Notes: a model not told the origin generated them from the letters alone. Counted from the first letter of the stretch, positions 1 through 32,000 are shown. The stretch: 32,000 nt of DNA from Xanthomonas campestris pv. campestris str. ATCC 33913 (GCF_000007145.1 NC_003902.1:1687436-1719435); one strand, 5' to 3'. Program-made: numbers and translations.

Positions 1-642
1 GACGTGCGGGATGAAGCAGATCAGTGGATCGACAGCCGGAAACTGCATGTGTTGGCGTCCAATCGTGCATGCGAGTTACCGCCGATGCAGGCCAATCGCA
101 GCGATCCACTCGATTGCAGGTTGGTGATTTACGCCAAGGCACGGCAAGGGCGCAAACAGTGCAATCGCCGCTCACCCGCCAAAGTCTCGCGTGCGTCATC
201 GAGTCTGAAGGCCGCAGCGCGCGAGCGCGAGCCTTGGCTCATCGTTGCATCCCCGCAGCTGCAGGCGCCCAGCGCAAAGCAGTTGGTCAATGTGTACGCA
301 CGACGGATGCAGATCGAGCTTGCATTTCGCGATCTGAAATCACATCGCTACGGCCAGGCGCTGGAAGACAGTTTGACCCGACGCGGCGAGCGACTGCAGA
401 TCCTGCTGCTGATCAATACGTTGGCTGCATTCGCCAGCTGGTTGGCGGGGCTGGGATGCGAAGCGACCGGTATCGCCCAGTGGCTGTCTCCTCGCAACAG
501 CACACGCAAGCTTTACTCCACGCTACGCATCGGCCGAGAAGCGCTGGTCAGGCAGTGGCCGATGGAACCCGTCTCACGGTGGATAGGGCGCTTGCGCGCA
601 CTGCCTGCGGCAGTGCGCGAGCAGATGACGCTTACGGTGTAA
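1..642 (+). CDS. IS4-family DDE transposase, C-terminal fragment (5' part lies outside the window)
   Basis: The ORF is open to the window edge. The translation contains the IS4-family Y-x2-R-x3-E-x6-K signature in VYARRMQIELAFRDLK. Confidence 0.75.
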   Translation, partial: DVRDEADQWIDSRKLHVLASNRACELPPMQANRSDPLDCRLVIYAKARQGRKQCNRRSPAKVSRASSSLKAAAREREPWLIVASPQLQAPSAKQLVNVYARRMQIELAFRDLKSHRYGQALEDSLTRRGERLQILLLINTLAAFASWLAGLGCEATGIAQWLSPRNSTRKLYSTLRIGREALVRQWPMEPVSRWIGRLRALPAAVREQMTLTV

Positions 643-778
643 AACGTGGGGATACCTTAGATCCGGAACCATCGTCGGCGTTGCTGATTTGGTTGACTGC
701 ATCGGCCCCTTCGACGCCACTGCCTGGCGCGCACACGCCGACAAACACTGTATTCCCATAGAGCGCGAAGAGCTGGCC

Positions 779-1258
779 ATGCGCTGGAACGTCGCTTGGG
801 CGCTTAGTAGGGCGACTCCACTGGCGCGATCGGTCAGCTACGACCATCCTTCCGGTGCTGTTACGTGGGTCAATCTCGACGATGAGGTTGTGGCCCAACT
901 CCAGCTTGGTGCCAGCCATCTCAAGATTCCTCAGAAGCTGCCGTTAACCCTAGGAACGAACCTCCAGCCTAAGAATCTGCCGGAGCAGCGATTCACACTT
1001 GAAGATGCGGGCGCGGTGCCTATTGGCGTATTGATACCGGTCGCCAGTGATGGCACGTGGTTCTCGCCCGATTTGAAGAGAGGGCGCGGGTACACCATCT
1101 GCGCCAAGGGTGAGGAGATTGTGGTGGAGAGCTATCTAGAAGCTCTCTCGCAACTTCGCCTGATTCCTAAGCCGCGCTGGCGGAGACCAAATGCCGGTGG
1201 CAACTGGGGAATCATGACTGGGGTGAAGTGGGAAGACGCCAGTAAGTTGACAAGCTAA
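779..1258 (+). CDS. Hypothetical protein directly upstream of zorA (the ORF is open from a TTG at 689; the first ATG is at 779)
   Basis: 189-aa open frame on the same strand, ending 19 bp before the zorA start. I recognise no family. The C-terminal motif PRWRRPNAGGNWG is distinctive. Confidence 0.4.
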   Translation: MRWNVAWALSRATPLARSVSYDHPSGAVTWVNLDDEVVAQLQLGASHLKIPQKLPLTLGTNLQPKNLPEQRFTLEDAGAVPIGVLIPVASDGTWFSPDLKRGRGYTICAKGEEIVVESYLEALSQLRLIPKPRWRRPNAGGNWGIMTGVKWEDASKLTS

Positions 1259-1277
1259 TACAGGGGATTTAGAAGAA

Positions 1278-3167
1278 ATGAACGTGCTTTGGATCGCGGC
1301 GACTGGCGATTGGCTACATGCTCTGATTGCGTCGATCATCGCAGTCCTTTTTCTCTGTTTTCTCTTCTTTGTCTTGTTCCGGGCGAGCGCGCTTCTGGTG
1401 TCATTGAAGCGACTCGGTAATGCTGTTCGGCTGCTGACAGGGAAATCGCCCCCCCTCGTCAAGCGGGAACTCAGCAAGCTCTTTGCCAACAGTCGCCTCC
1501 AGCCGAACTGGGCCGAGTACGAGGACACGTTGCATGAGCAGACCGCCAATCAAGGTATTGATCGAGAAATCGTAGCCGTTCGTGCAACCGTCCCCGCAGA
1601 ATCGTTCTTCAATGCGGAGCTGGTGGTTGATAGCACGCTGCACACAGAGTTCTTCAAGCATCTTCCTGGGATTTTTACCGGGCTCGGAATCATCGCGACC
1701 TTCAGTGGGCTCATTGCAGGCTTACAAAGCTTCGACGTCAAGGCGGTAGAGCCGGACGCGCTGAAAGCAAGTCTCGGCGGTCTTTTCGGCCACGTTGGCA
1801 GTGCGTTTCTTCTTTCTGCGGTTGCTATTGGTCTCGCGATGATCTGCACGATCGTCGAAAAAATCCTCTATGCAGCAAACGTGCATGCGATCACGTCGAT
1901 CGCGCTGGCGCTGGATGGTCTTTTCAAGTCTGGTGTCGGCGAGGAATACCTTTCCAAATTGGTGAGGTCTTCTGAAGATGGTGCTGTACAGACAAAGCAG
2001 CTCAAGGAAAGCCTGGTTGAAGATCTGAAGGCGCTTTTGACCAATTTGACCGAGCGGCAAATTGAAGCAACACATCAGCTCTCGAACGAGATTGGTGCAA
2101 GTCTGGAGACGAGCCTACAGGTGCCGCTCCAAAAGATTGCCGACACGGTGCAGCTCGCAAGCCAGGATCAGTCTGCTTCGGCGGGCAAGATGATCGAGAA
2201 CTTGATGGACACCTTCATGGCCCAGATGCGCGACACGATGGGTTCTCAGATGGGAGATCTGAGCGGCATGATGCAGCAAAGTGCCGCATCAATCATGCGC
2301 GTCGAAGAGAGTCTCCGCAGACTTGTAGACGATATGCAGAGCGCCACTCACGCGTCTTCTGAGGGCATCCAGCGCGCAATGGCGGAGCTCCTGTCGTCGC
2401 TCGCATCACATGAGCGCCAGCAATCAGAGACGCTGGGCGGCGCTCAGGTCCAGATGCTGACCCATGTTCAGAGCGCAGTAGAGAGGATGGCATCTGCTCA
2501 GGCCGCTGGCGCGAACCAAGTCGGCGAGGCTGCTGCGGATGCAACGCGTCGAATTGTTGAAGCTTCCGCTGAGGTGCAGAAGGCGGGCGAAGAGTCTTCT
2601 CGCCGAGCAGCAGAGCTTACAGAAAGCATTCACGACGTGACGCTTGAGTCCATTCGTAAACTTGAGAGCGGCGCTGCCCAGGTCGCATCGATGATGGCGG
2701 CGTTGAACGAAGTGGTCGATCGATTGGCGAGAACCAGTGGGTCGCTGGCCGGCCTGCATGAGCAATCTGGACAGCTAGGTTCGAGGTTGGATCAGAGTTC
2801 GACCAGCCTCCGGACCAGTACTGACACGCTAGCTATTGCCTCTCAAGCACTGTCTCAAGCCAGCGTCCGTGTCGAAGGTGTTTCCAGCTTGATGACGACC
2901 GAGGCGAGTGCGCGCGAGGCAACGCTAAAAGATATCCAGCTGGCGCTGAGTAAGGGTCAGGAAGCTGCGCGCGAGTTTGGCGAATATTCGGACATGCTCA
3001 CCGTCAAGCTTGGTGATGCGATGGAGCAATTCGGCTCTAAGACCGGCGCTGTGCTGAACCATCTCATGACTGATTTTGATAAGGAGCTCGGGAACGCGGT
3101 ACTCATGCTGCGCGATATCGTTGAACGTATGTCCCTAATCGCCGCATCGGACGAGCGTAGGGGATAA
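1278..3167 (+). CDS. zorA: ZorA: MotA/ExbB-like membrane channel subunit with a long C-terminal coiled-coil tail (type I Zorya)
   Basis: N-terminal TM helix, then WAEYEDTLHEQ. MotA/TolQ/ExbB-like TM pair around FFKHLPGIFTGLGIIATFSGLIAGL. The remaining ~400 aa are Q/A/S/E/L-rich and helical. A MotB-like gene follows 4 bp downstream. Confidence 0.85.
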   Translation: MNVLWIAATGDWLHALIASIIAVLFLCFLFFVLFRASALLVSLKRLGNAVRLLTGKSPPLVKRELSKLFANSRLQPNWAEYEDTLHEQTANQGIDREIVAVRATVPAESFFNAELVVDSTLHTEFFKHLPGIFTGLGIIATFSGLIAGLQSFDVKAVEPDALKASLGGLFGHVGSAFLLSAVAIGLAMICTIVEKILYAANVHAITSIALALDGLFKSGVGEEYLSKLVRSSEDGAVQTKQLKESLVEDLKALLTNLTERQIEATHQLSNEIGASLETSLQVPLQKIADTVQLASQDQSASAGKMIENLMDTFMAQMRDTMGSQMGDLSGMMQQSAASIMRVEESLRRLVDDMQSATHASSEGIQRAMAELLSSLASHERQQSETLGGAQVQMLTHVQSAVERMASAQAAGANQVGEAAADATRRIVEASAEVQKAGEESSRRAAELTESIHDVTLESIRKLESGAAQVASMMAALNEVVDRLARTSGSLAGLHEQSGQLGSRLDQSSTSLRTSTDTLAIASQALSQASVRVEGVSSLMTTEASAREATLKDIQLALSKGQEAAREFGEYSDMLTVKLGDAMEQFGSKTGAVLNHLMTDFDKELGNAVLMLRDIVERMSLIAASDERRG

Positions 3168-3171
3168 GCAT

Positions 3172-3888
3172 ATGTTTGGGAGCATGGCCCGGGGTCGGCG
3201 CCGGAATAAAGATGATGGAGAGAAGCCATTCTGGATCAGCTATGCAGATTTGATGACGGCGATGATGGTGTTGTTTCTGAGTGCCATGGCGGTCACGATC
3301 GCTGCTGTAACGAGAGTAGTGGAGGGGCCTGCGGAGATCAGAGCACGGGAGATTCAATCGGTCTGTGAGCAATTAGGTCGAGATCTATCGGGCGTATCCG
3401 AAATTCAGATCAACTGCGCCGATCAACGCATTTCCTTCCCAACCGTCGGGACGTTTGGTTTTAATAGCTATCGGTTGCCGGCAGAGGCTGACGGTGCGCT
3501 CGCACAGTTAGTTCCCGCTGTTCTAAATGCTGCTGACGGAGAGCTGGGAAAGAAATGGTTGAAACAGGTCGTCGTGGAGGGATATACCGACACCAAGGGC
3601 GGCTATCTCTACAACCTTCATCTAAGTCTGCAGCGGTCCGAATGGGTGCTTTGCCTCTTGATGGACCCATCAAAGAACAAGAGTCTCGCTCTGAGTGATG
3701 AGCAGCTGTCTCGAGTGCGAAAGTTGTTCCTGGCTGGCGGCGTGTCTTTCAATAACCAGAGAACGACGGCTGATGAGAGTCGCCGAGTCGAGTTGAGAAT
3801 TCAGTTTTACGGCGTTGATGAGCCTCATTCAGCGCATTTGGACACTGGATCAGATTTCATGGCAGGCGCGGATAGGTGCCAGCTCTGA
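3172..3888 (+). CDS. zorB: ZorB: MotB-like TM plug with an OmpA-like peptidoglycan-binding domain (type I Zorya)
   Basis: KPFWISYADLMTAMMVLFL is a MotB-type TM segment with the conserved Asp. The C-terminus has an OmpA-like VVVEGYTDTKG...LSLQRSEWV. Confidence 0.85.
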   Translation: MFGSMARGRRRNKDDGEKPFWISYADLMTAMMVLFLSAMAVTIAAVTRVVEGPAEIRAREIQSVCEQLGRDLSGVSEIQINCADQRISFPTVGTFGFNSYRLPAEADGALAQLVPAVLNAADGELGKKWLKQVVVEGYTDTKGGYLYNLHLSLQRSEWVLCLLMDPSKNKSLALSDEQLSRVRKLFLAGGVSFNNQRTTADESRRVELRIQFYGVDEPHSAHLDTGSDFMAGADRCQL

Positions 3889-5507
3889 TGTTCAGACAAG
3901 TTCTCCAGCGAATGGTGGCGCCGGTGCAGGAATTGCAGGTGAGGCCGGTTCCGCTGAAGCGTCTCAGAGAAGCGGTCAGTGTCATGCGCGAGGAGCTGGG
4001 AGCTGCGCCGACAGGCTTTGATTCACCTCAATTGTTTAAAAAATCGCTGGGTAGACTGCTCAACGAAGGCGCGAATGCTTTGAGTGCGCGGGATGACATG
4101 ATCCTTGCGTCTCAATTTGTTGCGAGCTCGGAACTTCTCTGTGGACAGTCAATCGCTGCCAGGCAAGATCTTAGCGTTCCACTCATCCAGCGGTGGCGAA
4201 AGGGGATTGGAGATTCTTTACTTGGTCCGTTGCTCTGGCGCACTGTCTTCGTCGGATATTTCCTTCTAGGTGAAAGTGCAGAGAGGGAGGTCTACAGAGA
4301 TTTCCTTCAGAAGACGTTGCCGAAGTTGAAGGCCCAGAAGGTTCCGCCCGGATGGCTGCCAACAGTTGAAGAGCATAAGGAGGTATTCGGCCTAAAGCCC
4401 CTCGCGCGCTATGTGACTGAGTGGGCGGCCGGCGATGAGCGTGGATTGGATGCGCTGTCGGATCATGTGGAAATACCCGGTAGCAGTTGGTTCTGGGCCG
4501 AATTCGTGGGCAACGCGCTCGCGAAGTTGGAAGGCATGAACGACATTGAGTTCGAGCGGAGTTCCCTGCGATATCTGAGCCTTTTATATCGATTTCCTAG
4601 TCAGCAGGACGCTGTCCTTGCCGCGTTGGTCGAACGTGCAGCCGGGTCACCGGACAACTTGCTGAATCAGAAGATTCTGGAGTGTGTGGTCGACGCTTGG
4701 GGTAATCCACAGCTTGAGCTAAGCGACCGGTCTCATCGTTGGTCACAGGTGTCGGACGACGCGAGGCAATGGATATGTCGTTGCTTGGCCGAAGAAGACT
4801 TGACTGACTTCTTTGAGTTGATCAAAAGTTCTTCCAAGGCACTAAGCGCCATGGATAAGCGGCGATTCGAGTATTGGAAGCGATTCACCGGGCGAATGCA
4901 GTTCACTAAGCTTGTTTTAGGGCCATCGTTTAGGTCAACGACGAATGCCGACATAGGCCGCTTCATTAAGAAACGAAGAGGGCGCCTGGGATGGTTGGCC
5001 AGCTCAACATCAATGAACATCGCCATGTTGATGAAGCTTGGGGAACATTGGTTTGTCGAGTTCGCGGAGACGGGTAATGCATGCTATGGCTATCAACAAA
5101 TAACGCTGCCGTTCAAGGTTGGCGATAAGACTTTATCGCTTCATCAGCTTAAAGATCAGCGAATAGCAACATACAGGCTTCCACACAGCGGGCCATGGGA
5201 GTCTGAGTTTGACCGAACACTAGCTCGCGTCGGCATCTGGCCCAACGGAGTGCAACAGGGTGGGCGATCGCCGGCAAAGAGAGCGACCAACGCGCCGTCT
5301 GCCATAGCTGACGTTGATCAGCTTCTTCCTTCGTTGCCGGCACACCTTGCGCGGGAGCTTTCATTGGCACGCAAGGCGATTGTCGATAACCGTAATAAAG
5401 GCGGCAGCTACTGGATTGAGCTTGGCTCTAAACCTTCCAGCGAGCTGATTGAGGCAATGAATGTGGCTGGATTCAGATTTGCAGCAAGCCGAGGGTTCTA
5501 TCGATGA
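3876..5507 (+). CDS. zorC: ZorC-like protein (putative EH-signature domain protein)
   Basis: 543-aa ORF in the third position of the operon. The start is either GTG 3876 or, more likely, ATG 3888, which overlaps the zorB stop as TGATG. The size and the GEHWFVEFAETGNACYGY segment fit my memory of ZorC. The call rests mainly on synteny. Confidence 0.7.
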   Translation: MPALMFRQVLQRMVAPVQELQVRPVPLKRLREAVSVMREELGAAPTGFDSPQLFKKSLGRLLNEGANALSARDDMILASQFVASSELLCGQSIAARQDLSVPLIQRWRKGIGDSLLGPLLWRTVFVGYFLLGESAEREVYRDFLQKTLPKLKAQKVPPGWLPTVEEHKEVFGLKPLARYVTEWAAGDERGLDALSDHVEIPGSSWFWAEFVGNALAKLEGMNDIEFERSSLRYLSLLYRFPSQQDAVLAALVERAAGSPDNLLNQKILECVVDAWGNPQLELSDRSHRWSQVSDDARQWICRCLAEEDLTDFFELIKSSSKALSAMDKRRFEYWKRFTGRMQFTKLVLGPSFRSTTNADIGRFIKKRRGRLGWLASSTSMNIAMLMKLGEHWFVEFAETGNACYGYQQITLPFKVGDKTLSLHQLKDQRIATYRLPHSGPWESEFDRTLARVGIWPNGVQQGGRSPAKRATNAPSAIADVDQLLPSLPAHLARELSLARKAIVDNRNKGGSYWIELGSKPSSELIEAMNVAGFRFAASRGFYR

Positions 5508-8500
5508 AGCTTCGCTTCTGGAAAGGAGAAAGCCCCGAGACCATTCCCATGGATGCTCCTGAGTTCTCTGCTGAATCAAGCGGTTGGAAAGGAACGGCAC
5601 AAGAGAAGAGCACTCATCCGGGCGCGATCTATCTCTTGCAGCTTGCCGACGAGAGATTTGCGCTTAAAGATGGAGCTGGGTACCTGATCCCATGGGAGAA
5701 GCTTTATTCGCTTCTTTCCGATAGCGACCACGTATCAAGCTTGCATCTGCTGAAGTTGCCGCAGACCTCTAGGCTACGCCCCGCGATTCGGTCGCACGGG
5801 ACACCAACCGACACAAATTTTCGAGTCACGCTGGAAGCGTGGATCGCGGAAAGTGGCGAGGAGCTTCTGGCTGAACGTCTTGGCGCGGTGTTGACCATGC
5901 CTGGGCAGGATCTGTTGCTGCCGCAGTCAGCTTTTACGCTCCTAGAGGCAATGGCTGAGCTCGCACAGTGCGGTGAAGACTGGGATGCGGACCGCCGTAT
6001 GTTGCAAATGGGCAAGGTCCAAGAGGCCGCCAGGTGGGCCGGGGCGACGATGGATCGCTATTTGGAGCACTCACCGGTCGTTGTCGCTAACAAGCTTGAG
6101 ATCAATTTGAAGCAGCACGAAGCTGCCGAAGCCCAGATCGTAGAGGTTGAGCCACGCCCTATTGGCGCGCCGGAGGGCTGGCTTTCACAATTTGATCGCT
6201 ATCAATCGGTCCGTGGTCGTTATGACGTTACGGATGCCGAAGGCGGCATGAGTCACGTTGTGCTTTCAAGTCAGGTGCGCGAGGTTGGTCAACAGATCAA
6301 ATCGATGCCAGGGCGGCGCTTGGCTGGCAAGCAAGCCGACGCGTTTATGCATAACCCATATGCCGTCCTTGGCGAAGCTGCAGCGCAGGTCATCTCTCCG
6401 GAGCGTTTCGCTGAAGCAAAACGTACGGCCGGCATCGATGAGTGGGAACTTGAGCTCCAGCCTGCGGACGTTGACGGTAGTTGGGATGCAGTGCTGGTTG
6501 ATTCGGTCGGCAAGAGTGAGAGCGTGTTCGTCGGAAGTTTTCATGCTTCCGAATTCGATTCGCTGCTGGAAGAGGCAAGTGGATCTGAGGGACTTGGTGT
6601 TGCCCGATGGAAGAAGCATCGGGTTTTGCTCTCTGGTCTGACACTTGAAAGCCTCGCACGTCTCCGGCAGGCCCACTTCAAGGAGGCGGTTGGCAGCGTG
6701 ATCGGTGTCGAGACGCTTTTTGACCTGGCTCACTACAGCGATCGCGTCGTGGGTTTCGATGGAAAGCCCATCATCGTGCCAAAAGTCCAAGGCAGTTCGC
6801 CCGCTGAAGACTGGATTAAGGGTGCCGGAGAGTTCGTTGCGGTAGATCCTGCTACAGGAACTGCAACGGAAGGGCGCCTTAGCACCAATGATGTTCAGGA
6901 GTTCGGCGAGCGTGTTGATTTAGCCGAGCGTGAGGGCCACATCAATGTTGCAGTCCCCGGGATTGAAAAGGAAATTCCAACGCCCGAAGCACGGGCATGG
7001 ATGAAGGAGCTCACTAAGCCAGCTGGCGAAAAGCGAATTGAGAGCCTAAAGAATCCCGCGCCCGCGGAAAAGCTGTCGCTCAGAATCCTCCACAACATTG
7101 AGGAGCTTGAGTACCCAAGCGAGGAAACTGAGCAGGCGCGAGTGAAGGACGTCTATGAAGCGCCTGCTGCGCTTCGTCCGGAAGTTGCACTGAAAGATCA
7201 CCAGGTCGAAGGCGTCGCTTGGATGCAAGGGCGTATGCGACAGCGAGGTGACGGTGTGCGAGGTGTGTTGCTCGCCGACGATATGGGCCTCGGCAAGACG
7301 CTGCAGGCGCTGACGCTGATGGCTTGGTATCGGCAGACTGCGCCGGCGCCGAAGCCGTGCCTGATCGTGGCCCCCGTATCCCTACTGGAAAATTGGAAAG
7401 CGGAGATCGCCAAATTTCTTGACGGGAGGCAGGGCGCAACACTCACACTCTACGGCGAGCACTTGGCCCTTCACAGGCTGAGCGCACGTGAGATCGGGCC
7501 TGAACTTAGAGAATTGGGCGTCAAGAAAGCTCTTAATCCTGGCTTTGCGCATGGCGCAGCGTTCGTGTTGACGACATACGAGACCTTGCGCGATTACCAG
7601 CTGTCCATGGCGCGGGAGAAGTGGGGTGTACTCGTTTGCGACGAAGCCCAGAAGATTAAGACACCATCTGCCATGGTGACTCGATCTGCCAAGGCGATGC
7701 AGGCTGATTTCAAAATAGCTTGTACGGGTACGCCAGTGGAGAACTCACTTGCGGATCTCTGGTGTCTCTTCGATTTCTTCCAGCCAGGTTTGCTCGACTC
7801 CCTGACTAAGTTCACCAAGGTGTTCAGGCAACAGATTGAGCTCAGGTCTGAGGGGCACGAGCAAAAGGTCGAGGTATTGCGCGAGCAAATTTCGCCCTGG
7901 GTCCTTCGGCGGATGAAGGCTGAAGTTGCAGATCTCAAGCCGAAAACTGAATTGCCCTGCGAGCTCGCGATGTCAGCCAAACAGCGCGGTCTTTATGCCG
8001 CGGCTGCCAGACGATTCCGCGAAACAGTTGACTCTGGCGAGGGTGGCGATACTGCTGCTTTAAGCCTGCTCCATCAACTCAGGCAGATTTGCGCCAATCC
8101 TCTTGCTGCCGCGGATGATCGGTCCGAATTTCTGTCGCTAGACGAACATCTACGTCATTCACCAAAGTTGGCATGGCTGATCGAAAAGCTACAAGAGATT
8201 CAGGCCACAGGCGAAAAGGTCATTGTCTTCACGGAATTCCGCGACATCCAGCGGCTGATCCAGCGCGCCATTGCCAGCCGGTTGAGCTATCAAGCTTCCA
8301 TCGTCAATGGGAGCACGAGCGTGGAAGCCGGGGCAGATGACTCGCGCCAGATAATTATTGACGCTTTCCAGGCCAAGCCGGATTTTGGAGTGATCGTGCT
8401 CTCCACAACCGCCGTGGGCTTTGGCGTGAACATCCAGGCCGCAAATCATGTCATCCATTTCACCCGTCCCTGGAACCCGGCTAAGGAAGACCAAGCGACA

Positions 8501-8701
8501 GATCGCGCTTACCGAATTGGGCAGGAAAAGGAGGTTTTCGTTTATTACCCAACCGTGTTGGGGGATGGCTTTGAGAGTTTTGAAGAACGTGTTGCCAAGC
8601 GGCTTGCGACGAAGCGTAAGTTATCGAACGATATGTTGGCCCCGGAGCAGGGGCTTACTCTGGAAGAGTTCTCGGATTTGTCTCTCGGCTTTTCCGAGTA
8701 A
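5504..8701 (+). CDS. zorD: ZorD: large SNF2-family helicase (type I Zorya)
   Basis: ATGA overlap with the zorC stop. SNF2 motifs are present: DDMGLGKT (~7285), DEAQ (~7640), TGTPVENSL, and WNPAKEDQATDRAYRIGQ. A ~560-aa N-terminal region is uncharacterised. Confidence 0.85.
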   Translation: MKLRFWKGESPETIPMDAPEFSAESSGWKGTAQEKSTHPGAIYLLQLADERFALKDGAGYLIPWEKLYSLLSDSDHVSSLHLLKLPQTSRLRPAIRSHGTPTDTNFRVTLEAWIAESGEELLAERLGAVLTMPGQDLLLPQSAFTLLEAMAELAQCGEDWDADRRMLQMGKVQEAARWAGATMDRYLEHSPVVVANKLEINLKQHEAAEAQIVEVEPRPIGAPEGWLSQFDRYQSVRGRYDVTDAEGGMSHVVLSSQVREVGQQIKSMPGRRLAGKQADAFMHNPYAVLGEAAAQVISPERFAEAKRTAGIDEWELELQPADVDGSWDAVLVDSVGKSESVFVGSFHASEFDSLLEEASGSEGLGVARWKKHRVLLSGLTLESLARLRQAHFKEAVGSVIGVETLFDLAHYSDRVVGFDGKPIIVPKVQGSSPAEDWIKGAGEFVAVDPATGTATEGRLSTNDVQEFGERVDLAEREGHINVAVPGIEKEIPTPEARAWMKELTKPAGEKRIESLKNPAPAEKLSLRILHNIEELEYPSEETEQARVKDVYEAPAALRPEVALKDHQVEGVAWMQGRMRQRGDGVRGVLLADDMGLGKTLQALTLMAWYRQTAPAPKPCLIVAPVSLLENWKAEIAKFLDGRQGATLTLYGEHLALHRLSAREIGPELRELGVKKALNPGFAHGAAFVLTTYETLRDYQLSMAREKWGVLVCDEAQKIKTPSAMVTRSAKAMQADFKIACTGTPVENSLADLWCLFDFFQPGLLDSLTKFTKVFRQQIELRSEGHEQKVEVLREQISPWVLRRMKAEVADLKPKTELPCELAMSAKQRGLYAAAARRFRETVDSGEGGDTAALSLLHQLRQICANPLAAADDRSEFLSLDEHLRHSPKLAWLIEKLQEIQATGEKVIVFTEFRDIQRLIQRAIASRLSYQASIVNGSTSVEAGADDSRQIIIDAFQAKPDFGVIVLSTTAVGFGVNIQAANHVIHFTRPWNPAKEDQATDRAYRIGQEKEVFVYYPTVLGDGFESFEERVAKRLATKRKLSNDMLAPEQGLTLEEFSDLSLGFSE

Positions 8702-8717
8702 GAGATTGATTGGATAA

Positions 8718-9018
8718 ATGAGGTTTTTAATGGTTGCCCTTGTAAAGCTCGGTGATGCGGCGCTTACTGCAATCGGGAGCATCCTTCCCGCAGGAAAAAT
8801 TTTCCTCAATTCGTCTAGTAATAGTTTGAAAGGCGTAGAAAAGTGGGCGCCCGCCGACAGTTTTTGCTTAATGCTTGCGGCATTGTCCTTCTCGGTCGAC
8901 GGTAAAGCTTCGAAGGAGGAGCAGGATTACCTTGAAAAAAGTATGCAACTGCCCCAGAGGAGGTTAGGGCGAAGGTGGTAGAAGTGCTGTCCCGGCCTGA
9001 TACTTTGGTCGCCCTGCG
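8718..9018 (+). pseudogene. Disrupted ORF downstream of zorD (weak TerB/DjlA_N-like guess), frameshifted in an A6 run and then cut by IS insertion
   Basis: The 87-aa frame stops at 8982. The frame starting at 8942 reads YATAPEEVRAKVVEVLSRPDTLVALR up to the IS5 end, and one extra A in the 8935-8940 run would join the two frames. Confidence 0.45.
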
Positions 9019-10536
9019 TAATTAGTCGCCCCTGAAAAACCCCCAATCACCCAACGCCCGCAAGGCCTTGATGTCTGCAGTGGCGTGCCAGAACTACCAG
9101 TTTTCGCTACGCTGAAGGCTGGTTTCTGGCAATTTCCACTCATGCATACACGCCGTCCTGCTGCCGAGCACATGCCTGCCGAGGAGTTGTTTCGTTCGCG
9201 CCTGGAGAACCAGATCGATCTGCGGCATCCGCTGGCGCAGCTGAGCCAACGGATGCCGTGGACGGCGTTGGAGCAAGCACTTTCATCGCGCTTGCCGGCC
9301 ACCCAGGCTGGTGGCGGTCGGCCGGCATTGCCGGTGCGGCTGATCGCCGGTTTGCTCTACCTCAAACACGCCTACGACCTGTCCGATGAGGCGGTGTGCG
9401 AGCGTTGGCTGGAAAATCCGTATTGGCAGTTTTTCACTGGCGAGGTCGTGTTCCAGACGCGCTTGCCGTGCGATGCCAGCTCGCTGACGCGCTGGCGTCA
9501 GCGGCTTGACGAAGCGGGGATGGAAGAGTTGCTGGCACACACCATCAACGCTGCACATGCCATGCAGGCGGTGGACGCACGCGAGTTGTCGCGGGTGATC
9601 GTGGACACCACGGTGCAGGAAAAGGCGATTGCCTATCCGACCGATAGTCGGTTGCTGGAGGTGGCACGCAAGAAACTGGTGCTGCTGGCCAAGCGTTACG
9701 GCATCGGGTTGCGGCAGAGCTACGCACGGCAAGGTCCGGCCCTGAGCCGCAAGGCGGGCCGCTATGCGCATGCACGCCAGTTCAAGCGCATGCAGCGCGT
9801 GCTGCGACGTCAACGCACGGTCTTGGGGCGGGTGTTGCGCGATATCGCGCGCAAGCTGGACCAGGTGGAACCCGGCGTGCGCGAGCGCATCGCGGTCTGG
9901 CTGGAACGTGCGCAACGGCTGTACACGCAGCGTCCGAAGGACAAACAAAAACTGTACGCATTGCATGCCCCGGAAGTGGAATGCATCGGTAAGGGCAAGG
10001 CGCGTCAAGCGTACGAATTCGGCGTCAAGGTCGGCATTGCGGTCACCGCCTGCAAGGGATTGGTCGTGGGTGCGCGTAGCTTCCCGGGCAACCCGTACGA
10101 CGGCGACACCTTGGCCGAGCAGCTGGAGCAGACACGCGGGTTGCTGCAGGATCTGAGCGTAGAACCGACGGTGGCGATCGTGGACCTGGGCTATCGCGGG
10201 CGCGAGGTCGATGGCGTGCAGGTGCTCCATCGTGGCAAGGCCAAGACGCTGACGCGACGGCAATGGCGCTGGATCAAACGACGGCAGGCGGTGGAACCGG
10301 TGATCGGACATCTGAAAGACGACTGCAGGTTGCGTCGCTGCAGGCTGAAAGGTGCACAAGGCGATGCGCTGCACGTACTCGGCTGCGCCGCCGGCTACAA
10401 CCTGCGCTGGCTGCTGCGCTGGATCGCGTTTTTGCGTGCCTGGATGCGGGCGATGGGATGGCCATCCTTTAGCGCCGTGCCGCTGTCGCCGATGACACTT
10501 GGTGCTTGAAGGGGGTTTTTCAGGGGCGACTAATTA
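9019..10536 (+). mobile_element. IS5-family insertion sequence, apparently intact
   Basis: Perfect terminal inverted repeats: ATTAGTCGCCCCTGAAAAACCCCC at 9021-9044, with its reverse complement at 10511-10534. The palindrome TAATTA at both ends (9019-9024, 10531-10536) could be an IR extension or a target duplication. Confidence 0.8.
9085..10509 (+). CDS. IS5-family DDE transposase
   Basis: 474-aa ORF filling the IR-bounded element. The real start may be the internal Met of MPAEELFRSRLENQIDLRHPL. Confidence 0.85.
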   Translation: MPELPVFATLKAGFWQFPLMHTRRPAAEHMPAEELFRSRLENQIDLRHPLAQLSQRMPWTALEQALSSRLPATQAGGGRPALPVRLIAGLLYLKHAYDLSDEAVCERWLENPYWQFFTGEVVFQTRLPCDASSLTRWRQRLDEAGMEELLAHTINAAHAMQAVDARELSRVIVDTTVQEKAIAYPTDSRLLEVARKKLVLLAKRYGIGLRQSYARQGPALSRKAGRYAHARQFKRMQRVLRRQRTVLGRVLRDIARKLDQVEPGVRERIAVWLERAQRLYTQRPKDKQKLYALHAPEVECIGKGKARQAYEFGVKVGIAVTACKGLVVGARSFPGNPYDGDTLAEQLEQTRGLLQDLSVEPTVAIVDLGYRGREVDGVQVLHRGKAKTLTRRQWRWIKRRQAVEPVIGHLKDDCRLRRCRLKGAQGDALHVLGCAAGYNLRWLLRWIAFLRAWMRAMGWPSFSAVPLSPMTLGA

Positions 10537-10599
10537 TTACAGCGCCTTAGACGAATCGGGAAAGAGACATTGACCTGCCCCCACCGGCCATACCAGTGA

Positions 10600-11475
10600 T
10601 TACTGATAAAGCCCGGGGTTGAAGGGTACTGCGTTGTTGCCGGTTTGTGCTCGGTGGTTGGAGGCAAACTGCGCTGGCGGGATGCGACCACAGCTGCTGT
10701 GCGGACGTACCTCGTTGAAGTCACGCCGCCAATCGGCGATGACCTCGCGAGCCTGGATCAGCGACGTGAACCAGTGTTCGTTGAGACATTCGTCGCGGAA
10801 CTTGCCGTTGAAGCTCTCGATGTAGCCGTTCTGCATGGGTTTGCCGGGTTCGATCAGGATGTGTTCGATGCCACGCTGCTGTGCCCAAGTGATGAAGGCG
10901 CGGCTGGTGAACTCCGGGCCGTTGTCCGTGCGCACCGCGCGGGGATAGCCGCGGAAGCAGGCGATCTGCTCCAGCACACGCACCACGTAAGCCCCGCTGA
11001 TACCATGGTCCACCGCGATGTCCACGCATTCATGGGTGAAGTCGTCGGCGACGGTCAGGCATTTGATGCGGCGGCCACTGGCCAACTGATCAAAGACGAA
11101 GTCCATGCTGATTACCTCGTTGGGATGCCGCGCTGGCCGTAACGGCTGCCGCTGTGCCGCCGGGAACTTGGCCTTCTTGCGCCGGCGCACGCTCAGCTTC
11201 GCCTCGCGGTACAGACGGTAGATCTTCTTATGGTTCACCTGCGGAAACTCCGGGCGCAGCAGGTCGTGCAGGCGGCGATAGCCGAAGCGGCGACGCGCCT
11301 GCGCCAGTTCCACCAGTCTGGCCGACAGGGTTTGCGTCGCCGGCGTGGGTGTCGGCGCGTGGCGGAAAGCATCGCGGGAGATCCCCGCAAGGCGACAAGC
11401 CCGGCGCTCGCTGATCGACGTCAGCTCGCACATGCGCCGGATTGCCTCGCGCTTGCGTTGCGGGGCTAGCGTTTT
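10600..11475 (-). CDS. IS3-family transposase OrfB (DDE integrase core), expressed as OrfAB by -1 frameshift
   Basis: rve-type core (ISMDFVFD ... [11 protein letters not shown] ... [14 protein letters not shown]). The -1 frame overlaps the orfA end at GGGGTAAAAC, with an A-AAA slippery site at 11472-11475. Confidence 0.85.
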
Positions 11476-11732
11476 ACCCCGAACCCGACCTTCAGCGCCT
11501 CGATGTCCAGGTGCGCCTCGGCCAGCAACCGCTTGAGGCGGTTGTTCTCCTGCTCCAGCTCCTTCAGGCGCTTCGCGTCTTCGGCCTCCATGCCGCCGTA
11601 CTTGGCCCGCCACTGGTAGAAGCTGGCCGGGCTGAAACCGTGCTGGCGGCACAGCTCAGCCACCGCCATCCCGGCATCCGCCTGCTTGATGAATCCGATG
11701 ATCTGCTCGGTGGTGAAACGACTCTTCTTCAT
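11466..11732 (-). CDS. IS3-family transposase OrfA (HTH)
   Basis: [47 protein letters not shown] is a typical IS3 OrfA, with a leucine-zipper-like end. Confidence 0.85.
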
Positions 11733-11795
11733 GTCCGTCCTCGTGGTTGACGGACTTTACAGCTTCACGTGGTACGGCTCAGCGGGGGCAGGTCA

Positions 11796-12064
11796 TCCCA
11801 GGCCAGTTGACCGTTCCGGAATATTATTGCTTCGAAATCATGAAGGCGCTCGACATCGAGGCCGATGATCAGATGAACTTTGTTCAATTTTTTATCGATT
11901 GGTCTAAGCGTTATGCGGTTAATCTCGAAAGATATGTCCCGGGAGAGGTTCTCAGCTCTGGAAGTCTAGATAACTCAATTGGCGTCAAATGGAAGGTCAC
12001 GTCAGCGGATGCTTCTTGTTCGAGATGGTGGACCAACTTCCAGCAGAATCAGTGCAGTCTATAA
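11796..12064 (+). other. Orphan open frame right of the IS3 element (possible remnant of the disrupted gene)
   Basis: Frame reading PGQLTVPEYYCFEIMKALDIEADDQMNFVQFFIDWSKRY begins exactly at the IS3 boundary. It has no start of its own outside the IS. Confidence 0.2.
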
Positions 12065-12075
12065 TGGATGGAACT

Positions 12076-12794
12076 ATGAAAGCCAAAGTAATCTTGTCCA
12101 TGGCGCTGCTTTCCTGCGCGCTTGCTGCCTGTGGAAAAGCCGACAAGCCAGCGGAAAACAGCGACTCACCAGCTTCCCAGACTGGGACTTCTTCGCCTGC
12201 AAAAGCTGATCACAGCGCAGCTGTGAATGGAGCGCAGCAGACGGCGAAGCTGCAACAGCCTAGCGGCGTGCAAGATGCCAAGCAGTATTTGTGTCAGGGC
12301 GGCGGAAGTGCTTGCAAGGCAAGTGGCCCTTTGGTTGCTAACTCAGATGCCGAGGCAAAGTGGCTTTTGTCTAATGGCTATCCGACTGAGGCCGAACTTG
12401 CACGATTGGACAAACTGACGTTGGATCAGTTGAAGGCAGAATCGCAGGCGGGCAATAAGGCCGCAACTGTCATTTATGGAAAGAAGACGGCAACGAGTGG
12501 CCACTTCCAGGAGGGGCTTGGCATTTTAAGGAATGCGGCATCTGCTGGAAACTTATACTCGTATTATGGATTGTCGGATATCTATGCCAGCGAGACTAAG
12601 GATAAAAATCTGATCTGATCGATAGTGCCGCATATCTGCGTTTGGCGTATCTGTTGGGAGACGGCAAAGCATCTACTGACATTGCTCTTCGAGGGTTGAG
12701 TAGCGTTGAGAGCGTTGCTGCCGATGAGCGTGCAGCTTCGCTTTACAAAACATTCTCTAAATATCAGCGTTCGTCTCCGAGACCTGTTGAGTAG
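12076..12794 (+). pseudogene. Sel1-repeat-like lipoprotein gene, frameshifted by a 5-bp tandem duplication
   Basis: Signal peptide plus lipobox MKAKVILSMALLSCALAAC. The frame stops at 12618 just after TGATC-TGATC (12611-12620). Removing one copy gives ...KNLIDSAAYLRLAYLLGDGKAS... continuing to the stop at 12792-12794. Confidence 0.6.
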
Positions 12795-12810
12795 AATTTA
12801 GCGGAAATAT

Positions 12811-12845
12811 AAAAATGAGGAGGCAAAGCCCTCCTCATTTTTTTG
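12811..12845. terminator. Bidirectional rho-independent terminator between convergent genes
   Basis: AAAAATGAGGAGG-caaagc-CCTCCTCATTTTTTT: perfect 9-bp stem flanked by an A-run and a T-run. Confidence 0.7.
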
Positions 12846-12864
12846 GGAAGTGTGAATCGCGTTG

Positions 12865-14155
12865 CTACTCACTTGTGCTGAGCTGACGCTCGTCAAGAAT
12901 GGCTTTGAGCATGTTGGCTGAGAGCAGCTCTCTGAACAATGTATAGAATTGCCAGGCACACCACAGTGCGAAGACAAAACCCAATAGTGATGCAGCTCTC
13001 TGCTTAGGCACCTCTTTTGCCAAATGCGATTTTAGAGCGGGATCCTGCCAAACTTGGCAGAGAATTTTAAGGTCTCGTGGGTCGAATGTAGGTGGGATGA
13101 CTTGTTTGTTGGCGGTGTTGCACTGTTCAACTGTCAAAGTGTCGCTTCTAACGGAGAAAAGCGTTTGGGTTCTTGCCTCAGTTTCAGAGGCAAAGATACT
13201 AGTGTGTGTTTCTTTCAAAGTCACTAACAAACTGTCGTTGGCGGCGATTGCACCAAGTATTGCGGCGAGAACAATAAGCACTGCAACAGCGATGAAGGGT
13301 AAAATCAGCCACCACTTAGAATGAACCCGCTTCGGGTGGATAACATGATTTTTGAGGTCAAAAGCCCATCCTGCATGTCCAATGAGTTTGAGCGGAATAT
13401 TGTGTAAGTCCGAAAATCCAATAAGCGCTTTTGCATCTTTTAGCGTTTGGACGCCGATCTGGTGTGCCATTCGAAACGCAGCCAAAGCAGAATGGTCTGC
13501 CAAATTCTTGCGAATGACTGTGTCTTCAATATCGTCTTTGCTGAGCCAGTCCTGCAAACTCTGCCTTTTTGCTCGCGTTGCTAGGATAGTGCTCGATGGC
13601 TTCCAAGAAGCTCCGCACATCATCGGCTTTATAATTTTCCACAGGCTTGTCACCGACCAACGCAACGAACAAGCCCAAGCTGTATTCGGTGTCGAAGATG
13701 TTGGTCGCACTTCGACCGACTCGTTTCATCTCGCGAATATGGATGGCTGCGCGTTCAGAAAATAACGGCCCAGCTTTCTTCGCCACTTCGGTGGAAGAGG
13801 GCAGCGGCAGATTTTTCAGCGCTTCGAGCAGCCGAGCATGATCCTCAGGTCCGTTGACAGAGAGCTCCACGCCACCCACCTTGATGGTGTAGGGCCGAGC
13901 TTCGTTTCCTTGCAATGCGGCCAAAGCCTGGCTCAGCAAATCGTCCTTCATGCTGCTTGCCCCCCGCCGCATCCGATCGAATGCTTCCGAGAGTGCCACA
14001 GCAGTTCGTGCTACGGCCAGACGGGCAGCATCACCAAGGGTCAAGCGAACTGGACGGACAAGGTAGCGCGAGCCAATGAGGGCTTGCAGGTCGGTCGGGA
14101 CGAAGAAGCGCACATAGAGCCCAGCAGGGCGGCGCAGAAAATAAGGCTTCGGCAC
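12865..14155 (-). pseudogene. Decayed tyrosine-integrase gene of the Zorya island. N-terminal and SAM-like parts only, frameshifted, with the C-terminus replaced by an unrelated two-TM segment.
   Basis: 13526-14155 encodes PKPYFLRRPAGLYVRFFVPTDLQ... (integrase N-terminal type). The frame switches near 13540-13550 into ORF 12865-13710. No R..HxxR..Y catalytic domain follows. Instead there are hydrophobic stretches WWLILPFIAVAVLIVLAAILGAIA and LLGFVFALWCAW. Confidence 0.6.
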
Positions 14156-14158
14156 GGG

Positions 14159-14208
14159 GTTTGATACCTCGTTTGATACCTAACGCAGGCTCAAACTGAA
14201 CATCAAAC
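14159..14208. promoter_or_regulatory. Cluster of four GTTTGA(T) motifs between the old att site and the decayed integrase (candidate arm-type or operator sites)
   Basis: GTTTGATACC at 14159 and 14171 (direct, 12-bp period). Inverted copies TCAAAC at 14191 and 14203 (12-bp period). Confidence 0.3.
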
Positions 14209-14261
14209 CCCGGGCCTAGCCTTCGCGAAATCAAGCACTTACTGCTCTTTTTCGCGATCAG

Positions 14262-14295
14262 ATGGTGGAGGTGGGCGGAATCGAACCGCCGTCCG
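14262..14295 (-). repeat. att repeat: 34-bp duplicate of the ssrA 3' end (T-arm and acceptor 3' strand, CCA)
   Basis: ATGGTGGAGGTGGGCGGAATCGAACCGCCGTCCG is identical to 23465-23498. Confidence 0.85.
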
Positions 14296-14395
14296 AAGGC
14301 GCTAAATAGCGTTCGCTATCGTCCGTCGCTGTACTTTAAGCCACTGATTCTAAAGAAATACTATTCGCTGCCGTCCACTGGTGTTCGTCACGGTG

Positions 14396-14415
14396 TATCC
14401 GTACCATATCCGTAC
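14396..14415 (+). promoter_or_regulatory. Two direct TATCCGTAC repeats (candidate arm-type integrase binding sites, attR side)
   Basis: TATCCGTAC at 14396 and 14407 (11-bp period), about 100 bp inside the att core. The same motif recurs at the opposite end of the element (23388, 23401). Confidence 0.35.
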
Positions 14416-14439
14416 GGACCAGGTGAGCGATTAAAGCTG

Positions 14440-15588
14440 ATGGCTAGATACGATATCGACAAGGCAACAGTTCGCGCGCGCCTTGATCCACGGCGTGAAC
14501 CCTATTGGGGGGCGCCAGTGGAGCGCGGCCTATATGTTGGGTTTCGTCGCCTTGCTCAAGGTGGCAGCTGGGTGGCCCGCTACCACAAGGAAGACCGAAC
14601 CCACGCCTATAAATCGCTGGGGCCAGTCACTGCGGAGAACGACCACGAGAATGCAAAGCGTGAGGCTAGGATATGGCGCAAAACAATTGACGCCGGTGTT
14701 CAGGCAGATCGCCTTCTGACGGTCGCCGACGTGTGCCGTGATTACACCGCAGCCATAGAGGCCGAGGGCCGAACGCGCGCAGCAATCGACGCACGTAAGA
14801 GGTTTGACAGAATTGTCTATGTCGATCCAATTGGAAAACTGCGCGCCGACAAGCTGACGCAGCGGCACTTAGAAGCCTGGATGACGCGAATGGAGGCGGG
14901 CGAAATGACTGGGCGCAAAAAGGCGCTGCCATCGCGCGCGACGTTCAATCGAAACCTCACTGCACTGAAGGCGGCTCTAAATCGATCCGTGGCGCGCAGA
15001 GAGATTCCGCAAGAGCGCGTAATAGAGTGGCAGTCGATAAAACCACATAAGGGGGCTAGTGGTAGGCGAGATACGTATCTCGACAAGGCGCAGCGGCGTG
15101 CGCTGCTGGATGCCATGGGGACAGACCTTCGTGCTCTAGCCGAGTGTGTCGCACTGACCGGCTGCCGCCCTGGTGATCCTGTTGCCATGAGGCGCAAGGA
15201 TTGGGATTCGAAAAACGGACTCGCCACGTTCGCCACAAAAACGGGTGCAAGGACGGTGCCCGTTTCACCGGCTGCGCGAGCGCTATTCGATAGATTAGCG
15301 ACGGACAAGCAAGGGGATGCCTGGATGTTCACAAATGAAGGTGAGCATTGGACACCGCAGGCGTGGGCGCCAAAGGTAAAAGCGGCGGCGGCGGCGGCAG
15401 GTCTCCCGACTGGCGTTGTCTTATATGTGCTTAGACACGCCTGGATAACGGACGCGATCATTGGAGGTCTGGACGCTGTAACCGTCGCGCGCCTAACAGG
15501 AACTTCACTCGAAATGATTTCGCAGCACTATGGGCACCTGGCGCAACACGCTGCGAGGGAAATGCTTGGGAAGATCGATTTTTTATAA
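14440..15588 (+). CDS. int: Tyrosine recombinase / phage-type integrase (intact)
   Basis: 382 aa. Catalytic signatures LTGCRPGD (Arg), LRHAWITDAI (HxxR) and SQHYGHL (Tyr). Adjacent to the att repeat. Confidence 0.9.
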   Translation: MARYDIDKATVRARLDPRREPYWGAPVERGLYVGFRRLAQGGSWVARYHKEDRTHAYKSLGPVTAENDHENAKREARIWRKTIDAGVQADRLLTVADVCRDYTAAIEAEGRTRAAIDARKRFDRIVYVDPIGKLRADKLTQRHLEAWMTRMEAGEMTGRKKALPSRATFNRNLTALKAALNRSVARREIPQERVIEWQSIKPHKGASGRRDTYLDKAQRRALLDAMGTDLRALAECVALTGCRPGDPVAMRRKDWDSKNGLATFATKTGARTVPVSPAARALFDRLATDKQGDAWMFTNEGEHWTPQAWAPKVKAAAAAAGLPTGVVLYVLRHAWITDAIIGGLDAVTVARLTGTSLEMISQHYGHLAQHAAREMLGKIDFL

Positions 15589-15789
15589 AATTCGTTGCCG
15601 GCAATAGAACGAAGTGGATTTATAAGCGGGATGATCGGGATTTCGACATCACGGAAAGTAAGGATTTATCCCAAACGTGAACACTTCAACACTTCTCGCG
15701 AGTAATTCTTTGGTGTTCAATACGCTTGTCCGCACGGTTGCGGACGGGTGGAGCCATAAGCGGCCCACCATAGACAAACCAGGTGGGAA

Positions 15790-15978
15790 ATGTCCGAAAA
15801 AATCTGTTTGAATGTCCGCGAAGCTTGCGCCGCGTTAAGTATCGGCAGAAGCACTTTTTATCAGTTGGCGGGTTCCGGTCGCCTGAGTCTAATTAAGCTC
15901 GGGAAGAAGACCCTTGTTGCTCGCACGGAGCTTGATCGATTCGTGGCGGCGTGCGCTCAGGAGAGCCGCGCCCAGTGA
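15790..15978 (+). CDS. Excisionase-family / MerR-type HTH DNA-binding protein
   Basis: 62 aa. LNVREACAALSIGRSTFYQLAGSGRLSLIKLGKKTLVARTELDRFV matches the excisionase-type HTH pattern. It lies downstream of int. Confidence 0.7.
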   Translation: MSEKICLNVREACAALSIGRSTFYQLAGSGRLSLIKLGKKTLVARTELDRFVAACAQESRAQ

Positions 15979-16043
15979 GCACCCAAAAAAAACGCCACGG
16001 GGCCAGCCGTGGCGCTCTGATCAAACCGAACCGCAAAGTTCAC

Positions 16044-16355
16044 ATGCAGCATGGCAACTGCAGCGCATTTTTTTCAGGCTCAGAATTTCCGCCAGAAGTT
16101 TGGCGGGCGTCAGCTGCCTATAGCCTCTCCCAAGCCTCGCGCGCGCGCGACGTACAGCAGCTTAAGTATTACTTACGACATTGGGTCATCCGGCAAGCCT
16201 TCGCCATGCGCGGCGTCCATTCCAACTGGCCGGACTACGCCTGGGCTGTATTTGATTCAGCGGTTACCGCAAGCGGCCTACGTGTGCGATTTCGGCGCAG
16301 TGACGTCCGGACGGTTTGCCATACGGCTGATCGCATCGCGCGCGGTGAAGGCTGA
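16044..16355 (+). CDS. Hypothetical protein preceding the primase gene
   Basis: Open frame 15951-16355. The ATG at 16044 avoids overlap with the upstream gene. It ends 3 bp before the primase start. Confidence 0.3.
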   Translation: MQHGNCSAFFSGSEFPPEVWRASAAYSLSQASRARDVQQLKYYLRHWVIRQAFAMRGVHSNWPDYAWAVFDSAVTASGLRVRFRRSDVRTVCHTADRIARGEG

Positions 16356-16358
16356 CCG

Positions 16359-19300
16359 ATGCTCCGCTTTGCTGACTTTGTCTCGGCGCGCTGGCCGACG
16401 CCGGAAGACGCTCTTTTTGAATTCTTCGCCGACGCTCAGGCTGCGGCGCTGGAAGTCGGAGCGCAGCTGACCGAACTGCCGGACCTGGACGGCGTTAGGC
16501 GCTACCTGCCCAGCCAGTCCGGCAAGCGCGATAAGCGGCAGTTCCACGTCGCCAGCGTCACCACCGACCCCGATGGCACTTCCTGGCCGGCGATTACGTT
16601 CAAGTCGTTTAAACATGGCGGCGCTTCGCATTATTGGAAGCCACGTGACCTGGCCTGGAATATTTTCCTGCGCGACGGTCGTGAAGACATTGGCGCAGAT
16701 ACCGCACGTGTGGCCGCCTACGCCGAGCGTGCGCGGCTGGCGAAGGAGCAGGAGCAGGCGCGAGCCGTAGAGCGGGACGCTACTGACCAGCTTGGCCGCG
16801 TCGCCGCTGCCGATGCGGCGCGTATTGCCTGGGACGCGGCTTCGCTTGACTGCGGTGCGCATGCCTATCTGTTGCGCAAAGGCGTCGCGGCATACGGGCT
16901 GCGCGTCGCGACCACGACCATGCGCGCACGGTTGTGGGACGCCGAGCGGGCGCGGTGGATCGATGATGCGATTGTCGTGCGCGTTGGCGATCTGTTGGTG
17001 CCTGTGCGCCTGCCGGACGGGCAGCTGGTCAATGTCCAACGCATTGACGCAACTGGCCGAAAGCTATTTCTTCGCGGCGGTCAGAAACGCGCAACGCATT
17101 TCCGAATCCAAGGCACCGGCCCTGCGTGGCTGTGCGAAGGCTACGCCACCGGCGCCAGCGTGCACGCGGCGACGGGTGCTCCCGTTGTCGTTGCATTCGA
17201 TGCCGGCAACCTGATTCACTGCGCCAGTCTGGCCGACGCAGTTGCAGCTGATAATGACGCCAGCGGCACCGGCCAGCGTGCCGCAGAGACGACTGGCCTG
17301 CCGTGGGCATGCCCCGCTGCCGTGGGCGACGATTTCAACGACCTACACCAACGCCAGGGCATCGACGCCGTACGCGCTGCCCTGATGAACCTGCGCCAGC
17401 CGCCACTGCCCGAAGCGCCCGCATACGTTCGGCCGTTCGAGCTACCTGCGGCGGATGTCCCGCCGGGCCGTGCCGACGCCCTGCGCGTCCTTGGGCGCAT
17501 CCCTGACGCTGCCGATGCTGCGGCCTTCGCGTGGGCATTGGCTAAACGCCTGTCGATGGGCATCCCGGCGCGCGGTGAGAGCATCGAATCAATTTCAAAG
17601 ACGCTGCGCGACGCGCTCCCCAGTTCGATCCTGGCCGGCGCCACCATCGACGCAATCGCTGGCGGTATCCGCTGGATTATCGACCGGCGCCGAGCCGGTG
17701 CGCTGGCGGCCGTGCGGCCGTCTGCTGCCATCCTGGCGCGCCACACCGTCGAGCGGCGCGACAGCCTGCCGATGCTGGGCGGGGCTGACTACAGCGGCGT
17801 GATCGTGCTGCGCGCGCCTATGGGTAGCGGAAAGACGCAGAAAATCGGCCTGCCCTTTGCTTCATGGGCCAGCCAGCAGGATGGGCGCTTCGTTGCCTTG
17901 GCACACCGACAGTCACTGATCGCGGAACTATCGGCGCGGCTGGGGTGTGCCCACTACCAACGAATCGATGGTGAGGACGCAGTGCACGTTGACGCACTTG
18001 CGGCGTGTCTACCGTCTATCGTCAAGGCCGATCATGCGCAAATCTACCGCGAAGCGCGGTGGGTGTTCATCGACGAAATCAGCCAGGTCGTGCGCAGTCT
18101 GGCCGCGCGCGTTACGGTGGCTGACCGCAAGCAAATGTCGGACGTGCTCGCCGCGCTGCGCGAACTTGTGTCACGGGCTGACTGTGTGATCGTGGCTGAT
18201 GCAGGGATCGATGATCGAACCATCGAATTCATTGAATCCTGCCGCCCCGGCGAGCGCTTCCGCGTGATCGATGCCGACATTGCGCCATCGCAGGCGCAGG
18301 AAGCGGAATTCGGTTTCGGGCCGGAAGCGCTACACCACGCTTACGGCGACATGCTCGCCGAACTAGCTGACGGTCGCCGGCTGTGGGCTGCGTGCGGTGA
18401 GAAGTCCCGTGCGATTGAATGCGCGCGACTCCTGGAGACAGGAGGCCGGCGCGTGTTGCTGGTTACTTCTGATAACTCTGGTAACAGGGAACAGGCAGAA
18501 TTTCTGGCCGCGCCGGATCGCATGAGTCGCCTTTACGATGCTGTTGTGGCCTCACCGGTGATTTCCTCGGGGGTCTCGATCGAACACCGCGAATTCGGAC
18601 CGTGGTTCAACCGCGTGTTCATGCTTGCGTCCGGCGCTACAGTGACACCAGCGGACGCATTACAGATGGCACGTCGGGTGCGGTATGCGCCATCCCTTTC
18701 GGTGGTGGTCACAGCTTCGAATCGCTCAGAAATCGATTCCGCCGATGCAATACTGTCCGGCCTGTCTGAGGCCGCGTCCCTGGAAGGTCGCGCACCGACG
18801 CCGACCGACCTGGATGGACTTGTGGCCGACATCGAAGCAGGAGACGCCCGGCAGCGTGCCGACTTCGCGGGCGGGCTGTGGTGGCTGCTGGAGGCCGCTG
18901 GATGGGACGTGAAGCCGATGCTGGTCGGCGATAGCGCGGTGTCCGCCGAGTCGATGAAACTGCTGCGCGCCGACATCGACCGCGAACAGCGCGACTCACT
19001 GCTGGCTGCGCGTGACTTGACCGACTTCGAAGCGCGAAGACTGCGTGAGCGGCCGGCGTTGAGCGAGGCTGACCAGGCGGCGCTGCTGCGTCATCGGATC
19101 GTGCGCGACCTGGGGTTGCAGGAAGCGCTGTGCGACGCCGACCTAGACGATTGGGATGCAGGGCGCGGGCCGCGTGCATGGGACAGGTGGACGGCTGCTA
19201 TCGCAGGCACCGCTGACGCCGCAACTGATGGCGGGGTGACCGATCTTCACCGGCTGCGGTTCGGCCGTGCTCGGGTGCTGGCGTATCGGGAACTATTTGA

Positions 19301-19922
19301 TGGGTTCAAGTTGGCGCCGGGATTCCGCATCACTTCGGAAGTTTCGGCGGTGCTGCTGGGCCGCATGTACGGGCGGCGGCAGTTGTTGGCGGTGCTGGGG
19401 CTGGTGCCGGCCAAATGGGCTGGGGATCGGTTTGGCCTTCCGGCCGGTAACGCAGCCACTCGGGCGGTTACCGATCTGTTCGAGCGCATGGGTCTGAAAC
19501 TGATCCGAGCGCGCAACAACCGAAAGGCCAAAATGGGTGCCAAAAGTGGCATAGAAACCTTAGGTTGTTACATGGGTTTTGGCACCCATCGGGGCATCGT
19601 CGATGTCATGACCTGGTACGTCGTCGATTCCGATTCATGGTCCCGAACGGCCGAGCTTGCTGCACGCCGGAATTCCCGACGCGTGCTGGATGCGGTCCCG
19701 CGCGAGTCTTCTGACGACCGCTACTGGCACGCCGTGCGGCGCGACATCATGGCGCGGGCAATGCCCGCCGATGAGGCCGCTCGCCTGATCCTGGCAAAGT
19801 GCCGAGCGCAACAGGACGGGGGCAACCAGCGGGACAGCAGCGGGCGTACATACGGGGCAAGAGTCGCGGTGACTTGGCTGCGATGGGTCTATGCGCCTGA
19901 GTGGCAGCGATGCGCGGCCTGA
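16359..19922 (+). CDS. Replication protein: Toprim-domain primase fused to a P-loop NTPase/helicase, with a long C-terminal extension
   Basis: Toprim Glu in WLCEGYATG (~17133) and DxD in AADNDASGTG (~17249). Walker A APMGSGKTQK (~17815). Walker B VFIDEISQ (~18063). Confidence 0.8.
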   Translation: MLRFADFVSARWPTPEDALFEFFADAQAAALEVGAQLTELPDLDGVRRYLPSQSGKRDKRQFHVASVTTDPDGTSWPAITFKSFKHGGASHYWKPRDLAWNIFLRDGREDIGADTARVAAYAERARLAKEQEQARAVERDATDQLGRVAAADAARIAWDAASLDCGAHAYLLRKGVAAYGLRVATTTMRARLWDAERARWIDDAIVVRVGDLLVPVRLPDGQLVNVQRIDATGRKLFLRGGQKRATHFRIQGTGPAWLCEGYATGASVHAATGAPVVVAFDAGNLIHCASLADAVAADNDASGTGQRAAETTGLPWACPAAVGDDFNDLHQRQGIDAVRAALMNLRQPPLPEAPAYVRPFELPAADVPPGRADALRVLGRIPDAADAAAFAWALAKRLSMGIPARGESIESISKTLRDALPSSILAGATIDAIAGGIRWIIDRRRAGALAAVRPSAAILARHTVERRDSLPMLGGADYSGVIVLRAPMGSGKTQKIGLPFASWASQQDGRFVALAHRQSLIAELSARLGCAHYQRIDGEDAVHVDALAACLPSIVKADHAQIYREARWVFIDEISQVVRSLAARVTVADRKQMSDVLAALRELVSRADCVIVADAGIDDRTIEFIESCRPGERFRVIDADIAPSQAQEAEFGFGPEALHHAYGDMLAELADGRRLWAACGEKSRAIECARLLETGGRRVLLVTSDNSGNREQAEFLAAPDRMSRLYDAVVASPVISSGVSIEHREFGPWFNRVFMLASGATVTPADALQMARRVRYAPSLSVVVTASNRSEIDSADAILSGLSEAASLEGRAPTPTDLDGLVADIEAGDARQRADFAGGLWWLLEAAGWDVKPMLVGDSAVSAESMKLLRADIDREQRDSLLAARDLTDFEARRLRERPALSEADQAALLRHRIVRDLGLQEALCDADLDDWDAGRGPRAWDRWTAAIAGTADAATDGGVTDLHRLRFGRARVLAYRELFDGFKLAPGFRITSEVSAVLLGRMYGRRQLLAVLGLVPAKWAGDRFGLPAGNAATRAVTDLFERMGLKLIRARNNRKAKMGAKSGIETLGCYMGFGTHRGIVDVMTWYVVDSDSWSRTAELAARRNSRRVLDAVPRESSDDRYWHAVRRDIMARAMPADEAARLILAKCRAQQDGGNQRDSSGRTYGARVAVTWLRWVYAPEWQRCAA

Positions 19923-20332
19923 GCTAGATTCAAAGAACTGGCTTAAGTCTCAGGCCGCAATGGAGTCTTAGAAATGGATTCTTCCGCATTTACGGTAAAG
20001 ATTGTTCCGGATATTGCAGCAGGACAGCTTTTTTATATGGCTGGTGGCTGGTGGCTCAAAGCGGTAACAGCAGGGGGCGCGCCAGTGCATGGTGCGATGT
20101 GTGTCGTCGGTCCCCGCCAGGGCAGCTGGTTCAGTGCCCGCAGGACATGGCCCCGCCACTGAAGCGCGGCGATAGGGCATCGATCCTGGCGAACCACGTG
20201 CAGGCAGCGGAGACATACCAGGCGTGCCGTGGTCCGCATAACGCGCTGGTGCAGACGGTGTGCCGGCAGCAGGGTGTGACCATCAACGGTGGGCCAGCCT
20301 CGTCGCTCCCTGAATGTAGGGATGCACTGAAT

Positions 20333-20431
20333 GTTAAGAAGTAGTTAAGAAAGCGTTACGATTTAGTTAATCTGAATGAGATGTTAAGGCAGCGTGAAGG
20401 CAAACGTTAACAAATCGTTAAGATTTTTAAG
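20333..20431 (+). repeat. Iteron-like array of GTTAA(G) motifs in an AT-rich gap (candidate replication origin)
   Basis: Motif starts at 20333, 20344, 20355 (GTTAC variant), 20366, 20383, 20406, 20417 and 20426 (TTTAAG variant). Four of the seven spacings are exactly 11 bp. Confidence 0.5.
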
Positions 20432-20481
20432 GTACTCCTGAAGGGGGTGCGGCAGGGCGGGTCACCTGACACCCCGACAAA

Positions 20482-20787
20482 TCAAATCTGCGTGGCTTTC
20501 CAAAACCGGTTTTCTGCTTCTACCCATTCCGTTTCGAAATAGCTAAAAACACTTGGATTTAAGCGTGGAATACGTGACGCATTACACCGCCCGGTGTAAA
20601 AGCGAATAAAACGCGCGAGGACCACCACCGCCACACCGCCCACCTGTTGGGCCACCGCAGGCCATGCCGCGAAGCCAATCGGTCCGATTTGCGCAACAGC
20701 ACCGCCGATGCCGCCATTCGATGCTCTGCCAAGCGCATTTAGCTGAACGCTGCGAACCATCCGGTGCACATGTTCAAGCACGCTCAT
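20482..20787 (-). CDS. Hypothetical small hydrophobic protein
   Basis: 101-aa ORF with the hydrophobic stretch GAVAQIGPIGFAAWPAVAQQVGGVAVVVLARF. Divergent from the 20906 gene. Weak support. Confidence 0.25.
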   Translation of the reverse strand: MSVLEHVHRMVRSVQLNALGRASNGGIGGAVAQIGPIGFAAWPAVAQQVGGVAVVVLARFIRFYTGRCNASRIPRLNPSVFSYFETEWVEAENRFWKATQI

Positions 20788-20905
20788 TCACCGGACATCA
20801 CGGCGGCCAACGCGTGCGTGAATGCGGAAATTCCGGACATGGAACGTCTGTTTCCGGTGTCTGAAGATAGTCGTCAACGCAGCGGCATTTCGCCGTTTCG
20901 ATCTG

Positions 20906-21886
20906 ATGAGAACCGCAAAACAACATATGCCAAATCTTGACCTCTCCGCACTTATCGAAGAAGCGCGCAACGCTGCAGGTGTAAACACCAGAACACCGGC
21001 TGGTTTCGATGCCCCCACGAGAATCACGCCAGAAACCCTACAGCGCTTCGGTCAGCTGGCGCTAGACCAGCCTGTATCGAATTTGGCTTCATTTTTCGAC
21101 GCGAACGGTCGCCTGCGCCGTGTCCCACCTTCGCGCGAGGCAGTCACGTACGCTGACGTGAAGCCGCTGGAAATCGCACGTGCCACCTCGCGCTGCGCCG
21201 CTGCTGGCGCACATCTCCTCCTCCGCGAAGATGCTATCGCGGCGAGGGCGCACAACGGCATTCCGGTATTCCAGCGCGAGGTGTCCGGCTTCAGTCTCGT
21301 CGAGCCGGCCCGCCTGGTTCCATCGGCAGATGGCGCAGCGATCCCGGCCACTGTTGGCATGCCGATCAAAACGGCATCCGTTGACTGGTCCGACCAGGAC
21401 ACCGCGCAGATTCACGCAATCCGGTTTGAGATTTCACGGGCGCAACTGCGCAAGTATCGCGACGAAGGCAACCTGACGGCCATCATCACCGCCAGCATTC
21501 TCGCCGGTGTGGGTCAGATGGCCGACGCGGTTCTGCTGCGCGCACTGGCTGCTGCGAACCTGGCGAACTTCACCATCGGCGCAGCCGCAGCGGCCGGCTT
21601 GAGCCACACCGCCCTGCGCGGCCTGGTGGGCACCGCCGGTGCCGGCGCCACCATCGCGGATGACGGCGGGCTGCGGGCGGCGCGTGTGCTGGCCGAACTG
21701 ACCGACGCCACCGAATCGACGTTCGTCGGTGCGTGGGCCAACGCAGCCGTGCTGCTTGACCGCAGCGTTAGCGTAGTTGCCGAGCGAGCTGGATCGGTGA
21801 TGGATGGCGGCATGGTATTGACCGTGCTGGGCAGCGCGGTGGCTCTGGTTCCTGACCAAAGTAAATTCTGGAAGGTGGCCGCCTAA
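20906..21886 (+). CDS. Phage major-capsid-like protein (HK97-fold-like, tentative)
   Basis: The C-terminal two thirds resemble the HK97-type MCP pattern as I remember it (IRFEISRAQLRKYRDEGNLTAIITASILAGVGQMADAVLLRAL ... TFVGAWANAAVLLDRSVSVVAER ... ALVPDQSKFWKV). The start is uncertain (20822, 20906 or 20927). Confidence 0.45.
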   Translation: MRTAKQHMPNLDLSALIEEARNAAGVNTRTPAGFDAPTRITPETLQRFGQLALDQPVSNLASFFDANGRLRRVPPSREAVTYADVKPLEIARATSRCAAAGAHLLLREDAIAARAHNGIPVFQREVSGFSLVEPARLVPSADGAAIPATVGMPIKTASVDWSDQDTAQIHAIRFEISRAQLRKYRDEGNLTAIITASILAGVGQMADAVLLRALAAANLANFTIGAAAAAGLSHTALRGLVGTAGAGATIADDGGLRAARVLAELTDATESTFVGAWANAAVLLDRSVSVVAERAGSVMDGGMVLTVLGSAVALVPDQSKFWKVAA

Positions 21887-22263
21887 TGGCCGCCTTCGTT
21901 TCGCACGCCAAGGGCAATGCCTCAGTCCTGCTGGGCGCGTTACAGGCTGTGCAGGACGGCTCGGCCTATCGCCTTTCCGACGATGAAAAGCAGCAGCGCG
22001 TGGCGGTGCAAGTGGCTCGCCTTGGCTCCTTGATTCTGCGGTACGACAGACAGGAAGAAGCGATTTCGCGCATTCGCCGTGCCTGGCCCGAGTTAAACGC
22101 CGAAGAGGCCAGCCGCGTACTGGCTGAACTCTTCGCTGTCATGCGCGAGACGCTCAGCCAGCCTGAGCGCGATGTCGCATCACGCAGGGAGCAGGCTGCG
22201 CGCCAGTCAAGCAACTGGGTTCACAGCTGGACCCGGCGCGATCACGACGGGGGTATCCGATGA
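21886..22263 (+). CDS. Hypothetical protein, translationally coupled to the capsid-like gene
   Basis: TAATG stop/start overlap at 21884-21888. 125-aa ORF. Confidence 0.5.
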   Translation: MAAFVSHAKGNASVLLGALQAVQDGSAYRLSDDEKQQRVAVQVARLGSLILRYDRQEEAISRIRRAWPELNAEEASRVLAELFAVMRETLSQPERDVASRREQAARQSSNWVHSWTRRDHDGGIR

Positions 22264-22511
22264 TTACGGATATCGCCATCGCCGCCCTGATGATCGCGCA
22301 GCAGCCTGGGATTTTTCCAGCGTACGTGCGAGCGAGGTTTGCCGGCGCGGCGCCAATGCCTGCGCAAGAGATTGCGCCAACGCCAACGCCAACGCCAACG
22401 CCGAAGCAGGCACGCCGCCAGTCCGCTGCGCAGACCAAGCGAAAAATGCAAAGCAGGCCAGGAATGCAGCGCATCTGCGGCGGAAACGGATTTCTCGGGC
22501 GGCTGCGTTAG
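22260..22511 (+). CDS. Hypothetical protein with a (Thr-Pro)4 repeat
   Basis: ATGA overlap with the upstream stop at 22260-22263. The hexanucleotide repeat reads APTPTPTPTPK in this frame. The competing frame 22172-22996 cannot be excluded. Confidence 0.4.
   Translation: MITDIAIAALMIAQQPGIFPAYVRARFAGAAPMPAQEIAPTPTPTPTPKQARRQSAAQTKRKMQSRPGMQRICGGNGFLGRLR
22376..22402. repeat. Hexanucleotide tandem repeat (GCCAAC)x4 plus a partial unit
   Basis: Read directly: gccaac gccaac gccaac gccaac gcc. Confidence 0.9.
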
Positions 22512-22513
22512 GC

Positions 22514-22996
22514 GTGGCACTCAATCCCGTCGAGAGGCCGGCAGGCTGGTTCCTGCTGCCGGCTTCGGTGCAAGAAGTCGCCGAAGTGATCGGCCTGCCC
22601 GATGCCATGCGGCTTGCCGGCGCTTTCTGCCCGGCGTCTGGCGGCCCGCGTCGTGCCAGCCATTCAGGACGCGCGGGGCGCATTTATATCCCGCAACGCC
22701 CGAACGGCGACACATTCAAACGCATTGCCGACCTGGTAGGCCGGGACGCTGCGGCACGGCTGGTCGATGTTCTCGGCGGGAATCAAGTTGCATTCCCGCC
22801 GTGCACGGCATTCACGAACCGCATCCGTGATGAATCCGTGCGCAAAGCCTGGCGCGACGGCACGCTATCGGCACCGTGGATTGGCTGGCTGCATGACATC
22901 ACCGAAAGACAGGTTCGCAACATCACCCAAGGTGAGCCGCGACCCGCATTCGATGCGGCCGGCCGTCCACTCAGCAAAAACAGGCCGCCCCTATGA
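22514..22996 (+). CDS. Mor-family-like transcriptional activator (C-terminal HTH)
   Basis: RIYIPQRPNGDTFKRIADLVGRDAAARLVDVLGGNQVAFPP...RIRDESVRKAW...LHDITERQVRNI resembles phage Mu Mor/C-type regulators. The GTG at 22514 lies 2 bp after the upstream stop. The alternative start is 22172. Confidence 0.5.
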   Translation: MALNPVERPAGWFLLPASVQEVAEVIGLPDAMRLAGAFCPASGGPRRASHSGRAGRIYIPQRPNGDTFKRIADLVGRDAAARLVDVLGGNQVAFPPCTAFTNRIRDESVRKAWRDGTLSAPWIGWLHDITERQVRNITQGEPRPAFDAAGRPLSKNRPPL

Positions 22997-23232
22997 CGAA
23001 CAATGACCCTCGCGCATCCCGCCTCATAAATTCGGAGGCCACCGCCTGCCTGGTGGGCATCGCCTTGAACACCTTGGCCGCACTCGTGCGCGAAGGCGAC
23101 TTTCCTGCGCCTATCCGGCTTGGGCCGCGCGCGACGTTCTACGACCGTGACGCCGTGAGGGCCTGGCTGGACTACCAGCGAGACGCGCGCGGCACGGTTC
23201 GCCGCTCGCCTGGCAGGCGCAGTGCTGCGTGA
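22993..23232 (+). CDS. AlpA-family phage/island transcriptional regulator (HTH)
   Basis: ATGA overlap with the upstream stop. LINSEATACLVGIALNTLAALVREGDFPAPIRLGPRATFYDRDAVRAWL matches the AlpA pattern (...FP.P..lg.r...W....v..W). Confidence 0.7.
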   Translation: MTNNDPRASRLINSEATACLVGIALNTLAALVREGDFPAPIRLGPRATFYDRDAVRAWLDYQRDARGTVRRSPGRRSAA

Positions 23233-23432
23233 TCGTTATCCGCATCGTGACCCGCGCCGATGCGATCCGGCTGGGTCTGTCGCGCTACCTCACGGGCAAA
23301 CCATGTAAACGCGGCCATATCGCCGAACGGCGCACAAGGCAGGGCGACTGCACGGAGTGCGCGGCGGCCCAAGTAATGCCAAAGCCGTATCCGTACAACG
23401 ATCCGTACAACGTACGACAGTGCACACCATGA
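23229..23432 (+). CDS. Small Cys-containing phage-associated protein (YLTGKPCKRGH...CTEC motif)
   Basis: GTGA overlap with the upstream stop. 67 aa. The C-x3-H ... C-x2-C arrangement suggests a zinc-ribbon-like fold. Its C-terminus is encoded by the TATCCGTAC repeats. Confidence 0.45.
   Translation: MIVIRIVTRADAIRLGLSRYLTGKPCKRGHIAERRTRQGDCTECAAAQVMPKPYPYNDPYNVRQCTP
23388..23408 (+). promoter_or_regulatory. Two direct (T)ATCCGTAC repeats (candidate arm-type integrase sites, attL side)
   Basis: TATCCGTAC at 23388 and ATCCGTAC at 23401, 57-77 bp from the att core. Same orientation as the pair at 14396/14407. Confidence 0.35.
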
Positions 23433-23433
23433 A

Positions 23434-23462
23434 TAAAAAAACCCCTGATAAATCAGGGGTTT
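23434..23462 (-). terminator. Rho-independent terminator of ssrA (lies in element-derived DNA)
   Basis: On the minus strand just after the CCA end: ACCCCTGA-tttа-like 4-nt loop-TCAGGGGT, an 8-bp stem at 23441-23460, followed by T7 (A-run 23434-23440 on the plus strand). Confidence 0.65.
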
Positions 23463-23464
23463 GA

Positions 23465-23498
23465 ATGGTGGAGGTGGGCGGAATCGAACCGCCGTCCG
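23465..23498 (-). repeat. att repeat within the functional ssrA 3' end
   Basis: Identical to 14262-14295. Confidence 0.85.
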
Positions 23499-23862
23499 GA
23501 AGCACTCCATCCCCAGCACTACATGCTTATCCCTCCGTTAGATCTCGTTCCCAGGCAGCACGGCGGGCAAAGCGCACCTGAAAACCAGCCTGCTTGATCT
23601 AACCGATAGCTGACAGGCAGCCACTACCGGCGGTTCCGTGATAATGACCCTACATCTACGAGCACGGGCACAAGTAGTTTCGGGGGTTCGCCTTAGGCGG
23701 CTGTAGAACTACAACTAAAGCCAATTAAGCGGCGATAGCGAAGTCCGAACCGTAGTTGTCGTCGTTGGCAACTAAAAGTTTGCTGCTGGATTAACGAGGA
23801 AAGCTGCCCCCTCGGCATGCGCCAAGCGACTTCGCGACCCCCGTCGAAACCAGTGCACCCCC
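23466..23862 (-). ncRNA. ssrA: tmRNA (transfer-messenger RNA)
   Basis: The reverse complement starts GGGGGUGCACUGGUUUCGACGGGGG and ends GGUUCGAUUCCGCCCACCUCCACCA. The acceptor stem has a G3:U pair. The tag reading frame at 23769-23725 encodes ANDDNYGSDFAIAA followed by a stop. Confidence 0.9.
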
Positions 23863-23995
23863 GGGGAAAGCATCAAAACGCTGACGTGACCAGTGTAGGG
23901 ATCGGCGTGCCCGGTCACAAGTAGTGAGATAGGCAGCGCTTACAGTGGCTTCAGTTGCACAGACCGGAACTATCTGGAACTGAAGGAGCTACTGG

Positions 23996-26455
23996 ATGAG
24001 CACAGGCAAGCGCCCCACCGGCCCGCGCACGACGCGCGCCGCAACCAAGAAGACCGCCAAGACCGCCCCGCCGGCCAAGCGCCGTTCGGGGCGTCAGGCC
24101 ACCGCCAAGGCGGAAACGCAAGAGGAAAACGGCCATCGCACGCGGGTGCAGGGCAAGGCCCGCACCGTCATCTACATCCATGGCATCGGCAACAAGCCAC
24201 CGGCTGAGGTGTTGCGCTGCCAGTGGGACAAGGCCTTGTTCGGCCGCCCGATGGGTGAGCGCACGCGGCTTGCGTACTGGGTCAACCGCGAGTGCTACCC
24301 GGTGCCCGAGCCTGGCAGTTGCGATGGCCGCGATGTGGGGCCGGCGTTGAATCAGAGCGTGCAGCGGGCGTTGAGCACGCTGGGGCTGGTGCCGGGCGAG
24401 CAGGACCTGCACGCGCTGGCCGATGCGCTGGCACAGAGCGAGCAGGAGCGTGCTGATCTGCACCAGATGCTGGACGAGCTGCAGGCCGCGCCGCTTGCCG
24501 GCGGCGTGCAGGCGAAGGGGCCGATCGATGCGATCAACCGCGTGCTGTTGCGGCTGATTTCCGCGGCGCTGCTGCAGGATGTGCACGATCTGTTCTTTGT
24601 CCCGGAGCGGGCTGCGCAGATGCGCGAAAGCCTGGCGCAACGGTTGCGCGCCGGTGGCGGGCCGTTTGTGGTGGTGGCGCACAGCCAGGGCTCGATGATT
24701 GCCTACGACGTGCTGCGGCAGTTGCAGGCCGATGGCTGCGAGGTGGCGCTGTTCCTGACCCTGGGCTCGCCGCTGGGCTTGCCGCAGGTGCGCAGCATGT
24801 TCAAGCGCTGGACCGGGACGCGCAAACTGCCGTTCCCCGACTGCGTGCGGCGCTGGGTCAACGTGGCCGAAACGCGCGACCCGATCGCGCTGGATCCAGA
24901 CCTGACCGACGACATCGCCAATGCCAAGGGGCGGTTCGAGAACATCGCCGCCGCGCGGCTCAACCCGGACTGGGAGCACAACCCGCATTCGGGCTCGGGA
25001 TATCTGGCCATTGCGCAGGTGCGTGCAGCGGTGCGGCAGGCGGTGGGTGTGGGCTTCGATCAACCGGTCTCCAATGCGGTGCTGATCAAGGACCTCAGTG
25101 AGCAGCTCGAGGCGCACGGCGCGGACTATCGGCACGAGGTGTTGATCGAGCTGGACCGTCGCGTCCTGGGCGCGGACCCGGCCGGCGTGCGTGCGCAGTT
25201 GCTCACCCACATGCGCCAGATTGCCGGGCAGAGCACCGGCCTGGACGGCGATGCATTGGACGACGCGATCGAACTCGAAGACAGCCTGCAACGCTTCATT
25301 TCGGCGCGGCTGACGCGGTTCGAGATCGAAACGCTGCAAAGCCGCTACCGCGCGCTGGGTTTCCGGCGCGTCTGGCGCGATGCCGGCAAGCGTGCGCTGA
25401 TCCACGTCTCGGGCAATGTGCTGCATGTGGATGCAGCACGCACGGCGTATCGCGCACGTGGGCAGCAGATCGGCTGGGCGGTCCTGGATACCGGCATTGC
25501 GGCCGGGCATCCACATTTCTTCGTGCCGGGCGAGCGCGACAATGTGGTGGCGCAGTGGGATTGCACCCGGCGCGGCGCGCCCAAGCGGCTGACGCGGGCC
25601 GATGGCAAACGGTTCACCGCACTCGATGGGCATGGCCATGGCACGCACATCGCCGGCATCATCGCCGGCTGTTGCCGGGCGGCGGTGCCCGATGCCCGTG
25701 GCAATCCGGGCGAACTGCTGGAATTTGCCGGCATGGCGCCGGAGACGCAGCTCTATGGCTTCAAGGTGCTGGACGACGCCGGCAACGGGCGCGATTCGTG
25801 GATGATCAAGGCAGTGCAGCACGTGGCCGACCTCAACGAGCGTGCCGGCGAGCTGGTGATCCACGGCGTCAATCTGAGCCTGGGCGGGTGCTTCGATCCG
25901 GAAAGCTACGGCTGTGGCTTCACCCCGTTATGCAACGAGTTGCGGCGGTTGTGGCGGCAGGGCGTACTGGTAGTGGTGGCGGCCGGCAACGAAGGCCTGG
26001 CCTGGCTGATGCAGAACGACGGCGGCACCTACCCGGCGAACATGGATCTGTCGATCAGCGATCCGGGCAATCTGGAGGACGCGATCGTGGTGGGATCGGT
26101 GCACAAGAGCAGCCCGCACAACTACGGCGTGTCGTATTTTTCATCCCGCGGGCCGACCGCCGATGGCCGCTCCAAACCTGATGTGGTCGCCCCGGGCGAA
26201 AAAATCCTGTCCGCGTACTACGGCTTCGACCCGCGCGACCCGTCCAGCCTGATGGTCGAAATGAGCGGCACCAGCATGGCCGCACCGCATGTGTCCGGCG
26301 TGCTGGCCGGTTTTTTATCCGCACGCCGCGAGTTCATCGGCTTTCCGGACCGGGTCAAGCAACTGCTGCTGGACACCTGCACCGACCTGCAGCGCGATCG
26401 TTACGTGCAGGGCAGGGGGGTGCCGAATTTGATGCGGATGCTTGGAGATACGTGA
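23996..26455 (+). CDS. Fusion protein: basic disordered N-terminus + alpha/beta-hydrolase (lipase-like GxSxG) + subtilisin-family S8 serine peptidase
   Basis: AAGGAG RBS 8 nt upstream. IYIHGIGNKP and VVVAHSQGSMIAYD (nucleophile elbow, ~24678). S8 triad: AVLDTGI (~25481), HGHGTHIAG (~25627), GTSMAAPHVSG (~26267). No signal peptide is visible. Confidence 0.85.
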   Translation: MSTGKRPTGPRTTRAATKKTAKTAPPAKRRSGRQATAKAETQEENGHRTRVQGKARTVIYIHGIGNKPPAEVLRCQWDKALFGRPMGERTRLAYWVNRECYPVPEPGSCDGRDVGPALNQSVQRALSTLGLVPGEQDLHALADALAQSEQERADLHQMLDELQAAPLAGGVQAKGPIDAINRVLLRLISAALLQDVHDLFFVPERAAQMRESLAQRLRAGGGPFVVVAHSQGSMIAYDVLRQLQADGCEVALFLTLGSPLGLPQVRSMFKRWTGTRKLPFPDCVRRWVNVAETRDPIALDPDLTDDIANAKGRFENIAAARLNPDWEHNPHSGSGYLAIAQVRAAVRQAVGVGFDQPVSNAVLIKDLSEQLEAHGADYRHEVLIELDRRVLGADPAGVRAQLLTHMRQIAGQSTGLDGDALDDAIELEDSLQRFISARLTRFEIETLQSRYRALGFRRVWRDAGKRALIHVSGNVLHVDAARTAYRARGQQIGWAVLDTGIAAGHPHFFVPGERDNVVAQWDCTRRGAPKRLTRADGKRFTALDGHGHGTHIAGIIAGCCRAAVPDARGNPGELLEFAGMAPETQLYGFKVLDDAGNGRDSWMIKAVQHVADLNERAGELVIHGVNLSLGGCFDPESYGCGFTPLCNELRRLWRQGVLVVVAAGNEGLAWLMQNDGGTYPANMDLSISDPGNLEDAIVVGSVHKSSPHNYGVSYFSSRGPTADGRSKPDVVAPGEKILSAYYGFDPRDPSSLMVEMSGTSMAAPHVSGVLAGFLSARREFIGFPDRVKQLLLDTCTDLQRDRYVQGRGVPNLMRMLGDT

Positions 26456-26674
26456 TTCGGGAGTCGGGATTGGGGATTCGCAAACGCGGTGGTTGGCTGA
26501 ACAAAAACGGCCGCGATGCAGGTTGCAGCCCGAAGGCTGGCTAAGAGCGGTCGCGTCACATGGCGTGGCGGGATCGCACGGCCTCAAAGCAGCCCAAACC
26601 ATCGCAACTTGCGGTCTCAGCAAATGCTCAGCTCAAGCAGCCCCGTTCTTGCGAATCCCGAATCCCGATTCCCG
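26454..26674. repeat. Inverted heptamer-repeat arms flanking a ~165-bp spacer (MITE-like or long-hairpin element) between convergent genes
   Basis: 26457-26483 CGGGAGTCGGGATTGGGGATTCGCAA versus the reverse complement of 26649-26674, CGGGAATCGGGATTCGGGATTCGCAA (24/26 identical). Each arm is made of GATTCGG/GATTGGG-type heptamers. Confidence 0.6.
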
Positions 26675-26679
26675 GCTAC

Positions 26680-27183
26680 TCACGCATCCCGATTATGCCG
26701 CCGCATCACGCGCTGCTTGTCGCGCTGCCAGTCGCGTTCCTTGGCGGCATCGCGCTTGTCGTGCGATTGCTTGCCCTTGGCCAATGCGATCTCCAGCTTG
26801 ACCTTGTTGCTGCTCCAGTACAGCGCGGTGGGCACCAGCGTGTAGCCTTCGCGCTCCACGCGGGTCAGCACCTTGTCGATCTCGGCACGGTGCAGCAGTA
26901 GCTTGCGGTCGCGGCGCTCCACCGGAATCACGTGGGTGGAAGCCTGGATCAACGGGGTGATCTGCGCGCCGATCAGGTAAATCTCGCCCGACCGCACGTA
27001 GGCGTAGCCGTCGACGATGTTCGCGCGCCCGGCGCGGATGGCCTTGACCTCCCAGCCCTGCAGGGCCAGGCCGGCTTCATAGCGCTCCTCGAGGTGGTAC
27101 TCGTGGCGCGCACGTTTGTTCAGGGCGATGGTTTTCGTGGCCGTCGCGCTCTTTGCTTTATCCTTGGCAGGCTTCTTGCTCAT
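26680..27183 (-). CDS. smpB: SsrA-binding protein SmpB
   Basis: [12 protein letters not shown]...[38 protein letters not shown]... is canonical SmpB. The start is at Met114 of the longer ORF. Confidence 0.95.
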
Positions 27184-27243
27184 GCCGCTATTGTCGCCGA
27201 TTCGGCGTCGCCAAACGATCGCCCGTCTTTCACAAGTCAGAGA

Positions 27244-27675
27244 ATGCCTACCATCCGTCGCAGCGCGCTTGTCGAACACAGCGCCACCCGCATGTTCGAT
27301 CTGGTCAATGATGTCGCCGCCTATCCGCGCCGCTTCGGCTGGTGCGACGCTGCGCATGTGCTTGAAGAGGACGACGCCCACATCGTGGCGCGGCTGGACC
27401 TGGGGCTGGGATCGTTCCGCACCTGGTTCACCACCGAAAACATCCTCGAGCGGCCCGAACGCATCGTGATGCATCTGCGCGACGGGCCGTTCAAGCGCCT
27501 GGAAGGCCTGTGGGAATTTCAATCGCTGGGTGACAACGCGTGCAAGGTGAGCCTGACCCTTGAAGTGGAAACCAGCTCGCGGCTGCTGGGCCCGGCGCTG
27601 GCGCTGGGCTTCCAGGGCCTGGCCGACCGCATGGTCAACGATTTCGTGCGGGTCGCCGATCGCGGCGACGTCTAG
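27244..27675 (+). CDS. ratA: SRPBCC-family RatA/YfjG-like (ubiquinone-binding / ribosome-association toxin family) protein
   Basis: [31 protein letters not shown]... Conserved position divergent from smpB and upstream of rnfH. Confidence 0.85.
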
Positions 27676-27677
27676 TC

Positions 27678-27974
27678 ATGCGGGTGGAGGTCATCGTCGC
27701 CTGGCCGGACCGCTACAGCGCGGTCCAGCTGGAACTTGCCGAGGGCGCCACCGTGGCCGAGGCCGTTGCCGCCTCCGGTTTTGCCGGTGACCAAGCGCTG
27801 GTCGGCCAGGCGGTGCATGGCGTGATTGCCACGCCGGCCCAGGTGTTGCGCGACGGCGATCGTGTCGAATTGCTCAGGCCGCTTCTGCTGGACCCGAAGG
27901 AGGCGCGCCGGCGTCGTGCCGCGCCCGCCAAACAGGCGCCAGGCACGCAAAAGAAGCGCAATGCTTCGCCGTAA
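27678..27974 (+). CDS. rnfH: RnfH-family ubiquitin-like protein
   Basis: MRVEVIVAWPDRYSAVQLELAEGATVAEAV...DGDRVELLRPLLLDPKEARRRR is a typical RnfH/YfjF sequence. Confidence 0.85.
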   Translation: MRVEVIVAWPDRYSAVQLELAEGATVAEAVAASGFAGDQALVGQAVHGVIATPAQVLRDGDRVELLRPLLLDPKEARRRRAAPAKQAPGTQKKRNASP

Positions 27975-28196
27975 GGTGCGTTTGATGCGCGGGGGAGAGA
28001 TGAGTTGCCATCGGCCCCAGGCACGGGGCTGGCATCAAAAGAGCAGGGCGCTAAGAGGCAGCGCCTCGGAGCACGCACATGGAAGCAGCACGCGCAACAT
28101 CCTGTGGGGTCACCGAGACAAGCGGGGCTGGCCGATGGCCAGCGATATCACGATCAAGCAGCAGCGAGCGGTGATCCACTCGCTGCGTCAGCGTCC

Positions 28197-28592
28197 TCAG
28201 CGGCCGCGCTGCTTCTTCTTGTCGCGAGCCAGGTTGCGGCCGAACTGCTTTGGCGCCGACTTGGCCAGCTGCTCGTCTTGAGCCGGGAAATAATCGCCTT
28301 CCCAACGCACGACCTGCTCATTTTCGAAGAACACGGTGAAGTTCTTGACGTCGGTCCGCGCCAGACGATCGACGCGCTGCGTGGACGTGTAGTCCCAACG
28401 CTGGGCATGGAACGGATCGGGGATGGACGGTGTTCCCAGCAACGCGCTGACCTGCTGCTTGCTCTGGCCTACCTGCAGTTGCTCCACGGCGGTCTGTTTG
28501 ATCAGATTGCCCTGGTAGATCGGCTGCTTGTAGATGATGCCGCAGCCAGCGGTGGAGAGTGCAACGGCGGCGACCAGCAGGAGATTGCGCAT
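28197..28592 (-). CDS. bamE: Outer-membrane protein assembly factor BamE (SmpA/OmlA lipoprotein)
   Basis: Lipobox LSTAGC, then YKQPIYQGNLIKQTAVEQLQVGQSKQQVSALLGTP. Confidence 0.9.
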   Translation of the reverse strand: MRNLLLVAAVALSTAGCGIIYKQPIYQGNLIKQTAVEQLQVGQSKQQVSALLGTPSIPDPFHAQRWDYTSTQRVDRLARTDVKNFTVFFENEQVVRWEGDYFPAQDEQLAKSAPKQFGRNLARDKKKQRGR

Positions 28593-28680
28593 CGGGGATT
28601 AAGTGCTGAGGAAATCACGCCGATGATACACTCCCGGCGGTCGCCGCGACCCGTCTCAGGCAGCTGGCGCTAAATCGCCA

Positions 28681-29106
28681 ATGAACGGAGAACGTATGGA
28701 AACCCACGACCTGCGCAAAGTCGGGCTCAAGGTGACCCATCCGCGTATGCGGATCCTGGAACTGCTCGAACAGAAGAGCAACCAGCACCACCTCAGCGCA
28801 GAAGACATCTATCGCCAGCTGCTGGACCATGGCGACGAAATCGGCCTGGCCACGGTTTACCGCGTGCTGACCCAATTCGAGGCTGCTGGCCTGGTGTTGA
28901 AGCACAATTTCGAAGGCGGCCAGGCCGTGTACGAGCTGGACCGCGGCGGCCATCACGACCACATGGTCGATGTGGACACCGGCCACGTGATCGAGTTCGA
29001 GAGCGAAGAAATTGAAGCGCTGCAGCGCCAGATTGCGGCGAAGCATGGCTACGAGCTCGAAGAGCATTCGCTGGTGCTGTACGTGCGCAAGAAGCGCCCG
29101 CGCTGA
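28681..29106 (+). CDS. fur: Ferric uptake regulator Fur
   Basis: LKVTHPRMRILELLE...LSAEDIYRQLL...GLATVYRVLTQFEAAGLV...HHDHMVD. The start may be the Met at 28696 (METHDL). Confidence 0.9.
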   Translation: MNGERMETHDLRKVGLKVTHPRMRILELLEQKSNQHHLSAEDIYRQLLDHGDEIGLATVYRVLTQFEAAGLVLKHNFEGGQAVYELDRGGHHDHMVDVDTGHVIEFESEEIEALQRQIAAKHGYELEEHSLVLYVRKKRPR

Positions 29107-29131
29107 CGCCACGTTGCTGTAGGTAACACTG

Positions 29132-29155
29132 ACAAGGCGGCTTCGGCCGCCTTGT
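29132..29155 (+). terminator. Possible fur terminator hairpin
   Basis: ACAAGGCGGC-ttcg-GCCGCCTTGT perfect stem. The downstream T-tract is weak. Confidence 0.45.
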
Positions 29156-29758
29156 GCATGTTTGGGAGAAGCACATCGCTGATGTGCTGCGCACGACATG
29201 CTATCCGTCGTGACCCTTGATGAAACAGCGCTCAGCGTTCTGGCGCATAAGTGCGTCTTGGTGCGCCGCACAGCGCGTGCACGCCGCTGCGCCTGCACGC
29301 GACGATTGAGTACTGCCATCCCACTACTCAACTGCCGATGCAGGAGGTCTGCAGTGATGCGTGGATTGCGCATGTCACGTGTGGCTAGGGCGTTGCGCAG
29401 GACGCGTGCGCAGTAATTGCAGCGCGCGCCGCAATCGAGACGTCGGTGGTCAGTGCGATTTACGCCTGCCGTTCGGCGGGAGAAAGCGCCCCAGCTTCAG
29501 TCTGTAATTGCCGCAGGTAAGGCACTGGCGCCGCGTTGTCGCGATGCGCCGCAAATACTGCATCGGGTGCCGGCTTACCGATTACCAGGCCTGCGCTATC
29601 AAACAGGCCAATCGCACTAAAAGTCGGGGCTCAGCAGGCATGCCGCTCTGCCGATTGCAGCGAAATCCACCCCCCGCAAGCGCGGAGGGAAAGTCACTGC
29701 GAACTCGGGCGGGCACATCGCGCCGCGAGCCCGCAGCATGCGGGACCCGCCCGGTAAC

Positions 29759-31423
29759 TCAGGCGCTCTGCAGCAGCTTGCGCGCCGCCGCGCGGGCTTC
29801 CTTGCTGACTTCCACGCCGCCGAGCATGCGCGCCAGTTCTTCCTGGCGTGCCTGCGGGCCGAGCAGTTCCACCGCGCTCTGGGTCATGCCATCCACCGGC
29901 GCCTTGCTCACGCGGTAATGCGCGTGGCCCTTGGCGGCGACCTGTGGCAAGTGGGTAACGCACAGCACCTGGCGTTCTTCGCCCAGGGCACGCAGCTTCT
30001 GGCCGACGATGTCGGCCACCGCGCCGCCGATACCGGAATCCACTTCGTCGAACACCATGGTCGGCACGCTGTCCAGGCCAAGCGCTGCCACTTCGATCGC
30101 CAGCGAGATACGCGACAGTTCGCCGCCGGAGGCCACCTTGCGCAGGGCGCGCGGCGGCTGCCCGGCGTTGGCGGCGACCAGGAATTCCACCCGCTCGGCG
30201 CCATTGGGATCCGGGCGCAGGGTCTCTTGCGGCTGCAACTGGATCAGGAATTGCCCGCCGCCCATGCCCAGTTCGCCGATCAGCGTGGTGGTGGCAGCGG
30301 ACAGCGCCTGCGCGGCGCTCTGGCGGCTGGCGCTGAGGACGCTGGCGGCGCCTTGCCAGACGCCGATGGCCGCCTCGATGTGCTTGTCCAGCTGCTGCAG
30401 GCGCTCGTCGGCGCCGCGCAGGCTCTCAACCTCGGCGGTCAGGTGGTCGCGATGCGCGGCCAGCTCGTCAGGCGAAACGCGGTGCTTGCGGGCCAGGTCA
30501 TGCAGGCGGCCGAGACGGCGCTCCATGGCCTCGAATTGGGTGGGGTCGGCATCCAGGTCGTCGCGCACGCGGTCGAGCAGGGCAAGCGCTTCTTCGATCT
30601 GGATCGCGGCGCTGTCCAGCAGCGCATCCACTTCGCCCAGCCGCGGCTCGTGCTCGGCCACCCGGGCCAGGTCGTGCCGGCTGTCCTGCAGCAGGCCCAG
30701 CGCCGAAGGGCCCTCGTCGCCATTGAGCTGCTGGACCACGCTCTCGCAGGCGCCGATCAAGGCAGTGGCGTGTGCCTGGCGGCGATGGTTGGTGTCCAGC
30801 GCGGCGATGGCCGCCGGGTCCAGGTCCTCGCGCTCCAGTTCGGCCAGTTGGTGCTCCAGAAAGCCGATGCGGTCGGAGACATCGCCTTGCGCAGACAGGG
30901 CATCGCGCTCGTCCAGCAGCGCCTGCCAGCGCTGGCTGGCCTGGCGCACCTGCTCACGCTGGGCGCTGTTGCGGGCGTAGGCATCGAGCAGGGCCAGCTG
31001 GCTGTTGCGGGCCATCAGCGCCTGGTGCTCGTGCTGGCCGTGGATTTCCACCAGCCGCGCGGCCAGGTCGGACAGCTGCGAGGAGGTCACCGGGCGGCCG
31101 TTGATCCAGGCGCGCGAGCCGCCGTCGGCGCGAATGATCCGGCGCAGCTGGCATTGGGCATCGTCATCGAGCTCGTTGTCGGCCAGCCAGGTCAGGCCGG
31201 GATGCTCGGCCGGCAGCTGGAATTCGGCCGACAGCTCGGCGCGGTCGGCGCCGTGGCGGACCACGCCGCTGTCGGCGCGCAGGCCGGACAAAAAGCCCAG
31301 CGCATCCACCATCAGCGACTTGCCGGCGCCGGTTTCGCCCGAGACCACGGTCATGCCCGGCCCGAATTCGAGTTCGGTGGCGCGGACAACGGCGAAATCC
31401 TTGATTGAGAGGTGTCTGAGCAT
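29759..31423 (-). CDS. recN: DNA repair protein RecN
   Basis: MLRHLSIKDFAVVRATELEFGPGMTVVSGETGAGKSLMVDALGF (Walker A) ... C-terminal ASGGELSRISLAIE and MVFDEVDSGIGG. The start is at Met30 of the ORF. Confidence 0.95.
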   Translation of the reverse strand: MLRHLSIKDFAVVRATELEFGPGMTVVSGETGAGKSLMVDALGFLSGLRADSGVVRHGADRAELSAEFQLPAEHPGLTWLADNELDDDAQCQLRRIIRADGGSRAWINGRPVTSSQLSDLAARLVEIHGQHEHQALMARNSQLALLDAYARNSAQREQVRQASQRWQALLDERDALSAQGDVSDRIGFLEHQLAELEREDLDPAAIAALDTNHRRQAHATALIGACESVVQQLNGDEGPSALGLLQDSRHDLARVAEHEPRLGEVDALLDSAAIQIEEALALLDRVRDDLDADPTQFEAMERRLGRLHDLARKHRVSPDELAAHRDHLTAEVESLRGADERLQQLDKHIEAAIGVWQGAASVLSASRQSAAQALSAATTTLIGELGMGGGQFLIQLQPQETLRPDPNGAERVEFLVAANAGQPPRALRKVASGGELSRISLAIEVAALGLDSVPTMVFDEVDSGIGGAVADIVGQKLRALGEERQVLCVTHLPQVAAKGHAHYRVSKAPVDGMTQSAVELLGPQARQEELARMLGGVEVSKEARAAARKLLQSA

Positions 31424-31540
31424 GGGATCGAGTGTGAACGCTTTGGGGAAGCTTAGGGCCGATGGGGACGCTGGGGGAATGGGATGCTTGCCAACCCCGG
31501 GGCCAGACATTATCTATGCCCAGTCTCACCGGATGATCCC

Positions 31541-32000
31541 ATGCGCGCGTCCCAGTCCCCAATGCTCGACCCCCGCGCACGCCACCTGCTGCGCACGCTG
31601 ATCGCGCGTTACATCCGCGATGGCGAACCGGTGGGCTCCAAGACGCTGGCCCAGCATGCCGGCCTGGATGTCAGCCCGGCGACGATCCGTAATATTTTGG
31701 CCGACCTGGAAGACATCGGGCTGCTCAGTTCTCCGCACACCTCGGCCGGGCGGGTGCCCACCGCGCACGGCTACCGGGTGTTCGTCGACAGCCTGGTGCA
31801 GATGCAGCCGCCCGGCGAAGAGGAGGTGCGCCGGCTGCGCGCCGAGTTGGCCAGCAGCAACGGGACGCAGTCGCTGCTGGGTAGCGCTTCGCAGATGCTG
31901 TCGGCGATGAGCCACTTCGTGGGCGTGGTCAGCGCGCCGCGGCGCGAGCAGTTTGCGTTCCGGCATATCGATTTCGTGCCGCTGGACGCGCGCCGGGTGC
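31541..32000 (+). CDS. hrcA: Heat-inducible transcription repressor HrcA, N-terminal part (runs off the window)
   Basis: My translation from the ATG at 31541: MRASQSPMLDPRARHLLRTLIARYIRDGEPVGSKTLAQHAGLDVSPATIRNILADLEDIGLLSSPHTSAGRVPT... This frame is not listed in the ORF track because it is open-ended. Confidence 0.9.
   Translation, partial: MRASQSPMLDPRARHLLRTLIARYIRDGEPVGSKTLAQHAGLDVSPATIRNILADLEDIGLLSSPHTSAGRVPTAHGYRVFVDSLVQMQPPGEEEVRRLRAELASSNGTQSLLGSASQMLSAMSHFVGVVSAPRREQFAFRHIDFVPLDARRV

What the first reader, a model, noticed from the sequence alone, without database searches (positions are those of the whole stretch)
1278..8701. Complete four-gene MotAB-like / SNF2 helicase operon: a type I Zorya (zorABCD) anti-phage defence system
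Four same-strand genes are tightly packed. The zorA-zorB gap is 4 bp, zorB/zorC overlap as TGATG, and zorC/zorD overlap as ATGA. Gene 1 has a MotA/ExbB-type TM core but carries about 400 extra residues of Q/A/S/E-rich helix. Gene 2 is a MotB-type TM with the conserved Asp (YADLMTAM) plus an OmpA-like domain. Gene 3 is 543 aa with no enzymatic motif I can read. Gene 4 has every SNF2 motif (GLGKT, DEAQ, TGTPVEN, WNP..QA.DRAYRIGQ). No flagellar, Tol or TonB genes are nearby, and the locus sits in an AT-richer, IS-rich island at the tmRNA integration hotspot. This architecture matches what is published for Zorya type I, in which a ZorAB proton-driven envelope sensor with a long cytoplasmic tail acts together with ZorC and the ZorD helicase/nuclease against invading DNA. 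ZorA here (629 aa) seems shorter than the E. coli model protein as I remember it. That would be relevant if tail length matters for signalling.
Basis: partly seen in the sequence, partly recalled or inferred. Interest (0 to 1): 0.85.

Follow-up and report, generated by a model that had tools for sequence, protein, structure and literature searches.

The report
Type I Zorya anti-phage operon
This is an intact four-gene type I Zorya anti-phage defence operon of Xanthomonas campestris that standard models recognise and public genomes already annotate, so the finding is correct but ordinary; the one new-looking detail is a conserved ASCH-domain partner gene just upstream, which an insertion sequence has broken in this strain.

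Summary
Four same-strand ORFs sit at 1278-8701: zorA, zorB, zorC and zorD, joined by a 4-bp gap, a TGATG junction and an ATGA junction. Each matches a PADLOC type I Zorya model end to end. In the PDB, each hits E. coli ZorA, ZorB, ZorC or ZorD first. Almost every residue that mutagenesis showed to be essential in the E. coli system is conserved. dN/dS against the Pseudoxanthomonas spadix copy is 0.04-0.11. ZorA is 100% identical to an NCBI protein named [quoted passage not shown], so the system is already known.

The ZorA tail is about 100 residues shorter than in E. coli (412 vs about 508 aa). This length is fixed across a whole clade (407-414 aa in 96 of 111 homologues), so it is a natural length class.

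The locus lies in the distal of two tandem islands at the tmRNA gene.

One thing appears unreported. A two-domain ASCH protein gene sits directly next to type I Zorya in 19 of 23 informative metagenome loci and in most close relatives. Here an IS cuts it (remnant 660-1258). Whether it is a fifth Zorya component is untested.

The parts
1..659 (+). Right-hand part of an IS (DDE_Tnp_1-type transposase, C-terminal ORF 4-642) inserted into the ASCH-domain gene
   Evidence: Homology to strains with the intact gene (L004, L005) begins exactly at window 660. L002 and L003 carry a 404-aa DDE_Tnp_1 transposase at this place.
660..1258 (+). 3' remnant (codons about 41-238) of a two-domain ASCH-domain gene that normally ends 19 bp before zorA. 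The N-terminal G-x-K-x-x-E-x-R segment is separated from it by the IS.
   Evidence: tblastn gives 100% identity to residues 41-238 of the intact 238-aa gene of L004. Pfam ASCH hits the intact protein. AF2 and Foldseek show an ASCH fold.
1278..3167 (+). zorA: MotA-like motor subunit (motor 1-217, three TM helices and a beta-hairpin) with a 412-aa helical tail
   Evidence: PADLOC ZorA1 PDLC00599, 1099.7 bits, residues 1-628. PDB 8qyd_A E 1e-68. AF2 secondary structure. Conserved E80, D83, T141, S180, I138, P130 and D213.
3172..3888 (+). zorB: MotB-like subunit with the TM Asp26 and an OmpA-type peptidoglycan-binding domain
   Evidence: PADLOC ZorB1 PDLC00611, 305.6 bits. Pfam MotB_plug and OmpA. 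PDB 8qyd_F E 1e-67. D26, Y147, N148, L151, R155 and four Cys conserved.
3888..5507 (+). zorC: EH-signature DNA-binding protein (539 aa from ATG 3888; an in-frame GTG at 3876 would give 543 aa)
   Evidence: PADLOC ZorC1 PDLC00616, 592.8 bits. Pfam EH_Signature, 93.1 bits. PDB 8r68 E 7e-41. D323, R326, W330, E391, H433 and W437 conserved.
5504..8701 (+). zorD: Snf2-family ATPase and nuclease effector (1065 aa)
   Evidence: PADLOC ZorD1 PDLC00632, 1243.1 bits. Pfam SNF2-rel_dom and Helicase_C. PDB 8qy7 E 2e-202 over residues 41-1059. E634 and DEAQ 713-716 conserved.
8718..8981 (+). Small ORF (87 aa) of unknown function just after zorD. It is called in other X. campestris contigs but is not conserved in other genera.
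   Evidence: 83-aa gene in L005 and L008. No Pfam or PADLOC hit.
9019..10536 (+). IS5-type insertion sequence (1518 bp, perfect 26-bp terminal inverted repeats, transposase 9085-10509)
   Evidence: Inverted repeat I1. Pfam DUF772 and DDE_Tnp_1.
10600..11652 (-). IS3-type transposase (rve integrase core)
   Evidence: Pfam rve, rve_3 and HTH_21.
13526..14155 (-). Integrase N-terminal fragment next to the displaced tmRNA 3' end. It marks the proximal end of the Zorya-bearing island.
   Evidence: Weak DUF6538 hit (21.4 bits, below the cut-off of 27). Position 107 bp from the repeat at 14262.
14262..14303 (.). Direct-repeat copy of the tmRNA 3' end. It is the boundary between the Zorya island (to the left) and the second island 14304-23465 (integrase 14440-15588).
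   Evidence: Repeat D1, 42 nt, 93% identical to 23465-23506. 27-mer with 0 matches expected by chance.
23466..23862 (-). tmRNA (ssrA) gene, the integration site of the tandem islands. smpB lies at 26680-27522 on the minus strand.
   Evidence: ARAGORN. Rfam RF00023, 195 bits. Pfam SmpB.

Best explanation
Region 1278-8701 is an intact type I Zorya (zorABCD) anti-phage system of Xanthomonas campestris pv. campestris. It is carried in the distal of two genomic islands integrated in tandem at the 3' end of the tmRNA gene.

By homology with the E. coli system, the mechanism is as follows. ZorA and ZorB form a 5:2 proton-driven inner-membrane motor. The dimeric ZorB peptidoglycan-binding domain anchors the motor to the cell wall when phage entry disturbs the envelope. 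Proton flow through ZorB Asp26 then turns the ZorA pentamer and its long cytoplasmic coiled-coil tail. This recruits ZorC, an EH-signature dsDNA-binding protein, and ZorD, an autoinhibited Snf2 ATPase with nuclease activity, and they degrade the incoming phage DNA locally without killing the cell.

Shown here: the gene set and order, end-to-end homology, conservation of the residues proved essential in E. coli, and purifying selection. Inferred: the assembly, the rotation, the recruitment and the protection itself.

The tail belongs to a natural shorter length class. It has 412 residues, roughly 56-61 nm if fully extended, against about 70 nm measured for E. coli.
For: - PADLOC: full-length hits to ZorA1, ZorB1, ZorC1 and ZorD1.
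- Pfam: EH_Signature, SNF2-rel_dom, Helicase_C, OmpA and MotB_plug.
- PDB: best hits are EcZorA/B 8qyd, ZorC 8r68 and ZorD 8qy7.
- Pairwise identity to E. coli E24377A ZorA/B/C/D is 33, 49, 25 and 38.5%.
- Residues tested by Hu et al. (PMC11946911) are conserved. ZorB has D26, Y147/N148/L151/R155 and all four disulfide Cys. ZorA has E80 and D83 (Ca site), T141 and S180 (ion filter), I138, P130 and D213. ZorC has E391 and H433 plus D323, R326, W330 and W437. ZorD has E634 and DEAQ 713-716.
- dN/dS against P. spadix is 0.081, 0.041, 0.110 and 0.100 for zorA-D, with identical lengths.
- ZorA is 100% identical to the NCBI protein 'anti-phage ZorAB system protein ZorA [Xanthomonas campestris]'. The same four-gene block is present in Xcc 8004 (CP000050), CP029483 and CP155999.
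- The AF2 model shows three TM helices, the Zorya beta-hairpin and an essentially all-helical stretch at 220-628.
- Tail length is 407-414 aa in 96 of 111 homologues down to 35% identity.
- No other motility, Tol or Ton genes are nearby.
Against: - There is no experimental evidence for this locus. No paper in the searchable library links Zorya to X. campestris experimentally.
- The NCBIfam E. coli-type equivalog models hit below their curated cut-offs: ZorA1 295 vs 750, ZorB1 291 vs 400, ZorC 191 vs 490, ZorD 918 vs 1500. Only the ZorA_3 subfamily model passes (284 vs 250). This is therefore a different clade from the characterised system.
- The ZorB residues R49 and R52, which lock the E. coli motor, are not conserved. 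There is one Arg at 48 and a 3-residue deletion.
- The gene immediately upstream is split by an IS, and no sigma-70-like promoter was found in 500-9100. Expression in this strain is therefore unknown.
- Pfam finds no classical nuclease domain in ZorD. The nuclease role rests on the E. coli biochemistry.
Confidence: 0.93

Rival explanations
1. The ancestral unit of this clade is a five-gene operon, ASCH-domain gene plus zorABCD. The window holds a degraded version in which the first gene has been knocked out by an IS. The ASCH protein would read or process modified bases in phage DNA and so widen or tune what ZorC and ZorD can attack. This strain would then have a narrower Zorya. This refines the best explanation and does not contradict it.
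For: - The intact 238-aa gene ends 19 bp before zorA in L004 and L005.
- The same gene is directly upstream of zorA (overlap to 55 bp) in L011-L014, L096, L097 and L099.
- In the metagenome scan, 19 of 23 two-domain homologues with informative flanks adjoin a Zorya gene: 16 upstream of zorA and 3 just downstream of zorD. These include Zorya clades only 21-26% identical in ZorA.
- ASCH and ZorA identities to the Xcc proteins co-vary (Spearman 0.90, n=19).
- At least 21 contig-length coincidences link the two homologue lists.
- The protein has an ASCH fold with the invariant G-x-K-x-x-E-x-R segment and invariant H69, Y100 and H102.
- Its C-terminal domain is elsewhere fused to UDG-superfamily and RNase_T domains.
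- There is a precedent: the ASCH-like BapA deglucosylates phage DNA for the Brig3 glycosylase (PMC13160076).
Against: - zorABCD stays intact and under purifying selection where the ASCH gene is broken (Xcc 8004-type strains), reduced to a C-terminal remnant (P. spadix L001; L051) or absent (Thermomonas carbonis L015; L098; E. coli L010).
- Four homologues sit beside type I R-M or Druantia III with no Zorya within the flanks (L030, L035, L036, L082). It may therefore be an independent single-gene defence module that merely favours the same islands.
- PADLOC has no model for it.
- No biochemical function is known.
Confidence: 0.35
2. The four ORFs are intact but the system is silent or non-functional in this strain. 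The IS insertion 620 bp upstream would have cut the operon off from its promoter or removed a required partner.
For: The IS right end is at 659, inside the upstream co-directional gene. No sigma-70-like promoter match exists anywhere in 500-9100, against 4.0 expected by chance. Only 19 bp separate the upstream gene from zorA.
Against: All four ORFs are identical in length to the P. spadix copies, with dN/dS 0.04-0.11. ZorA is 100% identical across at least 20 contigs, both with and without the IS. This argues that the insertion is recent or tolerated. IS ends often carry outward promoters (general knowledge, not tested). The promoter scan is a crude consensus search in a high-GC organism.
Confidence: 0.15
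3. The locus is not a defence system. It would be a MotAB-like stator with an Snf2 helicase serving another role, such as pilus regulation, or part of a Dpd 7-deazaguanine DNA-modification system.
For: ZorD also hits the PADLOC DpdE model PDLC02854 (684.8 bits, residues 41-1056) and, weakly, the NCBIfam pilus-regulating Snf2 helicase model (195 bits vs cut-off 1100).
Against: The ZorD models score far higher (1243 bits). None of the window ORFs scanned against PADLOC hit any other dpd model. Genes 1-3 hit only Zorya models. The EH-signature gene between the motor and the helicase is the hallmark of type I Zorya. The locus sits in a mobile island.
Confidence: 0.02

Closest known systems
E. coli type I Zorya (EcZorI of NCTC 9026; the same system in E24377A; structures 8qyd, 8r68, 8qy7; Hu et al., PMC11946911)
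   Same: Same four genes in the same order and on the same strand, with tight or overlapping junctions. Same domain set. Almost all residues shown essential by mutagenesis are conserved. Both lie in mobile islands next to a tRNA-type gene. The E. coli E24377A copy lies about 3.8 kb from a tRNA-Thr gene, and the P. spadix copy also sits near tRNA-Thr.
   Different: - Only 25-49% identical and below the NCBIfam equivalog cut-offs.
- The ZorA tail is about 100 residues shorter, with about 80 of them missing from the middle of the tail.
- The ZorB R49/R52 lock residues are not conserved.
- The clade usually carries an ASCH-domain gene upstream, which the E. coli locus lacks.
PADLOC-DB type I Zorya sub-family models PDLC00599, PDLC00611, PDLC00616 and PDLC00632
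   Same: End-to-end matches with matching lengths: a ZorA profile of 631 positions against 629 aa, ZorB 240 vs 238, ZorC 575 vs 543 and ZorD 1101 vs 1065. This sub-family was therefore already in the 2023 database.
   Different: None of substance. The models do not include the ASCH-domain neighbour.
Shewanella sp. ANA-3 type I ZorAB (8vvn; Mariano et al., PMC11890865)
   Same: 5:2 motor with a long ZorA C-terminal extension. It is detectable by sequence (ZorA E 1.7e-16, ZorB E 1.3e-5).
   Different: Much more distant. It coordinates sodium at the polar ring. The Xcc ZorA instead keeps the Thr/Ser filter of the E. coli proton-type motor.
MotAB, ExbBD and TolQR 5:2 ion-driven motors
   Same: A MotB-type TM helix with the invariant Asp, an OmpA-like peptidoglycan-binding domain and a MotA-like TM core.
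   Different: The 412-aa coiled-coil tail, the Zorya beta-hairpin, the absence of flagellar, Ton or Tol partner genes, and coupling to EH-signature and Snf2 genes.
Brig3-BapA (DNA glycosylase plus ASCH-like deglucosylase; PMC13160076), as an analogue for the upstream ASCH gene only
   Same: An ASCH-fold accessory protein encoded in an operon with a DNA-attacking anti-phage effector. In addition, the C-terminal domain of the Zorya-linked protein is elsewhere fused to UDG-superfamily domains.
   Different: BapA has two beta-barrels, whereas this protein has one ASCH barrel plus an unrelated 75-aa alpha/beta domain. The activity is unknown.

Membership tests
Type I Zorya (zorABCD) | ZorA: MotA/ExbB-like membrane motor subunit with a long C-terminal helical tail | tested here: met
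   PADLOC ZorA1, 1099.7 bits, residues 1-628. Precomputed Pfam PF28082 ZorA-like_t1. PDB 8qyd_A. AF2 shows 3 TM helices, a beta-hairpin and a helix over 220-628.
Type I Zorya (zorABCD) | ZorB: MotB-like TM helix with the essential Asp, plus a peptidoglycan-binding domain with its PG-binding residues and disulfides | tested here: met
   D26, Y147, N148, L151, R155 and Cys 65, 82, 161, 236 align with E. coli D26, Y151, N152, L155, R159 and Cys 68, 86, 165, 240. Pfam OmpA and MotB_plug.
Type I Zorya (zorABCD) | ZorC: EH-signature domain with the Glu/His pair | tested here: met
   Pfam PF15611, 93.1 bits (cut-off 27.5). E391 and H433 align with E. coli E400 and H443, and the D/R/W/W network is conserved.
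Type I Zorya (zorABCD) | ZorD: Snf2-family ATPase with a DEAQ box and the ribose-contacting Glu | tested here: met
   PADLOC ZorD1, 1243 bits. PDB 8qy7 E 2e-202. DEAQ 713-716 and E634.
Type I Zorya (zorABCD) | Canonical co-directional order zorA-zorB-zorC-zorD as one compact operon | tested here: met
   A 4-bp gap and two overlapping junctions. The same order occurs in 15 or more related loci.
Type I Zorya (zorABCD) | Confers resistance to phage, dependent on proton flow, the tail and the ZorC/ZorD active sites | not testable with these tools
   Needs plaque assays with point mutants. No published test of the Xanthomonas system was found.
E. coli-type ZorA1/ZorB1/ZorC/ZorD equivalogs (NCBIfam NF041794, NF041788, NF041789, NF041790) | Score at or above the curated whole-protein cut-off | tested here: not met
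   Scores are 294.9 vs 750, 291 vs 400, 190.8 vs 490 and 917.9 vs 1500. Only the broader subfamily model NF033916 (ZorA_3) passes, at 284 vs 250. The locus is a Zorya I of a different clade and not an equivalog of the E. coli proteins.
Dpd (7-deazaguanine DNA modification/restriction) | DpdE helicase together with dpdA, dpdB, dpdC and other dpd genes | tested here: not met
   ZorD cross-hits one DpdE model (684.8 bits), but the ZorD models score higher. None of the window ORFs scanned against PADLOC hit another dpd model.
Flagellar stator, Tol-Pal or Ton motor | MotAB-like pair encoded with flagellar, Tol or TonB partners, with no long tail | tested here: not met
   No such partners were found among the window ORFs scanned. 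ZorA carries a 412-aa tail.
ASCH superfamily (upstream gene only) | PUA-like beta-barrel with the N-terminal G-x-K-x-x-E-x-R segment (motif recalled from the ASCH literature, not checked here against a reference) | tested here: met
   For the intact orthologue: Pfam ASCH, 34.6 bits. Foldseek to TTHA0113, ZmASCH and TRIP4 ASCH, E 5e-11 to 1e-5. G17, K19, E22 and R24 are invariant or nearly so in 26-45 sequences. In the window itself this segment is cut off by the IS.

The most novel reading that the evidence does not exclude
The two-domain ASCH protein is a genuine, so far undescribed accessory component of a large part of type I Zorya. It consists of an ASCH barrel, a linker and a 75-aa C-terminal module that is also found on UDG-like and DEDDh-exonuclease proteins. 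Under this reading it recognises or strips modifications on phage DNA so that ZorC and ZorD can act. Natural knock-outs such as the IS insertion in this window would then change the phage range of the system.
Probability: 0.3. Interest if true: 0.6.

Novelty: already known. Interest (0 to 1): 0.3.

Why it matters
As a Zorya locus this adds little. The system type, its structure and its mechanism are published. This sub-family is in PADLOC, and NCBI already names the protein.

Two things give it modest value.

First, it is a natural short-tail type I Zorya. The tail length is fixed to within a few residues across a clade that has diverged to 35% identity. That supports the published idea that tail length is functionally set, and it offers a ready-made comparison partner for the 70-nm E. 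coli tail.

Second, X. campestris strains exist both with and without an IS in the conserved ASCH-domain gene that precedes zorA. This is a natural experiment on whether that gene is a fifth Zorya component. If it is, the textbook four-gene definition of type I Zorya would need an optional modified-DNA-handling module. Defence-finder models would then need to include it.

Tried and rejected
1. Sigma-70 promoter and terminator scan of 500-9100. It found no promoter-like site and no more terminator-like sites than in shuffled sequence. This says nothing about how the operon is transcribed.
2. Search for a third long copy of the 42-nt tmRNA repeat in the window and in L004. None was found. Only a 13-nt terminal copy turned up, at L004 8932-8944 at the GC break. 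I take it as the probable distal island end. It lies outside the window and is short (E 0.015).
3. Identifying the C-terminal domain of the ASCH protein. A PDB profile search gave only spurious alpha-repeat hits, and Pfam gave nothing. Foldseek of the whole model was dominated by the ASCH domain.
4. PADLOC on the other island ORFs found no further defence system in the window.
5. The genome-contig scan with ZorC returned a single locus (P. spadix), because the peptide patterns came from one sequence. The scan could not be repeated.
6. Literature searches for Zorya with X. campestris, ASCH, PUA or EVE found no paper linking them.
7. Hydrophobic periodicity of the tail is about 3.63-3.7 in both Xcc and E. 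coli, but with weak power. I draw no conclusion about bundle geometry.
8. The Dpd and pilus-Snf2 readings were considered and rejected.


Full report
**1. The observation**

The window has four co-directional ORFs at 1278-3167 (629 aa), 3172-3888 (238 aa), 3876/3888-5507 and 5504-8701 (1065 aa).

Reading the junctions directly gives:
- a 4-bp gap between genes 1 and 2;
- TGATG between genes 2 and 3, if gene 3 starts at ATG 3888;
- ATGA between genes 3 and 4.

Public gene calls use the ATG and give 539 aa.

GC is 0.53-0.57 over the operon and 0.62-0.71 in the core genome part of the window.

**2. What it is**

| Protein | PADLOC model | Score | Residues matched |
|---|---|---|---|
| ZorA | ZorA1 PDLC00599 | 1099.7 bits | 1-628 of a 631-position profile |
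| ZorB | ZorB1 PDLC00611 | 305.6 bits | 1-228 of 238 |
| ZorC | ZorC1 PDLC00616 | 592.8 bits | 27-543 of 543 |
| ZorD | ZorD1 PDLC00632 | 1243.1 bits | 28-1059 of 1065 |

Pfam adds MotB_plug plus OmpA for ZorB, EH_Signature for ZorC, and SNF2-rel_dom, Helicase_C and ResIII for ZorD.

Against the PDB, the top hits are the E. coli Zorya structures: ZorA and ZorB 8qyd, ZorC 8r68 and ZorD 8qy7 (E 1e-68, 1e-67, 7e-41 and 2e-202).

I fetched the reference type I locus of E. coli E24377A and aligned the proteins. Identities are 33, 49, 25 and 38.5% for ZorA-D.

The NCBIfam equivalog models, which are tuned to the E. coli clade, hit but fall below their cut-offs. Only the ZorA_3 subfamily model passes. 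This is therefore a bona fide type I Zorya of a different clade, and that clade is already represented in PADLOC-DB.

**3. Functional residues**

Hu et al. (PMC11946911) identified essential residues by mutagenesis. Mapped through the alignment:
- **ZorB:** D26, the peptidoglycan-binding Y147, N148, L151 and R155, and all four disulfide cysteines are conserved.
- **ZorA:** the Ca-site acids (E80, D83), the ion filter (T141, S180), I138, P130 and D213 are conserved. Y220 becomes F216, but that contact is made by the main chain.
- **ZorC:** E391 and H433 are conserved, together with the D323/R326/W330/W437 network.
- **ZorD:** E634 and DEAQ 713-716 are conserved.

The differences are ZorB R49/R52, the periplasmic 'lock' salt bridges, which are replaced by a single R48 next to a 3-residue deletion, and ZorA P126T.

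Against the Pseudoxanthomonas spadix copy (L001), all four genes have identical lengths. Their dN/dS values are 0.081, 0.041, 0.110 and 0.100. The genes are therefore under strong purifying selection.

**4. The tail**

The AF2 model of ZorA has a confident motor (pLDDT 73-90 over residues 1-217). It shows TM helices at 12-51, 129-151 and 159-215 and the Zorya beta-hairpin at 85-103. An almost uninterrupted helix follows from 220 to 628. As expected for a monomer model of a pentameric bundle, this part has low confidence and folds back on itself.

The tail is 412 aa (A 13, S 12, L 11, E 9, Q 8%; one Pro). E. coli has about 508 aa and a measured tail of about 70 nm. By simple scaling, this tail would be roughly 56-61 nm (inference). 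About 80 of the roughly 100 missing residues map to the middle of the tail (Xcc 401-560). The proximal tail is as conserved as the motor.

The shorter tail is not a peculiarity of this locus. Measured from the GVGEEYL motif to the C-terminus, the tail is 407-414 aa in 96 of 111 homologues, down to about 35% identity. Other clades sit at 445, about 509-519 and 582 aa. PADLOC ZorA1 profiles span 487-727 positions.

The tight conservation of length fits the published view that tail length matters.

**5. Provenance**

ZorA is 100% identical to an NCBI protein named 'anti-phage ZorAB system protein ZorA [Xanthomonas campestris]'. The same block is in Xcc 8004 (CP000050), CP029483 and CP155999, and in many draft assemblies. 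The window is 99.95% identical to CP029483 over 13 kb. No paper in the library tests or discusses the Xanthomonas campestris system.

**6. Genomic setting**

- The tmRNA gene is at 23466-23862 on the minus strand. smpB, a ratA-like gene and recN lie beyond it.
- A 42-nt copy of the tmRNA 3' end lies at 14262-14303. It delimits a first island at 14304-23465 carrying an integrase (14440-15588), a Toprim-type 1187-aa protein and a Mor-like protein.
- Zorya lies beyond that repeat, in a second, tandem island. That island starts with an integrase fragment (13526-14155, minus strand). It also carries a DUF6216 gene, an IS3-type and an IS5-type element (9019-10536), the small ORF 8718-8981, zorDCBA and the ASCH gene.
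- In the IS-free strain L004, a 13-nt copy of the very end of tmRNA (TGGTGGAGGTGGG) lies about 330 bp upstream of the ASCH gene. It sits exactly where GC falls from 0.65 to 0.55 and the sequence turns AT-rich. This is probably the distal end of the Zorya island, and it is outside the window.

The 'tmRNA hotspot island' reading is supported, with this two-island refinement. In P. spadix the homologous operon is near a tRNA-Thr gene, as is the E. coli one. PADLOC finds no other defence system in the window.

**7. The upstream gene**

The ORF remnant at 660-1258 is the last 198 codons of a 238-aa gene. That gene is intact in L004 and L005 and ends 19 bp before zorA. An IS whose right end is at 659 cuts it at about codon 40.

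*The protein.* It has an N-terminal ASCH domain (Pfam 34.6 bits). Foldseek matches it to TTHA0113 (E 5e-11), ZmASCH and the dsDNA-binding TRIP4 ASCH domain. G17, K19, E22, R24, H69, Y100 and H102 are invariant or nearly so. A disordered linker follows, then a conserved 75-aa alpha/beta C-terminal domain with a W-R-R-P-N-x-x-G-N-W-G-I motif that matches no Pfam or PDB family.

*Linkage in close relatives.* Among loci whose ZorA is at least 40% identical to this one, the gene is:
- intact and directly upstream of zorA in 13 (L004/5, L011/12, L013/14, L016, L017, L019-L022, L096, L097, L099);
- reduced to a C-terminal remnant in 2 (L001, L051);
- absent in 2 (L015, L098).

*Linkage in metagenomes.* In a scan seeded with the ASCH family, 19 of 23 two-domain homologues with informative flanks adjoin a Zorya gene. 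Sixteen are upstream of zorA and three just downstream of zorD. These include Zorya clades only 21-26% identical in ZorA. Four sit instead beside type I R-M or Druantia III.

*Co-variation.* ASCH and ZorA identities co-vary (Spearman 0.90, n = 19; the loci are not independent).

*The C-terminal domain elsewhere.* It has 464 representatives. It is always C-terminal, and it also occurs on UDG-superfamily and RNase_T-type proteins.

*What is known.* PADLOC has no model for this protein. Neither the two main Zorya papers nor any paper in the library links ASCH or PUA domains to Zorya. The nearest precedent is BapA, an ASCH-like deglucosylase that prepares phage DNA for the Brig3 glycosylase.

*My reading, which is inference.* This is either an optional fifth Zorya component handling modified phage DNA, or an independent small defence gene that habitually travels with Zorya. 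It is clearly dispensable for keeping zorABCD intact, because the operon persists under purifying selection where the gene is lost.

**8. Mechanism**

- *Shown here:* a complete, conserved zorABCD gene set with the catalytic and structural residues in place.
- *Inferred from the E. coli work:* a ZorA5B2 proton-driven motor is anchored to peptidoglycan after envelope perturbation. Rotation of the tail then recruits ZorC (dsDNA binding) and ZorD (ATP-dependent nuclease), which degrade the incoming DNA without abortive infection.
- *Unknown for this strain:* expression. The IS upstream and the absence of any recognisable promoter leave this open.

**9. Verdict**

The system is already known and annotated, so it is of low surprise. 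The residual interest lies in two points: the clade-fixed shorter tail, and the apparently unreported ASCH-domain partner gene, for which X. campestris strains provide natural with/without variants.

Noticed in passing
window 660-1258 (remnant); intact copies at L004 9265-9981 and L005 3821-4537: A two-domain ASCH protein gene is directly adjacent to type I Zorya. It has an ASCH barrel, a linker and a novel 75-aa C-terminal domain. It is intact in 13 of 17 close loci, with remnants in 2 more, and adjoins Zorya in 19 of 23 informative metagenome loci. Here an IS disrupts it. It is not in PADLOC or in the Zorya literature searched.
   Followed up: yes
window 1019-1255 (C-terminal domain of the ASCH protein): This 75-aa domain has 464 representatives. 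It is always C-terminal. It is fused to ASCH, UDG-superfamily or RNase_T exonuclease domains, or to an unannotated N-terminal domain of about 240 aa. It has no Pfam or PDB family.
   Followed up: partly
window 1278-3167 and homologues P0001-P0120: ZorA tail length falls into discrete classes: 407-414, 445, about 509-519 and 582 aa from the GVGEEYL motif. It is held to within a few residues inside the 410 class despite divergence to 35% identity. The steps between classes are roughly 35 and 63-64 residues.
   Followed up: partly
window 14262-14303 and 23465-23506; L004 8932-8944: Two tandem islands lie at the tmRNA 3' end. A 42-nt repeat bounds the proximal island. Only a 13-nt terminal copy at the GC break marks the probable far end of the Zorya island, which suggests two different integrases with different crossover cores.
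   Followed up: partly
window 14304-23465: The proximal island carries an integrase (14440-15588), a 1187-aa protein with weak, sub-threshold Pfam hits to Toprim_3 and Herpes_ori_bp (16359-19922) that may be a primase or replication protein, and a Mor-like regulator (22172-22996). This content resembles a P4-like or satellite-type element. No PADLOC defence hits.
   Followed up: no
window 9019-10536 vs L002 17742-19260: The IS5-type element, which has perfect 26-bp terminal inverted repeats, sits at the same site but in the opposite orientation in Xcc 8004 compared with the window and CP029483/CP155999. This could be inversion between its own repeats, independent insertion or an assembly difference.
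   Followed up: no
window 5504-8701: One PADLOC 'DpdE' model (PDLC02854) matches ZorD almost end to end (684.8 bits, residues 41-1056). That model is therefore ZorD-like and could cause cross-annotation between the Dpd and Zorya helicases.
   Followed up: no
L013, L014, L015, L098, L099, L030, L032, L035, L036; L010: Type I R-M genes (hsdR, hsdM, hsdS) lie immediately next to type I Zorya in many unrelated loci, including E. coli E24377A. In several loci a sigma-54-activator-like AAA+ gene is part of that R-M cluster.
   Followed up: no
L001 7157-7333; L051 1369-1593: In P. spadix and in a related metagenome contig, only the C-terminal domain of the ASCH gene survives upstream of an intact zorA. 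This is a second, independent route of loss besides the IS insertion in X. campestris.
   Followed up: partly
window 3172-3888 (ZorB residues 46-52): The periplasmic 'lock' residues R49 and R52 of E. coli ZorB are not conserved. There is a single R48 and a 3-residue deletion. The ZorA partner E164 is Asp160. The resting-state brake may therefore differ in this clade.
   Followed up: no

What the first reader, a model, noticed from the sequence alone, without database searches (positions are those of the whole stretch)
14262..23498. Tandem island array at ssrA, defined by a 34-bp direct repeat of the tmRNA 3' end
ATGGTGGAGGTGGGCGGAATCGAACCGCCGTCCG occurs at 23465-23498, where it is part of the functional tmRNA, and again at 14262-14295. 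Partial similarity continues a few bases further. The interval is a discrete ~9.2-kb element with its own intact integrase. The DNA to the left of 14262 begins with a second, decayed integrase. Two different elements therefore used the same attB sequentially, the Zorya island first and the smaller element later. Base composition also steps: element 1 is visibly more AT-rich than the core genes right of 23.9 kb.
Basis: seen in the sequence. Interest (0 to 1): 0.7.

Follow-up and report, generated by a model that had tools for sequence, protein, structure and literature searches.

The report
Two islands stacked at tmRNA gene
Two mobile elements sit one after the other at the 3' end of the tmRNA gene of Xanthomonas campestris: an old, decayed island that carries a Zorya anti-phage system, and a compact 9.2-kb element that looks like a satellite parasitising the lytic FoX phages being tested against black rot.

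Summary
The 34-mer occurs exactly twice (14262-14295 and 23465-23498), and the second copy is the 3' end of an intact tmRNA gene.

- A third, 13-bp copy lies 1,151 bp left of the window. It sits next to the same flank that follows ssrA in an unoccupied Xanthomonas genome.
- All three states exist in public genomes: empty, Zorya-type island only, and both elements.
- The left integrase is the first 203 codons of a 510-aa enzyme.
- The Zorya-type island most likely came first.

Tandem islands at ssrA are a textbook phenomenon. The region overlaps variable region XVR20 of strain 8004, published in 2007.

The new point concerns the 9.2-kb element.
- It carries about 400 bp collinear with the genome-end (cos) region of lytic Foxunavirus phages of this host.
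- It also carries a homologue of their late activator, a primase-helicase, and a protein with no sequence match that folds as an HK97 capsid protein.
- Sibling elements with other integrases sit at tRNA genes in other Xanthomonas species.

It is most likely a cos-type phage satellite. This rests on computation only.

The parts
1..591 (.). End of an IS element (404-aa DDE_Tnp_1 transposase in L024) inserted in the ASCH gene of the Zorya island. The island's left end, a 13-bp repeat, lies 1,151 bp further left, outside the window.
   Evidence: Homology to IS-free strains starts at window 592-660. Gene tables of L024-L026 compared with L017.
592..1258 (+). 3' part of the ASCH-domain gene, the first gene of the Zorya island.
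   Evidence: Corresponds to L017 9265-9981; PF04266.
1278..8701 (+). Type I Zorya operon, all four genes intact: zorA 1278-3167, zorB 3172-3888, zorC 3876-5507, zorD 5504-8701.
   Evidence: PADLOC ZorA1 1100 bits, ZorB1 306 bits, ZorC1 593 bits, ZorD1 1243 bits. Pfam OmpA/MotB_plug, EH_Signature and SNF2.
9019..10536 (+). IS5/IS1182-type insertion sequence with perfect 26-bp inverted repeats.
   Evidence: Inverted repeat I1. DUF772 and DDE_Tnp_1. Absent in L003, L007 and L010.
10570..11795 (-). IS3-family insertion sequence.
   Evidence: rve, rve_3 and HTH_21. Present or absent in different strains.
12865..13557 (-). DUF6216 gene. It is the distal gene of the full-length islands of this family and is fused here to the integrase stump by a ~7.5-kb deletion.
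   Evidence: PF19723, 163 bits. Deletion breakpoint at window 13544/13547, corresponding to L001 1561/9108.
13547..14155 (-). Remnant (first 203 codons) of the 510-aa tyrosine integrase of the Zorya-type island; the catalytic domain is lost.
14152..14261 (.). Integrase-side arm of the Zorya-type island. In singly occupied genomes it abuts the intact tmRNA gene directly.
   Evidence: The same 110 bp occur in L054, L056, L058 and L060-L062.
14262..14295 (+). Displaced copy of the tmRNA 3' end. It is the junction between the two elements.
14296..23464 (+). The 9,169-bp element (9,203 bp with one core copy). All of its genes are on the + strand.
   Evidence: Bounded by the 34-bp repeats. Present at 94-99.9% identity in many Xcc genomes.
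14397..14415 (+). Two ATCCGTAC motifs, candidate arm-type integrase sites. A matching pair lies at 23389-23408.
   Evidence: The only four copies in the window, against 0.28 expected.
14440..15588 (+). Intact tyrosine integrase of the 9.2-kb element.
   Evidence: PF00589 and phrog_1. Relatives sit ~150 bp from a tmRNA or tRNA-Val 3' fragment.
15790..15978 (+). AlpA/HTH_17-type small DNA-binding protein.
   Evidence: phrog_66 and phrog_7338. PF12728 in the gene tables.
16359..19922 (+). 1187-aa primase-helicase (N15 RepA type).
   Evidence: phrog_4913, 286 bits; phrog_2249, 170 bits. tblastn match to N15 repA and to the M29 primase/helicase.
20110..20292 (+). Fragment of a phage o-spanin-like gene lacking its 5' part. 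It was probably carried in together with the cos region.
   Evidence: 84-96% nucleotide identity to FoX1, FoX2, FoX3, Murka and M29. Translation.
20425..20516 (+). Predicted cos site: homologue of the joined genome ends of Foxunavirus phages.
   Evidence: 81-86% identity across the right-end/left-end junction. Kept in all three alleles of the element.
20927..21886 (+). HK97-fold capsid-like protein (319 aa; the long ORF starts at 20822).
   Evidence: AF2 pLDDT 79.6, pTM 0.75. Foldseek matches are capsid proteins and related shell proteins (encapsulins). Longer family members are fused to an S78 prohead protease.
21886..22511 (+). Two small genes of unknown function (125 aa and 83 aa). The first overlaps the stop codon of the capsid-like gene.
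   Evidence: No Pfam or PHROG match. Conserved in sibling elements.
22514..22996 (+). Mor-family late transcriptional activator homologue.
   Evidence: phrog_836, 73 bits. 34% identical to the Foxunavirus late activator.
22993..23432 (+). Second AlpA/excisionase-like gene (22993-23232) and a 67-aa phrog_1081 protein (23229-23432).
23439..23462 (-). Terminator-like hairpin that now follows the tmRNA gene. It is supplied by the element.
23466..23862 (-). Intact tmRNA gene (ssrA). Its last 33 nt are the right-hand copy of the repeat (23465-23498).

Best explanation
The window comes from Xanthomonas campestris pv. campestris (Xcc). Reading away from the 3' end of ssrA, the order is: intact tmRNA gene; a 9.2-kb element; a 34-bp displaced tmRNA end; a ~15-kb decayed island with a type I Zorya system; a 13-bp displaced tmRNA end, just outside the window; and the native ssrA flank.

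Shown:
- Each element was inserted by a tyrosine integrase that recombines a tmRNA-like core on the circular element with the 3' end of ssrA. This rebuilds the gene and pushes the old end outwards.
- The Zorya island belongs to a family of mobilisable islands found at ssrA across Xanthomonas. The family has a 510-aa integrase, a MobA/MobL relaxase, DUF6216 and a swappable defence cargo.
- In this strain the island is immobile. Its integrase is cut to 203 codons, the relaxase is deleted, and there are three IS insertions.

Inferred:
- The Zorya island arrived first. The 9.2-kb element later inserted between it and the tmRNA gene.
- The 9.2-kb element is a cos-type phage satellite.
- On infection by a Foxunavirus-like myophage it would excise (integrase plus AlpA-type proteins) and replicate with its own primase-helicase.
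- The helper's terminase would cut and package its concatemers at a cos site copied from the phage.
- Its Mor-type activator would couple it to the phage late programme.
- Its HK97-fold protein would take part in, or redirect, capsid assembly, as Ccm does in SaPIbov5.
For: Array:
- Exact 34-bp repeat in direct orientation with an intact tmRNA gene.
- 13-bp third copy next to the native flank.
- Empty site in L063.
- Island-only sites with the same junction in four species.
- Zorya I complete.
- Integrase stump.
- Relatives of the element's integrase sit in the same geometry next to tmRNA or tRNA-Val fragments.
- ATCCGTAC pairs occur only at the two ends of the element.

Satellite:
- Window 20110-20516 is collinear with the spanin-to-terS region of FoX1-3, Murka and M29, including the junction of the genome ends.
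- The FoX ends were determined experimentally (PMC9151335).
- The FoX2 and Murka records repeat 13-15 nt at both ends.
- Three alleles of the element share only the junction part. One allele (L009) matches 398 bp contiguously at 89-93%.
- The Mor-like protein is 34% identical to the phage late activator.
- The primase-helicase is intact.
- The capsid fold of the 319-aa protein is supported, and by protease fusions in the family.
- No terminase, portal, tail or complete lysis gene is present.
- Siblings with the same gene order but other integrases sit at tRNA-Phe in X. arboricola (9.46 kb), at another locus in X. euvesicatoria, and in Methylobacter.
Against: - No experiment has been done.
- All Xcc copies sit at the same site and are nearly identical, so recent movement is not shown.
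- In the window allele the cos junction is only 81-86% identical to known phages. The predicted cohesive-end bases differ (GTCACCTGACACCCC against GGTCACCTGAACC or GTCGCATGACACCGC), so known FoX terminases may not cut it.
- The capsid-like protein has no significant sequence similarity to the Murka capsid protein (1.8 bits).
- The spanin fragment could be a recombination scar.
- The order of arrival cannot be read from topology. Insertion of the island into the displaced fragment of the element would give the same map.
- No trace of the element was found in IMG/VR.
Confidence: 0.7

Rival explanations
1. The 9.2-kb element is the stump of a temperate relative of Foxunavirus, that is, a decayed prophage. 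On this reading it is not a self-standing satellite, and the cos region, spanin fragment, capsid-like gene and Mor gene are leftovers.
For: It contains phage-derived DNA, including a truncated spanin gene. It also carries a capsid-fold gene and a late activator homologue.
Against: All genes of the element are intact in the many Xcc genomes read. They are also intact in a 94-97% diverged variant. The same compact 9.2-9.6-kb gene order recurs with different integrases and sites in other species and in Methylobacter. There are no remnants of terminase, portal or tail genes. The capsid-like protein is unrelated in sequence to the Foxunavirus capsid protein.
Confidence: 0.15
2. The element is an integrative, self-replicating island with no dependence on phage. 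The cos-like segment is an incidental product of recombination with an infecting phage.
For: The element encodes an integrase and a primase-helicase but none of the packaging enzymes, so it has what it needs to integrate and replicate on its own. Similarity to the phage is confined to about 400 bp.
Against: Three different alleles of the region all retain the cos junction, while the neighbouring spanin part varies or is missing. The element also has a capsid-fold gene and a phage-type late activator.
Confidence: 0.1
3. The order of arrival was the reverse. The 9.2-kb element integrated first, and the Zorya-type island later inserted into the displaced 34-bp fragment at its far end.
For: Both orders give the same final map. 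This is a matter of logic, not a tool result.
Against: The island-tmRNA junction is found, without the 9.2-kb element, in X. campestris, X. arboricola, X. cucurbitae and X. axonopodis. No genome with the element alone at ssrA was seen. The island is the more decayed of the two.
Confidence: 0.08
4. The 34-bp repeat is a chance match or part of a segmental duplication rather than an attachment core.
For: None found.
Against: No matches are expected by chance. Identity stops after 34 bp and the flanks are unrelated. The same junctions recur in many genomes.
Confidence: 0.01

Closest known systems
Tandem genomic islands in tRNA/tmRNA genes (Islander/TIGER definition; Williams, 'Traffic at the tmRNA gene', 2003, cited from the Islander paper PMC4383910)
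   Same: There is an intact target gene and displaced 3' fragments in direct orientation. Each unit has its own integrase. The tmRNA gene is the most enriched target, and 125 tandem arrays were already catalogued.
   Different: Nothing differs in principle. Here the two units use cores of different length (13 and 34 bp), and their integrases sit on opposite sides of the core.
XVR20 of Xcc strain 8004 (He et al. 2007, PMC2246292)
   Same: [quoted passage not shown] It was called recently acquired and absent from 18 Chinese strains.
   Different: That paper does not link XVR20 to the tmRNA gene. It does not split it into two elements or recognise Zorya or a satellite.
SaPIbov5-type cos satellites of Staphylococcus aureus (Carpena et al. 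2016, PMC5052747)
   Same: The satellite carries the helper's cos site instead of a terminase gene. It also encodes an HK97-fold capsid homologue (Ccm) that redirects capsid size. SaPIbov5 procapsid chains are among the Foldseek matches (7rwz).
   Different: The host phylum is different. There is no detectable sequence relation to Ccm. The regulation genes differ (AlpA/Mor types rather than Stl). The candidate helper is strictly lytic. The element is 9.2 kb rather than ~14 kb.
Gram-negative PICIs such as EcCICFT073 (Fillol-Salom et al. 2018, PMC6092414)
   Same: The gene order int - alpA - pri/rep runs in one direction. There is no terS, and packaging goes through cos sites recognised by the helper terminase.
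   Different: EcCICFT073 has no capsid gene and uses temperate lambdoid helpers. The present element adds a capsid-fold gene and a Mor-type activator.
Satellite P4 and helper P2 (own knowledge; P4 procapsid 7jw1 is among the fold matches)
   Same: Both have an integrase, a primase-helicase and the helper's cos. Both carry a transactivator homologous to the helper's late activator (P4 delta and P2 Ogr; here the element's Mor-like protein and the phage Mor-like protein).
   Different: No Sid, Psu, Delta or Epsilon homologue was detected. The primase-helicase is of the N15 RepA type.

Membership tests
tDNA-integrated genomic island, tandem array (Islander criteria) | Intact tRNA/tmRNA gene at one end | tested here: met
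   tmRNA at 23466-23862(-), full-length Rfam match and tag peptide.
tDNA-integrated genomic island, tandem array (Islander criteria) | Displaced 3' fragment of the same gene, in the same orientation, at the other end of each unit | tested here: met
   34 bp at 14262-14295. 13 bp at L024 7573 and L017 8932, next to the native flank.
tDNA-integrated genomic island, tandem array (Islander criteria) | Each unit has its own tyrosine integrase | tested here: met
   Intact 382-aa integrase at 14440-15588. The second unit has only a 203-codon stump here, but the enzyme is intact (508-510 aa) in other strains.
tDNA-integrated genomic island, tandem array (Islander criteria) | Unoccupied or differently occupied site in relatives | tested here: met
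   Empty in L063. Island-only in L054, L056, L058 and L060-L062.
Zorya type I | zorA, zorB, zorC (EH signature) and zorD (SNF2 helicase) in one operon | tested here: met
   All four match the PADLOC type I models end to end.
PICI, Gram-negative type | int, alpA-type regulator and pri/rep in one direction; size about 10-15 kb; own att site | tested here: met
   int 14440, alpA-like 15790, primase-helicase 16359, all on the + strand. At 9.2 kb it is slightly below the usual range.
PICI, Gram-negative type | Packaging signal: own terS, or the helper's cos or pac site | tested here: met
   No terS. 20425-20516 is homologous to the joined Foxunavirus genome ends. Function was not tested.
PICI, Gram-negative type | No phage structural or lysis genes | tested here: inconclusive
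   No terminase, portal, tail or complete lysis gene. There is, however, one capsid-fold gene and a spanin fragment.
PICI, Gram-negative type | Excision, replication and packaging induced by a helper phage | not testable with these tools
   Needs infection experiments.
cos-SaPI (SaPIbov5) type | HK97-fold capsid homologue that redirects helper capsid size | tested here: inconclusive
   The fold is met. There is no sequence relation to the helper capsid protein. The size-redirection function was not tested.
P4-like satellites (SatelliteFinder core: int, alpA, alpha, epsilon, delta, sid, psu) | Sid, Psu, Delta and Epsilon homologues | tested here: not met
   No Pfam or PHROG match for any of them among the element's proteins.
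cfPICI (capsid-forming PICI) | Own capsid, prohead protease, portal, head-tail connectors and terS | tested here: not met
   Only a capsid-fold gene is present. Nothing else structural fits in the remaining ~1.5 kb.

The most novel reading that the evidence does not exclude
The 9.2-kb element and its siblings at tRNA genes form an undescribed family of phage satellites in Xanthomonas and other Gammaproteobacteria. The Xcc member parasitises strictly lytic Foxunavirus myophages. It does so by carrying their cos site, a copy of their late activator type and a Ccm-like capsid protein, and it keeps exchanging the cos segment with them. It sits next to a Zorya island, so the ssrA locus would be a double anti-phage station that could influence the success of FoX-type biocontrol phages.
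Probability: 0.55. Interest if true: 0.75.

Novelty: new variant of a known kind. Interest (0 to 1): 0.6.

Why it matters
The tandem array itself only adds a well-documented example of traffic at ssrA, with empty, single and double states.

The satellite reading matters more, for three reasons.
- Satellites of virulent phages are known from very few systems.
- A 2026 review states that almost nothing is known about satellites in agricultural bacteria (PMC13486102).
- FoX and Murka phages are being developed against black rot of brassicas. A widespread chromosomal element that carries their packaging site could lower phage yield, spread by their particles, or explain host-range gaps.

The locus also shows a family of mobilisable islands that swap defence cargo at one site: Zorya, an MmeI-type enzyme, an AAA_13 ATPase, or DUF7380/EMARD.

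Tried and rejected
- A genome-collection scan with the single integrase sequence found nothing. An alignment of homologues was needed.
- No third copy of the 34-mer was found, with up to 7 mismatches, in any locus that shows the island's left end. Only the 13-mer is there.
- In islands of the L005/L054 type, next to an Amidase_3 gene, no repeat was found at the distal end. Their left boundary stays undefined.
- It is unresolved whether the Zorya block beyond DUF6216 is a third, older island. No degenerate tmRNA fragment was found between 11796 and 12865.
- The cos box had 0 matches in IMG/VR. A 19-mer gave 13 metagenome matches that share nothing else with the element or the phages, so they are chance matches.
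- No relative of the capsid-like protein was found in IMG/VR with a single sequence, and the alignment was too diverse to scan with.
- The capsid-like protein has no match in Pfam, PHROGs, PDB sequences or 50,697 phage genomes.
- The family profile against the Murka capsid protein was not significant.
- Williams 2003 (PMC142792) is not held in the library.
- P0243 could not be looked up.

Full report
**Observation.**
The 34-mer ATGGTGGAGGTGGGCGGAATCGAACCGCCGTCCG occurs exactly twice in the window, at 14262-14295 and 23465-23498. Both copies are on the + strand, and none is expected in shuffled sequence. ARAGORN and Rfam both place a complete tmRNA gene at 23466-23862 on the minus strand (tag peptide ANDDNYGSDFAIAA; RF00023, 195 bits). 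The right-hand copy is therefore the last 33 nt of the tmRNA plus one base. Beyond the 34 bp only 5 of the next 8 bases agree, and the flanks are unrelated.

**Source and gene content.**
- The window is 99.96-99.99% identical to the chromosome of a Xanthomonas campestris pv. campestris (Xcc) strain, CP155931.1. Strain 8004 (CP000050) has the same locus.
- Core genes lie to the right of the tmRNA gene. Their order is an S8 peptidase, smpB, ratA, rnfH, bamE, fur, recN and hrcA-grpE-dnaK.
- The 9,169-bp interval between the repeats carries genes on the + strand only. These are a 382-aa tyrosine integrase and an AlpA/HTH_17-type protein. They are followed by a 126-aa ORF and a 1187-aa primase-helicase of the N15 RepA type. 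A 1-kb gap comes next, then a 319-354-aa ORF and ORFs of 125 and 83 aa. The last genes are a Mor-family activator, a second AlpA-like protein and a 67-aa protein.
- Left of 14262 lie, in order, an integrase stump, a DUF6216 gene, an IS3 element and an IS5-type element with perfect 26-bp ends. A complete type I Zorya operon (zorABCD) follows, then an ASCH gene interrupted by a third IS.

**The second integrase.**
Window 13547-14155 (minus strand) encodes residues 1-203 of a 508-510-aa tyrosine integrase that is intact in other Xcc strains and other species. Of 204 aligned residues, 194 are identical to the X. arboricola protein. The catalytic domain of that protein (residues 287-437) has no counterpart here. 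The break is a clean ~7.5-kb deletion that also removed a MobA/MobL relaxase gene and joined the stump to DUF6216.

**Left end of the array.**
No 34-mer-like copy exists. The last 13 nt of the tmRNA (TGGTGGAGGTGGG) do occur once, in the same orientation, between the last core gene and the ASCH gene. The position is L017 8932 and L024 7573, which is 1,151 bp left of the window start. In Xanthomonas sp. NCPPB 1068 (L063) the tmRNA gene is followed directly by a terminator hairpin and then the genes for a 54-aa protein, an 83-aa protein and a CHASE3-GAF-GGDEF protein. The ~33 bp next to its tmRNA end (GGCCTTGGTCGGTCGTCTTAGGACCGTGGTG) are the same as those left of the 13-mer in Xcc. This genome is an unoccupied site, and it proves that the 13-mer is the original displaced tmRNA end.

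**Singly occupied sites and order of arrival.**
- In X. arboricola, X. cucurbitae, X. axonopodis and three X. campestris assemblies, the 508-510-aa integrase lies directly next to an intact tmRNA gene, with no 9.2-kb element.
- In these genomes the 110 bp between integrase and tmRNA match window 14152-14261 apart from one to four base changes.
- In Xcc the same junction is followed, after the 34-bp core, by the DNA of the 9.2-kb element.
- The simplest history is therefore island first, element second. Topology alone would also allow the reverse, so this step is an inference.
- It is supported by the wide distribution of the island-only state, by the absence of an element-only state in what I could read, and by the greater decay of the island.

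**The island family.**
The full-length islands carry a relaxase, DUF6216 and different cargo. The cargo is an MmeI-type enzyme in X. arboricola, an AAA_13 ATPase in X. cucurbitae, DUF7380/EMARD in some Xcc strains, and Zorya here.

**The integrase of the 9.2-kb element.**
It has 50-84% identical relatives in Lysobacter, Luteimonas, Pseudoxanthomonas and other Xanthomonadales-type genera. In the closest ones a tmRNA 3' fragment lies ~150 bp upstream of the gene, followed by a conserved AAGGCNCT. More distant relatives have a tRNA-Val fragment there and an intact tRNA-Val 7-10 kb downstream. The geometry is therefore a family trait. The cargo is not shared. The motif ATCCGTAC occurs four times in the window, two at each end of the element, against 0.28 expected. 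These are candidate arm-type integrase sites. The terminator-like hairpin that now follows ssrA is element DNA.

**What the element is: homology to the phage genome ends.**
- A nucleotide search of 50,697 phage genomes matched only one short stretch, window 20106-20292. All eight records hit (five phages, three of them as duplicate entries) are Foxunavirus phages of Xcc: FoX1, FoX2, FoX3, Murka and M29, at 85-96% identity.
- More sensitive alignment shows that window 20110-20516 is collinear with the right end of these genomes, and continues across the join to their left end.
- 20110-20292 corresponds to the 3' part of the last lysis-cassette gene. This is an o-spanin-like ORF whose 5' part is missing in the element.
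- 20425-20516 corresponds to the last ~47 bp plus the first ~57 bp of the phage genomes, just upstream of terS.

**What the element is: cos site and alleles.**
- The FoX2 and Murka records repeat 13 and 15 nt at both ends, as expected for cohesive ends written twice.
- The element has GTCACCTGACACCCC followed by GACAAATCAAATCTGCGTGGCTTT. The 24-nt box is identical in Murka, FoX2 and all alleles of the element.
- Three alleles exist in Xcc. The window type has a diverged middle. The L009 type matches 398 bp contiguously at 89-93%. The L023 type has kept only the junction.
- The constant part is the cos junction, so that is the part under selection.

**Other links to phage.**
- The Mor-family protein is 34% identical over 80% of its length to the Foxunavirus late transcriptional activator.
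- The primase domain is 34% identical to the M29 primase/helicase.
- The 319-aa protein has no match in Pfam, PHROGs, PDB sequences or phage genomes.
- Its AlphaFold model (19-sequence alignment, pLDDT 79.6, pTM 0.75) matches HK97-fold shell proteins, nearly all of them phage major capsid proteins plus a few encapsulins. The listed top 50 of 188 PDB matches and of 195 BFVD matches at E<=0.001 are all of this kind. They include chains of the P4 and SaPIbov5 procapsid structures.
- A full-library profile search finds 284 cluster representatives. The ~500-aa members carry an N-terminal S78 prohead protease domain above Pfam's cut-off. This is independent sequence evidence that the family consists of capsid proteins.
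- The family profile is not significantly similar to the Murka capsid-protease protein.

**Sibling elements.**
- In X. arboricola a 9.46-kb element bounded by a 28-bp tRNA-Phe repeat has the same order: integrase of another type, HTH_17, a 126-aa ORF, a 1187-aa primase-helicase, a gap, a 319-aa capsid-like gene, a 115-aa ORF, a Mor-like gene and an AlpA-like gene.
- X. euvesicatoria has a similar element with a P4-type integrase.
- A Methylobacter genome has integrase, AlpA, a D5-type primase-helicase, the capsid-like gene and small ORFs.
- The Xanthomonas siblings lack Foxunavirus cos homology, as expected if each is matched to its own helper.
- A compact, conserved architecture with exchangeable integrase and replication modules, and without terminase, portal or tail genes, is what satellites look like. 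It is not what decaying prophages look like.

**Comparison with known systems.**
- The array meets every criterion of the Islander definition of tandem tDNA islands. That paper lists 125 tandem arrays and notes that the tmRNA gene is the most enriched target.
- By coordinates, the region overlaps XVR20 of strain 8004. XVR20 was described in 2007 as a recently acquired 24.6-kb variable region absent from 18 Chinese isolates, without mention of ssrA, Zorya or two elements.
- For the 9.2-kb element, the nearest functional models are SaPIbov5 and Gram-negative PICIs. SaPIbov5 has the helper's cos site plus the HK97-fold size-redirecting protein Ccm (PMC5052747). Gram-negative PICIs such as EcCICFT073 have int-alpA-pri/rep, no terS, and cos packaging by the helper terminase (PMC6092414).
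- The pairing of a satellite activator with a homologous helper late activator recalls P4 delta and P2 Ogr (own knowledge).
- The element fails the P4-like test because it has no Sid, Psu, Delta or Epsilon. It fails the cfPICI test because it has no portal, protease, connectors or terS.
- SatelliteFinder reported only cfPICIs in Xanthomonas (PMC10085698).
- I found no paper in the held library that describes this element as a satellite.

**Size argument (inference).**
The circular form would be 9,203 bp. Five copies make 46.0 kb and four make 36.8 kb, against helper genomes of 44.0-44.8 kb. Packaging of multimers in full-size heads, or of monomers in small heads, are both conceivable.

**Verdict.**
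As a tandem ssrA array the finding is ordinary.
- The added value is that the tmRNA-proximal element is probably a new kind of cos-type phage satellite matched to lytic Foxunavirus phages. It lies next to a Zorya island of a cargo-swapping mobilisable family.
- The structure of the array is close to certain.
- My estimates for the inferred steps are about 0.85 for the order of arrival and about 0.6-0.65 for the satellite mechanism.
- All steps of the satellite life cycle are inferred. None was observed.

Noticed in passing
L054, L056, L058, L001/L005/L009 (ssrA loci of other Xanthomonas genomes); window 1278-14261: The island with the 510-aa integrase is a family of mobilisable islands at ssrA (relaxase MobA/MobL plus DUF6216). 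Its cargo differs by genome: MmeI-type enzyme, AAA_13 ATPase, DUF7380/EMARD_N, or type I Zorya.
   Followed up: partly
L005 700-900 and L054 940-1130: In islands whose distal gene DUF6216 abuts an Amidase_3 gene, no tmRNA-derived repeat was found at the distal end. That flank also differs from the empty-site flank. It is unclear whether the Zorya block in the window is a separate, older island lying beyond DUF6216.
   Followed up: partly
L079 1361-12500 (X. euvesicatoria CM002866.1): A sibling of the 9.2-kb element (P4-type integrase) again lies back to back with a DUF6538-type integrase. It is bounded by a 14-bp TGGCGGAGAGAGTG repeat, although ARAGORN finds no tRNA there. This is the same pairing of element types at another site.
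   Followed up: no
L027-L053: Relatives of the element's integrase switch target between the tmRNA gene and tRNA-Val(CAC) while keeping the same geometry. The displaced tmRNA fragments show compensatory changes in the T-stem that track the host tmRNA.
   Followed up: partly
L011 1-310 (Xcc 8004): In strain 8004 an IS5-type element abuts window position 14298, within two or three bases of the inner edge of the 34-bp repeat. As a result the integrase gene was annotated with a false 435-aa N-terminal extension.
   Followed up: no
L002, L013, L023: Strain-specific deletions, at least one of them next to an IS element. One runs from window 1913 to 12881 (inside zorA to DUF6216). One runs from 1139 to 20540 and removes Zorya, both integrases and the primase-helicase. 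In L023 an IS inside zorC is joined to the element's 126-aa ORF.
   Followed up: partly
window 26458-26483 / 26649-26674: A 26-nt inverted repeat (92% complementary) of GGGATT/AATCCC-rich sequence lies between the S8 peptidase gene and smpB.
   Followed up: no
P0274, P0289, P0303, P0312 (family of window 20927-21886): About one in ten of the listed family members are ~500 aa and carry an N-terminal S78 prohead protease. They are protease-capsid fusions, the same gene layout that is annotated for the Foxunavirus capsid gene.
   Followed up: partly
window 20482-20787 (-): A 101-aa ORF annotated in many Xcc genomes overlaps the predicted cos region on the opposite strand and has no family match. 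It is probably not a gene.
   Followed up: no

Follow-up and report, generated by a model that had tools for sequence, protein, structure and literature searches.

In the window analysed here, a 32-kb stretch (32,000 nt) of the Xanthomonas campestris genome, a 9.2-kb island lies between two 42-nt direct repeats that are 93% identical, do not differ over their first 34 nt and are spaced 9203 bp apart (Table 1). The right copy is the tmRNA 3' end and the 27-nt core of the repeat occurs exactly twice in the window (chance expectation 0), in agreement with the att boundaries at ssrA proposed by an earlier, sequence-only reading; a terminator-like hairpin of ssrA falls within the element. Judged by its sequence, the island is a discrete integrative element in ssrA with its own integrase, excisionase-type helix-turn-helix (HTH) protein and primase-replicase, and all of its listed genes are on the + strand. 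Family matches confirm the content first described for it (int, HTH, primase, capsid-like, Mor, AlpA), and the Zorya system noted in the same hotspot is a type I system at 1278-8701, upstream of the element in a defence-rich ssrA neighbourhood. The reported absence of terminase, portal, tail and lysis genes likewise holds: none of the ORFs scanned in the element with Pfam and PHROG has a match to a terminase, portal, connector or tail family or to a complete set of lysis functions; the sole lysis-related sequence is a truncated o-spanin remnant. The element encodes neither a prohead protease nor a portal, and no relaxase, tra or trb genes are found in it by Pfam, PHROG and NCBIfam scans.

Table 1. 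Features of the element and its borders (positions in the window)
Feature	Position	Strand	Evidence or remark
attL	14262-14303	.	Duplicated ssrA 3' end, 42-nt direct repeat; partial tmRNA match in Rfam
Tyrosine integrase	14440-15588	+	PF00589 5.3e-10; phrog_1 8.8e-43
Excisionase-family / AlpA-position HTH protein, 62 aa	15790-15978	+	HTH_17 1.6e-9; TIGR01764 1.9e-10
Putative small ORF before primase, start uncertain	15951-16355	+	Family 19, all-vs-all clustering
Primase/replicase, 1187 aa	16359-19922	+	Toprim_3; phrog_4913 9.9e-85; phrog_2249 2.4e-49; NF042913 2.7e-121
3' part of Foxunavirus o-spanin gene, phage-derived patch	20106-20344	+	Nucleotide homology; residual ORF 20147-20344
GTTAAG-type repeat array, mostly 11-bp phase	20333-20432	.	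Exact-copy count
cos-like site	20425-20516	.	Homology to Foxunavirus genome ends, right joined to left
Putative cohesive-end segment GTCACCTGACACCCC	20461-20475		Within cos-like site
Conserved, apparently non-coding region, cos-like site to capsid operon	20517-20823	.	Alignment of the window with L003
Late-promoter-like motif GCGGAAATTCCGGACATGG, 19 nt, dyad GGAA-A-TTCC	20824-20842	+	FoX1 copies
HK97-fold major capsid protein (MCP) homolog, 326 aa	20906-21886	+	Structure model and fold search
p125, 125 aa, conserved MCP partner	21886-22263	+	Gene clustering
Putative 83-aa ORF, coupled to p125 and Mor	22260-22511	+	Family 20, clustering
Mor-family transcription activator, 160 aa	22514-22996	+	phrog_836 3.9e-20; Pfam Mor 2.8e-5
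AlpA-like HTH protein, 79 aa	22993-23232	+	Phage_AlpA 6.4e-4; phrog_66 1.7e-6
Cys-rich protein, 67 aa	23229-23432	+	phrog_1081 3e-16
ssrA terminator-like hairpin	23439-23462		Falls within element
attR	23465-23506	.	3' end of intact ssrA, 42-nt direct repeat
tmRNA/ssrA, intact	23466-23862	-	Right repeat copy is tmRNA 3' end

The integrase has no tblastn match in the related loci L003-L015 and is assigned to a lineage different from that of the integrases of tRNA-inserted relatives; it shares 57% identity with the integrase of L030, a metagenomic relative that is also inserted in ssrA. The 1187-aa replication protein, whose score against NF042913 (CyRepA1) exceeds the cut-off of that model, is predicted to be an N-terminal Toprim primase joined to a CyRepA1-family replicase/helicase; the primase gp51 of phage FoX1 is 33% identical to its N-terminal part. 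The small ORF that precedes it has no match in Pfam or NCBIfam, and a similar ORF occupies the equivalent place in L003 and L004; this clustering is a weak coding sign, since many ORFs that overlap real genes cluster too among such closely related sequences.

Downstream of the cos-like site lies an operon of six genes that include those for the capsid-like, Mor-like and AlpA-like proteins. The product of the first gene, already suspected to be capsid-like, models as an HK97-fold MCP homolog: its AlphaFold2 (AF2) model (pLDDT 71.8, pTM 0.69) finds only capsids of tailed phages, satellites, a gene transfer agent (GTA) and archaeal viruses among the best 50 Foldseek matches in the PDB (8gta_A first, at 5.8e-7; the SaPIbov5 procapsid, 7rwz, and the P4 procapsid are also among them), and its BFVD matches are capsid or prohead-protease proteins wherever they are named (best 1.7e-8). 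The protein has no match in Pfam, PHROG or NCBIfam, nor by tblastn in 50,697 phage genomes. Its family comprises 279 representatives, in which members of about 500 aa carry an N-terminal Peptidase_S78 domain and are thus fusions to a prohead protease; the cluster of the X. campestris protein holds 103 member sequences from X. campestris sources. p125 follows the MCP gene by at most about 0.7 kb, mostly immediately, in 13 of the 14 clustered elements; its model (AF2) has a core of pLDDT ~85 with an alpha-beta3-alpha-alpha arrangement and no significant match by fold or sequence search, and the protein is a candidate scaffold or assembly factor. The 83-aa ORF next to it matches no Pfam or PHROG family, and its own family is confined to Xanthomonas elements (the present one, L003 and L004), while the domain of the terminal Cys-rich protein recurs as the N-terminus of three FoX1 proteins (tblastn: 595-711, 21711-21827 and 31897-32037).

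Sequences shared with Foxunavirus phages

The Foxunavirus phages FoX1, FoX2, FoX5 and Murka are virulent phages of X. campestris, and Foxunavirus phages are used against black rot. In a search of the phage database (50,697 genomes, 2.3 Gb), the cos-like site matches the termini of Foxunavirus genomes only: nt 1-57 of FoX2 (86%, 9e-10), nt 1-56 of Murka, nt 1-42 of FoX5 and the right end of FoX1, the FoX2, Murka and FoX5 matches beginning at base 1 of the record. Aligned to circularised FoX1, positions 20425-20504 are 81% identical over 80 nt, across the junction of the right and left ends. For FoX1-like genomes, the ends are known from PhageTerm analysis and from primer walking with Sanger sequencing (PMC9151335), and the Murka record has GTCGCATGACACCGC at both ends. 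As identity to the phage sites reaches only 81-86% and Murka and FoX1 depart from the putative cohesive segment at 3-4 of its 15 nt, the exact helpers may not be among the sequenced Foxunavirus phages. A cos-like sequence also precedes the MCP gene in the relatives L004, L030 and L020.

To the left of this site, the o-spanin patch is 85-96% identical in nucleotide sequence to FoX1/2/3, Murka and M29 and matches no other phage; 180 nt of it run colinear with the phage right end at 92-96% identity. The Murka o-spanin begins MCNRILPLLLVMLMLNGC, while the homology in the window starts only from PPGQLVQCPQ, leaving a remnant that has neither signal peptide nor lipobox; the patch was probably carried along as passenger DNA or represents a flank of the cosQ type. 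Between the remnant and the cos-like site, GTTAAG/C occurs in five exact copies within 20333-20422 as against two in the rest of the window. The iteron array of the sequence-only reading thus stands, whereas its reading as the origin is weakened by the lack of a GTTAAG-type array in L003 (primase 86% identical) and in L030 (primase 64% identical); three such copies adjoin the cos-like site of L004. The array could be where replication starts or, as a cosB-like region, where the terminase binds. The region between the cos-like site and the capsid operon shows few substitutions relative to L003, keeps no frame and has no GC3 signal; it has no match in Rfam and its RNA fold is no better than that of shuffled sequences (z = -0.72). 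The frame of an ORF listed on the - strand (20482-20787) is interrupted in L003, where an indel of 1 nt falls within it.

The first base of the 19-nt motif lies 82 nt from that of the MCP start codon; an MCP start at the upstream ATG 20822 is unlikely because that ATG is inside the motif. Five copies are present on the + strand of FoX1 (3108, 5902, 10633, 15062 and 42412): two are exact, and in the others one or both of the first two bases differ. All lie in the late region, upstream of or within late genes, three of the five inside coding sequence. The motif is also found at corresponding positions in Murka and M29, has no match among 200 shuffled sequences and is followed, 21-29 nt past each copy, by a -10-like hexamer; versions with 2-3 mismatches precede the MCP genes of L003, L004 and L030. 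We infer that it is a late promoter element. The reading frame of the Mor-like protein is open from 22172 to 22996, GTG 22514 being its most likely start. The protein is 34% identical over 128 aa to the product of FoX1 42061-42423, which matches Pfam Mor (1e-7) and corresponds to Murka_0078, annotated "late transcriptional activator"; this comparison identifies it as a homolog of the Foxunavirus late activator.

Related elements

The MCP module is common to 20 related loci in alpha-, beta- and gammaproteobacterial genomes and in metagenomes. In all 13 genomic loci the gene order is int, HTH, rep, MCP, p125, and in nine of them repeats derived from a tRNA mark the two borders, at a spacing of 8.65-9.83 kb. 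Whole elements are also contained in metagenomic contigs of 9.0-9.5 kb, two of which end in att repeats, and one IMG/VR contig with the element is circular, at 8.2 kb. Counted over distant genera, such elements are inserted at ten different tRNA/tmRNA sites, and seven of the relatives in genomes carry a TerS gene resembling that of Jilinvirus/Foxunavirus. From their sequences, the relatives are discrete elements at tRNA/tmRNA genes and not parts of larger prophages. Of the outcomes that the sequence-only reading had named as speaking against a satellite, neither a capsid-like protein without the HK97 fold nor homologs that always sit within complete prophages is observed. The 12 whose two ends are in hand span only 8.2-9.8 kb, and this narrow range suggests a constraint of capsid capacity.

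Proposed life cycle and rival explanations

A helper-dependent satellite, and not an autonomous phage, is what the sequence-only reading had proposed, and this view is much strengthened because the island carries a helper-type cos, a late-gene motif and a homolog of a late activator. The same three results point to the candidate helpers. We hold with good confidence that the island is a phage satellite of the cos type, laid out like a Gram-negative PICI and most likely parasitising Foxunavirus-like virulent myophages of X. campestris. Upon infection, the Mor-like activator of the phage would turn on the late-type promoter of the satellite, whose own Mor homolog would then strengthen this activation. 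Excision would be the task of Int and the HTH/AlpA proteins, and replication that of the primase-CyRepA1 protein; in the replicated DNA, the satellite cos would be recognised and cut by helper TerS/TerL (with HNH where present). The DNA would enter heads containing, or built from, the satellite MCP together with the helper portal, p125 possibly serving head formation as an assembly factor; helper tails would join these heads and helper lysis would free the particles. As the element MCP has no detectable sequence relationship to the protease-MCP fusion of the helper (hhalign E 0.21), co-assembly with helper proteins cannot be assumed. Relatives in Pseudomonas, Burkholderiaceae and others would use the same module with their own TerS instead of a copied cos alone.

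An alternative to which we give a low probability is that of an integrative, self-replicating island whose function is chiefly anti-phage: its capsid homolog, the cos copy and the Mor homolog would poison or misdirect the assembly, the packaging and the late transcription of Foxunavirus and protect the population, transfer being incidental. Interference with helpers is common among satellites, the capsid-morphogenesis genes of PICIs are considered to keep phage DNA from being encapsidated (PMC10085698), the site is a defence-rich hotspot beside Zorya, and the MCP shows no sequence relationship to that of the helper. However, known satellites both interfere and spread, so that the two functions are not mutually exclusive, and a functional-looking cos with a conserved integrase, excisionase and replicon is expected under selection for packaging and transfer rather than for defence alone, as are a size of 8.2-9.8 kb across three proteobacterial classes and the TerS of the relatives.

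Decay of a formerly complete prophage down to an integrase, replication genes, a single head gene and regulators, with no life cycle of its own left, would account for the truncated spanin fragment among phage-like genes and for the missing majority of virion genes; it is nevertheless very unlikely, as all element genes are intact and translationally coupled, the compact order and size recur, bounded by att, at ten tRNA/tmRNA sites in distant genera, and the MCP lineage, present in no sequenced phage, has those 103 cluster members from X. campestris sources. It is still harder to credit a "mini" HK97-fold virus, or a procapsid-like compartment, that is autonomous, has neither portal nor tail and needs no helper: size and gene content are similar to those of the ~8.9-kb "twilight" genomes (10.1101/2025.06.18.659913), but the helper-type cos, the late motif and the TerS of relatives argue for packaging by a tailed-phage terminase through a portal, and no lysis or entry function is encoded. 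Just as improbable is spread by conjugation, the island being an integrative mobilizable element or an integrated plasmid and its phage-like parts recombination debris. The replicase does belong to a plasmid replication family, CyRepA1, and Int-AlpA-Rep cores are known as well from the PIMEs, islands that are mobilised by conjugation (10.64898/2026.01.12.698999); PIMEs, however, are ~20 kb and have tra genes (10.64898/2026.01.12.698999), no conjugation genes of the kinds searched for are found here, and the conserved core is MCP, p125 and Mor or TerS.

Comparison with known satellites

The claim of an unusual composition and an undescribed lineage proves overstated: an integrase, an AlpA-type regulator, a primase-replicase, a capsid-morphogenesis gene and TerS have already been given as the five core components of PICIs, with a median size of about 9.5 kb and a capsid gene that is commonest in Proteobacteria (PMC10085698), and cos-type PICIs without TerS, EcCICFT073 and SaPIbov5, are known (PMC6092414). 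The element is less unusual than was held because its layout is that of a cos-type Gram-negative PICI. Like Gram-negative PICIs of the cos type (EcCICFT073; Fillol-Salom 2018, PMC6092414) and the PICI model of SatelliteFinder (de Sousa 2023, PMC10085698), it has a terminal integrase with a specific att, a co-directed HTH/AlpA-type gene after int, a primase-replicase, a capsid-morphogenesis gene, a size near the median and no tail or lysis genes, and a helper-resembling cos replaces TerS, its TerS-bearing relatives resembling pac-type PICIs instead. Gram-negative PICIs have temperate lambdoid helpers, whereas the candidate helpers here are virulent myophages. By comparison with them, the element also has an MCP lineage that lacks a Pfam/PHROG model and a counterpart in sequenced phages, a Mor-type activator, a copy of a helper late-region motif and a Toprim plus CyRepA1 replicase; homologs of Rpp and Ppi are not detected in it. 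What appears new, in that it was not found in the literature searched, is the pairing with Foxunavirus helpers, the lineage of the MCP and the late-promoter motif taken over from the helper; the novelty thus lies in the helper group, the capsid lineage and the regulatory mimicry, and not in the gene list.

EcCICFT073 lacks capsid-morphogenesis genes and uses full-size capsids, unlike the present element with its MCP homolog. SaPIbov5 is closer in that it lacks TerS, carries the helper cos and encodes an HK97-fold capsid homolog (Ccm), with which it makes small capsids, the MCP of the element being a putative counterpart. This Gram-positive satellite is under Stl-type regulation and its helpers are temperate siphoviruses; no sequence relationship to the element was found. 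An MCP of their own is also a trait of cfPICIs, but their core set numbers about 11 components, among them portal, protease, head-tail adaptor and connector, TerS and TerL, and their median size is 14 kb (PMC10085698); of their head components the X. campestris element has the MCP only. PICMIs and PLEs are likewise small integrative satellites with virulent helper phages. PLEs measure ~18 kb and have a gene set unrelated to that of the element. PICMIs, found in Vibrionaceae, encode no capsid-remodelling genes and are packaged as concatemers (PMC10803314). The "twilight" HK97 genomes of the human gut (8.9 +/- 0.6 kb; Aguilar et al. 2025 preprint) carry MCP, scaffold, integrase and Rep, without terminase, portal or tail genes (10.1101/2025.06.18.659913). 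The element resembles them in size, in its MCP, integrase, Rep and regulators and in lacking the same genes; they differ in coming from gut metagenomes, in their encapsulin-like MCPs and in being read as possibly tail-less viruses, and a satellite life style is preferred here because of the helper cos and the TerS of relatives.

P4, the satellite of P2, is about 10 kb and has an integrase, a primase-type replicase and a helper-type cos. No matches to Sid, Psu, Delta, Epsilon or the P4 alpha-type primase-helicase are found in the element, nor is a P4 CI-type RNA detected in it with Rfam, and capsid control, exerted in P4 by an external scaffold, would here fall to an MCP homolog. The late operon of P4, however, combines helper-type late promoter elements with a homolog of the helper late activator (Delta in P4, Ogr in P2), and the same regulatory logic would link the element to its helpers, with two Mor-family proteins in the place of Delta and Ogr.

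Boundaries and gene content of the element at ssrA

The 9.2-kb element is bounded by direct repeats, the right copy of which is the 3' end of the tmRNA gene ssrA; the repeats are spaced 9203 bp apart, which fits the limits of 14296-23465 proposed in the sequence-only reading, and their 27-nt core occurs exactly twice in the window against zero occurrences expected by chance. All credible genes between the repeats are encoded on the plus strand. A 1-kb gap separates the replicase from the capsid operon, which is tightly coupled, the start and stop codons of successive genes overlapping or abutting. Scans of the element's ORFs gave no match to terminase, portal, connector, tail, holin or endolysin families; the earlier statement that the element lacks terminase, portal, tail and lysis genes therefore holds, the only lysis-related sequence being a truncated o-spanin remnant. 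In the non-coding regions, Rfam recovers the tmRNA only, with no structured or P4-like immunity RNA (fold z-score -0.72), and a simple sigma-70 plus terminator scan found fewer sites than in shuffled sequences. A minus-strand ORF at 20482-20787 was considered as a cargo or toxin gene and rejected: it is frameshifted in the Xanthomonas sp. Leaf148 relative despite highly conserved DNA, and has neither a GC3 signal nor a family match.

Features of the window and matching sites in phages and relatives (window coordinates unless a genome or contig is named)
Feature	Coordinates	Strand	Details
Zorya type I	ZorA 1278-3167; ZorB 3172-3888; ZorC 3876-5507; ZorD 5504-8701		older island
IS transposase	9085-10509		DDE_Tnp_1; older island
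IS transposase	10600-11652	-	rve; older island
DUF6216 protein	12865-13710	-	
Truncated integrase N-terminus	13526-14155	-	DUF6538; abuts attL
att direct repeats, 42 nt	14262-14303 and 23465-23506		93% identical, first 34 nt identical; right copy = ssrA 3' end
Tyrosine integrase	14440-15588	+	PF00589; phrog_1 8.8e-43
Excisionase-family HTH, 62 aa	15790-15978	+	HTH_17; TIGR01764
Small ORF	up to 16355	+	no assigned function
Replication protein, 1187 aa	16359-19922	+	Toprim primase + CyRepA1-family replicase; phrog_4913 1e-84; NF042913 2.7e-121, above cut-off
Capsid-like protein (MCP), 326 aa	20906-21886	+	
p125, 125 aa	21886-22263	+	
83-aa ORF	22260-22511	+	
Mor-family activator, 160 aa	most likely start GTG 22514	+	phrog_836 3.9e-20
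AlpA-like HTH	22993-23232	+	Pfam Phage_AlpA, weak (6.4e-4)
67-aa Cys-rich protein	23229-23432	+	phrog_1081
tmRNA gene ssrA	23466-23862	-	Rfam
819-aa protein, far side of ssrA	23996-26455		C-terminal subtilase Peptidase_S8 1.1e-43; weak thioesterase/hydrolase region
Late-region motif copies in FoX1 (L002)	3108, 5902, 10633, 15062, 42412	+	
Terminal matches of window 20400-20540	FoX2 1-57; Murka 1-56; FoX5 1-42; FoX1 last 48 bases		FoX2: 86%, E 9e-10
FoX1 (L002) matches of the 67-aa protein domain	595-711, 21711-21827, 31897-32037		
PhageMin_Tail proteins of metagenomic relatives	L031 5838-8504; L032 3705-5999; L020 128-2167		unexpected tail-type gene for a ~9-kb element

The DNA on the left (1278-14155) is an older, decayed and IS-invaded island inserted in tandem at the same ssrA site, with G+C falling to 0.47-0.55 between 11.5 and 14.5 kb. 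The Zorya system had been placed in the same hotspot as the element, which stands insofar as both are in tandem at ssrA; Zorya, however, is not part of the element and belongs to the older island, whose DUF6538 integrase remnant abuts attL. The 819-aa subtilase-domain protein on the other side of ssrA presumably belongs to the chromosome and has nothing to do with the element.

The capsid-like protein and its family

The 326-aa capsid-like protein (MCP) has no Pfam, PHROG or NCBIfam match, and a word-based search returned only 14 close homologs; a profile built from ten homologs retrieved 279 cluster representatives among 1.84 billion proteins. When its AlphaFold model (pLDDT 71.8, pTM 0.69) was searched with Foldseek against the PDB, the top 50 matches were all capsid structures, from tailed phages, satellites, a gene transfer agent and an archaeal tailed virus, the best being 8gta_A (E 5.8e-7), with HK97 and the P4 and SaPIbov5 procapsids also listed. 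Against the viral library BFVD, every named match in the top 50 is a capsid or prohead-protease protein (best E 1.7e-8). The TM-scores are modest (0.3-0.44), as is to be expected of a monomer model when a protein has flexible arms. Of eight family members of about 500 residues that were tested, seven have a Caudovirus prohead protease domain (Peptidase_S78) at the N-terminus, three of these seven matches falling below the Pfam curated score, and gp06 of the candidate helper, the Foxunavirus phage FoX1, is likewise a protease-capsid fusion (Peptidase_S78 and Phage_capsid). Given both the fold-search matches and these independent protease fusions in longer family members, the protein is, as modelled and by family, a genuine HK97-fold capsid-protein homolog, which bears out its earlier description as capsid-like. 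It had no tblastn match in 50,697 phage genomes, and comparison of its family profile with that of the helper protease-MCP fusion was not significant and gives no sign of descent from the helper capsid gene. Its partner p125, encoded directly 3', yields an AF2 model with a well-predicted core (pLDDT ~85), for which Foldseek found nothing in the PDB below E 0.39; a profile search of PDB sequences gave no match.

A scan of one genome per species located 13 loci with relatives of the capsid protein, in Xanthomonas, Dyella, Pseudomonas, Vreelandella, Burkholderia, Paraburkholderia, Caballeronia, Cupriavidus and Hydrogenophaga, to which cluster look-ups added Bradyrhizobium and Paracoccus. At 9 of the 13, there is a tRNA gene 1.8-3.9 kb from the capsid gene, and the 3' end of this tRNA gene recurs 8.65-9.83 kb away, the repeats being 14-49 nt long (the 14-nt one weak); nine different tRNA genes serve as sites. 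ORF clustering resolves a single architecture: int, AlpA/HTH, replicase, gap, capsid gene, p125, a protein of about 65 aa and a few small genes towards the tRNA. The product of the gene that follows int groups with AlpA-like proteins, and the replicase is either of the large primase-CyRepA1 type or of a Toprim plus VapE-like type. Seven loci encode a small terminase, TerS (phrog_57 1e-28; Phage_Nu1), whose phage relatives include Jilinvirus ep3 and ECO1230-10 (35% identity) and FoX1 (30%); Jilinvirus and Foxunavirus form a related group of ~41-45-kb myophages, as described by the FoX authors. Mor homologs are encoded in four metagenomic relatives (L020, L030, L031, L032), and L020, L030 and the X. 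bromi relative (L004) have a cos-like sequence 5' of the capsid gene. Some relatives have a 680-890-aa protein with a PhageMin_Tail domain (PF10145, 2e-35) adjoining the capsid module.

Three metagenomic contigs, 9064, 9501 and 9526 bp long, each span an element in full, from int to its last gene, and two of the three start and end in the att repeat. The IMG/VR contig L021 (IMGVR_UViG_3300043445_000130), 8282 bp long, has a 127-bp terminal direct repeat and would therefore be circular at ~8155 bp (~8.2 kb). A 479-aa ORF on it specifies a longer capsid homolog, its primase-replicase shares 30% identity with that of the window, and the contig may be the excised or packaged form of a related element. 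The alternative that homologs are always embedded in larger, complete prophages, which the sequence-only reading had considered, is not what was found: relatives are discrete, att-bounded elements of ~9 kb and whole-element contigs.

Sequences in common with Foxunavirus phages

Searched by megablast against the phage collection, the whole element matched a single group, the Foxunavirus myophages that infect X. campestris pv. campestris (FoX1, FoX2, FoX3, Murka and M29), and a more sensitive search with the gap region added FoX5. Within the gap, window 20425-20504 is 81% identical to the joined right and left ends of linear FoX1, across the junction, and 20400-20540 searched alone against 2.3 Gb of phage DNA gave Foxunavirus matches only, at the very termini of the records. 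The Murka record carries GTCGCATGACACCGC at both ends, which marks a cohesive end; window 20461-20475 reads GTCACCTGACACCCC, followed by the conserved GACAAATCAAATCTGCGTGGCTTT. As the ends of FoX1-like phages were determined with PhageTerm and confirmed by Sanger primer walking (PMC9151335), the record ends are physical ends, and the window sequence homologous to them is thus, by this homology, a cos-like site. Upstream of it, 20106-20344 matches the 3' part of the phage o-spanin gene at 85-96% identity; in Murka, that gene lies 91 bp from the genome end. Lacking signal peptide and lipobox, the window copy is a remnant. The whole stretch 20106-20516 is colinear with the Foxunavirus right end, cos and left end, and the sole difference between the FoX1 and Murka right ends is an HNH gene inserted in FoX1 between the spanin gene and cos. 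In FoX1 itself, gp79 (43400-43912) covers only the C-terminal portion of an o-spanin, and the lipoprotein signal is encoded further upstream, in frame with it.

The gap region of the Leaf148 relative (L003) had no match in phages. It contains an extra ORF on the minus strand (~9100-9410) resembling, by eye, a PemK/MazF-type toxin, and the X. bromi relative has an extra HTH_17-like ORF in the same place; the replicase-cos gap may be a cargo hotspot of the family. A scan of IMG/VR for a conserved cos-region 20-mer returned eight contigs, which were set aside as unrelated AT-rich phages with the word inside a coding region and no match to any element or FoX protein.

A second copied sequence is the 19-mer GCGGAAATTCCGGACATGG at 20824-20842, 82 nt upstream of the capsid gene. 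The plus strand of FoX1 holds five copies, two exact and three differing only in the first one or two bases (none occurred in shuffled sequence). One immediately precedes the holin gene, one lies at the end of the large terminase gene, one is internal to the protease-capsid gene, and the other two precede the baseplate genes and the sheath gene, respectively. Those checked in Murka and M29 occupy the same places, and versions with two or three mismatches precede the capsid gene in L003, L004 and L030. The motif holds the dyad GGAA-A-TTCC, and a -10-like hexamer follows each copy by 21-29 nt, a spacing that places the dyad near -45. Such a placement is the geometry of the Mor/C-dependent promoters of phage Mu, and we infer from the spacing that the motif resembles these promoters. 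A motif of 17-19 nt, (G/C)CGGAAATTCCGGACATGG, is conserved in Foxunavirus genomes and recurs five times in their late region (further sites L016:59, L017:309 and L019:2293), with a GC-rich hairpin after two copies and three copies inside coding sequence; it may be the Foxunavirus Mor-dependent late promoter element. Term searches of two Foxunavirus papers returned no mention of the late-region motif.

Over 128 residues, the Mor protein of the element shares 34% identity with the product of FoX1 42061-42423, itself of the Mor family, whose Murka equivalent is annotated "late transcriptional activator". The FoX1 late activator gene is itself unannotated, gp74c and gp75 being called over it. Weaker links to FoX1 are a primase domain 33% identical to the phage primase and the 67-aa Cys-rich protein, which is homologous to the ~40 N-terminal residues of gp02, gp28 and gp50, FoX1 proteins that otherwise differ from one another; this suggests that phrog_1081 is a modular zinc-finger-like domain common to helper and satellite.

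The repeat array noticed in the sequence-only reading does exist, as five exact copies of GTTAAG in 90 nt, mostly in 11-bp phase. It may be the replication origin, since the PICI origin lies just 3' of the replicase (PMC6092414). Against this, the array lies between phage-derived DNA and cos, three copies stand beside cos in L004, and L003 and L030, both of which have related replicases, lack it. About 60 nt just past the replicase stop (TGTTCCGGATATTGCAGCAGGACAG...; window 19974-20040 against L004 9030-9075) are conserved and constitute another candidate origin.

Proposed life cycle and comparison with known satellites

Gene content and homology establish a discrete element, predicted to be integrative and self-replicating, with a copy of the helper cos, a copy of the late motif, a Mor homolog and its own HK97-fold capsid protein. 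Together with the discrete relatives, these features support the earlier proposal of a phage satellite, and the element is, on this sequence evidence, very probably helper-dependent. Upon infection, a phage Mor-type activator would switch on the satellite operon, reinforced by the satellite Mor; Int and the HTH proteins would excise the element and the primase-replicase amplify it; the helper terminase would then cut the satellite cos and package the DNA through the helper portal into heads containing or consisting of the satellite MCP, with p125 as a possible assembly factor, and helper tails and helper lysis would complete the cycle. The case for a specific small-capsid role of the MCP is evenly balanced. 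The size range of 8.2-9.8 kb argues for a capsid-capacity constraint; by our own arithmetic, in which capacity is simply scaled by volume from a T=7 head of 44.8 kb, one copy of the element in a T=3 head (~12.5 kb), two copies in a T=4 head (~19 kb) or five in a full-size head are all possible.

Tentatively, and with somewhat less confidence than the small-capsid role, all of this may be read together as a ~9-kb satellite family spread across Proteobacteria that builds or re-sizes heads with its own MCP lineage, takes nothing but the portal, the large terminase and the tail from myophages of the Jilinvirus/Foxunavirus type, strictly virulent ones among them, and is wired to their late programme through a Mor homolog and a copy of the activator-binding motif. 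A 2025 preprint read gut "mini HK97 genomes" of similar size as possibly tail-less viruses; if the joint reading is true, the portal-less, tail-less ~9-kb genomes seen in metagenomes may as a rule be satellites rather than viruses that live on their own. The biocontrol phages of Xanthomonas would in that case have to contend with a resident parasite, which could cut their efficacy and mobilise host DNA. Foxunavirus phages (FoX1-5, Murka, M29) are in development against black rot of brassicas and valued as strictly lytic; a resident satellite with their cos would be expected to lower phage yield and to spread between strains during treatment, and could also account for gaps in their host range. 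The element offers a concrete, testable helper-satellite pair for a widespread, uncharacterised ~9-kb capsid-encoding family; the literature searched had nothing on satellites of Foxunavirus or on this family.

SatelliteFinder defines PICIs by an integrase, an AlpA-type regulator, a primase-replicase, capsid morphogenesis and a small terminase, with a median size of 9.5 kb, the capsid morphogenesis gene being most frequent in proteobacterial PICIs (PMC10085698). The gene set and order of the element match this definition: an integrase at one end with a specific att site and direct repeats; an HTH_17/excisionase-family protein directly after int in the same direction, the Pfam Phage_AlpA match falling on the second HTH at 22993 and not on this one; its own primase-replicase (Toprim and CyRepA1, relatives having Toprim and VapE-like); an HK97-fold MCP homolog, itself outside Pfam and PHROG, as candidate capsid-morphogenesis gene; and 9.2 kb with no other structural or lysis genes except the o-spanin remnant. 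No TerS was found in the window, which has instead the cos-like site homologous to Foxunavirus termini; EcCICFT073 and SaPIbov5 likewise lack TerS and carry cos (PMC6092414). By architecture, the element is classed as a PICI-type satellite. Of the earlier "P4- or PICI-like" only the second half stands, as the P4 markers (psu-delta-sid operon, epsilon, alpha primase-helicase) gave no Pfam, PHROG or NCBIfam match in the element, whose replicase is of the CyRepA1 type. The suggested unusual composition and undescribed lineage are overstated, since such a gene set and a size of ~9 kb are normal for a proteobacterial PICI (PMC10085698). cfPICIs have many more head genes, and none of their set (portal, prohead protease, head-tail adaptor, connector, TerS, TerL) was detected in the window, the protease domain being fused to the MCP in some distant relatives only; PIME-like relaxase/oriT and tra/trb mobilisation genes had no match in the element scans.

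New in the element are its candidate helpers, which are virulent Foxunavirus phages, an MCP lineage absent from sequenced phages, Pfam and PHROGs, the conserved and uncharacterised MCP partner p125, and a Mor homolog that occurs together with a copy of the late-region motif. In mechanism the element comes closest to SaPIbov5, in which a helper cos site is likewise paired with a capsid-protein homolog (Ccm). With P4, the element would have its regulatory coupling in common (cos homolog, shared 19-nt motif, Mor homolog), a likeness in mechanism and not in membership: a P4-style coupling, by common late-promoter motif and homologous activator, set inside a PICI layout.
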